A DNA stretch of 64,000 nucleotides from an uncultured virus (IMG/VR IMGVR_UViG_3300047548_000808) (taxonomy: Duplodnaviria; Heunggongvirae; Uroviricota; Caudoviricetes), in IMG/VR virus record IMGVR_UViG_3300047548_000808; one strand, 5' to 3'. This document shows positions 1 to 64,000 of this stretch, piece after piece. Below the pieces are notes generated by a model that saw nothing but the letters and a program-made list of their open reading frames with translations, had not been told where the DNA came from and did no database searches. The number at the start of each line of letters is the position of its first letter. Position 1 is the stretch's first letter. The position numbers and the translations under genes were made by a program.

Positions 1-28
1 GAAGCGTCGAGCTGCGTAATAAAATCCC

Positions 29-886
29 ATGAGCGAGTTTGACTTTGAACAACCTCGTGGGGCTGTAAAAAAGAAACCGTCTAACGTAAGGACGGTTTCC
101 TCTAACAAAGTACAGCTCACGAATAAAAACTCCGCTGTATCAAAACTTATAGCAAAGGTATCAGAATCATCTGCACGAGCAGAATTCACAGTACCAAACC
201 GATCCAAGCTAGACCAAAACAAACGCCTAGAAAGTACTCTAAAACTAGATAGACTAAAGAAAGAAACCGTAAACAAGGTTCTAGGGGGAAACAAACCAGT
301 AGGAGTTTCAGCAGAGACTCTTCAGCAGCACTTATTTCCAACTCCAGCTTGGCTAAAGTCTAGAAGCAAAGTTCGTATAGAACTATTCTTTACTATAGGC
401 CCAGATCGTTTGCTAGATGCGTATTCGCTACGTGCCCATATTCTACCAAATGATGCTTGGCACGCACGAGAAACAGTTCGTATTGATATAAAATCCTACG
501 ATCCTGCAGCATTTACAGCTATAGCTGCTGCAGTAAACGCAGCCTGTTATTTGTCTACTGCATGGACAAGACTAGAAGCTGGGACTTCTTGGTACCTAGT
601 ATTCAGGCATAGGTCAACAAACAAACCAAAGCTGCCATCGAATACTGGTATTAACCTAGAATACACGATAGAAGCTATCAGATCAAAGAGAGAATCAGAA
701 GAAGAATGGGAATGGTCTTTCTCCGCTGATTCACAAACTCTAGACGCCAAAGGAAAAGTAACTGGAGGTCGTCATAGGTCTGGCAAAGATCCACGCCAGA
801 TTCTTTTGATTGCTAAGCTACTACCATCAGCCACCTATAGACTAAAACCACCACCACGAATTCTACTAGACGCAGAAACGAAATGA
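29..886 (+). CDS. hypothetical protein
   Basis: 285-aa ORF coupled to the next gene (ATGA overlap); no motif recognised. Confidence 0.7.
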   Translation: MSEFDFEQPRGAVKKKPSNVRTVSSNKVQLTNKNSAVSKLIAKVSESSARAEFTVPNRSKLDQNKRLESTLKLDRLKKETVNKVLGGNKPVGVSAETLQQHLFPTPAWLKSRSKVRIELFFTIGPDRLLDAYSLRAHILPNDAWHARETVRIDIKSYDPAAFTAIAAAVNAACYLSTAWTRLEAGTSWYLVFRHRSTNKPKLPSNTGINLEYTIEAIRSKRESEEEWEWSFSADSQTLDAKGKVTGGRHRSGKDPRQILLIAKLLPSATYRLKPPPRILLDAETK

Positions 887-1497
887 AAACTCAGAAACTA
901 CTACCAATTCCAACAGGTCCAGTGACGGTTGCTTGCTCCGGTGGAGCCGATTCAGTAGCAGCAGCTTGCTTCATGAAATTTGAAGTGAAAGCAAATATTA
1001 CTTTGGCCTACGTTAACCACGGAACTGGATACTGTCTAGATGCGTTACGTACAGTTGAAGCACTGGCTGCTAAACTGGAATCTCCATTAGTTATTCTTGA
1101 AATAGATACATATGTTCCACCAAAAACTTCCAGGCAAGAACATTGGCGTAATCAGCGGTATAAATTACTGAACGGACTAAACACTCCGGTTATCCTTGGT
1201 CATCAATTGGACGATGCAGTAGAATCTTGGATTTTCAGTTCGTTGAACGGAACCACATCGTTAATTCCATATGCCCATGGTAATTGCGTGCGACCGTTTC
1301 TTACTGTACCAAAAACAGTTTTGCGAGAATACGCAGAATCGTTTGCCGTTCCCATTTTCGACTGCCCATCAAATTCGGATTTGTCATTCCGACGTAACTA
1401 TATTAGGCATGAACTGATGCCTCACGCTCTTGTGGTTAATCCAGGGCTTCATGCTATGGTTAGAGCAAAAATTCTCAGACGCGAGTTTAAAACGTAA
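883..1497 (+). CDS. tilS: tRNA(Ile)-lysidine synthetase-like PP-loop ATPase (catalytic domain only)
   Basis: PP-loop ACSGGADS, YVNHG, R..RY, LGHQLDDAVES, VRPFL, D.SN, RRNYIRHELMP motifs. Confidence 0.85.
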   Translation: MKTQKLLPIPTGPVTVACSGGADSVAAACFMKFEVKANITLAYVNHGTGYCLDALRTVEALAAKLESPLVILEIDTYVPPKTSRQEHWRNQRYKLLNGLNTPVILGHQLDDAVESWIFSSLNGTTSLIPYAHGNCVRPFLTVPKTVLREYAESFAVPIFDCPSNSDLSFRRNYIRHELMPHALVVNPGLHAMVRAKILRREFKT

Positions 1498-1499
1498 TA

Positions 1500-1820
1500 A
1501 TGGGCAGGCATACAGTACAAGCCACATGTTATGATCGTAGAGGTCGTAAGATAAGTGTGGCAACAAATTCATATTCAGTAACACATCCAGTGCAAGCGCA
1601 CTTTGCACGACTTGCAGGAGTTCCAGAAAAGGAGTTCCTTCATGCTGAGATTCGTGCTCTGCTGCGAGCTAAGGATAGAAAGGTACATTCAATTCACATT
1701 GAACGCTATCATAAGAATGGATCTACAGCACTAGCTCAACCTTGTCCTGCTTGCGCACTAGCTATATCGTCTTTTGGTGTGCAGTACGTGACGTATACAG
1801 AGGAAGAGCCTGCCACTTGA
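1500..1820 (+). CDS. cytidine/dCMP deaminase-like Zn-dependent deaminase
   Basis: HAE...PCPAC zinc-binding signature in a 106-aa ORF. Confidence 0.85.
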   Translation: MGRHTVQATCYDRRGRKISVATNSYSVTHPVQAHFARLAGVPEKEFLHAEIRALLRAKDRKVHSIHIERYHKNGSTALAQPCPACALAISSFGVQYVTYTEEEPAT

Positions 1821-1845
1821 CAGCCGATTCGATCTGTGGTACAAT
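1817..1845 (+). promoter_or_regulatory. sigma70-type early promoter, repeat copy 1
   Basis: TTGACA-17 nt-TACAAT with extended -10 TG; near-identical copies at 14749 and 18231. Confidence 0.85.
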
Positions 1846-1940
1846 AGACTAGGGGTGCAAAAGACGAATATGGCTCGCTTTCCGCCCCTGTTAATGAGCC
1901 TCAACTGGACAGCATCCAGCAATAACCGAAAGGACTAAGT

Positions 1941-2177
1941 ATGTCTGACGCTACTAGCTATCTTTTATCGAGCACTGAAAACGCTAAGATTTTATCTGAA
2001 TCAATAAAGCAGCTACGGGAAGGAAAAGCTTGTTCAAGAAATTTTGATGCTACTGACGCACTGGAGTCTAATAGAACGACTACGGTAGCTTCAGTAGCTT
2101 CAGTAGGCGATGAAACCTTCAAGCCTTATAAGCAAGAAGTTGACTCTCTTCTTGAGTCTAGTTCTCAAACTAAGTAA
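1941..2177 (+). CDS. small protein resembling the C-terminal toxin-binding region of YefM antitoxin
   Basis: TSYLLSSTENAKILSESIKQLREGK resembles YefM [25 protein letters not shown] (recalled); RBS AAAGGA upstream. Confidence 0.6.
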   Translation: MSDATSYLLSSTENAKILSESIKQLREGKACSRNFDATDALESNRTTTVASVASVGDETFKPYKQEVDSLLESSSQTK

Positions 2178-2207
2178 GTTTTACTACACAACCGAAAGGA
2201 AACAAAG

Positions 2208-2408
2208 ATGAACCCAACTAATCCTAAAGACGCAAACATTGAGTTTACGTTTACTCTAGCAGAAACTAATATGATTCTGCAAGCTCTATCCCAACGTCCC
2301 TACGTTGAAGTAGCAAACCTTATTCATAACATCCAACGAATCGCGCATGCAAAAGTAACTCCACAACCTAGCCATAACGATCCTAAGCTAGGCGAACTCG
2401 GTTCCTGA
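2208..2408 (+). CDS. small hypothetical phage protein
   Basis: 66-aa ORF with AAAGGA RBS. Confidence 0.7.
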   Translation: MNPTNPKDANIEFTFTLAETNMILQALSQRPYVEVANLIHNIQRIAHAKVTPQPSHNDPKLGELGS

Positions 2409-2501
2409 TAGAAGTCCGTTTCAGCAAGCTTTCTAACTCTGTTAACGATGTTGGAGCGACAATGCAAAACGCTCCGCGTCAATTCACCAAAGGAAATAAA
2501 C

Positions 2502-3290
2502 ATGTTCGCAGTCACCATCTCTACCCCCAAGTCGCTACGTGAAGTTCAAGGCACCCCCAAGATGATCAAGGGTTCTGAACATCTTCGCCAAGTAGGCGAT
2601 CTGATCGTAGATATTCAAGATATTGCCGTTGTTTGCAACGGTGGAACAACCTGGATTTCCACAGCCGTCCATAAGCAGTTCATCGCAGAATCGATCACTG
2701 AGCAGAAGGACGGTAAGCTTCTGCTAAAGCTGCAAGACGGTAGCCAAGCACTTCTAGTTCGCGGTATTCTTCCTTACGAAATCGCCAATCTAGCTGAAGG
2801 CGAAACTGAAGAAGTTCAGGAAGACACTGAGGAAGAAGACGAAACTCCGGTTAAGAAGAAGCCCGGCCGTCCTGCTGCAGCAGCTAAGAAGCCTGCCAAG
2901 AAGGTTGTGGAAGAGGACGAGGAAGAAGAGGAAGAACTAGAAGAGGAAGAGGAAGAGGAAGAACCTGCCCCTAAGCGCAAGCCGGGTCGCCCTGCAAAGG
3001 CAGCAGCTAAGCCGGTAGCAAAGAAGGCAACAAAGAAGGTTGTCGAAGAGGAAGAAGAGGAAGAAGATTTCTCTGACGAGGAAGAAGAAGAGGAAGAGGA
3101 AGAAGAAAAGCCTGTAAAGAAGACAGCTAAGAAGCCAGCTAAGAAGGTTGTCGAAGAGGATGAAGAAGAGGAAGACGAAGACTTCGCTGATGAGGAGGAG
3201 GAAGAAGAGCCCGCCCCCAAGAAGTCTGCTAAGAAGCCAGCCAAGAAGGCCAGCCTAGACGAAGACGCTGACGACGTTTGGGGCGATTAA
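2502..3290 (+). CDS. low-complexity protein with alternating poly-Glu and Lys/Ala/Pro blocks
   Basis: RBS AAGGAAATAAAC before ATG 2502; KKPGRP and KKPAKK repeats alternate with E-tracts; followed by a terminator. Confidence 0.8.
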   Translation: MFAVTISTPKSLREVQGTPKMIKGSEHLRQVGDLIVDIQDIAVVCNGGTTWISTAVHKQFIAESITEQKDGKLLLKLQDGSQALLVRGILPYEIANLAEGETEEVQEDTEEEDETPVKKKPGRPAAAAKKPAKKVVEEDEEEEEELEEEEEEEEPAPKRKPGRPAKAAAKPVAKKATKKVVEEEEEEEDFSDEEEEEEEEEEKPVKKTAKKPAKKVVEEDEEEEDEDFADEEEEEEPAPKKSAKKPAKKASLDEDADDVWGD

Positions 3291-3318
3291 TTCTCCAGCT
3301 TTCTATAGATAATTAAAC

Positions 3319-3350
3319 AAGAGCCTGGGTTAAACTAACCCAGGCTCTTT
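3319..3350 (+). terminator. intrinsic terminator
   Basis: AAGAGCCTGGGTT/AACCCAGGCTCTT hairpin followed by T. Confidence 0.75.
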
Positions 3351-3362
3351 AACCAAATAAAG

Positions 3363-3923
3363 GTGATTAAAATGGAACAAAATACTGGTCTGCTTCGCGC
3401 CCTTTCTAGCGGCAGCGCCCCTGCACAGACATCGGTTGTTCGGCGGGTTACCCCTCAAGCTGAAGCAATTGCTGCATTTGCTATGAACGAACCTGAGGAA
3501 GAAACTACCCCACTAGAACTGAATGCTACTGTAGTTAACGACGAACCTGAAGCTGAAGACGAACCGGAAGCTGAAGAGTTTTCAATTCCTGACTGCATCG
3601 AGCCAGTTCCTGATGGAAGCTACCAATCTGGTACACGCCTGGACATCAAGCTGTATAATGCAAACTGTCTATCCTGTACTTCGTTGAATCCGCAGGCAGA
3701 GAAGACCTATGCTGCTTGCCATCACACCAAGGGTAATCCATTTTGCCCTGCAAAGGATATCAAGTTGGCGTTCGTCGGCGAACAGGCTATCTTTGCTGAA
3801 CGTATCAAACGTGCAAAGGCAAATGGAGATAGGGACCGGGTGTTCAGTCTTCTAATGAAGCTGCAAGAAAAGGAACCTGAATTCCGTCATGCAGTTCTCC
3901 AGAAGATTGGTCTACTGGACTAA
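3363..3923 (+). CDS. hypothetical protein, possibly Zn-binding
   Basis: 186-aa ORF with CxxC...C...C pattern. Confidence 0.7.
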   Translation: MIKMEQNTGLLRALSSGSAPAQTSVVRRVTPQAEAIAAFAMNEPEEETTPLELNATVVNDEPEAEDEPEAEEFSIPDCIEPVPDGSYQSGTRLDIKLYNANCLSCTSLNPQAEKTYAACHHTKGNPFCPAKDIKLAFVGEQAIFAERIKRAKANGDRDRVFSLLMKLQEKEPEFRHAVLQKIGLLD

Positions 3924-4017
3924 TCTTACCAAGTAACTATACACGCATACCATATACCCTCGGATTAAAACCCGAGGGTGTTTCCACATTCTAGTCCCAA
4001 ATTTTACTGGAAAGTAA

Positions 4018-4731
4018 ATGACTGTATACAACAGCAAACCCGTTCTGCATTTCGCTTCCCACGGGAATTACCTGTTTCCTCTACGCCGTCAAGACTTCGA
4101 TGCTATTCGTAATAAGCATGTTACAGTATTCAAGATTCGTACTTCTGCTGCTGAGACACTAAAGAAGAATCTTCTGAAAGACTATAGATTTTCTGTGACG
4201 CCGTTCGCGTCAAAAGTCTTTCCTACTATTCTTCGAGATACACTGAAGACTTTATCGGAGGATAAAATCCGTATTGCAGTTAACGGAAATCGAGTTGATA
4301 TTCGTTACGTCGAAGAAGCAGCAGAAGAAGTAAATAAGCAGATCATTCGTTTCAACGATTTGCTCGGGCGTTTTTGCTTCAAATCCATGCGTGAGTCCAA
4401 GTTTCGTGATGGGATTCATTACGCACGCTTCGTGGTTAAGTTTGATATTTCTATCAACCCTTCTTCCTTCTATGGTGATCCGTGTTCAGAAGAAGCCGAA
4501 ACAGAAACTCTTATTACGCTATCTTCGTATGCTCGCGTGTCGTTGAAGAAAACGCGATCTACAGTATACGAAGGTAGAATGGCTTTTGCTATGATCTTTG
4601 AAGATCTGGTAGGAACAGAATGGCGTCAATCTTTCACTCGCTGCTTTGAAGCCCATTCTCTGAAGGAAGAAGAGTTGATTGCTGCGGCCAACTTCTTCCT
4701 TGGATTAACTAACATTCAGAAGGCCAAGTAA
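4018..4731 (+). CDS. hypothetical protein
   Basis: 237-aa ORF directly upstream of the topoisomerase B gene. Confidence 0.7.
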   Translation: MTVYNSKPVLHFASHGNYLFPLRRQDFDAIRNKHVTVFKIRTSAAETLKKNLLKDYRFSVTPFASKVFPTILRDTLKTLSEDKIRIAVNGNRVDIRYVEEAAEEVNKQIIRFNDLLGRFCFKSMRESKFRDGIHYARFVVKFDISINPSSFYGDPCSEEAETETLITLSSYARVSLKKTRSTVYEGRMAFAMIFEDLVGTEWRQSFTRCFEAHSLKEEELIAAANFFLGLTNIQKAK

Positions 4732-4732
4732 A

Positions 4733-7700
4733 ATGGCAACTAAGAAGTCTGCAGAATACGATGCCGATAGTGTAAAGCATCTTGGTTCCCGCGAGGCAGT
4801 TCAGCAAAAGACTGCAATGTACGCTGGTAGTACAGATGAGCATGGACTGTTCACCTGCCTACGTGAAACTACAGATAATATCATTGATGAAGCAATCAAT
4901 GGGTATTGTACAGAGGGTGAAGTAGTAGTATTCAAGGATCTAGAATACTGGGTACGAGATAATGGGCGAGGAATGCCTATTGGAATGATGACGGTTATTG
5001 ATTCTGTATCTAATCGGCCACACAAGATTCCTGCTATCCAAGCTATTACTTCTCTGCTACACGCTGGAGGTAAGCTGAACGACGAAGAGGATTCTGCGTA
5101 CAAGATTAGCCGTGGATGCTTCACTGGAAATACCAAAGTTCGTTTGCTTAATGGAAAAACGGTAACGTTCGCTAAGCTATACAAGCGCTGGCTGAAGAAC
5201 CAAACTCCAATAGATGTTCTTACATATGACCTGAAGAAGCACAAGCTGGTTCCAACCAAGATCAGCAATGTTATTCTGTCTAAGTATGTGACAGAAACAG
5301 TCACTGTGCATACGTCTAACGGTGGCAAGATTGAATGCACACCAGATCACAAGTTCTATACTAATACTGACGAAGGTAAAATTCGGCCGGTTCCTGCTGG
5401 AAAACTAGAAGTAGGTACTTCGCTGGTTACTACTTATATCAAAGAGGATATGTATGGGTATACCAGACAGACCTGTCTAGGAAAATGGGATTGGGTGCAT
5501 CGTATTGTTGGTTCGCGTATTGTGAATCGTGATATTGAAATGCACACAGAAATGGTTCATCACGAATCTAGGGTAAAAACTGATAATCGCCCAGTAAATC
5601 TAGAAGTAATTTCGCGGGCTAATCATACTAGAGAGCACCTAGAACATCTTGTTGAACATAGTCGCCAGAAGATTATGGAAACGCAGGCAGATCTCCGTGA
5701 AGACAACTCAGCTAGGTTTACCTCTCAAAATTCTACAGAATGGCATAAGGCTCAAGCTGCTCAGACTAAAGCAATTAATATTGCTGTGCGTATTATGCAC
5801 GCTGATAGTAACGGCCAACGAGACTTGACTAAAAAGATATACGAAAAAACCAGAATCGCCAACGAATTCTCCTGGGATACATGCGTAAAATGGTTTGGCG
5901 GAGAGGAAGCTTTTCTAGAAGCCGTTCGAGAAAACTACGAATATCTAGCTTCACGTATAAAGAAATCCTATATTGCTGAGGATAAGCTCTCCGGTAACTA
6001 TACTAAATACAACGTAGACCTAAAGAAAAACTCAGACACAGCACGAATTAATCGTTTCGCTGAGGCCCTCAATGTTTGTGCAGATCCAAGGACTGCTACT
6101 CCACGAGAGTTTAACGAGGCTAAGGGAGATTCAGTATTTGGAAGGTATGCCAAACTATGTGCTACGTCTTCATTGAAGAACTTAAAGTTACACGTACTGG
6201 ACGGAAAGCCCTTTAAGGAACTGCTTGATCTTAGCGCTGAAGATAAGCTACAGAGAATGATTATTGCAGAAGGAAAGGTTCGTACCAGGCAAAGTTTGGT
6301 AAAATCTTCCAATAAATTCATGGGCTCGTGCAAAGCGCGTGGCATCAAGGATCTTTTCTCTCCACGCGCTGTTAGTTTGTATACTGCAGCAGCAAAGGAT
6401 AAGAAAGTTGGCGCACAAACTTTCCTACTTAATTTGCACTTTCTCTCGATAGTTCACGGAGAAGAGGAAGAAATTAAGCAGGTCTATAATAACTACAATT
6501 GCAACGTAGTTAAGGTAGTACGTCGAAAGTATAATGAACAGATTCCTGTATTTGATTTGACTGTTGACAATCCAAGCCATTGTTTCTTTGTTGATACAGA
6601 GCACGACTGGAGAAATGCAGAAACTCATGTCCTAGTTTCGAATAGTCACGGAGTGGGGCAGAAGCTACCTAATTTCCTGTCCTTTAACTTTGAAGTCTTT
6701 ACTTTTTCTTCGCCAAAAGCCGGAACACCAAAGTACTGGCACTCGATCAAGTACACAAATGGTAAGCTTACTTCCGAGCTTGCAAAATGCCCTACCCCAG
6801 TTCATCCTGTAACTGGAAAGAAGGTTGATAAGGGCACAATCGTAAAATTCAAACTGAACCCAAAATTCTTCACAGCAAAGTCCTTTCCCCCCTCCCTTCT
6901 GCTAGAATACCTGCAGACCTCTAGTTATTTTACGCCAGGATTTACTTGGACGCTAACTGCGGCAGCTTCTGGTAAGACCAAAACTTATCACTCAGAGAAC
7001 GGTGCTCTGGACTATATTACAGAGTACAAGTCGAAGCTACCTAAGGTGGCTTCCATGAAGCCCAATAGTATTTTCATCTGTTCATCTCCCGTTATGGATG
7101 TAGCCGTTGATTTTACTACCGCAGAAGGAAATCACCTGAAGGGTTTCACAAATGGTCTGTTCAATGCAGAAGGTGGAGATCACGTAGACTCATTCTTTCG
7201 CTCACTACAGAAGTCATTGGAGCCATATAAAAAGAAGGGAAAGGACTTCACCCTAACAGAAATCAAGGAAGGTGTTCTTGGTATTGTAAACGCCAAGCTG
7301 GCGGCTCCTAAGTTCTCTTCGCAGGTGAAAGTAAAGCTTCAGGACGAGCGCGCAGCGGAACCCTTCCGTAAACTTCTGCAGGTAGAGTTAGACAAGTTTT
7401 TCAAGAAAAACAAAACGCTAGCTGAAGCAATTTGTGCACGGTGTGCCGAACTGAAGAACCTACGTTCCAAGTTTCTTGCTTCCAAGCAAGTTGTTATGGA
7501 GCTACGGAAGATTGCAAAGAAGGGTTTTCCAGTCAAAGCTTTAATGGCTCCAAAGTGCAAGGCTTCTGAGCGTGAGCTATACCTAGTAGAGGGTGACTCT
7601 GCTATGGGTGGTATCACTGGTGTTCGTAACGCACACTTTCAGGAAGTGTTCCCCCTGAAGGGCAAGATCATGAATGCCCACCGTGCTACATCCGCCAAGT

Positions 7701-8191
7701 TCTTCCAAAATGAAGAAGTGCTTAATATTCTTGCTATGATTGGATTTGATCCTAAGGCCGCAGATCCTTATTCAAATTTAAGAGTTAGCAAGTTAGTCTT
7801 TATGACCGATGCCGATGCAGACGGAAGCCATATTTCTGTTCTACTCCTCAGTATGGTCCATAAATATTTCCCAGAACTCATTGAACGAGGAATTATCTAT
7901 GTAGCAGAAGTACCAGAGTTTATGGCTATGGTAAAGGGAAAGCCAGTGTACGCAGACTCCAAGGACGATATGAAAAAGAAGCTGGAAGATCTAAAGTCTC
8001 CAAAGGCTAATGTATTCCACTTCAAGGGTCTAGGTGAAATGGAATCCGATGTTCTTGGAGCGGTAGGCATGAACCCTGCAACACGAATGCTTCGACAAAT
8101 CACACCAACAGACTCCCCTACGTATAATGAAGACTTTATTTCCATTGTTTCTGGTGACGCAGGCTCGCGTCGTACCCTTCTAGGCATTTAA
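4733..8191 (+). CDS. gyrB: type IIA topoisomerase subunit B (GyrB/ParE-like), intein-containing
   Basis: GHKL motifs E..DNIIDE, DNGRGMP, LHAGGK, HGVG; TOPRIM motifs LVEGDSA, PLKGKIMN, MTDADADGSHI, FKGLGEM. Confidence 0.92.
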   Translation: MATKKSAEYDADSVKHLGSREAVQQKTAMYAGSTDEHGLFTCLRETTDNIIDEAINGYCTEGEVVVFKDLEYWVRDNGRGMPIGMMTVIDSVSNRPHKIPAIQAITSLLHAGGKLNDEEDSAYKISRGCFTGNTKVRLLNGKTVTFAKLYKRWLKNQTPIDVLTYDLKKHKLVPTKISNVILSKYVTETVTVHTSNGGKIECTPDHKFYTNTDEGKIRPVPAGKLEVGTSLVTTYIKEDMYGYTRQTCLGKWDWVHRIVGSRIVNRDIEMHTEMVHHESRVKTDNRPVNLEVISRANHTREHLEHLVEHSRQKIMETQADLREDNSARFTSQNSTEWHKAQAAQTKAINIAVRIMHADSNGQRDLTKKIYEKTRIANEFSWDTCVKWFGGEEAFLEAVRENYEYLASRIKKSYIAEDKLSGNYTKYNVDLKKNSDTARINRFAEALNVCADPRTATPREFNEAKGDSVFGRYAKLCATSSLKNLKLHVLDGKPFKELLDLSAEDKLQRMIIAEGKVRTRQSLVKSSNKFMGSCKARGIKDLFSPRAVSLYTAAAKDKKVGAQTFLLNLHFLSIVHGEEEEIKQVYNNYNCNVVKVVRRKYNEQIPVFDLTVDNPSHCFFVDTEHDWRNAETHVLVSNSHGVGQKLPNFLSFNFEVFTFSSPKAGTPKYWHSIKYTNGKLTSELAKCPTPVHPVTGKKVDKGTIVKFKLNPKFFTAKSFPPSLLLEYLQTSSYFTPGFTWTLTAAASGKTKTYHSENGALDYITEYKSKLPKVASMKPNSIFICSSPVMDVAVDFTTAEGNHLKGFTNGLFNAEGGDHVDSFFRSLQKSLEPYKKKGKDFTLTEIKEGVLGIVNAKLAAPKFSSQVKVKLQDERAAEPFRKLLQVELDKFFKKNKTLAEAICARCAELKNLRSKFLASKQVVMELRKIAKKGFPVKALMAPKCKASERELYLVEGDSAMGGITGVRNAHFQEVFPLKGKIMNAHRATSAKFFQNEEVLNILAMIGFDPKAADPYSNLRVSKLVFMTDADADGSHISVLLLSMVHKYFPELIERGIIYVAEVPEFMAMVKGKPVYADSKDDMKKKLEDLKSPKANVFHFKGLGEMESDVLGAVGMNPATRMLRQITPTDSPTYNEDFISIVSGDAGSRRTLLGI
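5117..6643 (+). mobile_element. intein (509 aa) with HNH homing endonuclease in gyrB
   Basis: Starts CFTGNTKV, block B CTPDHKF, ends VFDLTV...VLVSN before Ser; removal restores ISRG-SHGVG; internal VHRIV...VHH...KTDNRPVNLEVIS...H HNH motif. Confidence 0.9.
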
Positions 8192-8232
8192 AAAATCGGG
8201 GGTCTAACAAACCCCCTTTCTACTCAAGTAAA

Positions 8233-8853
8233 ATGAATCACGTATTCACTCAGTCGCCTTCTACTCTCGGTTCAGTAGTTGTAGTTCGTGGTGGTAACCC
8301 AACTGCAATGCAACTACACGGAGGAACTAGCATCCCTGTTCGCATTGATGACGAATGGCTGGATCTTACTCTGGAGCAGCTAACTGAACCAGTATGGCGA
8401 AATAAGCAACTGTACGTAGTAACCTGGAATGGAACCAGTTTCAAGCTCTCAACTGCTTCTCATCCACATATTTCGTCTAATCCAAAGACTGCAGTTAAGT
8501 TGTCTTTGGCTAACGAGCAGAAAGTAATCTGTGGTCCGTCTACCAAGATTGCTGTAGTTTCAAACAAGTTCGATGCTCGCCTGGATATTCATCCTGCGGT
8601 TGCAAACTTTCGTTCGGCTTCAGCAGAGAATCTGAAGACAGGAGACAAGCTCCTTTCTCCAAAGGATCATGGTCATTTCCTGCCACGAGATGCGCTGGAG
8701 ATTATCGGCAAGAATAAACAGTTCGTAGTGGACATCGACAAGATCCGCGTAGCCAAAATCAAAGAAGACGAATACTGGCCTGCATATTCTATGCGAGTTC
8801 ACGACTACGAAAATCTCCTTCTGTCTGGTGGTATTGTAGTTCGCACAAACTAA
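8233..8853 (+). CDS. stand-alone degenerate Hint (intein-like) domain protein
   Basis: QLHGGTSIPV, VKLSLANEQKVICG, AENLKTGDKL and YSMRVHDYENLLLSGGIVVRTN-stop match Hint blocks A, B, F and G but lack Cys1, TxxH and the penultimate His. Confidence 0.65.
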   Translation: MNHVFTQSPSTLGSVVVVRGGNPTAMQLHGGTSIPVRIDDEWLDLTLEQLTEPVWRNKQLYVVTWNGTSFKLSTASHPHISSNPKTAVKLSLANEQKVICGPSTKIAVVSNKFDARLDIHPAVANFRSASAENLKTGDKLLSPKDHGHFLPRDALEIIGKNKQFVVDIDKIRVAKIKEDEYWPAYSMRVHDYENLLLSGGIVVRTN

Positions 8854-8862
8854 GGAAATAAA

Positions 8863-9471
8863 ATGAAGCTAGTAAACTCTGTAGCTGAAGCTTTAGAAAT
8901 ACGTGCCCTTACCGTTGGTAGTGCTCTTCATGGTGGATTCTGGCAGAACGAAGCGCGTCGCAAAAATATCCTATCCAATCTAGACCAGCACTTTTATAGT
9001 TTAGACACCAACCTAAACTGCTGGGCTTCAAAATCTAACGAACTAGTAGTTGCACTAAATGCGGATAGTAGTGACATAGACTTCTACAGTAAGTTCTCGG
9101 AACTGCCTGCAATGGTTAATTTTCCCGGATACACTATGAAGGCACGTAATATCATAATGGAAGATGAGGCGGCTAAAGCCCCTTGGTGTACTAGGCGTGG
9201 AATGATGGAGCAGGTATACGCAGTTCTTAGTAAAAAGACTACGATGCCTATAATGTGTTCCGCTTCTCTATCGGATGAGGGGTTTGGTGCATGGAAAAAG
9301 ATGTGTTCTAGACGCCAGTACTGGCTAGTTAAAATAACGAATTTTGACGACGACCGACGCATGAAGGGTTTCATGTTTCTAGACGTACTAGACTCAAAGA
9401 ACTTTTCTGACATCGTAGAGCCCTCAGGCTCGTATAGCAAGGATAACCTACGTATACTTATAGGAATGTAA
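8863..9471 (+). CDS. hypothetical protein, possible GNAT-like fold
   Basis: RRGMMEQVY...SASLSDEGFGAWKKM resembles the phage GNAT-like motif also seen in 12372..13010. Confidence 0.5.
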   Translation: MKLVNSVAEALEIRALTVGSALHGGFWQNEARRKNILSNLDQHFYSLDTNLNCWASKSNELVVALNADSSDIDFYSKFSELPAMVNFPGYTMKARNIIMEDEAAKAPWCTRRGMMEQVYAVLSKKTTMPIMCSASLSDEGFGAWKKMCSRRQYWLVKITNFDDDRRMKGFMFLDVLDSKNFSDIVEPSGSYSKDNLRILIGM

Positions 9472-9472
9472 A

Positions 9473-9673
9473 ATGAATCATGTAAAAGTACTTTCTCGTT
9501 TCATAGTGGTAGTGTTCTGGTTGCTCCTGTCCGGGCTACTGGTTACTATGGTGATGAACTCAGGTAACGCCTGGAGTCTTTCCTGGGTCACTATTCTTGT
9601 GTACGGTATTATTCTGTCCGTCGTATCCTACGTAGGTTTCTTTGTTTCTAAGTTTCTCTGGAGTATCGAATAA
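9473..9673 (+). CDS. small membrane protein with two TM helices
   Basis: Two hydrophobic stretches; coupled to the next gene. Confidence 0.7.
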   Translation: MNHVKVLSRFIVVVFWLLLSGLLVTMVMNSGNAWSLSWVTILVYGIILSVVSYVGFFVSKFLWSIE

Positions 9674-10386
9674 TGTCTAAGTCTATTATTTCTATCCTGG
9701 CCGTTGCTGCTTCTCTAGCTGTCAGTGGCTGCTCCCGCACTCCTTCCAACGTGCATGTTATTTCTACCACGAACTGTGGAGCCGCTTGGACTAAGCTAGA
9801 AGTTGCATCTACTGTTCCGAAGCACACGGGCAATCCTTGTGGCTACACTGTAGCAATTCCAAACTGGCCGATGGCTGGTGATGCCAAGTTCAAGACTCAA
9901 TTTGCTAAAAAGGTTTTGAGCGAAGCTTCGCTTTCATATACCTACGTAATCACTAACCCTCTAGCCTTTATTAACGAAGCACGCTATCTAGGTAAGATGG
10001 GTGGTAGCCTAGAGCTATCCGCATCGGATGTGGGTGAACGTTACGAAATGGCGGAGAACATTATTATCGACAAGCTACTGCGAGAAGTAACTACAGAGAT
10101 CACGCGCGAGCTAGACGTGGTAGAAGCGAATCCAGCAGAAATCGAAGACATGATTTTCAACAAGGCAAAAGCTGCACTAGAAAAGAAAGGCATTGCGTTC
10201 TCTGACCTAGCTCTTGTAATCAAGAACGACGATCAAACCCGTCTGGCTATTGATGCCGCTACGGCTATTCGAGTGTATGAAGCTGCGGGTATCGGTGAGG
10301 TTGGTAAGCAAATTATGGCAGCCCGCGCTGGTGCTACACAAATCACTGTTAATAACAACGCACCTGAGGCCAGCTCAGGTAAATAA
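9673..10386 (+). CDS. lipoprotein, SPFH/Band-7-like
   Basis: Signal peptide with lipobox VSGC; SPFH-like alpha/beta core and Ala-rich helical C-terminus. Confidence 0.55.
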   Translation: MSKSIISILAVAASLAVSGCSRTPSNVHVISTTNCGAAWTKLEVASTVPKHTGNPCGYTVAIPNWPMAGDAKFKTQFAKKVLSEASLSYTYVITNPLAFINEARYLGKMGGSLELSASDVGERYEMAENIIIDKLLREVTTEITRELDVVEANPAEIEDMIFNKAKAALEKKGIAFSDLALVIKNDDQTRLAIDAATAIRVYEAAGIGEVGKQIMAARAGATQITVNNNAPEASSGK

Positions 10387-10457
10387 ACACCTACCTGTTA
10401 AAGGATAGAACCGTGGGGTGGAATTCCACCCCACCTAATAAGAAAGGAAACTAAATA

Positions 10458-11972
10458 ATGGCTTCAGGTAAAATGCCCGTCATCGATGCTCTTGCGCTAG
10501 CAAGAACAAACATGAAAATCTATGGGGAAGAAGTCAACTTGGAACGTTCTGTTCCAGACTTCCGTGACGGGCTAAAACCAGTAGCTCGCCGCGTTCTAGT
10601 TTCCATGAATGACATTATGGGCCTGCGTTCTACTCGTGGTGTAAAAACTGCAAAGGTTGCTGGTCACTGTATTGGTACGTATCACCCACATGCTGATACG
10701 GGGGCTTCGGATGCTGCAGTAACTCAGGTTAATCTACCTTTTCCACCGATTGAAGGTATTGGCAACTGGGGTACTCTAGTTTCGGGTGCTGGTTCTCCAC
10801 GTTATACAAACGTGGCTTTTACTAACTATGGCAGATCCTTTTTCTCCAAGCACTATCACGTTCTGGTAGACAAGGTTCCAAACTACGACTCGTCTACGAA
10901 AGAACCTCTATGTCTAGCTGCTCTTTTCCCTAACATCCTGTTCCAAGGAATCATGGGTATTGGTGTTGGTATCAGAACCAGCATTCCAGCGTTCTCTCCA
11001 ATTTCTGTCCTCAAGTTAATGAATCGACTACTTGAGGGAGAAAAACTTACTCCAGAAGACTACGCCCGTTCACTTAAATTCGTTAACCAGTACGGTGGCT
11101 GCATTGCAAAGACCAAGGAAAACTTCAAGGCCGCAGTGGAACTGTTCTCTAGTACAAAAGGTTCGATTCGCTGGAAATCCCCGCTAATTATAGACGAAGA
11201 TACAAAGTCTATAACCATAGACTCTTTTGCGCCGAATATTAATCCAGTAGAAATTCTAGACAAGAAAGTCAAACTTATTCCAGAGGTAAAATCCGTTTAC
11301 TCTGGTAAAGGACTATCATACGTAATAGAAGTAGACCGTAAGTGCAACATGGCCCAGTTTAATGCTGTGGTTGCCAAGGTAGACTCTATGTTTTCTACGT
11401 CAATGTCCTATGATATTTACGTAACCGAGCGAACCCTAGTTGATGCAGAATCTGGCAAATACAAGGTCGATTTCCACAATTTATCTATTCCCAGTTTGGT
11501 AATTCGCTGGTTAAAGTGGCGGTTGAAGCTAGAAGCTGATAGTCTAGACTATCAGATCAAACAGGCAGAAGATCGCATCAACTTCCTGAATTTGCTAGTC
11601 CTAGCATGTGATAACCTGAAGATTATCTTTGATGCTATTCGTACCCAGGCCCCGGCTGACTATCTGGTAAAGCATCTAGAAATATCGCTGGAAGACGCAA
11701 ACGTTATTCTAGACCGAAAAGTGCGTAACCTTTCTAAGATGGACAAGAGCAAGCTTCAAACAGAATTGAAGACTGTTAAGGATCATCATGGAAAGCTGAA
11801 GATCAAACGTAAGTCTCCTAGGAAGGAAGTTATTGCTTTCTTCCAACACTCTATTACGCAGATTGAAGCCTATCAGAAGTTTGCAGGAACAAGGCAGTTC
11901 AAGTTGAAGTCGGTTCCAGCATCTGTTAATGCTCTAGGTGAAGACGACGTAGAAGAGACTACGGAAGAGTAA
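10458..11972 (+). CDS. gyrA: type IIA topoisomerase subunit A (GyrA/ParC-like, no C-terminal pinwheel)
   Basis: DGLKPVARR, KTAKVAG...YHPH.D, GNWG, catalytic PRYT, GIGVG motifs. Confidence 0.9.
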   Translation: MASGKMPVIDALALARTNMKIYGEEVNLERSVPDFRDGLKPVARRVLVSMNDIMGLRSTRGVKTAKVAGHCIGTYHPHADTGASDAAVTQVNLPFPPIEGIGNWGTLVSGAGSPRYTNVAFTNYGRSFFSKHYHVLVDKVPNYDSSTKEPLCLAALFPNILFQGIMGIGVGIRTSIPAFSPISVLKLMNRLLEGEKLTPEDYARSLKFVNQYGGCIAKTKENFKAAVELFSSTKGSIRWKSPLIIDEDTKSITIDSFAPNINPVEILDKKVKLIPEVKSVYSGKGLSYVIEVDRKCNMAQFNAVVAKVDSMFSTSMSYDIYVTERTLVDAESGKYKVDFHNLSIPSLVIRWLKWRLKLEADSLDYQIKQAEDRINFLNLLVLACDNLKIIFDAIRTQAPADYLVKHLEISLEDANVILDRKVRNLSKMDKSKLQTELKTVKDHHGKLKIKRKSPRKEVIAFFQHSITQIEAYQKFAGTRQFKLKSVPASVNALGEDDVEETTEE

Positions 11973-11998
11973 CTCCGTTCTACACAATTTATTTTCCT

Positions 11999-12072
11999 GC
12001 GGCGTTGGTATATTGGTTGTGCCCTAGTCCTCCAAATTAGAGAAACCAGTTCGATTCTGGTACGCCGCTCCA
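11999..12072 (+). tRNA. tRNA-Gly(TCC) with atypical C33
   Basis: Acceptor GCGGCGT/ACGCCGC, U73, CCA; anticodon arm CTAGT-CCTCCAA-ATTAG; TTCGATT T-loop. Confidence 0.85.
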
Positions 12073-12087
12073 AATAAAAAACACTCT

Positions 12088-12177
12088 GCCCGAGTGGTGA
12101 AACTGGTTAGACACTGCAGTCTTAAACGCTGCCGAACGGAAACGTTCATGTCGGTTCGACTCCGACCTCGGGTACCA
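12088..12177 (+). tRNA. tRNA-Leu(TAA)
   Basis: GCCCGAG/CTCGGGT acceptor, A73, CCA; long variable arm; loop CTTAAAC. Confidence 0.92.
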
Positions 12178-12185
12178 AACACCCT

Positions 12186-12353
12186 GCACACACTAGCGTA
12201 ATCAGTGAAACATGAGATCCGAGCCGGTTTGCTTAAAAATCCTGTGAACGTATGGGAACAATAATGGCTTATACCCAAGCAAGGACACGTCTTATACTTT
12301 TGTGTATATTGTCTCGCAGTGATAGGATAAAAGCGAGTAATAAATTTCTATCA
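12186..12353 (+). ncRNA. putative structured RNA of unknown family
   Basis: Nested helices ATGAGAT/GTCTTAT, TTGCTT/AAGCAA, GTATGGG/CTTATAC, then a pseudoknot CTCGC/GCGAG plus TGATAGGA/TTCTATCA. Confidence 0.4.
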
Positions 12354-12371
12354 ACTAACTAGGAGAAGTTT

Positions 12372-13010
12372 ATGGTAACAGTTGCCAAGCGTATTGATGC
12401 TATACAAACAGGCTTTACTATAAGCGATAAGTACAAAGATCTAATTATACGTAGAATTAAGAAGTCTATAAGACTAAATACGGTAAAGGATCTAAATCTT
12501 CTTGTTGGTCGTCTATGTCCTATCTTCCTAACAGGAGATAAGAAAACATATTTTGCTCTTCAAGAACCACTTGATCTGGAAGACGTTAATGAAACTTGCG
12601 TTGTTCATTACCTAAATAACGTAGAGTACCTTGATCTTCCTCTAGTGGAAACTAAAGTTCCAGTCCAGACCTTTGTATGGAAATCACCTGATGCTGATCC
12701 ATATCATATGGCAGGAATAGCTAAAGACGTAATAATCAAAATTCTACTAAAGAAGCACAAAATAGTAGGATCAGATGCTACTCAGTCTGACGATGGCGCT
12801 AGATTTTGGCGTTCACTGGTAACTGGTGCGTTGACAACATATGGACCAAATAAAATATTTGTATATCTACATGATATTAGATTTGGAAAATACGTTCAAC
12901 TACCTAGAATCGCTCACCCAAGTGAGCTTGATGAACTGATAGTTTGGGGTAAAACTCCTGAGTTTAGTAAGACAAGACTTCTGATTTCGCTTAAGCCAAT
13001 CGAAATCTGA
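12372..13010 (+). CDS. hypothetical protein, possible GNAT-like fold
   Basis: AGIAKDV...IVGSDATQSDDGARFW motif; AGGAGA RBS. Confidence 0.55.
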   Translation: MVTVAKRIDAIQTGFTISDKYKDLIIRRIKKSIRLNTVKDLNLLVGRLCPIFLTGDKKTYFALQEPLDLEDVNETCVVHYLNNVEYLDLPLVETKVPVQTFVWKSPDADPYHMAGIAKDVIIKILLKKHKIVGSDATQSDDGARFWRSLVTGALTTYGPNKIFVYLHDIRFGKYVQLPRIAHPSELDELIVWGKTPEFSKTRLLISLKPIEI

Positions 13011-13030
13011 TACTGTTAACGAACTAAGTA

Positions 13031-13120
13031 GGAAGCGTGGCGGAGTGGACTAACGCATCGGCTTTGAATACCGACGTTCCTTAAACGGAACCGTGAGTTC
13101 GAATCTCACCGCTTCCGCCA
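13031..13120 (+). tRNA. tRNA-Ser(TGA)
   Basis: GGAAGCG/CGCTTCC acceptor, G73, CCA; long variable arm; loop TTTGAAT; C31.A39 mismatch. Confidence 0.9.
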
Positions 13121-13146
13121 ATTATAGTAGTAAGAAGGATTAGAAT

Positions 13147-13854
13147 ATGAAAAGTAGGTCTAATCCGAAAATACAAGAGTTCTTTTTATGGCTTCTGTAC
13201 AAAGATCGTATATCTGTGTACGACGATGGTACAGTTATAAACAACATAACGGGTACAGAGTATAACGCCACAGACTCTAGTGGGTATAAGAAGGTTTCTT
13301 ACTCATATAAGAAAAAGATCTGGCAGATACAATCGCATAGGCTAGTTTGGGTAGCGTTCAACGGACCTATCGAAGACGACTCTCTTGTAATTAACCATAT
13401 TAATGGTATTAAGTCAGACAACAGACTAGTTAACCTTGAACTGGTATCTGTAGGAGACAACGCCAGGCATGCCGTTAGAACTGGTTTATCTAGAGTACTT
13501 AGGAGCGAAGAGAAGCCTAACGCGGTGTTTACTAATGATGATGTAAAATATCTTAGAAAAGCCTTCGCTAATAATGTACTTTCTATACAAGAAATACAGA
13601 TTAAATACAAGTGTTCATTTAACACGGTTAAATCTATGCTTGTAGGTTACACTTACTACAGTATAAACACGAAATACTGTCCAGCATGCAAGCAAATTTT
13701 GCTTTCTATGTCTGAAATCAGTAGACGAACAGTAAATGCAATTAGTAGTTCACTAATATTAAAAATACAAGAGCTACATATCCAAGGACTTTCCAGTGTA
13801 GGAATAGCCAAAGCTCTTGGTATAAATAGAAATACCGTAATGAAGTATTGGTAG
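13147..13854 (+). CDS. free-standing HNH homing endonuclease with C-terminal HTH repeats
   Basis: SHRLVWVAF...INHINGIKSDNRLVNLELVS...N..HA; C-terminal IAKALGINRNTV HTH; lies between two tRNA genes. Confidence 0.9.
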   Translation: MKSRSNPKIQEFFLWLLYKDRISVYDDGTVINNITGTEYNATDSSGYKKVSYSYKKKIWQIQSHRLVWVAFNGPIEDDSLVINHINGIKSDNRLVNLELVSVGDNARHAVRTGLSRVLRSEEKPNAVFTNDDVKYLRKAFANNVLSIQEIQIKYKCSFNTVKSMLVGYTYYSINTKYCPACKQILLSMSEISRRTVNAISSSLILKIQELHIQGLSSVGIAKALGINRNTVMKYW

Positions 13855-13862
13855 AGTTTGAC

Positions 13863-13937
13863 AGGCCGTTAATTCAAAGGTTAGAATAGGAAACTCATAA
13901 TTTCTCAATCCGTGTTCGAGTCACGGACGGCCTACCA
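13863..13937 (+). tRNA. tRNA with CAT anticodon, probably Ile2 (elongator Met not excluded)
   Basis: AGGCCGT/ACGGCCT acceptor, A73, CCA; loop CTCATAA; C4:G69 and C5:G68 pairs as in TilS substrates. Confidence 0.88.
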
Positions 13938-13962
13938 TCATCTTTTACTGCAAATAAGTTTA

Positions 13963-14062
13963 GTCATCCTGGTTAGGCATGTCGGATTAGCCCCGCATAC
14001 ATCCCCAAAACCCTTGGTTCCTGAAGTTAAAATGCTGCTTTATGCAAGCTAGTCAGGATGAC
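13963..14062 (+). ncRNA. putative 100-nt structured RNA
   Basis: 14-bp closing helix GTCATCCTGGTTAG/CTAGTCAGGATGAC (two G.U pairs), then GCAT/ATGC; non-coding; inside the tRNA cluster. Confidence 0.5.
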
Positions 14063-14073
14063 ACCTAACTTAG

Positions 14074-14174
14074 TATTAGCACTAAGCCTGACTGTAGCTC
14101 AACAGGAAAGAGCAGCTGCCTTCTAAGCAGCAGGTCGGGAGTTCGAGTCTCTCCAGTCAGGCTTAGTGCTAATA
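14074..14174 (+). tRNA. tRNA-Arg(TCT)-like element; body 14088-14161, no CCA, acceptor stem extended to 21 bp
   Basis: D arm GCTC/GAGC with A20; anticodon arm GCTGC-CTTCTAA-GCAGC; T arm GGGAG-TTCGAGT-CTCTC; perfect inverted repeat 14074-14094 / 14154-14174. Confidence 0.85.
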
Positions 14175-14270
14175 AGATTTTTATAATGCAGCAGCACCGC
14201 AACAACCCTGGGACACCGGGCGCTGCTTTAACCCCTGAAGTGTCCTGGGAAACTCGAAAAGGAAATAAAA

Positions 14271-14693
14271 ATGGCTACCGTAAACGTAAACAAGGTTCTT
14301 GAGCGCTCTGCTGCTACTCTAGCTAAGGTACAAGGTCAGCTAGCTGCTGCAATGGCCAGCGCTACCGCAGCTCCTGTTGCAAAGAAGACTTCTGCCAAGG
14401 TTGCAGAAGTTGCTGCTCCTGCTAAGCGTGGTCGCAAGGCTGCTGTTGCAGAAGTTGTTGAAGCTCCTAAGCGTGGCCGTAAGGCTGCTGTAGTTGCTGA
14501 GGCTCCAGCCAAGCAAACTCGCAAGAAGGCTGCTCCTGTTGTTGAAGCGGCTCCTGCTAAGCGTGGTCGCAAGGCTGCTGTTGCAGAAGTTGTTGCTCCA
14601 GCTAAGGTTACTCGCAAGAAGGCAGTTGTTGTTGAAGCTCCGGTAAAGAAGAAGTCCAAGAAGGATGATTCTGGTTTCGGTGACTTCGGTTAA
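14271..14693 (+). CDS. histone H1-like Lys/Ala-rich DNA-binding protein
   Basis: Repeated APAKRGRKAAV units; strong RBS; followed by a long hairpin. Confidence 0.75.
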   Translation: MATVNVNKVLERSAATLAKVQGQLAAAMASATAAPVAKKTSAKVAEVAAPAKRGRKAAVAEVVEAPKRGRKAAVVAEAPAKQTRKKAAPVVEAAPAKRGRKAAVAEVVAPAKVTRKKAVVVEAPVKKKSKKDDSGFGDFG

Positions 14694-14702
14694 TTAAAAG
14701 CT

Positions 14703-14739
14703 AGAAGAGCCCAGTTAGCATGCTAACTGGGCTCTTCTT
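14703..14739 (+). terminator. intrinsic terminator / long palindrome
   Basis: AGAAGAGCCCAGTTAGCA/TGCTAACTGGGCTCTTCT perfect palindrome. Confidence 0.75.
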
Positions 14740-14748
14740 GCGTGGTGC

Positions 14749-14838
14749 TTGACAGCCGATTCGATCTGTGGTACAATGGATTGTGGCTGAAACCACGCCC
14801 TTGTTACAACATGTTACACTCCAGCTGAAGGAAATAAA
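14749..14838 (+). promoter_or_regulatory. sigma70-type promoter with leader and RBS, repeat copy 2
   Basis: TTGACA(14749)-17-TACAAT(14772); about 90 nt shared with 18231-18320. Confidence 0.85.
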
Positions 14839-14841
14839 CTC

Positions 14842-15684
14842 ATGTCCTCTAATAAAGTCCAAATGATTGTTGTTGATTCTGGTGAACTCTACGTGTTCGG
14901 TAAACTCATTAGCCGACACCCAGATTTCCCGTGGCTCTTCTCGATTACTGACGTGTATAAGGCTTGTGAAAAGCCTATCAAAAAGGAAGCCTTACGCAAG
15001 GGAAAGAAACCAGATACGTTCTTTAAGACGCGCGCTCCAGGTCAATACATAAGACAAACTGTACTAAATCCTCCTATACATAATATAGGTAATAGATTAC
15101 GAGATAAGTATAAGGTAAAAACTAGCATATCAAATAGAGATTTATGTATTAAAGTATATGAAGGCAATAGAAAAGATAAATTACAAGGAACATACATAGC
15201 ACAAGATCTTATTCCAGGCTATATCGACTTTCTTCAGATTCCTGAGTTGTCTTCAGAGTACCATAAACTCTTCCCTACTTCTAGCGAAGCTATCGTCAGG
15301 ACAATAAAACAACATAACAAATCAAGAGCTGAACTAGAATTTAGTAAGTATCTTCACGCAGCAGCTAAAGTACACAAGTGTGAATTAATTACTCAGAAAA
15401 CAGAACTAGATAAATACAGAGTAGATTTTATATTTTATTCAAAACGAAGGCAAGCTGCATGGTTAATTGAATTTGATGAAGACCATCACATTAGGCAACA
15501 GGAAGAAGATAATACAAGGTGGTCTGAGATTAGAGAACGCTATAGTAAGTTCACCCGTAAACCCAACAATGGTTTCTACTTCGTGAGAGTGTCCGAAGGA
15601 CAACATGAAGAGTTCTTTGTGAATTTTCTTACCTACCTTAATACAGGTAACTTTAATAAACTGAACTTCATTCATGTAAACTGA
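14842..15684 (+). CDS. KilA-N domain protein fused to a DUF559/Vsr-like PD-(D/E)XK nuclease domain
   Basis: FSITDVYKA...GTYIAQDLI (KilA-N); YRVDF...LIEFDEDHH...D..R nuclease motif. Confidence 0.7.
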   Translation: MSSNKVQMIVVDSGELYVFGKLISRHPDFPWLFSITDVYKACEKPIKKEALRKGKKPDTFFKTRAPGQYIRQTVLNPPIHNIGNRLRDKYKVKTSISNRDLCIKVYEGNRKDKLQGTYIAQDLIPGYIDFLQIPELSSEYHKLFPTSSEAIVRTIKQHNKSRAELEFSKYLHAAAKVHKCELITQKTELDKYRVDFIFYSKRRQAAWLIEFDEDHHIRQQEEDNTRWSEIRERYSKFTRKPNNGFYFVRVSEGQHEEFFVNFLTYLNTGNFNKLNFIHVN

Positions 15685-15694
15685 GGAACTAGAA

Positions 15695-16069
15695 ATGACT
15701 AACGAGTATGAATTCTACGCTGAAGACGAAGAGAGTTTTGAGTTTTACGAAGATTTTGGAAACAATCAACTGAATAATCGTCTAGTTGAAGCCTGTGGTC
15801 TGAAGAATGTTCTTCCAATGAAGGTTCAAGAAGGAATTAATGAGGGTACTTTTGGAATGACAGCCACACAGTTAAAGAAGGCTCGTGGCCTAAAAGAACC
15901 TATCAATGATAACCTTACTGAAGATGAAGTAGATATCAAGAACATTGGAATTATTATTGCTACGAATCGAATTCGTAATCACGAGCTAGAAACTATTCCA
16001 CACAAGCTCGGTCGAAAGATTGGTGTAGACTCTGGTGAACTAGCACGTAAGACTATTCGTTCTATTTAA
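15695..16069 (+). CDS. protein homologous to the C-terminal domain of 18600..19487
   Basis: LVEACG..PMKVQEGINEG...KEP.NDNLTE shared between the two ORFs. Confidence 0.75.
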   Translation: MTNEYEFYAEDEESFEFYEDFGNNQLNNRLVEACGLKNVLPMKVQEGINEGTFGMTATQLKKARGLKEPINDNLTEDEVDIKNIGIIIATNRIRNHELETIPHKLGRKIGVDSGELARKTIRSI

Positions 16070-16110
16070 TATCACCGTCAATTTTAGTCTTTACTGCACT
16101 GGAGAAATTC

Positions 16111-17136
16111 ATGGGAACTATGCGTATTTCGGCACCTAGGAAGCCTATCGTGGCTAGCGTATATGATGACGAAGAACTGGCTAGACTTCGTGAAGATTTT
16201 ATTGAGAACATAAAGAATAAAAAGCTGAACAACTCTGTACAGGTTATTGATCGTATTCTTACAATTCTTCCTGGCCTACGGTCAAAGGCCAACGTAGCTA
16301 GAAACATGATTGTTTCTATCCGCGAGGGTCTTATGGATTCTTCTATTACAAAGGAAGAAGCTACCTCAGAGCTAATTAAAGCTCGAAAGAGTTTTCTAGA
16401 CTCACTATCGACCTTCGTTCAGGAATTGACCTCAGAAGGAAAACTAACCAAGAAGAGCACTCAACCTAAGGGTGTTCGTCCAGCTGAACCAGAACAGGAT
16501 CCTGATGCTACAGCTCCAGAAGATGATGCTGGTAATCTAAAGGTTATGGTTCAGCAAACGCTAGAAGACTTCCTAGACAAGCTTCAGGATAACGTAGCTC
16601 CGAATTCTGTAATTAGCTTCAACGGAAATAAGTCTTCTCTTCAGAAGATGATTGTTCAGAACAGTGTAGTTCTTACTCGTGCTCCTGTTGTTCCAATGAC
16701 GAAGACTCCGTTCAGTGTACAGAAACTGAAGGCATTTGGCTTCAAGGTTCAGGATCTGGAAGGCTATCCAATTATTGAGGATCAGCTAGTTCTTGGTATT
16801 ATGCACTCAGGTATAAATGCTGACGTACAAGATATCGTCGATAAGAAGATGGCTAAGTCAAAGGGTCTAGATGATAAGGCTCGTGTAGATCGAGCGCATA
16901 AACTACTTGATGCTGAGATTGCACGAGTAGCTAAAGAAATGGATGAGAATCTGATAGAAGCAGTAAAGCACGAGTATGCTAACCTGAAGCTAATTGAGTT
17001 CGGTCCTGCCCACTGGTCTGGGGCTGCTTGGTATTGGCTAGTTCCTAACTCGCACCTGAATCTGTTTAACAAATCAAGTATATCCAAGACCTCTCAGATG
17101 ACGCAAGTAAAGAGTTGGAGCTTTCCTTTCAAGTAA
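16111..17136 (+). CDS. hypothetical protein
   Basis: 341-aa ORF with GGAG RBS, preceded by AATTTTA. Confidence 0.75.
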   Translation: MGTMRISAPRKPIVASVYDDEELARLREDFIENIKNKKLNNSVQVIDRILTILPGLRSKANVARNMIVSIREGLMDSSITKEEATSELIKARKSFLDSLSTFVQELTSEGKLTKKSTQPKGVRPAEPEQDPDATAPEDDAGNLKVMVQQTLEDFLDKLQDNVAPNSVISFNGNKSSLQKMIVQNSVVLTRAPVVPMTKTPFSVQKLKAFGFKVQDLEGYPIIEDQLVLGIMHSGINADVQDIVDKKMAKSKGLDDKARVDRAHKLLDAEIARVAKEMDENLIEAVKHEYANLKLIEFGPAHWSGAAWYWLVPNSHLNLFNKSSISKTSQMTQVKSWSFPFK

Positions 17137-17146
17137 GGAATACACC

Positions 17147-17680
17147 ATGACTAATAGAATAGTTGTAGGAGTTCTAAATTCAGAGCAGTCGGACCTCCTA
17201 CGTAGACTTACAGAAACTGCTCCAATTAGATTGATCACTTCGCCTATACTTATATTGTCATCACCTGATGACTACGTATCTGATGAGGCGCTGGAATTCC
17301 TGGATAAAAAATCTAACCAGATTAGCGTAAAACCCTACAATTATTCATATGTGTATAATCCAGCTACACACAAGACAGAGTGCTTGATAGCCTGCGCAGC
17401 TAGTGAAAATACACCAACGATTGCATCATTCAGAACGGAGTCCCTAGGAATATCCTCGGATACATATGAATTTGTTCCTTATTTTCTATTCGCGTATGAC
17501 CCAATGCAATCGAGAGCATCTAGGCACTTCTTCCCTGGTATTCTGCATGTTCTGAACAGAATGGATCTTAGGTTTGAACTCCTAACTGCGGAGGAAGACC
17601 ATTTCATATATCAAAACTACAATAGTGAGGCACAGGCTGCTCTTATTAAGAGTGCTTACCTTAGCAAGCAAGAACTGTAA
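17147..17680 (+). CDS. hypothetical protein
   Basis: 177-aa ORF with AAGGA RBS. Confidence 0.7.
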   Translation: MTNRIVVGVLNSEQSDLLRRLTETAPIRLITSPILILSSPDDYVSDEALEFLDKKSNQISVKPYNYSYVYNPATHKTECLIACAASENTPTIASFRTESLGISSDTYEFVPYFLFAYDPMQSRASRHFFPGILHVLNRMDLRFELLTAEEDHFIYQNYNSEAQAALIKSAYLSKQEL

Positions 17681-17727
17681 ACGAAGGCTGGTTAATTATA
17701 ACCAGCCTTCTTCTACATGGAAAAATC

Positions 17728-18234
17728 ATGTTTTTTGAATTGACAGGTGAAGTAAATCAAGTAGTAAGTAGCCACCATTACTGCTTTATTTGTGATGGCA
17801 GATTCGGTCACAATGGAACTGGACTTAGAGAATATCACCACATAGTTCCAACATATCTAGGTGGAGCAGACGGACCCTTGGTTGTTCTATGCGAACGAGA
17901 TCACGGCGCTGTTCATTTAGCTGCTACAGCTATGATAAAAGCTGCAGACAAATGGCTAACTGTGCTGCATGAAGACGCTACGCGAGTCCTTGGAATTCTG
18001 GACAATACAGCAAAAGCTAAACTGCAGTATCTTGCTGATGTTATCTATAAGGCACATATAAAGTTTGCAGATGATCCTAATAAACGGTTAAAGATGAACG
18101 TTAAACTAAACGCAGCACAAAATGAAAAAGCCAACAGACTAAAACTAGTATACAGATTGAAATCAAAAGAGGAGCTTTTTGTCAAGCTGCTTGAGGAGCG
18201 GTATGAGGCCGTCCTAGGTAGGCAGGGCACTTGA
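17728..18234 (+). CDS. HNH endonuclease
   Basis: CFIC...EYHHIVP..LGG.D...LVVLCERDHGAVH. Confidence 0.75.
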   Translation: MFFELTGEVNQVVSSHHYCFICDGRFGHNGTGLREYHHIVPTYLGGADGPLVVLCERDHGAVHLAATAMIKAADKWLTVLHEDATRVLGILDNTAKAKLQYLADVIYKAHIKFADDPNKRLKMNVKLNAAQNEKANRLKLVYRLKSKEELFVKLLEERYEAVLGRQGT

Positions 18235-18320
18235 CAGTCGATTCGATCTGTGGTACAATGAGGTGTGGATGAAACCACGCCCTTGTTACAACCTATTACA
18301 CTCTCACTGAAGGAAATAAA
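18231..18320 (+). promoter_or_regulatory. sigma70-type promoter with leader and RBS, repeat copy 3
   Basis: TTGACA(18231)-17-TACAAT(18254), then GTGG.TGAAACCAC hairpin and AAGGAAATAAA. Confidence 0.85.
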
Positions 18321-18553
18321 ATGATGCAGCGCTATAAAGTTGGTGACAAGACAAAGGCAATTTGTCCTGTGTGTAAAAGTATAGTTTCCACTACTTTTAA
18401 AGAAAAGGACACTCCGCTAAGCGATGGTAACGGAATCGTATACCACTCCTACTTGTAGGAGAGTGTGATAACTGTAGTATGACAGTTGCTATCCCCTCCC
18501 AATCAATCCAGCAAATAAAGTTGTTTATTCAATCACAACGTAGCTCGTGCTAA
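18321..18553 (+). pseudogene. frameshifted Zn-ribbon protein gene
   Basis: Frame 0 MMQRYKVGDKTKAICPVCKSIVSTTFKEKDTPLSDGNGIV stops at TAG 18456; the -1 frame continues LLVGECDNCSMTVAIPSQS and supplies the second CxxC. Confidence 0.7.
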
Positions 18554-18599
18554 TAGGCACAGCTCTTACTATACTTAATTACCTCCTGGAAATAAACTC

Positions 18600-19487
18600 A
18601 TGTCTGCGAACAAAGTCCAAATGATCCAAGTAGCTAACCAAGAACTCTACGTGTTTGGTAAGTTGATTTCACGTCATCCAGAAATGCCTTGGCTTTTCTC
18701 GATTACGGATGTGTATAAGGCTTGTGAAAAGCCTATCAAGGGTGAAGCAGTTAAATACGGGAAAGATCCTGAGGTAACATTCACCAGTAAGCGTCCGGCT
18801 AACTGGTTAGCTAAAAATTCTAAAGCTGAAACCATTGATGCAGTAGCTAGTAAACTACGTAAGCGTCTAAAGAAGTACGGAGTTGACTGTGGACTCCGAA
18901 AGTCCAATGCTGCCAAAATAGCATTGGAAACTCTCACCAATAAACAGCTATGCGTATTCTCCACCAAAGGTGGTAGTGCAAAAGCCAAAGTCCATGGAAC
19001 TTATGTAGCTCAGGATTTCATTGTAGACTACGCTGGGTTCTTGAATGCAAAGCTAAAAGCTAGTATCAATGACGTATTTATCTCTGTACTGAACGGACAC
19101 AAGGAAGAGATAATTAAGAAGGTAGAGAAGAACGAGCGTATTGCTAAGGGTACACAAACCCGTCGAGAAAACAAACAGTTGAACGACGAACTAGTAGAAG
19201 CTTGTGGTTTCAAGAAGCTACTTCCAATGAAGGTACAAGAAGGAATCAACGAGGGTGTTCTAGGGCTACCGGCTATGAAGTATAAAAAGTTGCATGGAAT
19301 TAAAGAGCCCTTCAACGATAACTTGACTGAAGAACAAGTATGTATGAAGAACATTGGAATTGCCCTTTCTACACTACGTATTCGTAAACACGAAAAGGCA
19401 GAGCTAACTCACAAAGAGGGCAAGCACATTGGACTTACCTCTGGACAGTATGCTCGGCGTATAACACTAGAAGCGGTTCAGGCTTAA
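18600..19487 (+). CDS. KilA-N domain protein with helical C-terminal domain
   Basis: N-terminus nearly identical to 14842 (FGKLISRHP..PWLFSITDVYKACEKPIK); HGTYVAQDF. Confidence 0.75.
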   Translation: MSANKVQMIQVANQELYVFGKLISRHPEMPWLFSITDVYKACEKPIKGEAVKYGKDPEVTFTSKRPANWLAKNSKAETIDAVASKLRKRLKKYGVDCGLRKSNAAKIALETLTNKQLCVFSTKGGSAKAKVHGTYVAQDFIVDYAGFLNAKLKASINDVFISVLNGHKEEIIKKVEKNERIAKGTQTRRENKQLNDELVEACGFKKLLPMKVQEGINEGVLGLPAMKYKKLHGIKEPFNDNLTEEQVCMKNIGIALSTLRIRKHEKAELTHKEGKHIGLTSGQYARRITLEAVQA

Positions 19488-19542
19488 TATAGTAAGAGGC
19501 TGGATAGTTCTCCAGCCTGCGTTTTACAAACGGAGAGTTTAA

Positions 19543-20307
19543 ATGCAAGAAAAGAAAGTCATCCACATCAAGCAAGATACCAGCAACGGTGCTCGTGAAT
19601 CAACAGCTTCTAACGTGAAGCTTAAATGTGGAGACTGCATGTTCTTGGAGAAGGAAGCACATCCTTCTTATGGTATGCCCTGTGAAGAACGAGGAATTAA
19701 AAGTTTCGCAACCGCACCCGGATGCTACACCCCTAACGTAAAATCCTTAGCCTCTATTTCTGTAGAGACTTTCGATGTTATTGGACAGATTGTTTCTGCA
19801 TGTACGCCTAGTCAATCTCGCATTATTATGGGTCTTTTTAAGACTCAGGCTCAACTGGCTAAACTGGGTTTCTACCTGATGCAACCAGTGTTCTTCAAAC
19901 TAGGATCTGAAGACTACCTAGACAACTACCTAAAGGGCTATGCTATGGGGGTTGGTCCTAATAAGGAGATTCTTCTCTTGTCAACTCCTGTACAGAAAAA
20001 GAATACTGTATATGCTGCAGTGTGTGCAGAGTCCCTACTGGATGAATTTACGTTTGCAGAGCACAAAGCACATTTGCTAGAAGCTGGACGAATCTATCAG
20101 CCAAAGGTTCCACACAAGAATCTGAACGTTGCCGACGAATCTTATCAAGTTCCAACAATTGAAACCTCAGAGGATCTGCTTAATAGCTTGGCTGCAACTT
20201 CTACAAAGAAGAAACCAAAAGCAGGCTCTAAGCAGGCTCCCACACGAGAGCGCGGTTCTAAATCTCATAGCACTATTGATGTCTCTGGCATACTGATTGC
20301 AGACTAA
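19543..20307 (+). CDS. hypothetical protein with N-terminal Cys cluster
   Basis: CGDC...C...C pattern; GGAG RBS. Confidence 0.7.
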   Translation: MQEKKVIHIKQDTSNGARESTASNVKLKCGDCMFLEKEAHPSYGMPCEERGIKSFATAPGCYTPNVKSLASISVETFDVIGQIVSACTPSQSRIIMGLFKTQAQLAKLGFYLMQPVFFKLGSEDYLDNYLKGYAMGVGPNKEILLLSTPVQKKNTVYAAVCAESLLDEFTFAEHKAHLLEAGRIYQPKVPHKNLNVADESYQVPTIETSEDLLNSLAATSTKKKPKAGSKQAPTRERGSKSHSTIDVSGILIAD

Positions 20308-20323
20308 CTGGAAATACACAACC

Positions 20324-21358
20324 ATGAATCCTACTGGACTGTTCGCATCTGTAGAATGCTTTGGAACTAATCTCTCTAACAAAGAGAAAAGTATGGTGTA
20401 TCAGCAAATTATGCTGTATCTGTTTCGTGGAACAAATCAGACTAAAATCCGGAAGTTTCTAGCTGAGCACCAAATCAACTTTGATTTCCCTGGATGGAAA
20501 GCTACCCTATCCAGGAATGGAACTCTTCTAGTTAACTGTAAGCTATTTGTATACGCTCACTTGAACGGGCGTAAGGATAAGATCCAATCACTAAGTATTT
20601 CTGACGATGATAAGCGTGCCTGTAGGCTAGCCTGTGCCAACAATGATTTACAGTCGATTAGCATGTCCTTGTACCAGAAGGACAAATACGCAGCGCTATC
20701 TAACGAAGAATTTGATCGTGTTATCAGTAGCTTGTTTCTATGTGCTGATTTGAAATCTTACATGAGGAGCTTCATTTATACAAAGCTTAGGTTCTTGTGT
20801 AACTCGTATGGCTTCTCATCCTCAGATTTAGAATCTGATCTTACTAGTTACGCACTAATCGCTCTTTATAAAGCCTATCCTAGGTATGGTACACTAGGTC
20901 AGATGTTGGCTATTGCAAAGTCTGCGATGCATAACCGCGGTATGAACATCATTGCAGAGAATACAGCACAGCGAAATAACAGAATGACTGGTGGACCAGG
21001 ATCCGCTGAACTGAATACCTTCTCCCTAGACTTTGATGAAAATGCTCACGACACTCTACTAGCTAGTGATTCATCTGGTTCTCTGGTGGTAGGTGAACTA
21101 GCTTCTGCAGAATGGCAAGACTCCTCGGCGATAAAGATCATCTCAGAGTCTAAGGTATTTGATGCCTCTGAAAAAGAGTTCATCTGTGTAATGATGGGCA
21201 AGCCATCAAAAACATTCTCTAATTTCTTGGGGGTAGATAACTCCAAAATTATTGAAACTATGTCTCCAGACAAGTATCGACGCAGGGCAGAAAGTTTCTT
21301 CTGTGTAGAAAATAGCAAGGCTCTTTTGGATACTGCTTACAAAGTGGTGTACGCATGA
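20324..21358 (+). CDS. putative divergent RNA polymerase sigma factor
   Basis: SSDLESDLTSYALIALYKAYPRY...AMHNRGMNII resembles sigma70 region 2; alternative TTG start at 20297. Confidence 0.45.
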   Translation: MNPTGLFASVECFGTNLSNKEKSMVYQQIMLYLFRGTNQTKIRKFLAEHQINFDFPGWKATLSRNGTLLVNCKLFVYAHLNGRKDKIQSLSISDDDKRACRLACANNDLQSISMSLYQKDKYAALSNEEFDRVISSLFLCADLKSYMRSFIYTKLRFLCNSYGFSSSDLESDLTSYALIALYKAYPRYGTLGQMLAIAKSAMHNRGMNIIAENTAQRNNRMTGGPGSAELNTFSLDFDENAHDTLLASDSSGSLVVGELASAEWQDSSAIKIISESKVFDASEKEFICVMMGKPSKTFSNFLGVDNSKIIETMSPDKYRRRAESFFCVENSKALLDTAYKVVYA

Positions 21359-21546
21359 GTGGTTTCTTCGTAGTTTTATACGCGCTGTCTACAGCCATAC
21401 TAGGAACACTACTTATAGTTCTTGTAGCTAATAAATATGTTCTAGGATTGTCATTAATACTGCTGCCAGTAGGATCATTCATATTCTCGATTTTAGTAGA
21501 GATATTAGTAAAGTACTTAGAAATCTTAAAACGTAAGATCAAGTAA
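21355..21546 (+). CDS. small membrane protein
   Basis: Two hydrophobic helices; ATGA overlap with the upstream gene. Confidence 0.6.
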   Translation: MSGFFVVLYALSTAILGTLLIVLVANKYVLGLSLILLPVGSFIFSILVEILVKYLEILKRKIK

Positions 21547-21589
21547 AAAGGCCCGGTTGAACTTAGTGTTCAACCGGGCCTTTTCTTTT
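21545..21589. terminator. bidirectional intrinsic terminator
   Basis: AAAAGGCCCGGTTGAAC/GTTCAACCGGGCCTTTT between convergent genes. Confidence 0.85.
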
Positions 21590-21596
21590 CTACGAA

Positions 21597-21818
21597 TTAT
21601 CCACCAGCACCAGCTTCTCCCAAAGCATCATACTTTATAGACTGGTATAGAGCACGTAGTACCTTTGGTGGTAGAACAATTGTTCCAGAGTTCTTACCAA
21701 AATCTCCTGGAGATCTAACAGTAAGAGTTACTGAGCCATCATCGAGTATGTTAAGAGAAACGTAACCTGGATAACTGGCTCCAGTATTTTCAGTAAAAGC
21801 ATATAGATTAGTCTGCAT
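21597..21818 (-). CDS. small hypothetical phage protein
   Basis: 73-aa ORF, last gene of the minus-strand operon. Confidence 0.65.
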   Translation of the reverse strand: MQTNLYAFTENTGASYPGYVSLNILDDGSVTLTVRSPGDFGKNSGTIVLPPKVLRALYQSIKYDALGEAGAGG

Positions 21819-21821
21819 GAT

Positions 21822-22505
21822 TTACTTCTTTGCTGATGCTATCTTCTGACGTAGCTTACTTGCAATAGCTCCATGCGTAATGTTATCAGCTAGATACTGT
21901 GCTTCCTCTGTTGTAATTTGTGAGCGACGACGAATTTCTACCATAGCAGCATCACTGTTTTCTGCAGCATTCAGTCGTTGAACCCAAGCTTTGAAACTAG
22001 CACTAACATCGTCTAGACTAATAGACTCTTCCTGTTTACCATCAACTCTACCAATCTTAGCCTTGAAAGATTTCTTTACAGGTTGTTCGTCTTCCTCTAG
22101 TTCATCGCTGCTGCCCGAAATAGTAACGTTCTTGCCATACCCCTTAGTTTGAATAGCTTGACGAATAATAGACTCTGCATCCGATAGGCGAGTTAGTTCG
22201 TCTTCCGATCCTTCCTGATCAAGAATGCTTTGAGCATCCTCAGCAGAAATAGCTGTGATTAGTCCCTTGGATAGAGCTTCTAGGAAGAACGCTGATTCTA
22301 GAATTTGCTTACGTGGAATTGCCTTGGTGGCTTCGATTGGTAGCCAAGTTCTAGGTACACGTAGAATACGTGGTTGACCATGTACCACTACAGTGATTTG
22401 AACATCACCACCACCTTCGACAACTTGATCACAAGTATTAATAACCCAAATCGCACCCTTTTCTTGGTCGATTAGTTCTTGAGCTGATAGACTGTTTAGA
22501 TTCAT
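21822..22505 (-). CDS. hypothetical protein
   Basis: Likely start MNLNSLS at 22505 with AAGGA RBS (ORF track extends to 22634). Confidence 0.7.
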   Translation of the reverse strand: MNLNSLSAQELIDQEKGAIWVINTCDQVVEGGGDVQITVVVHGQPRILRVPRTWLPIEATKAIPRKQILESAFFLEALSKGLITAISAEDAQSILDQEGSEDELTRLSDAESIIRQAIQTKGYGKNVTISGSSDELEEDEQPVKKSFKAKIGRVDGKQEESISLDDVSASFKAWVQRLNAAENSDAAMVEIRRRSQITTEEAQYLADNITHGAIASKLRQKIASAKK

Positions 22506-22518
22506 GATTTTCCTTAAA

Positions 22519-22920
22519 TTAAATTTGAGTTGCAACAAAGTCAAGCCAGTAGCACATGCGACCAAAGGTTGGCTTTTTACCCTTGAATCCTGTCCAAGAA
22601 TTATAGGTTTCTTTGGAACCCTTGACACGCTCAATATCTTTCGCTGTCATTTCTTCAATATTTTTGTTGGTTAGATATTTGAAATATCGTCTAAGGTTTT
22701 CGCATTCAGCTATACGTTGAATACCGTCTTGTACATCGCTTAGGTCTACAGCATAAACAGACTTAATAACATCAAATCTATCTTGCCTATTTTCTGGTAG
22801 AGATCTCATCTTTGGTTCTATGCATGTATTATCCGCTGTATTAAAATACATGCAAGTTTTAATACCGCAGTTTTTTATCAAGTGCTTGTCTATTATTGGA
22901 CAGTAATGGTCCTCGTTCAT
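22519..22920 (-). CDS. hypothetical Cys-rich protein
   Basis: 133-aa ORF coupled to the RuvC-like gene. Confidence 0.65.
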   Translation of the reverse strand: MNEDHYCPIIDKHLIKNCGIKTCMYFNTADNTCIEPKMRSLPENRQDRFDVIKSVYAVDLSDVQDGIQRIAECENLRRYFKYLTNKNIEEMTAKDIERVKGSKETYNSWTGFKGKKPTFGRMCYWLDFVATQI

Positions 22921-23525
22921 TTACGCTTGCCCTTACGATTTTGGGTATCTCCAATAAGAACCCTAGCGTCTAACTTTAACAGATTATTTAACAGTTTTCT
23001 GGAAAATGTAACATCATAAGGCTTATGTCTAGCAAATAAATGCATACCATATAAGCCTATCATTACTGCGTCTACCTCGTGTGGAGTAGCTTTAACTGCA
23101 TCTTTGTACTTTACATACATATCGTCTAGAACTATACTAGACCTACTACACGACTGCTTCCACTGGCTAGCTATTATAGCCTTTACCGGCAAGCTTTTTT
23201 CATAGAAAAACGTTGATATTATTCCAATCATTAAACTAACCAATTCAATAGTGGGTCCACCGATTCCTCTGGTCTGAAATCTTTCTAGTATAGCACCATT
23301 TAATTCTGGATACTTATCCATTATAAACTTGATCGTAGCTACGTACATTCCTATATTATCAGACATACTGCCAGTAAGCTGCCTTACAGTACAGTTTAAC
23401 TTTCCATACTGAAGAACTTTAAACTGAGACGGACACTTTCCATCTTCTATAACGGCTTCTACTATTGCATATCCAAAGTTTGCTGTGCCTGGATCACATG
23501 CCAATAACTGCACTTTTCTCTTCAT
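22917..23525 (-). CDS. RuvC-like Holliday junction resolvase
   Basis: LLACDPGTANFGYA, AILERF, HEVDAV catalytic acidic residues; GGAG RBS before ATG 23525. Confidence 0.8.
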   Translation of the reverse strand: MKRKVQLLACDPGTANFGYAIVEAVIEDGKCPSQFKVLQYGKLNCTVRQLTGSMSDNIGMYVATIKFIMDKYPELNGAILERFQTRGIGGPTIELVSLMIGIISTFFYEKSLPVKAIIASQWKQSCSRSSIVLDDMYVKYKDAVKATPHEVDAVMIGLYGMHLFARHKPYDVTFSRKLLNNLLKLDARVLIGDTQNRKGKRK

Positions 23526-23580
23526 TATACTTCTCCGACTCAATTTTAATTCACTATTTTCTCAATGGAGAACACTATTT

Positions 23581-24960
23581 ATGCCTATAAACCTCGGCAA
23601 TAATAACAGAGTCTTACCTGCTAATGCTAGAGCTGTTGACGTAGCTAAACGCGCTGTAGCTAAAATAACGGATACACAGAATCGTAGATACGATGCTGCA
23701 TTCCAAGTTCAAGGCTACTCCGGAATTCTATACACCAAATTAAAAAATGGCCTTGCCTGCATGTGTAGAGGCAAGGCCAAACTGTTTTCTAGGTTGTCAG
23801 AAGATGGTAAAATGGATGTTGGTACTATGAATGAACTCCTGAGTGGAGGCCAAAACTTTGGTATTCTCCCCTACGGAACTAAACAAGCTGACACACAAGC
23901 ATACAAAGAAGAAACAGTTAGATGGAATCCCAGTATGCCTGCTTTTGGTATAGTAGGAAGTTCTAATTCTTTAACACCGTCTAATACTTTACCTTCAATA
24001 TTTTCTACCGATTCTGATACCCCTACAACTATAGTCGGATCTCACTTTGATAGGTATGGAACAGATAATTCCTTGGATCCTTCAGTATCAACAGTATTGC
24101 CACAAGAGCTTAAAGGCAACATAGTTAGTTCATCCATTAAAGGGTACGTTGATGTATCTGGTGATATGGAAAGCATACGAGAAGAGATGGATGTAATAAA
24201 CATCACTGAGCACTCTGACTATGCTTGTCCTGTATGTTTTGGTTCTGGTTTTGTTGGTGGATGGTCAATACTTAATGGTTGGAGAAAAGTTCTAGTCCCA
24301 TTCGATGAATCAACTGCAGTATTAGATCCAGATACCACTATAGAAGTAAGAGACTATTTCCCATCGGCTTCTATACCGTCAGGCAGAATCTCGTGGAAGT
24401 TATCAATACCAAAGGGCGGTGTATCCGTTGATGCTTTCAAGGTATGGAATGGCGAGACTATTATTAGACCGTTGTCTATTCTTATAGACGGATCTATAAT
24501 AAACTCAGAGCATGGAGTTCTTCGCTACTGCGATGGTGCAGTCCATACTATAACTGTACTATTAGACTCCACTCCAGAATTTCCTATTAGCATCTCTCAC
24601 GTAGAACTTCAAATAAATCAGAGCCTGCAGTCTGCTAACTTTGAACTACCTAAGAATACAAGAGATGGTCAGGTAGATAAACTAGATAGCCTACTGCCTT
24701 TCCAAATTGTGCTTTCTCCACTAATTCCATTAATATCTTCTTCGGATTTAATAGCTGAATCCACTATGGGTAAGCATCTTCTAGTCACAGAAGTAACCGA
24801 CTGGAAAACAAATAGAAGAGTTGGCCTTGGATGGGAAGCCCAAGTTAGAGTGGCACAGCCACAGGAAATATTGACTAGGCTACCTTTACGTAAGCCAATA
24901 CAGGTTCCTAAACGGCAGCCACTAGTTATAGATAACGCATTTGGTAATCGGAGAACATAA
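23581..24960 (+). CDS. hypothetical protein, probably virion structural
   Basis: GGAG RBS before ATG 23581; CxC...CPVCFGSGFVGG; follows an AATTTTA motif. Confidence 0.6.
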   Translation: MPINLGNNNRVLPANARAVDVAKRAVAKITDTQNRRYDAAFQVQGYSGILYTKLKNGLACMCRGKAKLFSRLSEDGKMDVGTMNELLSGGQNFGILPYGTKQADTQAYKEETVRWNPSMPAFGIVGSSNSLTPSNTLPSIFSTDSDTPTTIVGSHFDRYGTDNSLDPSVSTVLPQELKGNIVSSSIKGYVDVSGDMESIREEMDVINITEHSDYACPVCFGSGFVGGWSILNGWRKVLVPFDESTAVLDPDTTIEVRDYFPSASIPSGRISWKLSIPKGGVSVDAFKVWNGETIIRPLSILIDGSIINSEHGVLRYCDGAVHTITVLLDSTPEFPISISHVELQINQSLQSANFELPKNTRDGQVDKLDSLLPFQIVLSPLIPLISSSDLIAESTMGKHLLVTEVTDWKTNRRVGLGWEAQVRVAQPQEILTRLPLRKPIQVPKRQPLVIDNAFGNRRT

Positions 24961-24961
24961 T

Positions 24962-25312
24962 ATGAGTAGTATAGAAGAAGGAATGCGTATACTAGCTGCT
25001 AGCATTCGTAGACCTGTAATAGCTAGAAGTGCTTCCAAAATAGACCGACTGATATCCTTATCAGAAGAAAAATTAGGCTTAACTCTGATACCTGTTGTAC
25101 TAGATGAATCAGGTTCGTCCCTATTGTCATGGGGCCGTAATGACGATCCTACTCCTGGTACAGTTGAACAGTTAGTTTCTCAAGTATATAGGTTGTCTAA
25201 TGATTTTAAGCATAAGACTCTGGCTGTAGGAATAATGAACGAGTTAAAGACTAATAGACTATACGTATCAATAAACTACGTGCAGAGAACTCTGTTTATT
25301 TCGAGGATATAA
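24962..25312 (+). CDS. hypothetical protein
   Basis: GGAG RBS before ATG 24962. Confidence 0.65.
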   Translation: MSSIEEGMRILAASIRRPVIARSASKIDRLISLSEEKLGLTLIPVVLDESGSSLLSWGRNDDPTPGTVEQLVSQVYRLSNDFKHKTLAVGIMNELKTNRLYVSINYVQRTLFISRI

Positions 25313-25313
25313 A

Positions 25314-26192
25314 ATGCCAGTACCGCAACAACCGTTAAAACCGAAACTAGTAAAAGAACCAGCTAGGCATGTTCCAAGACCAGTAAAACCTAGTGCTGAT
25401 GTAAAACCTGCTAGTACCAAGCCTCTAACTATATCTTTAAACACGGCCAAAATTTCAGCTCAAAACATAATGAACGAGTTCACTATGGTAGTAGCGGAAG
25501 AGACTCCGGCTCAGGTAAAACTCCTGTTTACTCCTAAACATGGCAAGGTCAAACTTAGTTCTATTCTTAGGTATGCTGAGCGTATCAAATCTAACATTGG
25601 GCCTAACGTAACTTTTGCAGGACCATTTAGCGAAGGAGATGCTGGAGGCTTGCAAGTAAACATATCAAGAGTTATAAACATTGCAGCTAGATTAACGTCT
25701 TCAGTTCATGTATCCACTCCTATGTTATTTGATACACTATATAGTGGAATTTATCATACTTTAGTAGAAGCTGCTTTTAAATCCAATAGTGACTTAGAAA
25801 AGTCAGTATACGAATGTATGTCTGTTAATTCTATAGACTGTTCTATTGCAGAACACTCAGTTCTTAGAGCTAGTGGAAACCCTAACATGATTGAACATCT
25901 GGTTGCATTAGTTCAGGACTGGAAGAATCCAAAAACTATACACTATGCTCATTCAAGTATACCTATAACTCTTACTACTAAAGCTGCAAAAGTGCAAGTA
26001 GCTAAGGGAGATCCATTTAGCTATAGGTATGATAGCTCCAAAAATGCGCTATACATTGCTCTGCCTGCGCATGGAATAACTAAAGAATCAGAAATTATTG
26101 TTACTCCAATGCTTCAGGATTGGATTATAAAATCTGATCCAAAATCGAAGCAGATGTTTGAGCTTGTAGTATCAAAAGAAAAAGCTGTCTAA
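25314..26192 (+). CDS. hypothetical protein
   Basis: 292-aa ORF with GAGG RBS. Confidence 0.7.
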   Translation: MPVPQQPLKPKLVKEPARHVPRPVKPSADVKPASTKPLTISLNTAKISAQNIMNEFTMVVAEETPAQVKLLFTPKHGKVKLSSILRYAERIKSNIGPNVTFAGPFSEGDAGGLQVNISRVINIAARLTSSVHVSTPMLFDTLYSGIYHTLVEAAFKSNSDLEKSVYECMSVNSIDCSIAEHSVLRASGNPNMIEHLVALVQDWKNPKTIHYAHSSIPITLTTKAAKVQVAKGDPFSYRYDSSKNALYIALPAHGITKESEIIVTPMLQDWIIKSDPKSKQMFELVVSKEKAV

Positions 26193-26254
26193 TTGTTGAT
26201 ACTATGCTTATTGTTTATGCAATTTTATACATGATATAGAGTACTGGAAACACT

Positions 26255-26605
26255 ATGACAAAAACACCTTTATCCAGGCTTTTAGCCTGTGCTGGAACTA
26301 TAGTATCCGCGATATTTGGGCATACAGCAGGTTCAGAAGGACACGCTAGACTTTTAGCTTTTGTTGAGGTAAATAAGCCTTATAAAAAGAGAAAGTTGAA
26401 AACTGACATGTTCCATAGACTAATGCGATCTGCACGAAAGTATAAGCGTCCTACTGTACAACAACTTTATAAATCCAGACTCGCTAGAAAAAAGTGGATT
26501 ACCCGTAATAAGACGGCGCTAGCTAAACGCCGTATGTTTGTAGACAAAATAAAACATCGACTACACATTAAGTCAGCTTTATCTATAATTGCAAATAGGA
26601 AATAA
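26255..26605 (+). CDS. small highly basic protein
   Basis: Arg/Lys-rich C-terminal half. Confidence 0.65.
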   Translation: MTKTPLSRLLACAGTIVSAIFGHTAGSEGHARLLAFVEVNKPYKKRKLKTDMFHRLMRSARKYKRPTVQQLYKSRLARKKWITRNKTALAKRRMFVDKIKHRLHIKSALSIIANRK

Positions 26606-26606
26606 A

Positions 26607-29600
26607 ATGAGAATTCAACGTTTTGAAACTAAAGTTAATGCATCTGCATATACAACTGACACGGCCCGTAGGCAACTAACTTCTATTCAGGCTCGCTACA
26701 ACGATCTTACTTCACTGCAGACTAAGCTTCTAGCGTCTAACCGCCTAACAGCCAGCTTCACACAAAACAGTCTACGCGATCTTATGGAAATGGTAGCACC
26801 AGTTCCTGTTGTGTATACTACTGCTAAGCTTATTACTGCTGTAAAGGTGGCTAAGAAAGGCGATACACCTAAAGCAGCAAAAGCTCCAAAGAAGCAGTCA
26901 GATGCTAAAGCTCTATTTGAGCAAATGAAGCAAGCCGGTGCATTTGATAAAAATACTACTGATGCACCAAAGCCCACAGGTGGTGCTAAGGCCACTAAGG
27001 GCAAGTCGGATGCCGAAGCTATTAGAAAGTTGATGGAATCGGCTGATCCACTTACTAAGGCTATGTCAAAGAAACCAGCAGCAGCTGAAACAACGCCAGC
27101 GCCTAAAGTTCCTGCGCGTACAGAGCCAAAGGTAACTCCTGAGTATGCCCTAGAACTAGTAGATAATTTTGCTCGTGCACTAGACGACGCTGGTGAGGAC
27201 GACTCAACTGCAGATATTATTGACTCTGCTCGTACTCGTGTAGAATCTCTAGATCTTGGCAAGCTATCCCCTAAACTAGTTGCGGTACAACGTTCAGTTC
27301 TAGAAAAACTAGGTTCAGTAAAGACTCGTGGTAAGCTAGAAAGTTTCCTGGCTACTGAAGCAGAAAATCTACGTAGTGCTATCAAGAAGTTTGCTGAAGA
27401 ACAGGCTCCCGCCAAGGCTGATCCAGAGACTGAAGTTGTTGTCTATAACAAGGATAAGTTTCTTGAGCTGCTAGATGTTATAGAATCAGCCGAGGTTGAT
27501 GCAGCTGAGCCTGGAGCCAAGTTAAAGAATATTAAAACTTTAATTATTGCGTCACTTGAAGAAATGCTTCAAGAAGCCTTTGACTTTGCTACAGGTGATA
27601 TTGAAGACAGGATTGAAGAATTCAAGACTGCGATAGACAATACTTCTACCCTTAAGGATGTAGTATCTGTATCTTCAAGTGGAAGAAAAGCCCTAGAAAG
27701 TTTTGTATCGGAACAGACAAAAAAGAAACTGTTCAAGGACTCTGGTAAGCAAGAACAAACCAAGGTAGATAACAAGGATGCCGCTAAAGAACAGGCACGT
27801 AAAGAGCTGGAGCAAGTTAAGCGTGTAGTATCCCGTCTCCCCAAAGCCTTGTCTAAGGAGTACATACAGAATAACGTACTCTCCGCTCTAGATAGAATAA
27901 TAACTTACGTTCCAGGACTTAAGCCTCTCGCAGATCTTTTCAATACAGAGCTTAGTAAGCAGAGGGTTCCAACCCACAAGCTGCTAAAATCATTAGGGCT
28001 TACACTAGTTAATAACGCTATTGACTACCTTGATGCTCCAGACGGCGACGTAGAAACAGAGGATGAACCCGTAGAAACAGAGGATGAACCCCTAGTAGAA
28101 GATCCGAATGATTTTTCTGTGGATGATGCTACTACGGATGAACCTACTGGATTTGAGTTCAGTGAAGACGACGATTCTACTGCACCTACAACACCAGCGG
28201 CCAAGCCCGATGGGAAAACTGGTTTCGAGCTAGATGATGAGCCAGCAGAAGCACCACCGGCAACGAAAGCTCCACGTCGTGTTTTGGATGATGATATAGA
28301 AGAAACTCCAGAATCAACTACTGCGCCAACATCGCCCACAACCCCAGCTGTACCTGAGACTAAATCTACTACAAAGAAGCAGACAAGTAAGCCAGTCAAG
28401 GCACCTGCTGCAAAGCCTACAGCTCCCGCAGCTCCTCCAGTACCTCCTATTACTGAACAGCAGGCAGCTAAGCCAACTCCAGGCCAGTTTGACGTTTCAG
28501 GTCAAGACGGTGAACTTCAACTAAAACCTACTTCAGTCAAACTAGATCCTGCTAATAAGCAACTTATTCAGAAGCATCAAGCTATAGCTAAGGATCTTAA
28601 TTCCCTATTCTACGAGCTTCAGACTGTTTCTGCTAGAGTAAAAACTTCACTAGTAGATTCTGTGGCTCCAAAGACTATTGAAGCCATCCAGTCTTCCCTA
28701 GGTCGTCTAGGTGAACAGGTTAAGATTTCTATGCTGGCTTCGCTAAAGGCTATCCGTGAAATGACCGCAGCACATATTCCAAAGCAGTTTGCTGATACAG
28801 TACAGAATCTGAACAAGTTGCTAGTTAAGACTATTCCTACAAAGATTCCACCGGCTATTCATACCTTCATGTTTATAGACGAAGATGATGAGCTGTGCTT
28901 TACCTCGTATATAGTGCTAACTCGTCCCACGGATAAGCAAGGTCGCACTATTCCTAGACTCTTTATATACTTGACCTACCGTACTCAGAAACACAAAATG
29001 TATGTTTGTACATCAAGAAACATGCTTCCTCTATCTGAAGACCTGTTCCGTATGCCATTCACTAACCCTAAGACGATGGCACTAGGACTAGATCGACTTC
29101 TTAATCTAGATAACTTCCATGCTAATCTTGCTAAGGTTGATCTACGCACTGTGTTTGGTAAGGGTGGTGTAGAGTCGGCTAAGATTATTAACGACTTTCC
29201 TGCTATTGCAAGTATTGAGCAAGATGGAGACGAATTAGTATTTGCTCTTTCTGACTCTATTGGAGAAGACCAGGAGGCTATCGTAGAACGTCAAGCTAAT
29301 CAGCTCGAAAATAGATTCAAGCTTAGCATTGGCAAGAAGTTCCGTATATTCAAAACCTACAAATTTGTTAATACGGCCATCAATCCAGAAGACGTGTACG
29401 AAGATCCGGCAGATAATAAGACGGCTGAACCAAAGGTAGTAAACAAGCCCACACCACACTACGAAATTCGGTTGTCATTCACTGCAGTTCCAGGTCAAGA
29501 GCCTATTACTACTGCAGATCTAGACTTCCTGAAGGATCGTTTCATAAAGCTTAATGATGATTCAATCCGCCGTATGGTTCGTATAGCGAACGACTCTTAA
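26607..29600 (+). CDS. large hypothetical protein (about 1000 aa) with acidic and Pro/Thr-rich linker
   Basis: AGGA RBS before ATG 26607; followed by a terminator hairpin. Confidence 0.8.
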   Translation: MRIQRFETKVNASAYTTDTARRQLTSIQARYNDLTSLQTKLLASNRLTASFTQNSLRDLMEMVAPVPVVYTTAKLITAVKVAKKGDTPKAAKAPKKQSDAKALFEQMKQAGAFDKNTTDAPKPTGGAKATKGKSDAEAIRKLMESADPLTKAMSKKPAAAETTPAPKVPARTEPKVTPEYALELVDNFARALDDAGEDDSTADIIDSARTRVESLDLGKLSPKLVAVQRSVLEKLGSVKTRGKLESFLATEAENLRSAIKKFAEEQAPAKADPETEVVVYNKDKFLELLDVIESAEVDAAEPGAKLKNIKTLIIASLEEMLQEAFDFATGDIEDRIEEFKTAIDNTSTLKDVVSVSSSGRKALESFVSEQTKKKLFKDSGKQEQTKVDNKDAAKEQARKELEQVKRVVSRLPKALSKEYIQNNVLSALDRIITYVPGLKPLADLFNTELSKQRVPTHKLLKSLGLTLVNNAIDYLDAPDGDVETEDEPVETEDEPLVEDPNDFSVDDATTDEPTGFEFSEDDDSTAPTTPAAKPDGKTGFELDDEPAEAPPATKAPRRVLDDDIEETPESTTAPTSPTTPAVPETKSTTKKQTSKPVKAPAAKPTAPAAPPVPPITEQQAAKPTPGQFDVSGQDGELQLKPTSVKLDPANKQLIQKHQAIAKDLNSLFYELQTVSARVKTSLVDSVAPKTIEAIQSSLGRLGEQVKISMLASLKAIREMTAAHIPKQFADTVQNLNKLLVKTIPTKIPPAIHTFMFIDEDDELCFTSYIVLTRPTDKQGRTIPRLFIYLTYRTQKHKMYVCTSRNMLPLSEDLFRMPFTNPKTMALGLDRLLNLDNFHANLAKVDLRTVFGKGGVESAKIINDFPAIASIEQDGDELVFALSDSIGEDQEAIVERQANQLENRFKLSIGKKFRIFKTYKFVNTAINPEDVYEDPADNKTAEPKVVNKPTPHYEIRLSFTAVPGQEPITTADLDFLKDRFIKLNDDSIRRMVRIANDS
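28050..28091 (+). repeat. 21-nt perfect tandem duplication, in frame (VETEDEP x2)
   Basis: GTAGAAACAGAGGATGAACCC occurs twice. Confidence 0.9.
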
Positions 29601-29654
29601 TCAACCTTAGCCTGGGAGTAATTCCCAGGCTTTCTTCCAATTCAAGTTTTAAGC

Positions 29655-29885
29655 ATGTACCACGCAGCCGATCCAATAGACGCAGCCGCAGATCAAGAAC
29701 AAAAGTTTCTTGACATGGCTATCAAGAAAAATTCTGTTCACACAAAACGTCACCCAAAGAAACCTGGGTTATGTGACTACTGTGAAGACTCAACTGGAAG
29801 TGTTGATAAACTATTCTGCTCTACTGATTGTAGAGATTCAGACCACCAAGAACGCAGACTGCTGGCGTTAAATGGGAGATTCTAG
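29655..29885 (+). CDS. TraR/DksA-like C4 zinc-finger protein
   Basis: N-terminal AD..D.A helix and CDYC...FCSTDC. Confidence 0.7.
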   Translation: MYHAADPIDAAADQEQKFLDMAIKKNSVHTKRHPKKPGLCDYCEDSTGSVDKLFCSTDCRDSDHQERRLLALNGRF

Positions 29886-29887
29886 AA

Positions 29888-30343
29888 ATGTACTCGGATG
29901 TCTTTTTATCCCTGCTGTCTAAAATGCATACTATATCACTAGCTTTCATTTTACTTAGTGGACTAGTAGTATACGTACTGTTTCAAGTACAGAAGCGTGA
30001 GGATTTTGACTTCGCAGAAATGCTTAAGTCAAACGGAAAACCAAGCGCATCTAGGTTAGGTATGCTTTTATCCTTGGTTATATCTTCGTTTATAGTTCTG
30101 CAGGTTGCATTTGCTGAGCTGTCTAATCCTTCTACTAACTCCCCTGCTAGACTTGTTGACGTACTTGGTTTATACCTTGGGGTATTTGCTGGAGCTAAAG
30201 TTCTTGAGAAGGGAATAGACGCCTGGAAAAGTAACACAGATGGAGGATACTTACCCAGACGACAAGATTTTAGACCAACTACACAGCCTGATTTTGAAGA
30301 CACACTGCCAATAGATATGCATGAAATTCTGGAGCGTAGATAA
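29888..30343 (+). CDS. putative holin
   Basis: Three TM segments with KPSASRLG; directly upstream of spanin-like genes. Confidence 0.5.
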   Translation: MYSDVFLSLLSKMHTISLAFILLSGLVVYVLFQVQKREDFDFAEMLKSNGKPSASRLGMLLSLVISSFIVLQVAFAELSNPSTNSPARLVDVLGLYLGVFAGAKVLEKGIDAWKSNTDGGYLPRRQDFRPTTQPDFEDTLPIDMHEILERR

Positions 30344-30734
30344 AATGTTTACAGTACTGAAATCAATAAATGTACTTAAGTATCTAGTTCCAGCAGCATT
30401 AGCATTCATGCTAGGCTTCTACCTAGCTGAGACTGTTACTACAAAGATATATAGCAAACAACAAACAAAACTTAAAGAAGAACATAAACTAATAGTAGAC
30501 TCACTACAAGCTAGAATAACATCATTGGTACAAGAACAGAACTCACTAGCAGATAAACTAAATGCTACGTCCTCGGCATTAGCCGATGCTAACATAACCG
30601 CCAGCGCTGCAGATAAGGCTGATTCGCATAAAGCCTTAGTACGGTATAAAGAAAAGATAGTTCTAGTAAAACAGTCCTGTGTTCTATCAGACCCAGGTTT
30701 AGACTTCATAAAAGACAATATAGTAGGTAAGTAA
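30321..30734 (+). CDS. putative i-spanin (Rz-like)
   Basis: N-terminal TM helix, coiled coil, C-terminal Cys. Confidence 0.65.
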   Translation: MKFWSVDKMFTVLKSINVLKYLVPAALAFMLGFYLAETVTTKIYSKQQTKLKEEHKLIVDSLQARITSLVQEQNSLADKLNATSSALADANITASAADKADSHKALVRYKEKIVLVKQSCVLSDPGLDFIKDNIVGK

Positions 30735-30735
30735 C

Positions 30736-31014
30736 ATGCGTATTCTATATTGTATATTTATATCAATGCTTATAGGAGCTTGCGGCCATAACCCTACAAT
30801 TACTAATACAGGTAGTATACCAGATCAACGTAAAGTAAGTATAGATAAAACATTACTTACTCCATGTAAGCCTATTCCAGAACTACTAGGTAACACTGAA
30901 GTTGAACTTATGTTATGGATTTCAGACTGGAAACTGGTGTACTTAGAATGCAAGAGAAATCATGCAGCGCTTATAAACGCTATAAAATCAGCCTTTCCTT
31001 CAGACTCTAAGTAA
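30736..31014 (+). CDS. putative o-spanin lipoprotein (Rz1-like)
   Basis: Lipobox LIGAC; LLTPC.P.P...Y.EC...H.AL pattern. Confidence 0.7.
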   Translation: MRILYCIFISMLIGACGHNPTITNTGSIPDQRKVSIDKTLLTPCKPIPELLGNTEVELMLWISDWKLVYLECKRNHAALINAIKSAFPSDSK

Positions 31015-31075
31015 AACATATTCGTTGAAAGGGCCTAATAATAACATAGTTCCAACCTAATCTAAGAAAGCCTTT

Positions 31076-31396
31076 ATGACCTTCACTCTAATATACGCCA
31101 TACAGGCAGTACTAGGATCTATAGTGGGTGCTGGTATAGTTTACATACTCTATCCAGAGTTCGATACATTTTTTCGACGTATTGGATACGCAGCAATAGC
31201 TTGTCTACTATCGCTAATAACATCAAAGATTATTATAGACTTTCTTAATACTAAACTCGGAGTTCTTCTGGATATAGATCATCTAGGAGTTCTCATAGTA
31301 ACAATAGCGTATCAGGTGGCACTACCCCCTATTACGGCATTCGTTACGAGCAAATCTAACTTGCAAGAGCATCTTAGAAATAAACCATTACCATAA
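31076..31396 (+). CDS. membrane protein with three TM helices
   Basis: Three hydrophobic segments. Confidence 0.6.
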   Translation: MTFTLIYAIQAVLGSIVGAGIVYILYPEFDTFFRRIGYAAIACLLSLITSKIIIDFLNTKLGVLLDIDHLGVLIVTIAYQVALPPITAFVTSKSNLQEHLRNKPLP

Positions 31397-31431
31397 TCTA
31401 TTTTTAACTACCCCAGTTACGAGCAAAAACC

Positions 31432-31761
31432 ATGCAATCCTTTATGGAAATTTATCCGTTTGTAGCTTTTATAAACCTATCAACTTCCTTATTCTTATAC
31501 CGAAGTATATTCTCAGAGTTCATAAAACCTTGGCCGAAGCTAGCAAAGCTAGGATACGCACTATTAAGTGGGGTGCTTCTAATAGAATCAGTGTTGAACA
31601 TATTAATTGCACCCCCTATGCCCTACCAGCAAGAGCTATACGTAGTAAAGCACTTCGCGTTGTTTATCCTTGGTTTCGCACTTTGTTTTTTTGTATTTAA
31701 AAAGAAGAAGGATTGGGAACACTGTCATCCATGCGCTATAGTAACTAATACAGGAAATTAA
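31432..31761 (+). CDS. membrane protein with three TM helices
   Basis: Hydrophobic segments and a basic C-terminus. Confidence 0.6.
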   Translation: MQSFMEIYPFVAFINLSTSLFLYRSIFSEFIKPWPKLAKLGYALLSGVLLIESVLNILIAPPMPYQQELYVVKHFALFILGFALCFFVFKKKKDWEHCHPCAIVTNTGN

Positions 31762-31762
31762 A

Positions 31763-33223
31763 ATGACTGCTGTATTTACAAAGTATACAAGCCAAAACTC
31801 TATTCATAACCTTGAAGTACCAGACTTAGTGGTGGGAGAAACCGTAACTACAGCGAGTATTCAACAAATAGCTCCCATCACATCACCTGCACTAACGATT
31901 AGCATGTTAGCTACTGCAGCGAGTTCTGTAAACATAGAACTCGCTGCAGGACAAAATGAAACAACATACGGATTTCTGCTAAATGCAGTAACTAGCAACA
32001 ACAGAACTATACAAATTAGAGGTGCAGTATACGTTACCTCAGACGTATCAGTTCCATTCAGTTCCCAAGACCCGTACTCGTTTCAGTCTATATTAGGATC
32101 AATAGAGACTGGGCAGGCGGGTATAGCAAAAGGCTACTTTGTACTAGGGCCAAATACAACAGGAGCACATGCTGGATATGTTAGATGGTCAGTTCTATCT
32201 AATGATGGAACTATATACTCAACTGGAAACGCATATGAATACGTAGTTACACAGAACTCTTTTATGGATGCAGTTGAGGCCACTTCTGTAATTCACATAC
32301 CCTCTGATACTCCTCCATCTTCTGAGAACTCAGCCTATCAAATTCGTTGGGAGCTGATTCTTCCAAATACTGAGCCTATATACCTTTTTGAGAACCTTAC
32401 AGTTCTTGGAGGCACTTCGGTTCCACTAGGAGCACAGGACGCAGTGGAAATGCAGGGAGATCCTGCAACGATGTACCTAGTTCTTAATAAGCTATATGAC
32501 TCAGTTCTAGCTGAGGTTTATACTGGAACAACAAAACTACTGTCTATAGTGCCCACAGGAAAGCCTGTAAAAGTATCTTCCGGCTACTTGTACCAAGTTA
32601 CTATGGATACTACTAGTGTTGGAGCATCACTGGATCCAATAACTATAACATGGAAGTATTTCAACGCAGCAGCACCGCACATAGTTAGTAGAGAAACAGC
32701 CAAGTTATTTATAGTTAATCCTCCTATACTTACTGCGATAGAAGACTCCAGAATGCAGGTGTCTAAAGCTCGTACAACACTGTTTGGATACGAGGATGCT
32801 ATATTTGATACCTCTACTATACTTTCCTGGTTGCGTCGTGGAAGAGATGACTTCAATGCTGCAGGAGGGCTATTCACTACGTTTGATATGTCAGTAGCTA
32901 CAGGAGCCCTACGTTCCTACTGGTTGATGTATTCAGAAATAGCTATGTTAAGGGCTCAGAGCCTAGCCGAAGGTGAGAAAGCATTCAATTTTAGTGGACA
33001 GGCTATATCGCTAGAGGTAGACAGAACAGCTTACTATGATAAGCTTGCAGATTCTTTGCAATCACAAGTTGATTCTAATATTGGTCCACTGAAAAAGAAC
33101 CTTGCGATGAAGGGCATAACTAGCGGAAACGGGGATCTTAACTCTACTCACGGTGGAAACAGACCAATGCTAGGCATTTCCATACATCCTGCTACTAATA
33201 TAAATAGATACGGATGGCGTTAA
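31763..33223 (+). CDS. putative virion structural protein
   Basis: Beta-rich N-terminal part and helical C-terminal part; function inferred from context only. Confidence 0.5.
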   Translation: MTAVFTKYTSQNSIHNLEVPDLVVGETVTTASIQQIAPITSPALTISMLATAASSVNIELAAGQNETTYGFLLNAVTSNNRTIQIRGAVYVTSDVSVPFSSQDPYSFQSILGSIETGQAGIAKGYFVLGPNTTGAHAGYVRWSVLSNDGTIYSTGNAYEYVVTQNSFMDAVEATSVIHIPSDTPPSSENSAYQIRWELILPNTEPIYLFENLTVLGGTSVPLGAQDAVEMQGDPATMYLVLNKLYDSVLAEVYTGTTKLLSIVPTGKPVKVSSGYLYQVTMDTTSVGASLDPITITWKYFNAAAPHIVSRETAKLFIVNPPILTAIEDSRMQVSKARTTLFGYEDAIFDTSTILSWLRRGRDDFNAAGGLFTTFDMSVATGALRSYWLMYSEIAMLRAQSLAEGEKAFNFSGQAISLEVDRTAYYDKLADSLQSQVDSNIGPLKKNLAMKGITSGNGDLNSTHGGNRPMLGISIHPATNINRYGWR

Positions 33224-33519
33224 CTATGAAGTTCAGTAGACCATTCGTTAAAAGAAATAGTACTGGAGTATCAAGAATAATCAGAGACGGTTATCATACC
33301 CCAGACAAGTCCTGGTATGAGCGTGGGGCAGAAATTCGAGAAAGCAGCAACTATACTTGTACATGCGGAAAATATCTTGGAAAAGGTAAAGGTCATGTAC
33401 ATCATATAATACACCGAGGACGGGGCGGACTAACTGCCAATAGAAATCTAGTACTTTTATGTGAAGAGTGCCATGAAGCTAAACATCCACACATGACTAG
33501 AAAACGCCATCCTGCTTAG
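33214..33519 (+). CDS. small HNH endonuclease
   Basis: HVHHIIHRGRGG....NLVLLCEECHEAKH. Confidence 0.85.
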   Translation: MALTMKFSRPFVKRNSTGVSRIIRDGYHTPDKSWYERGAEIRESSNYTCTCGKYLGKGKGHVHHIIHRGRGGLTANRNLVLLCEECHEAKHPHMTRKRHPA

Positions 33520-33563
33520 TTTTAAGCCGAGATAAGACTTAGACCGTTTACCTGGAGAGGCTA

Positions 33564-34169
33564 ATGCCCATTATTAGGTTTAACTCATCACCTGTTAGAA
33601 AAGTAATTAAGAGTCAGGTTATTCCTGACGAACTACCTAGCACGGATCCAGATTCTCCTAATTATACAGAACCAAAGTATGTTAGAGTATCAGATCTAAG
33701 TCTGCTAGAACCTGAACCCAAAGTAGTGGAATCGGGTATCAGTGCAATCGAAGTATTTGCTCCTGCAGTTCCGTTGGAAGAACTAGAAGAGACAATACAC
33801 GAGCATTCAGACGACTGCATGGTAGACGACCACTCTGATGAAGAAGAGCTTCTAGAGAATACTGAAGAAGTAAAACTCTACGATTTTCTAGTAGCCTACC
33901 TTAGAATAAATACTTCACCTTCTGACGAGCAGTTTCATAGCCTAGCTCTGTCAATTAATAAAGATCCAGAATACCTGGAAAGCGTAGTTTATAAAATCAT
34001 GGCACTTATGTTTGAAGACGATGAACTGTCTGAAGACGCTAGAGGTTTGATTGATGAAGCTCTAGTTACAGCAGAATATCTTCCTGCAATTGGAGAGTCC
34101 GAAGGTCTTCCGGACTTAGGTCTGGATGAGATTTCTGAACTTACTGAACATGATGGCGACCCTCGTTAA
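33564..34169 (+). CDS. acidic hypothetical protein
   Basis: 201-aa ORF with GGAG RBS. Confidence 0.7.
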   Translation: MPIIRFNSSPVRKVIKSQVIPDELPSTDPDSPNYTEPKYVRVSDLSLLEPEPKVVESGISAIEVFAPAVPLEELEETIHEHSDDCMVDDHSDEEELLENTEEVKLYDFLVAYLRINTSPSDEQFHSLALSINKDPEYLESVVYKIMALMFEDDELSEDARGLIDEALVTAEYLPAIGESEGLPDLGLDEISELTEHDGDPR

Positions 34170-34188
34170 TTTTCTATTGGAGTTTTAA

Positions 34189-34980
34189 ATGCTAGATCTT
34201 TCTTCCCTCAAGAACTTTGCCCCTGCTTCTATCACTGAGTACAAGCTAGTAAATGATCGAGTAGCTCAGGTGATCGTGAACTGTTCCAAGTCACGTCCCG
34301 ATCAACTATTCGCAAGACTTCACGAAGTTCTAGGCGGTAAAGCTACACCTATTCGTGCCTCATTCCGTTGGCTGGTACGCGACGAGTCCATGATTGGTTT
34401 CGTTGCTACTAACCAAGAAACACAAGTAGTAAATAAAGAACAACTAACAGCTAGTTTCCGCCTAGTAGCTAACTCAAGCAACATCTACATGAACAAGGAA
34501 GATGATAGTATTTGGGAGCTACGTAACGGCACTGGTGGAACTTATCTGTCAAAGACTACAAGTGATGACCTAGGAGAGCTAATTGAATCAGTTAGAGCTT
34601 CGCGTGCTGGTTCACCGCGCATGGCTTCGATCATGGCCGCTACGGTACAAGCGCATGAAGTTGTTGCCTTTGTATACTCTGAAGAAAACACCAATCCAGA
34701 CATGGAGTATGGTTTCTGCGTAGGTCGTCAGGGTGATGACTATCTAGTCGTTACGGCTAACCATGAGAATCCAGTAAAGGTTAGTGCCAGTACTATAGTT
34801 GGTTGCTATTCAGTGGATCAGGAGGCCCTGAAGGCCAAGGTTAATTCCGCTACTAAGGCTGGTATTCGTGCAGGTTTTGACAAGAAGCCCGTAGTTGAGT
34901 ACTACAAGAAGGCTTATTCGTATGATAAGCAGTATCTAGCTACGATCATCAAGCAGATTGAAGAGCAAGCTGCTCTATAA
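34189..34980 (+). CDS. hypothetical protein, probably structural
   Basis: 263-aa ORF with GGAG RBS; terminator follows. Confidence 0.7.
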   Translation: MLDLSSLKNFAPASITEYKLVNDRVAQVIVNCSKSRPDQLFARLHEVLGGKATPIRASFRWLVRDESMIGFVATNQETQVVNKEQLTASFRLVANSSNIYMNKEDDSIWELRNGTGGTYLSKTTSDDLGELIESVRASRAGSPRMASIMAATVQAHEVVAFVYSEENTNPDMEYGFCVGRQGDDYLVVTANHENPVKVSASTIVGCYSVDQEALKAKVNSATKAGIRAGFDKKPVVEYYKKAYSYDKQYLATIIKQIEEQAAL

Positions 34981-34996
34981 AACTTAGTTAAAGCAC

Positions 34997-35034
34997 AGCC
35001 GCCTGCCAGTTTGATAGCTGCAGGCGGCTTTTTT
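34997..35034 (+). terminator. intrinsic terminator
   Basis: AGCCGCCTGC/GCAGGCGGCT followed by a T-run. Confidence 0.8.
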
Positions 35035-35050
35035 AGTTTAGGACTTTAGC

Positions 35051-36325
35051 ATGTCTAATAATATATCAGATAGAGAACTACAAAGTTATATAGAAAAAAC
35101 TGCCAAGAAGGTAGTTCGTACAGTAGATACTAAGGCACTAAAAGCTAAGGTAGTTAGTAAGACTAGACAGACTGATAAAGTAGTATCTAGAGCAAAGAAC
35201 GCTAAATCAAAAGAAGATACTATAGGAAAACTTGAAGAACTAGAACTTATGCCTGACCTGCCCGTGTCTGTGTACAGAGTAAATGAACCCAAACAAAGGA
35301 TAAATATTGTGAAGGACGACGAATTCTTTTTTCCTATAGCAGTAGGGCGAAATGCTAAGGTTGATAAGTCAATTCAAAAACATAAAATTAAAAAGCTTCC
35401 AGCTGAAGCAAGAACCGCTAGGTTTTCTGAAATAGAAGACGAAGTTATATCCGATATAGAACAACGTAAACAGGCTAGACTAAAAGCAAAGCGCCTAGCT
35501 GAGCAAGAGCAGCAGCAGGCGGAACAAGACAGAATAGAAGCAGAAGCAGCCCAACGGCGAAAATTACTAATGCGGGCTAAAGTGCGCAAGATAGTTAAAT
35601 CCGAGGAGGCTGCTCAGCGAGCTGAAATTAAAGAAGAAATAGAAGAAGATCTAGGAATAAAAAATAAGAAACGTAATCTTAACGTACTGGACGTATCCGG
35701 AGGGTCTACAATTTTAGACGATTATCCAGGAGAAAACTCAAAATCCTCAGCTAAGAAAACTCGTCGATTACAGGAAGCTGAAGAAGACGAGGACTCGCTA
35801 CTAACTGAAGAATACCCGTTAAAGGGAATAGATAAAAAAGCATTGAAGTCTATAGAGTCAATGTTTGGCCAAAGATCAGATTCTATTATTGAACTTCTAG
35901 ACGTTGGTAACTCCGATGGAGCACTATCCCTAATAATGAAAACTCTATTATCCACACTAGTGGATACTATGCCTGCAGTAGAAGGGCATGTTCGTAGATC
36001 TGGTGGACAAAAAGGTGTTTATCAGCTTACACAGCTCTCATCACAGCTAAGAGAAACGTGTGCTGATATTCAAGCCTATAGGGATAGATCTAATCTTGGT
36101 AACAAGGTAGTAGAGCGTTATTTACGTCCGGCTTTTCTAGATATAGCAGTTCAGATAACTAGGACTTGGATTGAACTAGAAGCTGGTGCTGCATCTAAGA
36201 TGTCCAAAGAAGATATGAAAAAATATCAAGAGGACTACCTTATTCCAATGAAACGTGGCATAGCAGACTATCTAATGAAGCAGTATGAAGACGTATCCTC
36301 TTCATTAGTTCAGTCTCTAAATTAA
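35051..36325 (+). CDS. hypothetical coiled-coil protein
   Basis: 424-aa ORF. Confidence 0.75.
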   Translation: MSNNISDRELQSYIEKTAKKVVRTVDTKALKAKVVSKTRQTDKVVSRAKNAKSKEDTIGKLEELELMPDLPVSVYRVNEPKQRINIVKDDEFFFPIAVGRNAKVDKSIQKHKIKKLPAEARTARFSEIEDEVISDIEQRKQARLKAKRLAEQEQQQAEQDRIEAEAAQRRKLLMRAKVRKIVKSEEAAQRAEIKEEIEEDLGIKNKKRNLNVLDVSGGSTILDDYPGENSKSSAKKTRRLQEAEEDEDSLLTEEYPLKGIDKKALKSIESMFGQRSDSIIELLDVGNSDGALSLIMKTLLSTLVDTMPAVEGHVRRSGGQKGVYQLTQLSSQLRETCADIQAYRDRSNLGNKVVERYLRPAFLDIAVQITRTWIELEAGAASKMSKEDMKKYQEDYLIPMKRGIADYLMKQYEDVSSSLVQSLN

Positions 36326-36335
36326 AAGGTATGGT

Positions 36336-37055
36336 ATGGAACTTACTGCAGTAAAACAGACCCATCTAGGTATACTAGGTATAAATACATCAGGCAATCC
36401 TACAGCCAAATTACCAAAGTCTTTTAACCAAGACGCCAGTAAGATATGGCTAGAAGTGCTAGATTCGGATGAGTACAAGACTGTTAAAGCTAAAGAAGCA
36501 TCTGTAAGATGGGACAGGGCTATAACACTGTTTATGGCTAAGTGTCGTGCTGAAAAGATAAGCCCTTTCTATACACCAGAAAATCAAGTACAGAATAACA
36601 AGTTTTCAAACTCTCTTAGTAGGTCTAGAAGCGTATTGAGTAATTTTCTAAACTCTACGAAAATAGTAAATGTATTTTCTATTCAGAAGATAGATAGAAG
36701 ATACGTATTTAAAGAAGGTAGCACTATAATAATGGCTACCGCTACAATGAGAAAAATGGATGATCCCACTCTACCAGCTTACCTAAAAGATATAGGGTTC
36801 GTTAGGCATGCAGAAGACGGAACTAGCGTATGGAAGCATTCGCCGCAGGCTAACGTAGACGTAGTTGTTAATCTATCAAGGCCCTCAGCTCCAAAAATTA
36901 CTTACATAATAACTGTACATCCAGCACTGGTGTATTCTTCGACAAAAGAAACTAGAGTTCCAACTAAGGATAAACTAACAAAATTCCTCGAAAAAGAGTT
37001 CTTATTTCCAGTACTCAAGAAGTACCCAATCAAGAATCTAAATCGTATATTTTAA
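36336..37055 (+). CDS. hypothetical protein
   Basis: 239-aa ORF. Confidence 0.7.
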   Translation: MELTAVKQTHLGILGINTSGNPTAKLPKSFNQDASKIWLEVLDSDEYKTVKAKEASVRWDRAITLFMAKCRAEKISPFYTPENQVQNNKFSNSLSRSRSVLSNFLNSTKIVNVFSIQKIDRRYVFKEGSTIIMATATMRKMDDPTLPAYLKDIGFVRHAEDGTSVWKHSPQANVDVVVNLSRPSAPKITYIITVHPALVYSSTKETRVPTKDKLTKFLEKEFLFPVLKKYPIKNLNRIF

Positions 37056-37067
37056 GGTAAAAGTAAA

Positions 37068-40000
37068 ATGATTCCAAACCGTCGAATTGTCAAGTTCAAA
37101 AGCAGCAAGCCTGTAGTGGCTGCAGTCGAACCAAAGCGTATTATTAGTCACCAACTTAATGCTCAGTTAACACCAGTACAGGCTGTTGCTGCAACTATTG
37201 AAATCAAGGCGCGTAACAAGCGCCTTTACGCATTTGAGGAAAAGGGTAACCCAGATGCTCGCCTTACTCCCCCTGATCCACTAGAAGACACTGAAGATCA
37301 GTACAAACTAAAGACTACTTCTGATACACCGTTCTTGGACATTTTCCTAGGACGAAAGTTTCAGATTACTACTGAGTCGGTAACTCAGAGTCGTGGTGGT
37401 AAGTCGCAGAAGCCTACTAAATCTAATAAGACTTCTAGAAAGAAGGGCACTGCAGCACGTCTTGACTACTTCATGCTCAAGCTGCTGCTACGAGCTATCT
37501 GTCCTAACCAAATTATTGTTCCTGATATTGTATCAGATAACAAGAGCGAAGCTGGGACGCAGCTAAAGTATCTTATCGAAAATGCTGCTGCAAAGTATAC
37601 AGTAAATAGGCTTCTCAAGGTATCTAAAAACCTTGAGGCCAAGAACTTTCGTATTGAACTGCCTATCATAACTGCTGATTTTGGGCAATTTGCACACACG
37701 CTTGGGTACCTAATTGCTGGAGGAAAACCTGTAATCGATCCTGAAACCGGCGAGCCCGGCAGTACGTATATCAACACCAGAATAAGTGACGACCCGACGG
37801 ATAAGCTCCTGTTGACGCTGCCTGACGTAATCAGCATTCCTATTGGTAAGATGGGTTTCCCAACCAAGGGTATGGATGTAGAAGAACTAAATTATCTAGC
37901 TAAGGCTAATGCATCTATTGTTATCCACCCAATTAAGTTGGGTCCGCCGCGACCAGTAGCACCTGGGACTGAGGTAGTAGACACAAATGAACCAAACTAC
38001 GGAATTTACGCAGCACTAGCTATAGACTGCTCGCGCAAAGAGGCCGAGTACATTACTAAGACTCCATTCTCAGAAATTCGTGCTCTAGACATTTATAGCA
38101 TGCTTCTGAATTGGGCAGCACCTGCTGGACCAAAGAATTCGCATCGCTATGATTCTAGTACTAGTGCTAGGTTCTCGGTTCCTCTTTCACGTATGGCTAG
38201 CTTGCTTCCAAAGGATAGCGGCGACCTAGTTCGTACTAACGAAGATGGAATTTGCATTACTGTTGACGGTGAATTCCTAGCGCTACCTGCTAGTGTAGAT
38301 AACACAAATTACTACGAAACCACGTATCAGAACTATCTAGGTGATGAGACTACCGCCCAGATTAATACTCCACAAGACTACGCGCTAGGGAATAAAAAAG
38401 CTGCGGCTATTAAATCTCTCCCTATTCTTTTAGACTGGCAAAACTGCAAGTTCTCTTACACTGACACCAGTGGTGCTCTAGCAGTACTAGATCTTGATAA
38501 TAGCTATAAGGCCACTACCACTCACTACATTAGGTTCCTACGTAGTAGCTGTATGGAACAAGGTACAAAGGCATACTCCTTTGTTCGTGAGCTAGAAATA
38601 TATGCAGACATAGCAGGACTAAAGCCAGAGATGTTTGGTGCTCCGCCCAAGATAACTGAGCATATTAGTCTAATGGCTAATCGCCTTGGTTACTATAATG
38701 CAGATGACGCCAGTAAGACTCCACTTCTAGTAATTCCGTATACAGCACGTCCTTACAAGGAAGTCTCTTCGCGGGAGGAGTTTGAGTCAGATAATGGCAT
38801 TTTTGATCCATTTGATAACCAGCTCCACGAGGAAAAAGAGATTCCTGAAGGTGGTTTCAAGACAGCGGCACCGAATGCTAATAGCCAGGGTATCATGAAC
38901 CTTGCGTCTACTTTGCTGCAGAAGATGACGGAAAATCCAGAGCTATTCTATGGAAAGCGCGGAGTTATTTCTGCAGCTGGAATGGTAGCTTTGCTAAAGA
39001 TATTCCTCAAAGGTGCGGATTTTCCTGAACTAGTGCGTAAGAACATAAAGGAAAAGGAAAAATATACAAAGCAAGGTAAAGATCCTAATTATAAAACTGA
39101 CGCGCTACCTCTTATCTCTACAGATGGTAATGGTATTAGTCCTCAGTTCCATCAAGAAGAAATTCTGAACCTCCTGCGTGACAGCCCAGAGAATGCAGCT
39201 ATACCTGCCGCCGCAGGTGCTGGAAAGACGATCATCGCTATTCTGGATATTCTACGCCAGATAGACAAGGGAGATACTGGTCCCTTTGTAATTGCATGTC
39301 CAGCGGAACTGGTAGCGGACTACACAAAAGAAATTTCATACGCAACTGCAGGTAAGCTGAACCCTATCTGTATTACTACAGATGTTTGGAACCGCCATCA
39401 GATTGACGTTAAGGACGGTCTACTAAACATAATTCGTAAGGCTCCTAGAAACACGGTACTAGTAGTAGCGTATCGCACCTTATCGTTGAAGGCTTATGAA
39501 GTAGTATATGGTACTGAAAAAGTAACTATATATCCGGTCCTAGAACTTATTCGTTCTTTCCGGCCTACCTACGGTTTCTTTGACGAGTGCCATAAGCTAA
39601 AGAATCCTTCAGGTCTACAGCATAAAGCAGCAGCTAGGCTGATTGCAGGGCTTAGGACAAAGCGTATTGCTTCAGGTACCATGGTAGCAAATACTCTAGT
39701 AGATATTGCTGCACAAATTAAGCTAATCGATCCAACGATCTTCGGAAGTCAAGCTCAGTTCGCTGAGAAATACATGACTATGATTAATGGAAAGTTGGCG
39801 CCCAAGCCTGGAGCAGAGCAGGCCGCCAAGAATCTTATATTCAGCAGCATGGTTATTGCTGGAGCTGACCGAAAGAAGTGGGCGTATAAATTACCTCGTG
39901 CTCAACGTGAGTTCATACCAGTAAAGTTAACTCCGCTACAGCAGGTTACTCACGACTACTTGTTGAAAACTGCATTCGAGGAGATGTCAGGAGACTCAGC

Positions 40001-43000
40001 ACTAGACGACGGAACAGAGGAAATCTCTGAAACTGGTCAGGCACTTAAGGATTCTGCGGACAAGTATCAAAATAGCATAGCCCAAGCTATTACTGAAGCT
40101 AATCATAATCTATCCGAGGGCCTAGCTGTACTTCATGAAAATGCTAGGTTCCAAGGTGGTGACAAGTCAAAAGACATCAAACAAGTTATCGATGAGGCTT
40201 CCAAAGAAGCTGCTAAGAACGATTATAACGTAGACGTTCTTGATGCAGCCGATGCTATAGATAAAGATGAGGACGACGAAGACGAAGACTCAACATCTGG
40301 AGATCTTGAGCTTAGTGGTTATCTAACTCAGCTGGAAGGATTCATTAACGATCCATCTACCTACGAAGAACTAATGTGGAGAGTGTCTGAACTGACAGAC
40401 GTTCCTTTCACTAACATCGATCTATATTCACCAAAGGTAGCTGCTTGTATATCCAGAATCAAAAAACATCTGGATGAAAATATTCCGGGTAAAATCATTG
40501 TATTCTGTAATTATAACAATACACGAGAGGCTATTGTACGGGCTTTACCTCCGGAGATTCGTAGTCAAACTATCAATTACCTAGCTTCACAAAAGCTATC
40601 AATGCGTCATCAGTTTGAAACTGACCCAAAGATGAAGGTAATGATTGGTATTGAAAAGTCGCTAAGTACTGGATTTAACTTCCAAAATGCTTCACGGCTA
40701 ATTCGTATCGAAACAGTTTGGTCACCTTCTGATGTAGAACAAGGGGATTCTCGTATCAATCGCCCTAACGTCAAGGCCAAGGAAGTACGTGACGCCATTT
40801 ACTACGACACTATTGTAGCGGATGACACAGTAGACATTACAAAGTCTTCATACCTAGTAGCAAAACTAGTATCTCAGATTAAATTCGACCAAACTGAAGC
40901 AGTGTCAATGGAAGACCGCGTGGCGGTTAGCAAGCAAGGAACGGCTAATCCGTTTATGCTACTAGACAACCCACCCCCTTTCCGTTTGTCTCCTAAGAAC
41001 ATCATGGAAAACAGTAGTATTCAGCACATGAGTACCACTTACCTAAGTGTTCTAAATAAGACAAATAATCTACTTCGTCGTTCTTATGCTCAGTATGCTC
41101 TTGATCATAAGAATGAGTTATTTGAAAATCCTGAGGTTATTCAGGAGGACAAGACAAATGTACACCTCACTAAATTCCCATTAACTCTTGTTCAGAAGGT
41201 TACCAAGATCGCAGAAAAGCCGGCCCCAGATGACTGTGCCCTTATGTACAGAATTCCGTATGCTGCAGGCATGAACATATATGGATCAGACGCTCTGGGT
41301 CTTATTCCATACCGTCAGTGGCTTGAATTTAAAAAGTTTGACGTATTCGTTACAAAACAGGGATACAATATTATCTTTGCAGCACCTGAAGGCGTTGCTA
41401 GAAATTCACCCGAGTATAAAGCTGCAGTAACCAGACACGGCAAGCAGATTGCAGATCTTGAGAAGGAATTTGTAAAACTACATCAGCCAGTTGTGCATAC
41501 TGCCTTTGGTGATGGTGTATGTAAAAACTCTTCTGGTGTAAACCTATGGGTATACACAGAGGATAATACCAAGCTTCTAGTTCCAAAGTCAACTTGCTTT
41601 GTAGTTAATAGAGCATATACAAACAACGAAGATCTGCGGATGTCCCTGCTAAAGCAGGCGAAACTACGTATTCAAGACGCTGTAGTGAAGGATCTGGGTG
41701 CTGTACCTAAGAAGCAACTAATTTCTGACGAGGACACAAAGGCCAAGAAGGTTTCGACAGTAGCTCCTGCTGCAACAACCCAACCGGCAGCTCAAACCGA
41801 GGATAAGCTGGCTCTGTCAGTAATGACAATAAATGGCTTCCCGTATATCAGAGTCGACGACCAATTGATCGGTAGAACTGGAAGCGGAAAGTTAATGGTT
41901 AAACCCCTAGCCAAAGACTTGATGACAAACTACAAGTTCTCCAACTTTAGTGGTTCTCCTGAAGCAGTCACATCCCTGTTCCTGATAAATACACCTAGCG
42001 GAAAGGATCTTCTACGAGTTATTTCGTTCTGGGAAAAAAACGGCTTCCGTGTAGTTAAGCCACTTCGGTCTAAACTACTTGAGTTAACAACGCACGTAGC
42101 AGGCGCCTCTGATCTAGTTGACAAACTAGAAGCTATGCAGATACCAATGCTTACTTTTGACGTAGTTAAAACGCTACGTGCGGTTAAGGATAGCAAGAAT
42201 GCTGCAGGTAGCAAGCTAATCACACCATTCCCATATGTTATTAACGGAGTAACTTTGGGCATAGTTCTGGCACCAGCTTCCAATAACGTAGAAGCCATTG
42301 AGGCATTCAAGGCGTCCAACATGGCTAGCACGCTAAAGGGAACTGTATTGTCTGGCTATGGCTTACGTAGTCAGCCAACACTAGAAGAAACAGATCTAGT
42401 AGAAACACTAGAAGAGTTTGTAAACGATACTTATATTAGCGAAACTACAGCCAAGAGTCTAACTCAGAAACTACTTAAACTTCAAACTCGCACAACAGAA
42501 GGCTCGTTCGCTTTTGATTACAAATCCTCGGTAGAACTAGGAAATCAACCTGCTGCTAAGCCGCCAGTTCCAGCAAAACCAGCTCAAGCACCAGCAGAAA
42601 AGAAACCAGTAGTACCCGCACAGAGCAAAAAGCCAGTTATTGCTCCATCTATTAGAATCGTTAATAACATAGCCTCTATCAGAGTGGCTGCAGAGTCTAA
42701 GGAAGAAATCTCTCTACTAGAGTCGATGGGTTTCCAGCTAGACAACCAGATGCGTAGTGTTCGTGTCCTAACGCCCTCAGAAGTGTCTAAGGTAATGACC
42801 ACTATTCTAAAGACTCCTGGGGTAGAAATTCCACCTGCAAATCGTACAGCCATGCTTTCTCTGTTCAGCACATGGAAAAAGCATCGTGCAATCGATGACC
42901 TGGAAGTTCTAGTTCCTACTATTCATACAGAGCTTGAGATCGATAGACAAATTCACATGCGTCCAGTTAATCCCACAGCTAATGAGAATGGGGAAAGGTA

Positions 43001-43295
43001 TCCAGCTGGAACCAAGTTCATATTCATAACTCCAGTAGTTACTGACAAATCAGTTTCCTTGTCAGTTCCTGTCTCACATGCAGACTCAGTTAGACTCTTT
43101 ACTGAACTAGTGGTTCCTAATGTTGTTCAGGGCAAGGTGTATAGATCTCAAGAGGGTGTATATAGCTATTATGCCAAGAGCAAGGCCGATCTTGGAAACA
43201 AATTCAAGGAACTTCTAGGCGTAGCTGAACTAGAAAATAAGCAAGACCTGATCAATGAATTCAAGTCTCTGCGTATTACTCCAAAGCAAGCATAA
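37068..43295 (+). CDS. very large SF2 (SNF2-like) helicase-domain protein
   Basis: Walker A AAAGAGKT, DECHKLKN, ASGT, STGFNFQNAS, WSPSDVEQGDSRINR within 2075 aa. Confidence 0.8.
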   Translation: MIPNRRIVKFKSSKPVVAAVEPKRIISHQLNAQLTPVQAVAATIEIKARNKRLYAFEEKGNPDARLTPPDPLEDTEDQYKLKTTSDTPFLDIFLGRKFQITTESVTQSRGGKSQKPTKSNKTSRKKGTAARLDYFMLKLLLRAICPNQIIVPDIVSDNKSEAGTQLKYLIENAAAKYTVNRLLKVSKNLEAKNFRIELPIITADFGQFAHTLGYLIAGGKPVIDPETGEPGSTYINTRISDDPTDKLLLTLPDVISIPIGKMGFPTKGMDVEELNYLAKANASIVIHPIKLGPPRPVAPGTEVVDTNEPNYGIYAALAIDCSRKEAEYITKTPFSEIRALDIYSMLLNWAAPAGPKNSHRYDSSTSARFSVPLSRMASLLPKDSGDLVRTNEDGICITVDGEFLALPASVDNTNYYETTYQNYLGDETTAQINTPQDYALGNKKAAAIKSLPILLDWQNCKFSYTDTSGALAVLDLDNSYKATTTHYIRFLRSSCMEQGTKAYSFVRELEIYADIAGLKPEMFGAPPKITEHISLMANRLGYYNADDASKTPLLVIPYTARPYKEVSSREEFESDNGIFDPFDNQLHEEKEIPEGGFKTAAPNANSQGIMNLASTLLQKMTENPELFYGKRGVISAAGMVALLKIFLKGADFPELVRKNIKEKEKYTKQGKDPNYKTDALPLISTDGNGISPQFHQEEILNLLRDSPENAAIPAAAGAGKTIIAILDILRQIDKGDTGPFVIACPAELVADYTKEISYATAGKLNPICITTDVWNRHQIDVKDGLLNIIRKAPRNTVLVVAYRTLSLKAYEVVYGTEKVTIYPVLELIRSFRPTYGFFDECHKLKNPSGLQHKAAARLIAGLRTKRIASGTMVANTLVDIAAQIKLIDPTIFGSQAQFAEKYMTMINGKLAPKPGAEQAAKNLIFSSMVIAGADRKKWAYKLPRAQREFIPVKLTPLQQVTHDYLLKTAFEEMSGDSALDDGTEEISETGQALKDSADKYQNSIAQAITEANHNLSEGLAVLHENARFQGGDKSKDIKQVIDEASKEAAKNDYNVDVLDAADAIDKDEDDEDEDSTSGDLELSGYLTQLEGFINDPSTYEELMWRVSELTDVPFTNIDLYSPKVAACISRIKKHLDENIPGKIIVFCNYNNTREAIVRALPPEIRSQTINYLASQKLSMRHQFETDPKMKVMIGIEKSLSTGFNFQNASRLIRIETVWSPSDVEQGDSRINRPNVKAKEVRDAIYYDTIVADDTVDITKSSYLVAKLVSQIKFDQTEAVSMEDRVAVSKQGTANPFMLLDNPPPFRLSPKNIMENSSIQHMSTTYLSVLNKTNNLLRRSYAQYALDHKNELFENPEVIQEDKTNVHLTKFPLTLVQKVTKIAEKPAPDDCALMYRIPYAAGMNIYGSDALGLIPYRQWLEFKKFDVFVTKQGYNIIFAAPEGVARNSPEYKAAVTRHGKQIADLEKEFVKLHQPVVHTAFGDGVCKNSSGVNLWVYTEDNTKLLVPKSTCFVVNRAYTNNEDLRMSLLKQAKLRIQDAVVKDLGAVPKKQLISDEDTKAKKVSTVAPAATTQPAAQTEDKLALSVMTINGFPYIRVDDQLIGRTGSGKLMVKPLAKDLMTNYKFSNFSGSPEAVTSLFLINTPSGKDLLRVISFWEKNGFRVVKPLRSKLLELTTHVAGASDLVDKLEAMQIPMLTFDVVKTLRAVKDSKNAAGSKLITPFPYVINGVTLGIVLAPASNNVEAIEAFKASNMASTLKGTVLSGYGLRSQPTLEETDLVETLEEFVNDTYISETTAKSLTQKLLKLQTRTTEGSFAFDYKSSVELGNQPAAKPPVPAKPAQAPAEKKPVVPAQSKKPVIAPSIRIVNNIASIRVAAESKEEISLLESMGFQLDNQMRSVRVLTPSEVSKVMTTILKTPGVEIPPANRTAMLSLFSTWKKHRAIDDLEVLVPTIHTELEIDRQIHMRPVNPTANENGERYPAGTKFIFITPVVTDKSVSLSVPVSHADSVRLFTELVVPNVVQGKVYRSQEGVYSYYAKSKADLGNKFKELLGVAELENKQDLINEFKSLRITPKQA

Positions 43296-43341
43296 CTTAA
43301 CCTAGACTGGGTGGCTAATAACTACCCAGTCTCACTAAATA

Positions 43342-43767
43342 ATGAATGCATCACGAATCTTCCGCAACTTCCTTAACGTGTCTCAGACCACAGAGGACAC
43401 TGATCTAGACACACCGCTAACGGCCGAAGAAACCACTAACGTTATAGGATACTTTAACTTCCACTATGGGCTAGAAGAACACATGGTACGAGCCATGTTT
43501 GGAACACCAGGTCTTATTCCAGAAGATTTTCTGAATAAGTACGATCCAGACTCCAAGAAAGAAGTTTCTGAGTTTCTAGGGGATCTAGCCAAAGAAGATG
43601 TTACTGATTTTCTAGATGCTGTAGCAGCTACCCCAGTTCATCCTACTACAGAACTAGAACTTCTTGAAGCTCTAGCTACTCCAGGTTTTGCCTATAGTAC
43701 GCCTGTTACAGTTCCGGTTGTGACGAATAAAACTATTCGTCTGAATAAAAAGTTTAAAGGTAGATAA
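43342..43767 (+). CDS. hypothetical protein
   Basis: 141-aa ORF. Confidence 0.65.
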   Translation: MNASRIFRNFLNVSQTTEDTDLDTPLTAEETTNVIGYFNFHYGLEEHMVRAMFGTPGLIPEDFLNKYDPDSKKEVSEFLGDLAKEDVTDFLDAVAATPVHPTTELELLEALATPGFAYSTPVTVPVVTNKTIRLNKKFKGR

Positions 43768-43769
43768 TT

Positions 43770-44123
43770 ATGGCTGCATCAGCTGGTGACATAATAAAGT
43801 CTTGGGGTAGAGTTTCTGGTATAGAACCACTACCCTATATAAGAATCTATGCTAATGGTGCAGAGACTAAGTACCTATCCTTACGGGGAGTTATTCGTCC
43901 TGGGCTAAACAACTTTACTCTAGCAATGCAGGCTATTGGAGCTACAGTTACCCCCTCGTTATCAATATATGTACCGTCAGGAAAAGAAGATCCTGCTAAC
44001 TTTCCATGGCATGAGTACACACCTATAGCACCCAATGAGCTAAGACACTTCTCTCCTGCATTTGGATTCTACGTAAAACTAGTATTTTCTGGCAAGGGAC
44101 AGTTAATGATCACTTCCCTATAA
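43770..44123 (+). CDS. hypothetical protein
   Basis: 117-aa ORF. Confidence 0.65.
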
Positions 44124-44151
44124 AGTAGTATACAGAGAAAGGACTAATAAA

Positions 44152-44946
44152 ATGAAACAGTATCTTGACTATCTTCGGCACGTCTATGAGAATGGAACTC
44201 CCAGTGGAGATCGTACTGGTACCGGAGTACGTAAAGTATTCGGGTACCAGATGCGTTTTGACCTTAGCAAAGGTCTTCCGCTTGTTACAACGAAGAAGCT
44301 ACATTTCAAGTCTATTGTTATTGAACTACTATGGTTTCTACGTGGTAGTTCTAACATCAAGTTTTTGACGGATAATGGTGTAAGCATCTGGAATGAATGG
44401 GCGGATAAAAACGGAGATCTGGGTCCACTATATCCTGTACAGTGGCGTTCATGGCCCAATCCTGATGGGTCTACTACGGATCAAATCGCACAGGTAATTG
44501 ATTCTATCAAGAATAATCCAGAGTCTCGCCGTCATATCGTGTGCTCATGGAATGTTTCTGATATTCCAAAAATGGCTCTTTCTCCATGTCATCCGTTCTT
44601 TCAGTTCTACGTCGCTGATGGAAAGCTTAGTTGCATGATGACGCAGCGATCAGTTGATTCCGTGCTCGGTTTGCCGTACAATGTAGCTAGCTATGCGCTT
44701 CTTACGCACATGATTGCGCAGCAATGTGACCTAGAAGTCGGGGAATTTATTTGGTCCGGCGGCGACTGTCATATCTATGATAATCATGTAGAGCAGGTAG
44801 AACTACAACTAACACGAGAGCCCTATCCACTACCAACGCTCACGTTTGCACGTAAACCAGACAGTATTGACGACTATAAGTTTGAAGATTTTATTCTCAA
44901 TAACTACGTAGCCCATCCACATATCAAGGCACCAGTAGCAGTATGA
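44152..44946 (+). CDS. thyA: thymidylate synthase
   Basis: [46 protein letters not shown]; 264 aa. Confidence 0.97.
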
Positions 44947-45431
44947 TTACACTCTCAGTTGAACTAGTAGTAGCTGTAGCTAACTATGGAGCTATTGGAC
45001 ACTCTGGCGATCTAGTATGGAAGAATAAAAAAGATCTAGCTAGGTTTAAGGCTCTTACTACTGGACATCCTGTTATAATGGGCCGAAAGACTTGGGAATC
45101 GCTTCCAAAGAAACCACTACCTAACCGCGTAAACGTAGTTGTGTCTAGCACTATGGACGCACCCACGGGGGCAGTTGTCGCAAGAAATCTAGATGAGGCG
45201 CTGGATGTAATTAAGGGATACGAAAAAGCATTCGTTATTGGGGGTGCTCTGCTATATGCAGAGGCTGAGAAACTATGTTCTAAAATTCATCTAACCAGAG
45301 TATTTAGTACGTTTAGAGCAGATACATTCTTTCCACATGTTGATTATACTAAGTATAAAGTAGAGCTTGGAGAGTCTTTTGTTGATGAAAATGACGTAAC
45401 CGCTACGTTCTATACTTACACTAAGAAGTGA
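44943..45431 (+). CDS. folA: dihydrofolate reductase
   Basis: AIG..GDLVW...[43 protein letters not shown]. Confidence 0.96.
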
Positions 45432-45432
45432 T

Positions 45433-45466
45433 AAAGGCGGGATTGTTTAAACAATCCCGCCTTTTC
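45433..45466 (+). terminator. intrinsic terminator
   Basis: AAAAGGCGGGATTGTT/AACAATCCCGCCTTTT. Confidence 0.85.
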
Positions 45467-45522
45467 TCGCGTCTATATACACTGTTAATGTCTTGCAACT
45501 ACAACTGTAACATAGAACAAAC

Positions 45523-46617
45523 ATGGCAACAAAAGCTACCTCCTCCACTACTAGCCTACCTCAACTGCTGAAGGTAGTATCTAAACTATCAGGAATGTTT
45601 ACGGATCTAGTATTTTCGTCCCAAGACGGAAAACTACAACTATACATAGCTAATGCGTCTACTCAGATGACGGTGGACCTTCCAGGAAAGTCATTTGTGG
45701 AAGATGGTTCTAGTATATCTATTGCGTATAGTGCAATGGAAGCAGCACTGTCAAAACGCAAAGAACCTACGCTAGCGCTAAAAGATGGTAGCCTAGTAAT
45801 AACAGAAGGCCGAACTGTAGTTGAAATTCAGGCTAAGGACCATACTGGTGTACCACCTATAAATATGCCAGAGCCTGAGTCGTCTGTTGAACTAAAGATT
45901 GGATCTGAAGTATGCTCGTTCTTGAATGACACGCTTGGCGAGTTAAAGATAGAGAAGATTCATCCAGCACAGCCTGATTTTAGGCTATTCATTGCTTTCA
46001 TGAAAACAAAGACTGTGCTAGCTACTTTCGACGTTCATCAGATGGCGTATATTGTATCCGATAAGGTATTTCCTAAAGTACGCGGTAAGTTTAACCTACC
46101 CTATGCGCGATTCTCTCAGATTCTAAAGGACAATCCGTTCAGTGAATCTACTCTTCTAGTTTCAGAAGATACTATCGGCCTAGTATCTGGTAGCATAAAG
46201 ATGTCTACTATTACACCTCCTGCCGAGGGTCTTCAGGGTGATGTTTCAGAAGTAATTCTTGGTAAGATTAAACAACTAGAAGAATTTGAAGGCAACCGCT
46301 TAAGTGTCAAACTAGAACCCATTTCAGATTTTCTTTATACTAGCAAAGCAGTTGCATCTGAAGACGCTCATATATCCTTTTCTGTAACTCGTGGAGACAA
46401 GTTAACCTTGAAAGTTGTATCCTCTATTGGTAGCGCTAGCACTGATATTAGACTTACAGAAAAGGTAACTACGGATTTCTCTTTCCGTCTTGATATAAGA
46501 ACAATCAAATCTTTGATTGGTAAGTGTAAAGACTTAATGGTTTTACGTATATCTGATTCTGAGGTATTTCTTGACCTACCCTCGATCAAATATATTTCTG
46601 CGCTTACTGAGGGCTGA
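45523..46617 (+). CDS. putative sliding clamp (DNA polymerase III beta-like)
   Basis: 364 aa, repeating alpha/beta pattern, VLATFDVHQMA resembling clamp VATDGHRL; replication-gene context. Confidence 0.55.
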   Translation: MATKATSSTTSLPQLLKVVSKLSGMFTDLVFSSQDGKLQLYIANASTQMTVDLPGKSFVEDGSSISIAYSAMEAALSKRKEPTLALKDGSLVITEGRTVVEIQAKDHTGVPPINMPEPESSVELKIGSEVCSFLNDTLGELKIEKIHPAQPDFRLFIAFMKTKTVLATFDVHQMAYIVSDKVFPKVRGKFNLPYARFSQILKDNPFSESTLLVSEDTIGLVSGSIKMSTITPPAEGLQGDVSEVILGKIKQLEEFEGNRLSVKLEPISDFLYTSKAVASEDAHISFSVTRGDKLTLKVVSSIGSASTDIRLTEKVTTDFSFRLDIRTIKSLIGKCKDLMVLRISDSEVFLDLPSIKYISALTEG

Positions 46618-46619
46618 AA

Positions 46620-47051
46620 ATGGTTCTTAAGGAATCCTACGTAGCTGACAGGTTTACTTTGGTATCTAATGACTCAGGGACAGCACTATATTTTATACCT
46701 GTAGTTACTCAGTTAGAAAACACACATATATCTATCAAGGTTGTTGATTCCCTAGAAGATCTTGATATCAAAGTAGGACTAGCTTTAAAAACAGAAGAGT
46801 CAGGTGAAGTATCTCGCGTTGGTTACCTAGTGCGCACCCGAGAACGTGCAATTAACTTTGGAACAGGGCTACTTCTCGTAAAGAACTCATGGTACTCAGT
46901 GTCTAAACTATCTAAACCTATAGTAAACGAAGATATATCATTACGTATAAAGTTGGAAGGGCTTATTGCGTATCATGTACCAAATAAGCTAGCTATATTC
47001 ACTACTCCAAATTTATCAACTAAGCTTCACGAATATCTAACAATGATCTAA
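46620..47051 (+). CDS. hypothetical protein
   Basis: 143-aa ORF in the replication operon. Confidence 0.65.
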   Translation: MVLKESYVADRFTLVSNDSGTALYFIPVVTQLENTHISIKVVDSLEDLDIKVGLALKTEESGEVSRVGYLVRTRERAINFGTGLLLVKNSWYSVSKLSKPIVNEDISLRIKLEGLIAYHVPNKLAIFTTPNLSTKLHEYLTMI

Positions 47052-47059
47052 GGAACATA

Positions 47060-47593
47060 ATGTCAGAACTAACAGAATCGCTGAAAGAAGATCCAATATA
47101 CGAAAAGACCAAAACAATATATAAAAGCGTTATTACAATGTATCAAGAAGAGAAGATTGTAGCCGAGATTGATCTTCTGCATAGTACTCGTAAGTCACGT
47201 AAATTAGCCGTAAATAAAGTTAATCCCAAGACACTACAGGAAGCTATTCTTATTGAAATGTCTAATAGATCTAGACTCATTGAGCTTAGGTCCATGTGCT
47301 CTAGAAATCACCAGCTAATCTCTTCCGCTAGAGAAGTTCTAAAGAAGCATATTCTATGTACGTATCCAACATTGCTTAAAGCTGAATATGGTAGCACTAT
47401 TGGAGAACGTAATAACGCAGTTGATAGCCTACTGTCAAGGTTTTTTAATCTGCAATCTCGTATTGAAGGGACTATCAACATGATTGATCTGGCTGTAAAG
47501 GATATTGATCAATCTTCGTATCAGTTCCGTAATCTTATTGATATTATGAAGCTAGTTCTTGGTGGCGGAAGCTCAAACCTAGAAACAATGTGA
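47060..47593 (+). CDS. helical hypothetical protein (UvsY-like role possible by position)
   Basis: Coiled-coil character; directly upstream of the UvsW-like helicase. Confidence 0.5.
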   Translation: MSELTESLKEDPIYEKTKTIYKSVITMYQEEKIVAEIDLLHSTRKSRKLAVNKVNPKTLQEAILIEMSNRSRLIELRSMCSRNHQLISSAREVLKKHILCTYPTLLKAEYGSTIGERNNAVDSLLSRFFNLQSRIEGTINMIDLAVKDIDQSSYQFRNLIDIMKLVLGGGSSNLETM

Positions 47594-47600
47594 GCACAGC

Positions 47601-49199
47601 ATGAGCCAAGAATCTGTAATTAAAATCTATAAGGCTGAAGCTTATTATCTACCAATAGCTAGTACACCACCTGAACTAGTAGCTGAACTAGAAGACGAAT
47701 TTACATACTCGTTCTACAAAGAATCAGCTTGCGCTAGGTGCCCGTATTTAGAGGACCGTCCTTCTGAGAACTGTGATGCATGCGAATCCTTCCTTGGGCA
47801 GCGAGCTACTGGGGGACGAAAGACTGTAAAAGAAAAGCATTTCTTGAAAGTTCCTAGAGGTGGTCTGAAAAAGCTTACTAATGTTCTCAAGCATCTAGGC
47901 ATGACTGATAGAGCCAAGTGGTTTGATCGTATGCCTAAACCTGCGGAAATGTCACGCAGGATTAAACTTGCTGCGGACGTAAAGCTAAGAGATTATCAAA
48001 CTCCAGCTATACTAGATCTAGTTTCTGCATCGGAAGGGGTATTAAAGGCACCCCCTAGGAGCGGTAAAAGTCTCGTCGCCGCAGCAGTCATTTCTAGACT
48101 AAATCAGAAAACACTCATTCTAGCCTCTCAAAACGAATGGCTCTGTCAGTTCAGAGAAACGTTTATTGGGTCAGAAACCGTAAAGGCTATGACTACGTGT
48201 AAGCCATCCCAGATTGGATTTCCAAAGACCGTAGAAGACTTTGATAAGTACGATATATGTCTGTGTACACTTTCCAAGTTCAAATCTGCTAATGGCAAGA
48301 AACTTCTTGAGCAAATCAAGGATAAGTTTCCAGTAGTAGTTATTGACGAAGTACACTATGTTCCAGCAGACGGGTGTGCGCGTGTAATTGCCAATCTAAA
48401 TGCTAGATACATATTTGGCCTAACTGGTTCGCCAGAGCGCAAAAATACAGCAGAATATCAGATTGTAGAAGACCTAGTTGGCCCAATCATACATGAAGTT
48501 AAGATGGATAGAGCTAGGCCACAAGTAGAACTTCTGCCTATGCCCTCAGGCAAGAAGAACGAATTCCAGATTAAGGGCCATGGTCCATACGCATTTACTT
48601 CATTGGTGTCAAAGTTAGAGGCTTCAACCGTAAGAAAAATAGCTATATGTGACAAAGCTATTCAGCTAGCCAAGTCTGGTCACATGGTTCTGATTCCATT
48701 GACCAGAGTAAATTCTATTCTTGAGTACACTAGGTATATAAACGAAAAAGTAGACCGCCCAAGATACGCGCTTCCTTTCTATGGAAAGATAAAGAAGGAA
48801 GACCGTATGAAGGTTATTGATGCAGCTAGAAACTATAAGTGTAAGGTTCTAGTCGGAAACATAGCCTTGCTATCAGTTGGTCTTAATATACCTAGAGCCT
48901 CGGCAATTATTGAGTGTGGAATCAATAGTAACTCTCCAGCGTGCAAGCAGCGCTTAGCTCGCGTGCTAACACCAATGGAGGATAAACCTACACCGCTATT
49001 CGTATTTACTATGGACGACTGCGACATAATGCGCAAGTGCCGTAGAACAGAGTGGTGGAACACGATTACCCCAACATTCAAACCAGTAGTTAGTTCTGAA
49101 ACGAAAAAAGCTCTTAACGCTTATTTTGCAGCTTCGTCTAGTTCTGTTAAAGCTAGAAAAGGCGCATACGCACATATTAATATAAATGAGGACTTATGA
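47601..49199 (+). CDS. SF2 DNA helicase (UvsW/XPB-like)
   Basis: LRDYQ, APPRSGKS, IDEVH, GLTGSPER, SVGLNIP, QRLARVL. Confidence 0.88.
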   Translation: MSQESVIKIYKAEAYYLPIASTPPELVAELEDEFTYSFYKESACARCPYLEDRPSENCDACESFLGQRATGGRKTVKEKHFLKVPRGGLKKLTNVLKHLGMTDRAKWFDRMPKPAEMSRRIKLAADVKLRDYQTPAILDLVSASEGVLKAPPRSGKSLVAAAVISRLNQKTLILASQNEWLCQFRETFIGSETVKAMTTCKPSQIGFPKTVEDFDKYDICLCTLSKFKSANGKKLLEQIKDKFPVVVIDEVHYVPADGCARVIANLNARYIFGLTGSPERKNTAEYQIVEDLVGPIIHEVKMDRARPQVELLPMPSGKKNEFQIKGHGPYAFTSLVSKLEASTVRKIAICDKAIQLAKSGHMVLIPLTRVNSILEYTRYINEKVDRPRYALPFYGKIKKEDRMKVIDAARNYKCKVLVGNIALLSVGLNIPRASAIIECGINSNSPACKQRLARVLTPMEDKPTPLFVFTMDDCDIMRKCRRTEWWNTITPTFKPVVSSETKKALNAYFAASSSSVKARKGAYAHININEDL

Positions 49200-49789
49200 C
49201 TGTACCAAAGATTATAAAACTACCTAGTCGAAATCTGTTTCTGGGGCGTGGATGTGATATTCCAAACCATATATGGACTTCGCCAAAAACTAAGCTAGAT
49301 ACGTGTGACTTTGCTACGGACGAGAAAGACGGATTGAACCAGACAGTATACACTGCAGTGCAGCAGGATGCATCGTTTGATGCGTTCGTGCAGGATCCGT
49401 CAGAACCTAGAATCTATGGCATCTGCTCGATGCCTAACGACTCAGTAGCTAGCGTTATGGCTGCGTACATGACTTCGGTATTTTTACAGCAGTCTGCCCC
49501 AAATCAACTAGCATACTGGAACAAGATAGTATGGAGTGGATTTGACAAGAACGTATTTACATGCGGATGTAGCTTCTTAGTCATCTCAAGTATTTCTCCA
49601 AACACATCAGTAGCTAGGCTAGAGTATATACAGGAAGTCATTGATCGTTACGCCGGCCGCATTCCCATTTTAGTAGTTGGAACTGGGTTTGATCCTATAA
49701 CTATGTTTTCTACCAAGTTGTTTCGGAAGCCTACGGATATATTCTTCCACTCAACTTCGCTAGTAAAACGACGAACTGAGGTCATGTGA
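49196..49789 (+). CDS. hypothetical protein (degenerate helicase-loader-like role possible)
   Basis: Lies between two helicase genes; no intact Walker motifs. Confidence 0.5.
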   Translation: MTVPKIIKLPSRNLFLGRGCDIPNHIWTSPKTKLDTCDFATDEKDGLNQTVYTAVQQDASFDAFVQDPSEPRIYGICSMPNDSVASVMAAYMTSVFLQQSAPNQLAYWNKIVWSGFDKNVFTCGCSFLVISSISPNTSVARLEYIQEVIDRYAGRIPILVVGTGFDPITMFSTKLFRKPTDIFFHSTSLVKRRTEVM

Positions 49790-49793
49790 CCGT

Positions 49794-51194
49794 ATGGCAA
49801 AGATATTTTCTCCACGAGCTGAGGCCCAAGCTATCAGAGCACTTTGCGCGAAAGACCCTAAGATTTCAGGTTTAATGCTAGGCAACCTGAATCAGACGTT
49901 CTTTCACAGCAAAGCTGCAGTAGAAATATATAAACGCATTCAAAGGTTTAATGAACGCAAGGGCACAGTACCTGCTATCTCAGTGGTACGTGAAGACCTA
50001 GGTTTATCTGATGACGCTAAAGCATTCATTGATTCTGAAGTAAAAGCACCGAGATCCTCAGAAGATGCTGAACAGCTTATCGGAGTTCTAGATAAATATC
50101 GTAGAACTCGTGTTATGTACAGAATGTGCCGTGAGGTTCTAAACGATCTAACTGGTAATTCTGTAGATATTGATACTTTACAAGAATTTGTAATCAATAA
50201 ACTTACTGAAATTCAAACCAGACGCACCACGGATGCCGATGTTATACACCTCGGCAAGGATGGAAACGCACTGGAGAAGATTCATAGTATTCTGTTTGAC
50301 GAAGGAACTGAGCAGGTTATTCCAACAGGATTCAGAGACTTTGACACAGTAAACGGTGGTTTCTTTAGAGGAAGTCTACAGGCTATTGGTGCTAATACTG
50401 GTGGTGGTAAAAGTCTGCTTACTAACCAGTTATGCATTAATCAAGCCAAACTAGGGTACAAGATTGTCCTGGTTCCGCTTGAAATGTCATTAGACCAAAT
50501 GCTGTCTAGAACTATGTCATCCACTACTGGATACAATAGTATTGACATCTTCTTGAAAAGGTTGGCTACAGGAGAAAAAGAAGACGCAATGAAGAAAATG
50601 CGTCGAATGAATCGTGAGATTGAAGGCAGAGGTGGACGTTATACTGTATTCAAGCCACGAGAGGATATGACCATTGAGCAGTTACTTGCTTCTGTTCATT
50701 CCTACAACGCAGACGTTATCTATATTGATTATTTGAACCTACTAGCCGGTGTTTCTGATTCAGAAGACTCCTGGCGTAAACTTGGTAATGCTGCTCGACA
50801 CGCCAAGATCTATGCAGAGAACCATAACAAAGTTATCGTGCTACTGACTCAGGTTAACGACGAAGGTCAAGTGCGGTATTCAAAGGCTGTTGTAGAACAT
50901 TGTAATGGTTTCTGGACCTTTGTTACTACAAAGGAATCCCGCGAAGCTGGATACATGAACATTGTTCCAATCAAGTCTCGTAATCAAGTTCCTGATCCAT
51001 TCACTCTAAAAGTAGACTTTGCTAAAATGCAGGTTACTGACTTGAACGACGCAGATCGTTCAAAAATGAATAAAGACCATGCCAGCAAACAGATCGACGT
51101 TAGTGGAAACAAAGACGGCGAGCGTTTCCGTAAAAAGCGCACTCAAGTAACTGATCGTCCTAAACGCGATCAAGCTGACCTAACTGGAGTTTAA
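49794..51194 (+). CDS. dnaB: replicative DnaB-like helicase
   Basis: IPTGF..FD...GGF, GANTGGGKS, LEMS, IYIDYL, LLTQVN, KSRN. Confidence 0.9.
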   Translation: MAKIFSPRAEAQAIRALCAKDPKISGLMLGNLNQTFFHSKAAVEIYKRIQRFNERKGTVPAISVVREDLGLSDDAKAFIDSEVKAPRSSEDAEQLIGVLDKYRRTRVMYRMCREVLNDLTGNSVDIDTLQEFVINKLTEIQTRRTTDADVIHLGKDGNALEKIHSILFDEGTEQVIPTGFRDFDTVNGGFFRGSLQAIGANTGGGKSLLTNQLCINQAKLGYKIVLVPLEMSLDQMLSRTMSSTTGYNSIDIFLKRLATGEKEDAMKKMRRMNREIEGRGGRYTVFKPREDMTIEQLLASVHSYNADVIYIDYLNLLAGVSDSEDSWRKLGNAARHAKIYAENHNKVIVLLTQVNDEGQVRYSKAVVEHCNGFWTFVTTKESREAGYMNIVPIKSRNQVPDPFTLKVDFAKMQVTDLNDADRSKMNKDHASKQIDVSGNKDGERFRKKRTQVTDRPKRDQADLTGV

Positions 51195-51198
51195 TACT

Positions 51199-51804
51199 AT
51201 GTCTAATTCTGTACTCACACAATACAAAACTAAATTTATCAATGCTCTAGACTTCATCGTTGAAGACCTTCGTTTGTCTGAAGACGAGGTTCAAGAACTT
51301 CTTACTTGGATGACTAGGGCTACACGTAGCCGTATTTTCCGACCTACTTCCTATGCAGAAGAGACTACAGTTCAACAAAACGAGCAAGAGAGGAACAATT
51401 TTGAGGCAGTATTCATTCCAGATCTAGACGAGCTGGACACTAAGCCCCGTCCGAAGGAAAAGAAAAATGAAGTCATTAAACCTACCAATGGCAGTAGTAA
51501 GCCCGTCGTTAGCCAAAGCACTGAGCGAGGAGTACAACAAAAAGCAAAGGCCAAAGCTGTCTCGCCAGCAAGTACTGGAGGAGCAAAGCCTACGGGAAGC
51601 ACAAAACCATCCGTTCCTAAACTTCCTGGAAACACTGGAGGAGGAACCCAAAAAGCAAAAGCTACAAGTAAAACAGAAAAAGCTTCAGTTAAAAATATCA
51701 CCTCAGCCGTTGCCTCCAAAACCAGCCCCATCAAACAAGTATCTGCTCGACAGGTCATCAAGCCTATCAAAGCAGCTACCAAGCCTAGTAAACCAAAAAA
51801 CTAA
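51199..51804 (+). CDS. hypothetical protein with Lys/Ser/Thr-rich tail
   Basis: GGAG RBS; last 338 nt overlap the next ORF in another frame. Confidence 0.65.
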   Translation: MSNSVLTQYKTKFINALDFIVEDLRLSEDEVQELLTWMTRATRSRIFRPTSYAEETTVQQNEQERNNFEAVFIPDLDELDTKPRPKEKKNEVIKPTNGSSKPVVSQSTERGVQQKAKAKAVSPASTGGAKPTGSTKPSVPKLPGNTGGGTQKAKATSKTEKASVKNITSAVASKTSPIKQVSARQVIKPIKAATKPSKPKN

Positions 51805-52132
51805 GGACTTAACTGAGTTCGTTTTAACGTATGTAGCGCCGAACCAGATGGCGCTATTTAACGGTATTGAGGACGCAGCAGTCATATTAAAAGATACCCT
51901 AGGCGACGACCCCCGCCTGGGGGCTTTTTCATTAACGGCCGAAAAGTATTTGACTTTCGGAGTTAAAGCTAGACTTGCATCTGAGGTATCAAGGCTTCTA
52001 GATCTAACTGAAGTCGAGCGTGATCTGTTTCTACTACAAGTAGTATCGAAAGACTTCTCCGTTGACATGACTTCAGAAGCTATAAATGCTATGCTAACAA
52101 AGATAGCCAAGAAAGGCGGATCTAATGGCTAG
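51467..52132 (+). CDS. hypothetical protein overlapping the upstream ORF in the +1 frame
   Basis: AAGGA RBS 8 nt before the ATG; stop overlaps the terminase start. Confidence 0.6.
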   Translation: MKSLNLPMAVVSPSLAKALSEEYNKKQRPKLSRQQVLEEQSLREAQNHPFLNFLETLEEEPKKQKLQVKQKKLQLKISPQPLPPKPAPSNKYLLDRSSSLSKQLPSLVNQKTKDLTEFVLTYVAPNQMALFNGIEDAAVILKDTLGDDPRLGAFSLTAEKYLTFGVKARLASEVSRLLDLTEVERDLFLLQVVSKDFSVDMTSEAINAMLTKIAKKGGSNG

Positions 52133-55100
52133 TTTAATTAAGCCTAGTTGCATGAAGTGTAGCAAGTATATTGCTTGCAGAGATCCATTAAAGGGGCCAA
52201 AACACTCATGCAAGTCTTTTGTTAGACTAAAAGAGATAGGATCTTTTGAAGATCTGTACGCATCTATTTCTATGCTTCCGCAGGGAGTCGAAGACCCAGA
52301 CATTGCACTTGAAAAAGAAACCTCTGGTATAAAGATACGGGATCTAGTTGACGCTACTCCAGGTATTGCTAAAACAAAGCGAGTTTTAGATGGGGTAAAA
52401 ATAGCAACGCCAGAAGAAGTTAAAGGCGGAGTAAACGATGTGGAAGGTGACTTCATTTGGCAAGCAATGCAGTCTTCCTACGATCCGTTTACTAACTCAG
52501 TGCGGGACATCAAGATTGACGACCGAGCACTAAAGCTATCAACAAACTATTATCATTTCTGTACTAAGATTGCAGGGTCCGCTATCAAAGCACCATTTTC
52601 TAGGCAGCTATATGTAGCGATGATACTGCTAGGAGAATACTGTCCAAGATGTACGGATGAAAAATGGCTAGATATTACTAACGTTCCAGTAGACATGGAA
52701 TCTAAGGACTTAGTTAAGAAGGTAGTTCTTCTAGACAATGGAGTATGTCCTAAGTGCTCTGCCACAAAATCAGGATTGATTCTTGGTGGAGAGATGAAAG
52801 ACTACAATGAGCTTGCTATTGTTCAGGGCCAGCGTTGCGTTGTTGGAGCTACTCGATTACAGACTAGGATAGGATTCAAGACCTTTACTGATCTTGAGGA
52901 AATTCACGCTGACTCCAGCGGCTCCACTGGATTCGTAGAATATAAGGGTCCAGACCTAGTTGACTACGATGGAAGTTTTGTGAGGCCATCATACTTCTAT
53001 AGATCTGGAAAAACTAAAACTCTAAAGCTAACTACTAGCATAGGCCAGGAGCTTACTGGAACTCCAGAACATCCGTTGTGGACTAAACACGGTTGGAAAA
53101 AACTATCCGAGCTAAAAGTTGGTGATGAACTAGAACTTCATATAGGACAAGATGCTTGGAGCACAGACGAGTTCTCGCTAGAAGGAATGGCTGACTCCAT
53201 TATCCTGAGTGAACATCATACTAGGCATCAACAATCAGCTAGTACACTAACTCCCAAAATAGCTGGTCTTATTGGGTTCTTAGTATCTGAAGGCAGTTCC
53301 TACGTAGTTGATGACGTTCTAAAATCAACCAGGATACATAACAATGATATAAATGTTATTAACTATTGCAAGGAAGCCATACTCACGATATTCCCTTCGG
53401 CTACGCTACAGTATAGAGACAATACTTTATTTATAGGAGAAATGCATACAAGACTTTTCCTTAATAAGCTAATGGATAACCGTCTTATAGTAGATAGAAA
53501 ATCTGCTGGACGAGTAGTACCAAGTTGCATAAAAGTATCACCAAAGCCTGTAGTGCAAGAATTTCTTAGGTGTATGTTTGAAGGAGACGGAGGGCTTAAC
53601 GGTAATAGCGTAGAGTACACCTCAATCAGTAAGACTCTAGTGGCAGATTTACACGCTATGCTATTAAATATTGGTATACCCTGTAGAGTAAGAAGCAAGA
53701 TGGCTTGGGCCAGTAACGGTAGTTCTGAGCAAGTAAGTAAGCCCTGTTATATACTAGAAGTGTCTGGTTCATACGCAGTATACAAGTTCAAGGAGATCAT
53801 AGGATTTAAGAGCCAAAGAAAGAACGCACTTCTTAGTAAAAAAGCATCTCTATACAACAACTATGTACGAGAAACAGAACCCTCTTGGTATGGTTACCTT
53901 AGTTCAGTTGATAGTTCTAGAGTTATTGCCATGTACGAAGAAATAAATTCGGAGCTTAGGGCTGGTAGAGTAAAGTACTATAACGGGGGGCGCAGTTCCC
54001 AGGTAAGTCTACGTAGTGCATTCCAACTACGGGTTAGAACAACTACAGGGCTTGTCACAAAGTATAATGCTGCCTTACTTTGTAATTCTGTACTAAATGC
54101 TTCAGATATAGTAGTTCACCTGTCTGACTCAGTACTAAAAAAGCTTAGGTATATTAAGAGACTATCGGAAGACAGAAGTACTATACACATTACAGTTAAG
54201 TCAGTGTCTAATGAGGAAAAACAAGAAACATACGATGTACATATACCAGGTACACATAGGTTCATGGCTGAGGGCCTTCTAAATCATAACAGCGGAAAAT
54301 CGGCTTTCTCTTCAACGCTTTCTGCATATCTACTTCATAGATACATGAAAGCGCCAAGAATGTCCGATATCTGTCGAGGCATTCAGGAGTTCACGCCACT
54401 AACTGCTACTTTCGTAGGACTTACAGCAGCGCGAGCAATCAAGAACTTGTGGAATCCATTCATGTCTATCGTGAACGGAAGTACATGGTTCACTGAGTAT
54501 TTTGAAATGCTACGTGATTATGGACGTAGGTATGACAAAGAACTATACAAACGTGCAGGTCTTTATCTACGTATTTTTCATAGAAATCTAGACCTATACC
54601 CTGCTCCTCCGCTTAAGCGCACTCTACGTGGCGATACTCGTTTCTTGGGTGCAACTGACGAACTTAGCTTCTTCAACTTTAATCCCAATAAGAATGCTGA
54701 TGGAGACGACGATGACGAGGAAAAGGAACATGCTGATGGCGAGGAAGTTCAGCAGTCCCTATCGAACTCTCTAACTACGGTAAGAACAGAAGTTTTGCAC
54801 CTGTATAAAAAGGGAATTAATACCATTCCTACTGGTTATAATCTTAGTATGTCCTCCCCGTTTTCGGAGAACGATACTTTATGCAGACTAGAACGGGATA
54901 GCCATAACGAAGATTCTCTTACTTTTGGTATCAGGCTGCCTACTTGGGAAGTTAATCCATTATACCAAAGAAATCACCCCATCATCGTAGAAGCCTATCG
55001 TAGAAATACAGTAAAAGCAGAACGTGACTTCGGAGCTAATCCTCCCCAGATCACGAGCGCTCTGTATCAGCCTGGAACTATTGAAATGCTGTTTACTCCA

Positions 55101-55847
55101 GGTAGACCTAATTCACATAGACTACTATACCTAGATCATGTAAAGTATACCCGTGGAAAGTCAGTTCACGTAACACCTAAAGACGCATATCAACCAGCAA
55201 TTATGACACTGGATGCAGGTCTAGTTAATAACGCATTTGCTATGGTAGTAGCTCACCGTAGGGATACGACAATGGAAGTTGATCTAGTTATTGAACTAGT
55301 TCCACAGCCAGGAAAACAGGTTGACTTTCCATTCTTATATGATAATATAATTCTACCTATTATTAAGGATATGAACGTAGTTCTAGTATCAGCAGATAGA
55401 TGGAATAGTATTAATATACTTCAGCAGATAGAAAAGGACGTGGAAGGATGTAAGGTTAGTCAAAAGACTCTACAATACAAGGACTTTACTCATTTTAGTG
55501 CATCAGTGTACGCAGGAGAGGTTAAACTACCTGCATTAGAGATGCCTATGGATAGAATACTAGTAGTTAGAGACTTTAAGAAAGAACTACTAAATGCTCC
55601 TATATCGCACCTAGCACTACAGATGACTACAGTAAAGGACACGGGCGTTGCAGTTGTAAAGGGTGATGGTTACACTGACGACATGTTTAGGGCACTAGTT
55701 CTTAATCATCAACAGATGTTTTCTACCAAGCATAAAACACACATGAATAGGGCTAGAATTAAAAGCTCAAGTGCAAAGAAAACGGATAAGTCTCGCGCAT
55801 TTGTTATATCAGCGCCTAGGTCTATATATAGCAGGGGTGGAATGTAG
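52125..55847 (+). CDS. terminase large subunit, intein-containing
   Basis: Walker A GQR-SGKS restored after intein removal; Walker B GATDE; PTWEVNP, RDFGA, nuclease TLDAG and TDDMFRA. Confidence 0.85.
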   Translation: MASLIKPSCMKCSKYIACRDPLKGPKHSCKSFVRLKEIGSFEDLYASISMLPQGVEDPDIALEKETSGIKIRDLVDATPGIAKTKRVLDGVKIATPEEVKGGVNDVEGDFIWQAMQSSYDPFTNSVRDIKIDDRALKLSTNYYHFCTKIAGSAIKAPFSRQLYVAMILLGEYCPRCTDEKWLDITNVPVDMESKDLVKKVVLLDNGVCPKCSATKSGLILGGEMKDYNELAIVQGQRCVVGATRLQTRIGFKTFTDLEEIHADSSGSTGFVEYKGPDLVDYDGSFVRPSYFYRSGKTKTLKLTTSIGQELTGTPEHPLWTKHGWKKLSELKVGDELELHIGQDAWSTDEFSLEGMADSIILSEHHTRHQQSASTLTPKIAGLIGFLVSEGSSYVVDDVLKSTRIHNNDINVINYCKEAILTIFPSATLQYRDNTLFIGEMHTRLFLNKLMDNRLIVDRKSAGRVVPSCIKVSPKPVVQEFLRCMFEGDGGLNGNSVEYTSISKTLVADLHAMLLNIGIPCRVRSKMAWASNGSSEQVSKPCYILEVSGSYAVYKFKEIIGFKSQRKNALLSKKASLYNNYVRETEPSWYGYLSSVDSSRVIAMYEEINSELRAGRVKYYNGGRSSQVSLRSAFQLRVRTTTGLVTKYNAALLCNSVLNASDIVVHLSDSVLKKLRYIKRLSEDRSTIHITVKSVSNEEKQETYDVHIPGTHRFMAEGLLNHNSGKSAFSSTLSAYLLHRYMKAPRMSDICRGIQEFTPLTATFVGLTAARAIKNLWNPFMSIVNGSTWFTEYFEMLRDYGRRYDKELYKRAGLYLRIFHRNLDLYPAPPLKRTLRGDTRFLGATDELSFFNFNPNKNADGDDDDEEKEHADGEEVQQSLSNSLTTVRTEVLHLYKKGINTIPTGYNLSMSSPFSENDTLCRLERDSHNEDSLTFGIRLPTWEVNPLYQRNHPIIVEAYRRNTVKAERDFGANPPQITSALYQPGTIEMLFTPGRPNSHRLLYLDHVKYTRGKSVHVTPKDAYQPAIMTLDAGLVNNAFAMVVAHRRDTTMEVDLVIELVPQPGKQVDFPFLYDNIILPIIKDMNVVLVSADRWNSINILQQIEKDVEGCKVSQKTLQYKDFTHFSASVYAGEVKLPALEMPMDRILVVRDFKKELLNAPISHLALQMTTVKDTGVAVVKGDGYTDDMFRALVLNHQQMFSTKHKTHMNRARIKSSSAKKTDKSRAFVISAPRSIYSRGGM
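52836..54290 (+). mobile_element. intein (485 aa) with LAGLIDADG homing endonuclease in terminase
   Basis: CVVGAT start, GTPEHPL block B, LIGFLVSEG and FLRCMFEGDGG motifs, TYDVHIPGTHRFMAEGLLNHN before Ser. Confidence 0.92.
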
Positions 55848-55879
55848 ATACAATTTTAACTAACTAACTAGGAGAATTT

Positions 55880-56260
55880 ATGCTGAATGCTGACAAAATT
55901 ACCACGGCATTCAGCAGGTTTTTACAGCCTGCTGAATCTACGGAAGTAACTGCTGGAAGTGCTACAGAACACCATATTACAGCTAAGTGGGAAATTATTT
56001 CTGCAGATGTATGTCCAGACTGCAAACAGATAATGCAGCCAACGCTGTGTATGAATACGAAGGCACTAGTATGTATGCCGTGTCGAATAATGCTTCCAAT
56101 GCCAAATGGATATACACCTAATCCAGCAGCAAAAACTCCTTCTATGCCGAGTGAAGATCGTAGTAATAATGCTCAGTTCAATATCAGGCTTAATCCAATG
56201 GATCAAGTGCCTGAAGGAAGAACTAGTCCACCTCCTATATACTTTGATACGTATAGCTGA
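55880..56260 (+). CDS. Zn-ribbon hypothetical protein
   Basis: CPDC...CMPC; AGGAG RBS. Confidence 0.7.
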   Translation: MLNADKITTAFSRFLQPAESTEVTAGSATEHHITAKWEIISADVCPDCKQIMQPTLCMNTKALVCMPCRIMLPMPNGYTPNPAAKTPSMPSEDRSNNAQFNIRLNPMDQVPEGRTSPPPIYFDTYS

Positions 56261-56262
56261 TC

Positions 56263-56673
56263 ATGGAGTTATCAGCTAAACAGGAGGCGGTCCTAGCCCT
56301 AAAGGAACGCCTCCTATATAAATTAAGAAAAGTATTTCACAAATTCGATGGGGCTAGGTATAGTTTTAGAAACAAACTAGGATCGGGCAGCGTATACAGG
56401 CCCGAGCTTTTTACTAAACGAGTTCATCCTTACGTATTTGTTGGGCTTGAGTTAAGAGAAACTTCATTTAAACCAAATGTAGTTGAATTCCTGAAAGAGC
56501 TTAATCCAGTTCTAGCTAGTTTTGAGTTTAACGACTTGATAGATACTGGCCCAAATTCGTATAAGGCAGTACTATTAAAAGACAATCTAACTTCTATACT
56601 AACTTTAGTACATGATAAAGGATATGTCATGGCTACATATTTAGAAGTATTCTCAGAGGACATATATGATTAA
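56263..56673 (+). CDS. hypothetical protein
   Basis: 136-aa ORF. Confidence 0.65.
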   Translation: MELSAKQEAVLALKERLLYKLRKVFHKFDGARYSFRNKLGSGSVYRPELFTKRVHPYVFVGLELRETSFKPNVVEFLKELNPVLASFEFNDLIDTGPNSYKAVLLKDNLTSILTLVHDKGYVMATYLEVFSEDIYD

Positions 56674-59023
56674 AACACGACTATCAGCAGGATCTAACAT
56701 TCTACAGAAAACGTACTCTAGCAGTAGTGTTACAGCAAACGTACTACGTCCAAAATCAGGATCAAAGGAAACGGGCATTAATGCCTCTTTTCTTCCTTCA
56801 GCTAGTACTGGTGGCCCTGTATCAACTTCATACTTTGGTGGTCCTGGGTACACTACTCTACTGCAGGGCATAGTTCCGGATAAGAACCCAATGGCAATGA
56901 TCCCTTATTATAGGGATTGCTACTACACTGATGGTATTGCTGGTGCTACTGTAGACATGTCTAGCACCTTTCCTTTTAGTGATTTCTCGCTAACGGGTTT
57001 ACAGTCTGGTGAACTAGATGTATACAATGACTCTCTGTCTAGGCTGAACATGCGTTCACTGATGTCAGAAATAAGTGCTGCCTATCTAGTGGATGGAGCA
57101 TTTATAGGCACTCTTGTATTTGACCCGGCATCTAGATCGTTCCAGGATGTACTTGTACACGACACCGCAAACGCTCAGATATCTATGCAACCCCTGCATA
57201 GTCTGGATCCAGTAATTAAAGTAAATAGTGCTAATGCTTTAAACCAGTTTCTAGGAAGTGATAGTCCCTATGTAGAGTCAATGCTTAGTGCATATCCGCG
57301 TTCTATCATTGAAGCATATCTAGAAGGTAACGTAGCGCTAGATCCATTGTCTACGCTATTTGTTCCCCGTAGAGGACTACAAGATTCTACGCATACTTCT
57401 TACCTACATAGAGTAATGCCCTCTTACCTATTTGAAAAGGTAATGTATCGTGGCACGCTGATTGAAGCACACAAACGACAGAGGTCTACTACCCATATTA
57501 AGATGGGGGATGAGAACTGGATTCCATCTGACGAAGAACTAGCAATGACCCTAGGGGAGTTTCAAAGAACTGAAATGGATCCACTAGGGGCCTGGATTGC
57601 TACCCGCCAGGGTATTGACATCTCTGAGATAAGGAGTCCTTCAGACAGCTTCAAATGGACCGAAATCGTAGATACTATGGTTCCAATTAAGCTACGCGCT
57701 CTTGGAATTTCAGAAGCATTTTTATCCGGAGATGCCTGTCTAGCTGGCGATACGCTAGTACGTATGTGTAATGAATACGGTGAACTAGAGTCTGAAGTAT
57801 CTATATCAAGTTTAGGACCAACTGAATTTGAACCTAATAAGTTCTACGATGTATCGGATAAATATTGCGTATCTAGATATGGTGTAGGAAAGATTGTACG
57901 TTGGGCCTGCAACGGAGAAAGAACTACCTATATCATAAAGCATTCACTGGGTATCCTACGCGCTACTGATAATCATCGGGTTCTAGTATTTGATGGTTCT
58001 AGTCACACCTGGACCAGAGTTGATGCTCTTACCACTGGGCAGTATCTATGTGAAAAACAGTATGCGTCTAGTGCCTATCGTTATGCGCAGATTGGATCAA
58101 TAGAAGAATTCGGAAAAGAACTTGTATATGATCTTACTATGGAAGAGGGCACTGAACCAGCTTTCGTAGCTAATGGAATAGTAGTACATAATTCATATTC
58201 TACCGCAGAGTCAGCCGTAAATAGTTTCACGGATTCTATGCTGTCTTTCCGACAGTTTCTAACCTATAAGATCTTTCAATCAAGAATTTTTCCTCTTATC
58301 GCTGTACTTCATAATCTATATAAGGACAAGTCTAGAGCCTCCACCCTGGACGAGTCTATTGGAACTATTTACAAAAATCTTGGTAATATAAACAACCTGA
58401 AGATTCCTACTATTCAATGGCATAAGTCTCTGGAGGGTAAAGACTCAGAATCCCAGTTTGATATGCTTGAGCGCTTATCCGAGAAGGGGTTTGTTATTCC
58501 TCTACGCATGTGGGCCTCCAGTGCTGGTCTTGATATGTCGGCTTTGATGCGAGATTTAGCAGAAGATTCACAGATCAAGGCTGAGATGGAAAAAATGACG
58601 GGCAAGCGAGCAGAGACTATTGGTAATGAAGATAAAAAGGGCTTTGATGACAATGCTTTCCTAGCCGAAGACGAGTCTTCAGAAGCTGGTGGTGAAGCTC
58701 CAGAAGGAGAGCTTGGAGCTAGCATGATTGCTCGCAAAAAGTTCTTGGCTAGTCATTTGCGTCCTTCTACAGCTAGTTCAAGAATACCTATTCTAGCTAG
58801 AGATATGACCAACCTTGATTTGCCTAGAAACGCTAGACTATCAAAGAGTGGTGCTAACCTGCATGCTAACTACGGGGATCATCGCCAAGACAAGATAGCT
58901 AATGACAAAATTATTAAAGCTATTCGTGCTCTTAAAGATCCGGAACACGCTAAAAAGGTACGTGAGGCTAGACTAAAAGCGCGGGCCAGCGGTGTACGAC
59001 TTATTCCAGGAGGAATGATATAA
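56666..59023 (+). CDS. probable portal protein, intein-containing
   Basis: About 630 aa after intein removal; lies between terminase and protease; LRALGISEAFLSGDA-SYSTA portal-like segment. Confidence 0.65.
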   Translation: MIKTRLSAGSNILQKTYSSSSVTANVLRPKSGSKETGINASFLPSASTGGPVSTSYFGGPGYTTLLQGIVPDKNPMAMIPYYRDCYYTDGIAGATVDMSSTFPFSDFSLTGLQSGELDVYNDSLSRLNMRSLMSEISAAYLVDGAFIGTLVFDPASRSFQDVLVHDTANAQISMQPLHSLDPVIKVNSANALNQFLGSDSPYVESMLSAYPRSIIEAYLEGNVALDPLSTLFVPRRGLQDSTHTSYLHRVMPSYLFEKVMYRGTLIEAHKRQRSTTHIKMGDENWIPSDEELAMTLGEFQRTEMDPLGAWIATRQGIDISEIRSPSDSFKWTEIVDTMVPIKLRALGISEAFLSGDACLAGDTLVRMCNEYGELESEVSISSLGPTEFEPNKFYDVSDKYCVSRYGVGKIVRWACNGERTTYIIKHSLGILRATDNHRVLVFDGSSHTWTRVDALTTGQYLCEKQYASSAYRYAQIGSIEEFGKELVYDLTMEEGTEPAFVANGIVVHNSYSTAESAVNSFTDSMLSFRQFLTYKIFQSRIFPLIAVLHNLYKDKSRASTLDESIGTIYKNLGNINNLKIPTIQWHKSLEGKDSESQFDMLERLSEKGFVIPLRMWASSAGLDMSALMRDLAEDSQIKAEMEKMTGKRAETIGNEDKKGFDDNAFLAEDESSEAGGEAPEGELGASMIARKKFLASHLRPSTASSRIPILARDMTNLDLPRNARLSKSGANLHANYGDHRQDKIANDKIIKAIRALKDPEHAKKVREARLKARASGVRLIPGGMI
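57737..58192 (+). mobile_element. mini-intein (152 aa)
   Basis: CLAGDT start, ATDNHRV block B, VYDLTM...FVANGIVVHN before Ser; no endonuclease. Confidence 0.92.
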
Positions 59024-59604
59024 TGCCTTTACCTAAAGTAAAACGAACTGAGCAGCTAGACTTATCAAAACATCATAAACTATCTATTCCAACGGAAGGT
59101 TTTGGCGTAGTATATGAGATTCTGGATGGAAGAACTGTAGCTGCTATTACACGAGATATTCTTAATATAACTTCAGAACTGCCAGCTACTAAACGTCTTG
59201 TTGTATACTCTCCAAACGCTACTGAATTAAAAGCAGCTATTGGAGTTCTTGATGTAGACTTTAGTAATGGAGTGTTTGAACGCTGTGGAGCTTGGAAGGC
59301 TTACTATGTAGAGAAAGCCCCTAAGCCTCCGGCTGGAGTTAAGTTTGATTTTACACAGAAACTAGGAACGGATAAACTAGATAAGCCTGTTTTTACTGAT
59401 AGAAAATCTTATCCTAATATTGATAGAGTTGTGGACAGAATTATTCCTCTGTCTCAAGGACCAAATCAGCTAAAGAGTCCACCCAACCGTGCAGTGAATC
59501 CTTGGGCTCCTGCAATACAGCTATTTAGTAGTACACAAACTAGCATAGACACTACAGAGGAATACTTAATGAGCTTAGGAACAGATGATGGCAAAACTAA
59601 TTAA
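59023..59604 (+). CDS. hypothetical protein
   Basis: 193-aa ORF coupled to the portal gene. Confidence 0.7.
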   Translation: MPLPKVKRTEQLDLSKHHKLSIPTEGFGVVYEILDGRTVAAITRDILNITSELPATKRLVVYSPNATELKAAIGVLDVDFSNGVFERCGAWKAYYVEKAPKPPAGVKFDFTQKLGTDKLDKPVFTDRKSYPNIDRVVDRIIPLSQGPNQLKSPPNRAVNPWAPAIQLFSSTQTSIDTTEEYLMSLGTDDGKTN

Positions 59605-60286
59605 ATGCAACAGTACTCCAGTTATCCTAGAACCGGATAGTAGACAGCAAACAGAATATGGTATACCAAACGATTTTGAAAGCAAGCTACCATTTCTGTC
59701 AAAGAACTACCATCTAAGTGACAAGATATCTGACTATTTCCTAGTACCAGTTATTATGTTTCACTCCAATATAGCTAACCGTAATGGGTACATGTTCCCT
59801 ACGGAATCGCTAATTGAATGGAATAATGACAGGTTCTGTCTTGCGTATGAAAGTTGGAAGTATGCTCCACTACACGTAGAACATCGTAGTGAGGACATAA
59901 CAAAAGCTATCGGCGTTATTGCAGACGTTTCTATAAAGAAAGAACTAGGATACTCTGACGACTCTATCTATAAAGTAATAGCTCTCGCTGCCGTAGATAG
60001 AACTAAGGAAAAGAAACTGGCTGCGGATATTGAATCTGGGAAACGTAATAGCTGGTCCATGGGCTGTAACGCAACCCATATATTCTGTTCTTACTGCGGA
60101 GCTACTCAGGGACAATGTACTCACATAAACGATACTGATCCGGTCATCTTCTACCAGCTAAACGGAAAGATAGTATGTAGAGCTGCTTCAGGTCTATCCG
60201 GTATAGAACTTAGTAGTGTAGGGACTCCAGCGTTTGCTATGGCAGTTAATAATAAAGTTAAACCTTATGCAGAGGCTGAAAAATGA
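59585..60286 (+). CDS. putative prohead protease
   Basis: NRNGYMFP, HVEH, IGVIAD, WSMGC, CSYC insertion, ELSSVGTPA. Confidence 0.65.
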   Translation: MMAKLIKCNSTPVILEPDSRQQTEYGIPNDFESKLPFLSKNYHLSDKISDYFLVPVIMFHSNIANRNGYMFPTESLIEWNNDRFCLAYESWKYAPLHVEHRSEDITKAIGVIADVSIKKELGYSDDSIYKVIALAAVDRTKEKKLAADIESGKRNSWSMGCNATHIFCSYCGATQGQCTHINDTDPVIFYQLNGKIVCRAASGLSGIELSSVGTPAFAMAVNNKVKPYAEAEK

Positions 60287-60705
60287 TTAGTGCTCTTGAT
60301 AAAAAACTAGTGCTAGAATCGTTAGCTCTTAGTGTGGTTAGCGGTGTATATAAAGCTTCCAACATATCTAAGCCATCTCTTAATACGTATACTAAGGGCG
60401 TTCCTTTTGTATACGGATTTAAACCAGAGACTGCTCTGGTTTCAAAAGCTCAATACGAAAAATCTATTAAGGCTGTACCTCTCCAGAAGGTAGATCTTGA
60501 GATTCAGGAAATTTCTATAGGATCTACTCCAGGTTCCCTTAGGACCGTAGCCGAGTCTTATAAGCTTGTATCCGTATCCGTTCATCTGGTATCATCTACT
60601 GACTATCTACGCAAAAACGAAAAGGCAAAGGTAGAAAACTTCCTAGTAGAAATTATAGTATGCCCACAGGCGGGAATGCTTTCTGCTAGACTAAGTAAGG
60701 ATTAA
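60283..60705 (+). CDS. hypothetical protein
   Basis: 140-aa ORF with ATGA overlap. Confidence 0.65.
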   Translation: MISALDKKLVLESLALSVVSGVYKASNISKPSLNTYTKGVPFVYGFKPETALVSKAQYEKSIKAVPLQKVDLEIQEISIGSTPGSLRTVAESYKLVSVSVHLVSSTDYLRKNEKAKVENFLVEIIVCPQAGMLSARLSKD

Positions 60706-60707
60706 TT

Positions 60708-60995
60708 ATGTCACCACTACAGCTAGCACAAAAACTATCTAGTACAAAGCAAGATACGCTAGGCATACACAGTATAGCTATTACATCGTCATCTGATACA
60801 GGATGTGTATTCCTGGTTTCCTTTAATCCTGGTGTAAGCTCTGCAGTCTTTCTTACACGAGTAGCTGACCAGTTCCCTGAGTACAATGCTGCACTGTCCA
60901 AGGAAGAGTGCCTTACTGTTGATAACATAAGCATAACTCCTATATCATCAGCACCAGGAAGATGTTACTTTAGTGTATCCTACGTAGGTGCTTAA
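60708..60995 (+). CDS. hypothetical protein
   Basis: 95-aa ORF with AAGGA RBS. Confidence 0.6.
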   Translation: MSPLQLAQKLSSTKQDTLGIHSIAITSSSDTGCVFLVSFNPGVSSAVFLTRVADQFPEYNAALSKEECLTVDNISITPISSAPGRCYFSVSYVGA

Positions 60996-61037
60996 TACTG
61001 TTAATGGCTAGTAGTTCTAATCGGCTACTAGCCATTT

Positions 61038-63503
61038 TTGCATATAAGTATGACTACTTTTCAAGATATGTTTGATTCAGGTTTTGGAAATCTGAAAGAC
61101 TTCAGAATAGTGAAGGATGGATATAAACTATATCCAAAGGTGCATCCATCCTGGAAGACTGCTGACCGTAAACTTCTAGTTGTACTAGAGACTGTAGACC
61201 GTGTAGACATATTTGAGAACACCTTTCTATCTGAGTCCGTTGATCCAGATAGGGGTAACTATAAAAACTCTATGCGTAACATAATTCCAAAGATTATGGA
61301 CGCTGCCTGGAATCAGGTTAACGTATACAGAGGTAAGGAAGAGAATCCAGTTGAAAACCCGTTCTCTCTGGCTCTAGTTAATTTCAATGCTACGAAGACA
61401 AGAGATCTTGAAACTTCAGAACAGGCTTCGTACAATGTAATTTTTGCCAAACGCATACTAGCTTTGATAGAGAGGCTGAAGCCAACGCACATTTTATTCA
61501 GTGGTGCTACTGCGTACACTAGTACGCTAAAACTTATTGATCCATCGTTAGTTGTTTCGTATTCTGCAGTAAAACGTGGATGGGTTGAGCGAGTAAAGCA
61601 TAATGATCTAGAGTTTAAGGTAACACATACTCTTGACCTTGAGCCTTTATACAATCCTAATACCAAGAAGACAGAAGTATCAGATGACGAAGAAGACCTA
61701 GCAGATAAGTTTGCTCTAGCTGATCTTTTTTACTTTGTATCCAGGAACGTGGCTAACTTGCTAAACGGCAAGCACATGTATTCGGTGAAACGGGTAGAAA
61801 TTAAGCCAGTATATGTGGATACGATGGAAAAGGTTGATAAGCTTTTCGACCTTCTTCAGTCAAGCAAAACTATAGCATTAGACTGCGAAACTAACAATCT
61901 AGAAACGTATCATAATAAGATAAATGTTATTCAGTTCGCAGTAAGCAAAGACGTTGGATACGTACTTCCAATTCAGCACGTAAAATCGCCGTTCTCTTTA
62001 GAAGACCAAGAAATTATTCTAAAAAGACTGCGTAAGTTCATGTATGACTGGGATCCAAAAAATCGCAAGGATTTCATTGTACTAAATGGAAAGTTTGATT
62101 TCCGTGTTATACGCGGTTTGTTGAGCATACCAGTCATATACCACAGAATCTGGGAATTAAACTACGCAGAGTCCCTGATAGACGAAAATGTAAGTCTTCT
62201 GTCTAAGTCTAGTGCTAAGGTTCGTGCTGGAACTGACTACGTGCTTACCTCGTACCAAGGGCTACGTAATCTGTGCGTTCTATACGAAAACGACTTCTAC
62301 TATAAGGCCGTCCTATCCAAGGAAGAACGTAATACTCTAGGATCTATTGCGCCGGATGATCCTGAAGCTTTGCTGTACGAGGCCGCTGACGTACAACTAC
62401 CGTTTGCGATTGCAGAACAGCAGCAACTCCTAGCTAATAATATCAGGTATCGTCCTAGCTTTCAGTCTGAAGAACTAGTATCCTACGGGAAAGCTTTCAG
62501 GTTGAATCTGCTACACCAGATGAGTAATACCGTTCATGGTATTTCTACTATGGAGCAGAACGGTTCCCCATTAGACGTTAAGTACCTAAAAAGCTTGCTA
62601 GGTAAGGACTCTCCATTAAGAAAACAACTACGAGAGTATCGTGAAGAACTGGAAGCTACCCCTGCTGTACGCAAGGTAGAAGAGCTGATAGCTGGAGAGA
62701 GTGGAAGAAAAGTATCTGGTATTTTTGGTGGTAAGCTGGTACAGAAACTATTCAAGTTAAGTAAGAAAGATCACCAGGAGTATTTGTTCTTTGATGTTCT
62801 TGGACTAGAACCTGTACGGCTGACAAAAACAGGTAAGCGTGCAGTTGACAAAGCATTCATTGCCAACTACGAGCATGATCATCCAGAAGTAAAAATCTTT
62901 GGTTTATATTCCAAAGTATTCAAGATTCTATCTACCTATGTAGTTGGATGGAACAAGAAGATGGATAGCAGCCTTGATTCTGCTGCTGACTTCTGCCTAC
63001 GTGCGGCTTTTGGTATCGTTACAACCCGACGACTTTGTTCTTTCAATCCTAACCTACAGCAGATTCCTAGTCGTGGTCCGCTAGCCAAGATCGTTAAACG
63101 CGCATTCGCTGCACCTAAGGGTTTTCTGAATATTGCATATGACCTATCAGCTCATGAAGTGCGGATGTGGGCTAATCAAAGTGGGGATAATGCATTGGCT
63201 GGAGCGTTCCGTGCAGGACAGGAGCTTAGACAGAAATGGATATTAACTCCAACTGATGAAGTTAAAAAGGAACTTAAACAGAAGGGTGATATTCATATTC
63301 AAAACTACTATCGTTTCCATAAAGTATGGCTAGACCGGGCCACTCAGGGGGACGCACGCGACGGAGTCAAGAGAGTTGTATTTGGCGCTATCTACGGAAA
63401 GTCCGCAGCTACACTAGGTAAAGATCTGAAATTAGAAAAACTAGATAGCCTCTCAGCTAAGCGTCGAGAACTCATGAAACAAATTCGCGCTTTCAAAAGT
63501 TAA
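61038..63503 (+). CDS. polA: family A DNA polymerase, N-terminal part (UDG-like domain, 3'-5' exonuclease, motifs A and B)
   Basis: IALDCET, NGKFD, YEAADV exonuclease motifs; TRRLCSFNPNLQQIP; motif A YDLSAHEVR; motif B R..VK.VVFGAIYG; motif C absent; ATG alternative at 61050. Confidence 0.9.
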   Translation: MHISMTTFQDMFDSGFGNLKDFRIVKDGYKLYPKVHPSWKTADRKLLVVLETVDRVDIFENTFLSESVDPDRGNYKNSMRNIIPKIMDAAWNQVNVYRGKEENPVENPFSLALVNFNATKTRDLETSEQASYNVIFAKRILALIERLKPTHILFSGATAYTSTLKLIDPSLVVSYSAVKRGWVERVKHNDLEFKVTHTLDLEPLYNPNTKKTEVSDDEEDLADKFALADLFYFVSRNVANLLNGKHMYSVKRVEIKPVYVDTMEKVDKLFDLLQSSKTIALDCETNNLETYHNKINVIQFAVSKDVGYVLPIQHVKSPFSLEDQEIILKRLRKFMYDWDPKNRKDFIVLNGKFDFRVIRGLLSIPVIYHRIWELNYAESLIDENVSLLSKSSAKVRAGTDYVLTSYQGLRNLCVLYENDFYYKAVLSKEERNTLGSIAPDDPEALLYEAADVQLPFAIAEQQQLLANNIRYRPSFQSEELVSYGKAFRLNLLHQMSNTVHGISTMEQNGSPLDVKYLKSLLGKDSPLRKQLREYREELEATPAVRKVEELIAGESGRKVSGIFGGKLVQKLFKLSKKDHQEYLFFDVLGLEPVRLTKTGKRAVDKAFIANYEHDHPEVKIFGLYSKVFKILSTYVVGWNKKMDSSLDSAADFCLRAAFGIVTTRRLCSFNPNLQQIPSRGPLAKIVKRAFAAPKGFLNIAYDLSAHEVRMWANQSGDNALAGAFRAGQELRQKWILTPTDEVKKELKQKGDIHIQNYYRFHKVWLDRATQGDARDGVKRVVFGAIYGKSAATLGKDLKLEKLDSLSAKRRELMKQIRAFKS

Positions 63504-63527
63504 AAAGTGTGCTTTTATCTATCTGTT

Positions 63528-63564
63528 AAGGGTCTGTGTACGTTAGCTGTACACAGACCCTTTT
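63528..63564 (+). terminator. intrinsic terminator after the polymerase fragment
   Basis: AAGGGTCTGTGTAC/GTACACAGACCCTT followed by TT. Confidence 0.8.
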
Positions 63565-63584
63565 CCTACTTACCGGAGCCAAAA

Positions 63585-64000
63585 ATGAATACTTCTCTAA
63601 AGAACCTATTTACCATTCGTGATGGTCTTGTCCATATTTATGGGCAACCTATTAGTCGGCATGAAACCTATCCTTGGCTGTACTGTGCCAATGATATCCA
63701 TAGAGCACTAGTTAAGCGCGCAGTACGCATGGCAGAAAAGAGTGGAAAGGACGTAGAAAGAGCTAAAGCCAAAGCTATGAGGAGGCGTCCTGGAGATTGG
63801 ATTTCAGATAAAAACAAGACTCCTGCAATATGGGCTAAACATTTTAATAAAGCTGGTAAAACTGCTTTTAAAGAGTACACAGATTCAATGCCGGATGTAT
63901 CCGGCATTGAAAAACCAGAGTGTCCTAGGCTAGCAGCAATTCAAACCAAGATTGGTAGATATGGTGGTACATTCTTGTGTGAGCAGCTTATAACGGAGTA
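63585..64000 (+). CDS. KilA-N domain protein (runs off the window)
   Basis: Translated by hand: IYGQPISRHETYPWLYCANDIHRA...RRPGDWI...GRYGGTFLCEQL; paralogous to 14842 and 18600; GGAG RBS. Confidence 0.75.
   Translation, partial: MNTSLKNLFTIRDGLVHIYGQPISRHETYPWLYCANDIHRALVKRAVRMAEKSGKDVERAKAKAMRRRPGDWISDKNKTPAIWAKHFNKAGKTAFKEYTDSMPDVSGIEKPECPRLAAIQTKIGRYGGTFLCEQLITE

Follow-up and report, generated by a model that had tools for sequence, protein, structure and literature searches.

A phage tRNA-Arg(UCU) gene enclosed by a perfect 21-bp leader-trailer helix, a possible clamped tRNA precursor

RNase III has a role in the processing of the tRNAs of phage T4, whose cluster contains eight tRNA genes, four that encode CCA and four that do not; a missing CCA is therefore ordinary in phage tRNA clusters. 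In ribosomal RNA, leader-trailer helices of a length similar to the one described here are RNase III substrates, and the helix of 23S rRNA comprises 27 bp and is cut by this enzyme to leave the 8-bp H1 (available part of PMC10250234). In E. coli pre-tRNAs, leader positions -1 and -2 paired with the 3' RCC are an RNase P anti-determinant (available parts of PMC10731613 and PMC5499578), and bacterial RNase P works about 10-fold more slowly when the acceptor stem is longer by 2 bp, unwinding being needed (PMC10731613, same part). The literature that we searched, mostly outside subscription journals, contained no description of a tRNA, from a phage or a bacterium, with a long leader-trailer helix. 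Our study analyses a tRNA-Arg(UCU) gene that carries such a helix.

Genome setting and the tRNA cluster

The stretch of DNA analysed, here called the window, comprises 64,000 nucleotides with 41.7% G+C and is part of a phage-like genome, that of an uncultured jumbo phage. It includes a module for replication and nucleotide metabolism (GyrB, which has an intein, a GyrA-like protein, ThyA, DHFR, DnaB, and PolA), and its GyrA-like protein shares about 40% identity with the counterparts in the jumbo phages BcepSaruman, BcepSauron, and phiRSL1. The sequencing runs containing the stretch are labelled as freshwater and wastewater metagenomes; the habitat was taken from the run labels only, and runs with small word shares were set aside. 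Intein splicing domains are present in three ORFs (4733-8191, 52125-55847, and 56666-59023) and represent three types, that of GyrB with an HNH domain, one with a LAGLIDADG domain, and one that is mini-intein-like. A further HNH ORF is located at 33214-33516, and the region is heavily colonised by selfish elements.

Five tRNA genes lie on the + strand within 11999-14162: Gly(UCC), Leu(UAA), Ser(UGA), a tRNA with the anticodon CAU, and Arg(UCU), which is the last gene of the cluster (Table 1). The HNH gene sits between tRNA-Ser and tRNA(CAU). Contigs from two other sequencing runs, X4 and X5, join position 13135 to 13853, that is, without the HNH gene, which is therefore an insertion without a counterpart in these relatives, present or absent as segB is in the T4 tRNA cluster. 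Codons were counted in 40 ORFs of the window, where GGA occurs 301 times, TCA 258, TTA 136, and ATA 297, and where AGA makes up 210 of the 818 Arg codons, being the second commonest of them. The five tRNAs form a coherent set for A-ending codons that are frequent in the phage (with ATA included if the CAU tRNA is of the Ile2 type). A PP-loop ATPase at 883-1494 (ATP_bind_3, 3e-21), from a family that includes TilS, shares the window with the CAU tRNA. This "tRNA-Met" may be a tRNA-Ile2 that depends on lysidine, with a TilS-like enzyme of the phage to serve it.

Table 1. Coordinates of the features at the end of the tRNA cluster (window positions).
Feature	Positions	Strand	Basis or remarks
ORF interrupting the tRNA cluster	12372-13010		
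Free-standing HNH homing-endonuclease gene in the tRNA cluster	13147-13854	+	HNH_3, 7.8e-15; C-terminal HTH
tRNA(CAU) with encoded CCA, upstream neighbour	13863-13937	+	ARAGORN, Rfam
Spacer element between tRNA(CAU) and the helix, about 118 nt	13955-14072	+	Predicted fold
5' arm of the extension (leader strand), TATTAGCACTAAGC	14074-14087	+	Pairs with 14161-14174
tRNA-Arg(UCU) body	14088-14161	+	C1-G72 to discriminator G73 (14161); Rfam, ARAGORN, cloverleaf drawing
3' arm of the extension (trailer strand), GCTTAGTGCTAATA	14161-14174	+	Sequence, fold, inverted repeat
AGATTTTT, directly after the helix, 5 T in 8 bases	14175-14182	+	Direct reading
TATAAT, resembling a -10 hexamer, before the conserved 5' UTR of the following gene	14182-14187	+	Direct reading
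Structured 5' UTR of the gene for a 140-aa Ala/Lys-rich protein	14185-14270	+	Shared with relatives without the tRNA-Arg module

The tRNA-Arg(UCU) body, its helix, and its flanks

The body of tRNA-Arg(UCU) matches model positions 1-71 of 71 of RF00005 with 66.1 bits (gathering score, 29), the highest score among the five tRNAs of the window, and ARAGORN also calls a tRNA-Arg with the anticodon tct in a loop of 7 nt. By direct reading, U8, A14, G18G19, A20, U33, C35, U54U55C56, A58, and G73 are kept, and A20 and C35 are presumably the identity elements recognised by ArgRS. The acceptor stem is CTGACTG/CAGTCAG (7 bp). G73 is followed by CTT, so that CCA is not encoded, while it directly follows the Gly, Leu, Ser, and Met (CAU) tRNAs of the same cluster.

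The sequence 14074-14094 (TATTAGCACTAAGCCTGACTG) is matched base for base by the reverse complement of 14154-14174, and the 7 bp of the acceptor stem plus 14 perfect Watson-Crick pairs thus constitute an uninterrupted helix of 21 bp, hereafter the clamp. The extension is in exact register with the acceptor stem, with no unpaired base and no G-U pair (14 of 14 Watson-Crick), the discriminator G73 (14161) is itself base-paired with C-1 (14087), and five of the outer seven pairs are A-T. In the predicted RNA fold, a cloverleaf sits atop a stalk of 21 bp (-54.4 kcal/mol, z = -4.61), none of 200 shuffles folded as stably, and the continuous stack reaches 26 bp when the T stem is included. The clamp is the longest of the 16 inverted-repeat pairs in the window, and its 21 perfect pairs have the character of a processing helix, defined here as complementary flanks that pair over at least about two helical turns around a stable RNA. 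An earlier sequence-only reading had named a tRNA-Arg(UCU) with the identity base A20, 14 extra perfect pairs that make a 21-bp stem, and a CCA missing from this tRNA and encoded in the other four; the profile score, the ARAGORN call, the direct reading, and the fold agree with all of these.

The cluster follows the usual codon-supply pattern, in which the A-ending codons used by the phage are served; this argues for a genuine decoding tRNA that is intended for charging, and we see no feature of the sequence that would favour an inert decoy. The earlier reading had suggested either a caged pre-tRNA that needs duplex cleavage or a non-chargeable mimic, this being an anticodon-nuclease decoy or a Y-RNA-like scaffold. 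The first of these is favoured, because a 2-bp extension slows RNase P and a 21-bp helix suits RNase III, and the mimic, the decoy, and the scaffold found no support. A tRNA-shaped RNA that is never charged, and is either a scaffold or a stable decoy that draws off anticodon-loop nucleases, would fit with a CCA that is not encoded and with ends buried in 21 bp, and phage tRNAs do counter tRNA-cutting defences; the counter-measures described in the available parts of the corresponding studies are, however, replacement or resistant tRNAs and not inert decoys (PMC10264068, PMC11464382, PMC11555353). In addition, the body retains working tRNA-Arg features, it makes up a codon-matched set together with four tRNAs of the ordinary kind, phage clusters often contain genes that lack CCA (4 of 8 in T4), and the gene is missing from close relatives. 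On these grounds the decoy appears very improbable, and it is the least supported of the readings considered.

The spacer upstream of the clamp is predicted to be closed by a 6-bp plus a 13-bp helix and ends 1 nt before the clamp; its helix includes two G-U pairs, which makes it specific to the + strand, and its fold is not significant (z = -1.48). Neither Rfam nor tRNA searches matched the spacer, and Rfam at E values up to 10 over 12150-14300 returned only tRNAs and noise; low-threshold ARAGORN calls in this spacer are spurious overlaps. We rejected the idea that it is the remnant of a broken older tRNA copy, as 13938-14073, aligned locally with each of the five tRNAs in both orientations, scored no better than shuffles (300 shuffles each, p 0.10-0.94). 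The region 13896-14062 is matched at about 92% by a relative's contig. The spacer may be a small stable RNA like RNAs C and D of T4, and its helix, despite the lack of significance, would fit a series of helix-closed modules.

Downstream of the clamp, AGATTTTT is a candidate terminator U-tract, an AU-rich single-stranded entry site for nucleases, or both. For the TATAAT that overlaps its end we found no convincing -35 element, and the hexamer is absent from the scanner output; a contig from the RNA library of run X20 starts at 14196, which is only a weak hint of a promoter. Contigs of the RNA library cover the 5' UTR, which holds a 10-bp stem (CCTGGGACAC/GTGTCCTGGG) with two wobble pairs. No RNA contig over the clamp arms was seen in run X20, a result that is uninformative either way, and the contigs of this run that fall on 14092-14156 show 5-9 differences and unlike flanks and were assigned to tRNAs of other organisms. 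The 140-aa protein (14271-14693) has no Pfam match and contains three PAKRGRKAA repeats, which resemble AT hooks or histone H1.

Long GC-rich hairpins are found at gene ends of the window (14700-14741, 21546-21584, 45433-45464, 3319-3349, and 63528-63562). The hairpins of this type (inverted repeats I2, I5, I6, and I12-I14) have perfect or near-perfect arms of 14-21 nt, loops of 0-8 nt, and A/T runs built into their stem ends, an appearance unlike that of the tRNA clamp (I1). They are probably the ordinary bidirectional terminators of the phage.

Rarity of the extension and its fate in relatives

The extension was compared with those of 58 tRNAs called by ARAGORN in the window and in 80 loci of distantly related jumbo phages, which came from a profile search (GyrA 24-43% identical). 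The perfect extension measures 0 bp in 33 of these tRNAs, 1 bp in 17, 2 bp in 6, and 3 bp in one; the remaining one, with 14 bp, is the tRNA-Arg of the window. The other five tRNA-Arg(UCU) genes of the distant relatives have 0 or 1 bp each, so that none of the five is extended. When G-U pairs and offsets of 0-4 nt were allowed, tRNA-Arg scored 14 of 14, the runner-up 11, and the bulk 5-8. Two further leader-trailer pairings, those of tRNA(CAU) (11 of 14 with four G-U pairs at offset 3) and of the tRNA-Arg of one distant locus, L004 (10 of 14), are within what the best of five offsets yields by chance and were discarded. The 14-bp extension is beyond chance.

Close relatives were not found in IMG/VR by a search with the GyrA-like protein, and five DNA patterns, including tRNA or arm-adjacent ones, had no match there; a 96%-identical GyrA was present in Logan assemblies only, the next best proteins being 56-59% identical. 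A blastn search with 14060-14190 against phage records gave 792 matching records, and the 40 matches listed lie essentially within the tRNA body, with a few that begin at query positions 16-25, inside the 5' arm. In Alcaligenes phage CASP1, the best 5'-arm match among those listed, the tRNA-Arg is an ordinary one that encodes CCA and lacks the extension. The 19-mer of arm plus acceptor stem was searched in 185,579 species genomes, with one match against about four expected by chance; it falls within a coding region of a cyanobacterial MAG, with no tRNA, and we consider it a chance match. The minus-strand frame across the module, searched as a protein in order to reach spurious gene calls in relatives, gave no candidates.

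The closest evidence on relatives comes from the Logan contigs of four runs, which were compared with window positions 12900-15300. In run X4, one contig (record 17, 367 nt) aligns to 14076-14213 with 10 differing letters and no gaps, and its first 229 letters do not match the window. This relative (about 93% identity over 138 nt) has the tRNA-Arg, at least 12 of the 14 nt of the 5' arm, and the whole 3' arm; its right flank is that of the window and its left flank is different. In run X5, record 24 matches up to 14062 and continues with 280 unmatched letters, and record 25 matches from 14170 after 342 unmatched letters; therefore, the X5 relative has other sequence in the slot of the clamp and tRNA. 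The contig L081 was the sole match of a metagenome scan anchored in the downstream 5' UTR, which was unbiased toward the clamp. Its homology with the window starts at about 14184, with the 5' UTR and downstream gene, and its upstream part holds three different tRNAs but neither a tRNA-Arg nor an extension; no hairpin or T-run was found between its last tRNA and the shared 5' UTR. Within the shared region (14185-14693 in the window, 1037-1314 in L081), the 5' UTR is nearly identical, with two differences. ARAGORN calls odd tRNAs in the slot of this contig, a 92-nt "tRNA-Ile(tat)" at 518-609 and a "tRNA-Phe(aaa)" at 938-1012, and the anticodon region of the latter (tctggtctaaaaaactaga) resembles an oversized loop.

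Because tRNA-Arg is missing from this slot in the L081 and X5 contigs, the gene and its clamp are, as far as these sequences tell, either dispensable or recent. Comparison of the contigs also presents the slot as a hot spot of tRNA turnover, in which the clamp and the tRNA behave as one unit, bordered by the outer arm ends. The sequence-only reading had looked to relatives for the extension, and the outcome is divided: the X4 contig keeps most of both arms, whereas L081 and X5 are without the gene and none of the five distant genes is extended.

The strongest rival reading is that of a young, unselected palindrome, formed by template switching (fold-back priming) during replication or repair, in which the clamp has no function. 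The 7-bp acceptor stem would have served as a quasi-palindrome, with the leader copied into the trailer or the reverse, and the clamp may even impair the tRNA, which would then possibly be on its way to loss. Fold-back copying predicts what the arms display, namely pairs at all 14 positions, none of them G-U, in exact register with the acceptor stem, and such pairing, as the expected remains of a recent DNA-level event, counts against a clamped precursor. The clamp is moreover unique among the 58 tRNAs, the gene is missing from the L081 and X5 contigs, and the region is in heavy flux, with an HNH gene that is present or absent and a tRNA content that varies between relatives. Three observations oppose the palindrome. 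First, the arms persist in the X4 lineage, which is about 7% diverged over 138 nt and has a different left context. Second, the tRNA body is undecayed (66.1 bits). Third, unless it is processed, a clamp that blocks the maturation of a tRNA serving a frequent codon should face counter-selection. We regard the palindrome as the main rival and, taken by itself, as rather unlikely; if it is correct, the locus is a neat natural template-switch extension of a tRNA acceptor stem, with little wider weight.

The contigs lose homology near the outer ends of the arms (at 14076 in X4, 14062 and 14170 in X5, and about 14184 in L081), which also bears on a second DNA-level explanation, where a small mobile or exchangeable tRNA cassette of about 101 bp shifts from slot to slot among phage tRNA clusters, the arms serving as its terminal inverted repeats or recombination borders and the RNA helix being a by-product. 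A TA at both outer ends (14074-75 and 14173-74) and a homing endonuclease gene without a counterpart in relatives would agree with it; the TA, however, belongs to the palindrome and is uninformative as a target duplication. The 14-nt arm does not occur elsewhere in the window (with up to three mismatches there are 10 matches, against 10.9 expected), so no second copy is present of the kind that a multi-copy, MITE-like element would have. The IMG/VR scans with tRNA or arm-adjacent patterns, with zero matches, and the sole match in the species genomes, a chance 19-mer without a tRNA, speak against a cassette as well, and if the arms were transposon ends, there would be no reason for them to border the acceptor stem with not even one spacer base between. 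We consider a cassette improbable.

A proposed clamped precursor and its comparison with known systems

Our preferred reading is that a real tRNA is made as a clamped precursor, in which the leader-trailer helix is a processing stalk of the RNase III type and perhaps also the 3' stop of the cluster; we hold it tentatively, at a little less than an even chance. Judged by the sequence, the complementary flanks would most likely be a signal for cutting the tRNA precursor or for stopping it. In favour of this reading we count the canonical body, the exact register, the rarity of such flanks, the arms kept in the X4 contig, and the homology breaks at the outer arm ends in X5 and L081; against it stand the missing gene in L081 and X5 and the five unextended tRNA-Arg(UCU) genes of distant relatives. 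The five-tRNA cluster would probably be transcribed as a single long precursor, in which the 14-nt stretches on either side of the tRNA would pair and lengthen the acceptor stem to 21 bp. The helix would form after synthesis of the 3' arm and, together with the following AGAUUUUU, may bring transcription to a stop or a pause where the cluster ends. The duplex would then block RNase P and 3' exonucleases: since 2 bp already slow RNase P, 14 perfect pairs should block normal end maturation, and RNases II, T, and PH are 3' exonucleases that are expected to stall at 14 perfect pairs. Opening would require a double-strand-specific cut by a host RNase III or by one from the phage, should it have one (no RNase III domain was found in the 65 ORFs scanned, all from the window). 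Alternatively, a cut in the AU-rich tail could be followed by helicase-assisted trimming. RNase P, 3' trimming, and the CCA-adding enzyme would finally complete the tRNA-Arg.

The clamp may also end the transcription of the tRNA cluster, because the helix is followed by AGATTTTT and TATAAT and the scanner detected no other terminator-like site on the + strand in 11500-15000. As a terminator it would be atypical, given that its "loop" is the 59-nt tRNA body and that the first three bases after the helix are not T, and L081 carries no counterpart. Of the features that define an intrinsic terminator (a GC-rich stem, a loop of 3-8 nt, and a U-tract 0-2 nt after the stem), the clamp shares only the tail, with AGATTTTT agreeing with the tail rule of the scanner; the scanner, which is blind to a stem with a 59-nt "loop", does not report the clamp.

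A broader claim is that some phages make particular tRNAs as sealed precursors clamped by double-stranded RNA, whose release depends on a dsRNA nuclease. A single helix would then end the tRNA operon, shield the precursor against exonucleases, and control when or whether the tRNA becomes available; this would be a maturation route in the style of rRNA that the literature searched does not describe for tRNAs of bacteria or phages, and the clamp plus tRNA would form a self-contained unit open to exchange among phage genomes. This broader claim seems doubtful to us at present. A functional clamp would mean that the tRNA supply of a phage can be controlled at the opening of a precursor by a double-strand RNase, and not only through RNase P and exonucleases, and would extend the principle of the rRNA leader-trailer helix to tRNAs. 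The clean case at hand, with 21 perfect pairs, no CCA, and a T-run, would be a convenient test substrate.

Among known systems, intrinsic terminators are alike in having a stable helix followed by a T-rich tract at the end of a transcription unit, here before a -10-like box. The clamp differs from them in its loop, which is a folded tRNA, in the A-T-rich base of its helix, and in a T-run that begins 3 nt after the helix, and it also differs from the terminator-like hairpins of the phage itself, which are GC-rich with loops of 0-8 nt. The T4 tRNA cluster is similar in that a homing-endonuclease gene (segB) interrupts it and its tRNA-Arg lies near the small stable RNAs C and D, whereas the leader-trailer extension is 0-1 bp in all eight of its tRNA genes. 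The extended E. coli pre-tRNAs and the clamp have in common that the leader pairs with the 3' side, that the acceptor stem is lengthened, and that unwinding is needed; the E. coli extensions, however, measure 1-3 bp and include the encoded CCA, while the clamp has 14 bp and no CCA, and it is implausible that RNase P alone unwinds the latter.

In the pre-16S and pre-23S leader-trailer helices, the flanks of a stable RNA likewise pair and continue its terminal helix. By analogy with 23S rRNA, maturation would pass through a double-strand cut, which in a helix of 21 bp would leave the 7-bp acceptor stem. Unlike the rRNA helices, the clamp encloses a single tRNA of 74 nt and is a perfect helix with no bulges and no elements of the boxA or boxC type. 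Its anatomy is striking and clean, and it is a single instance, absent from two relatives. By these analogies, the rRNA leader-trailer helix would be the functionally closest system, and the 1-3-bp acceptor extension the closest phenomenon among tRNAs.
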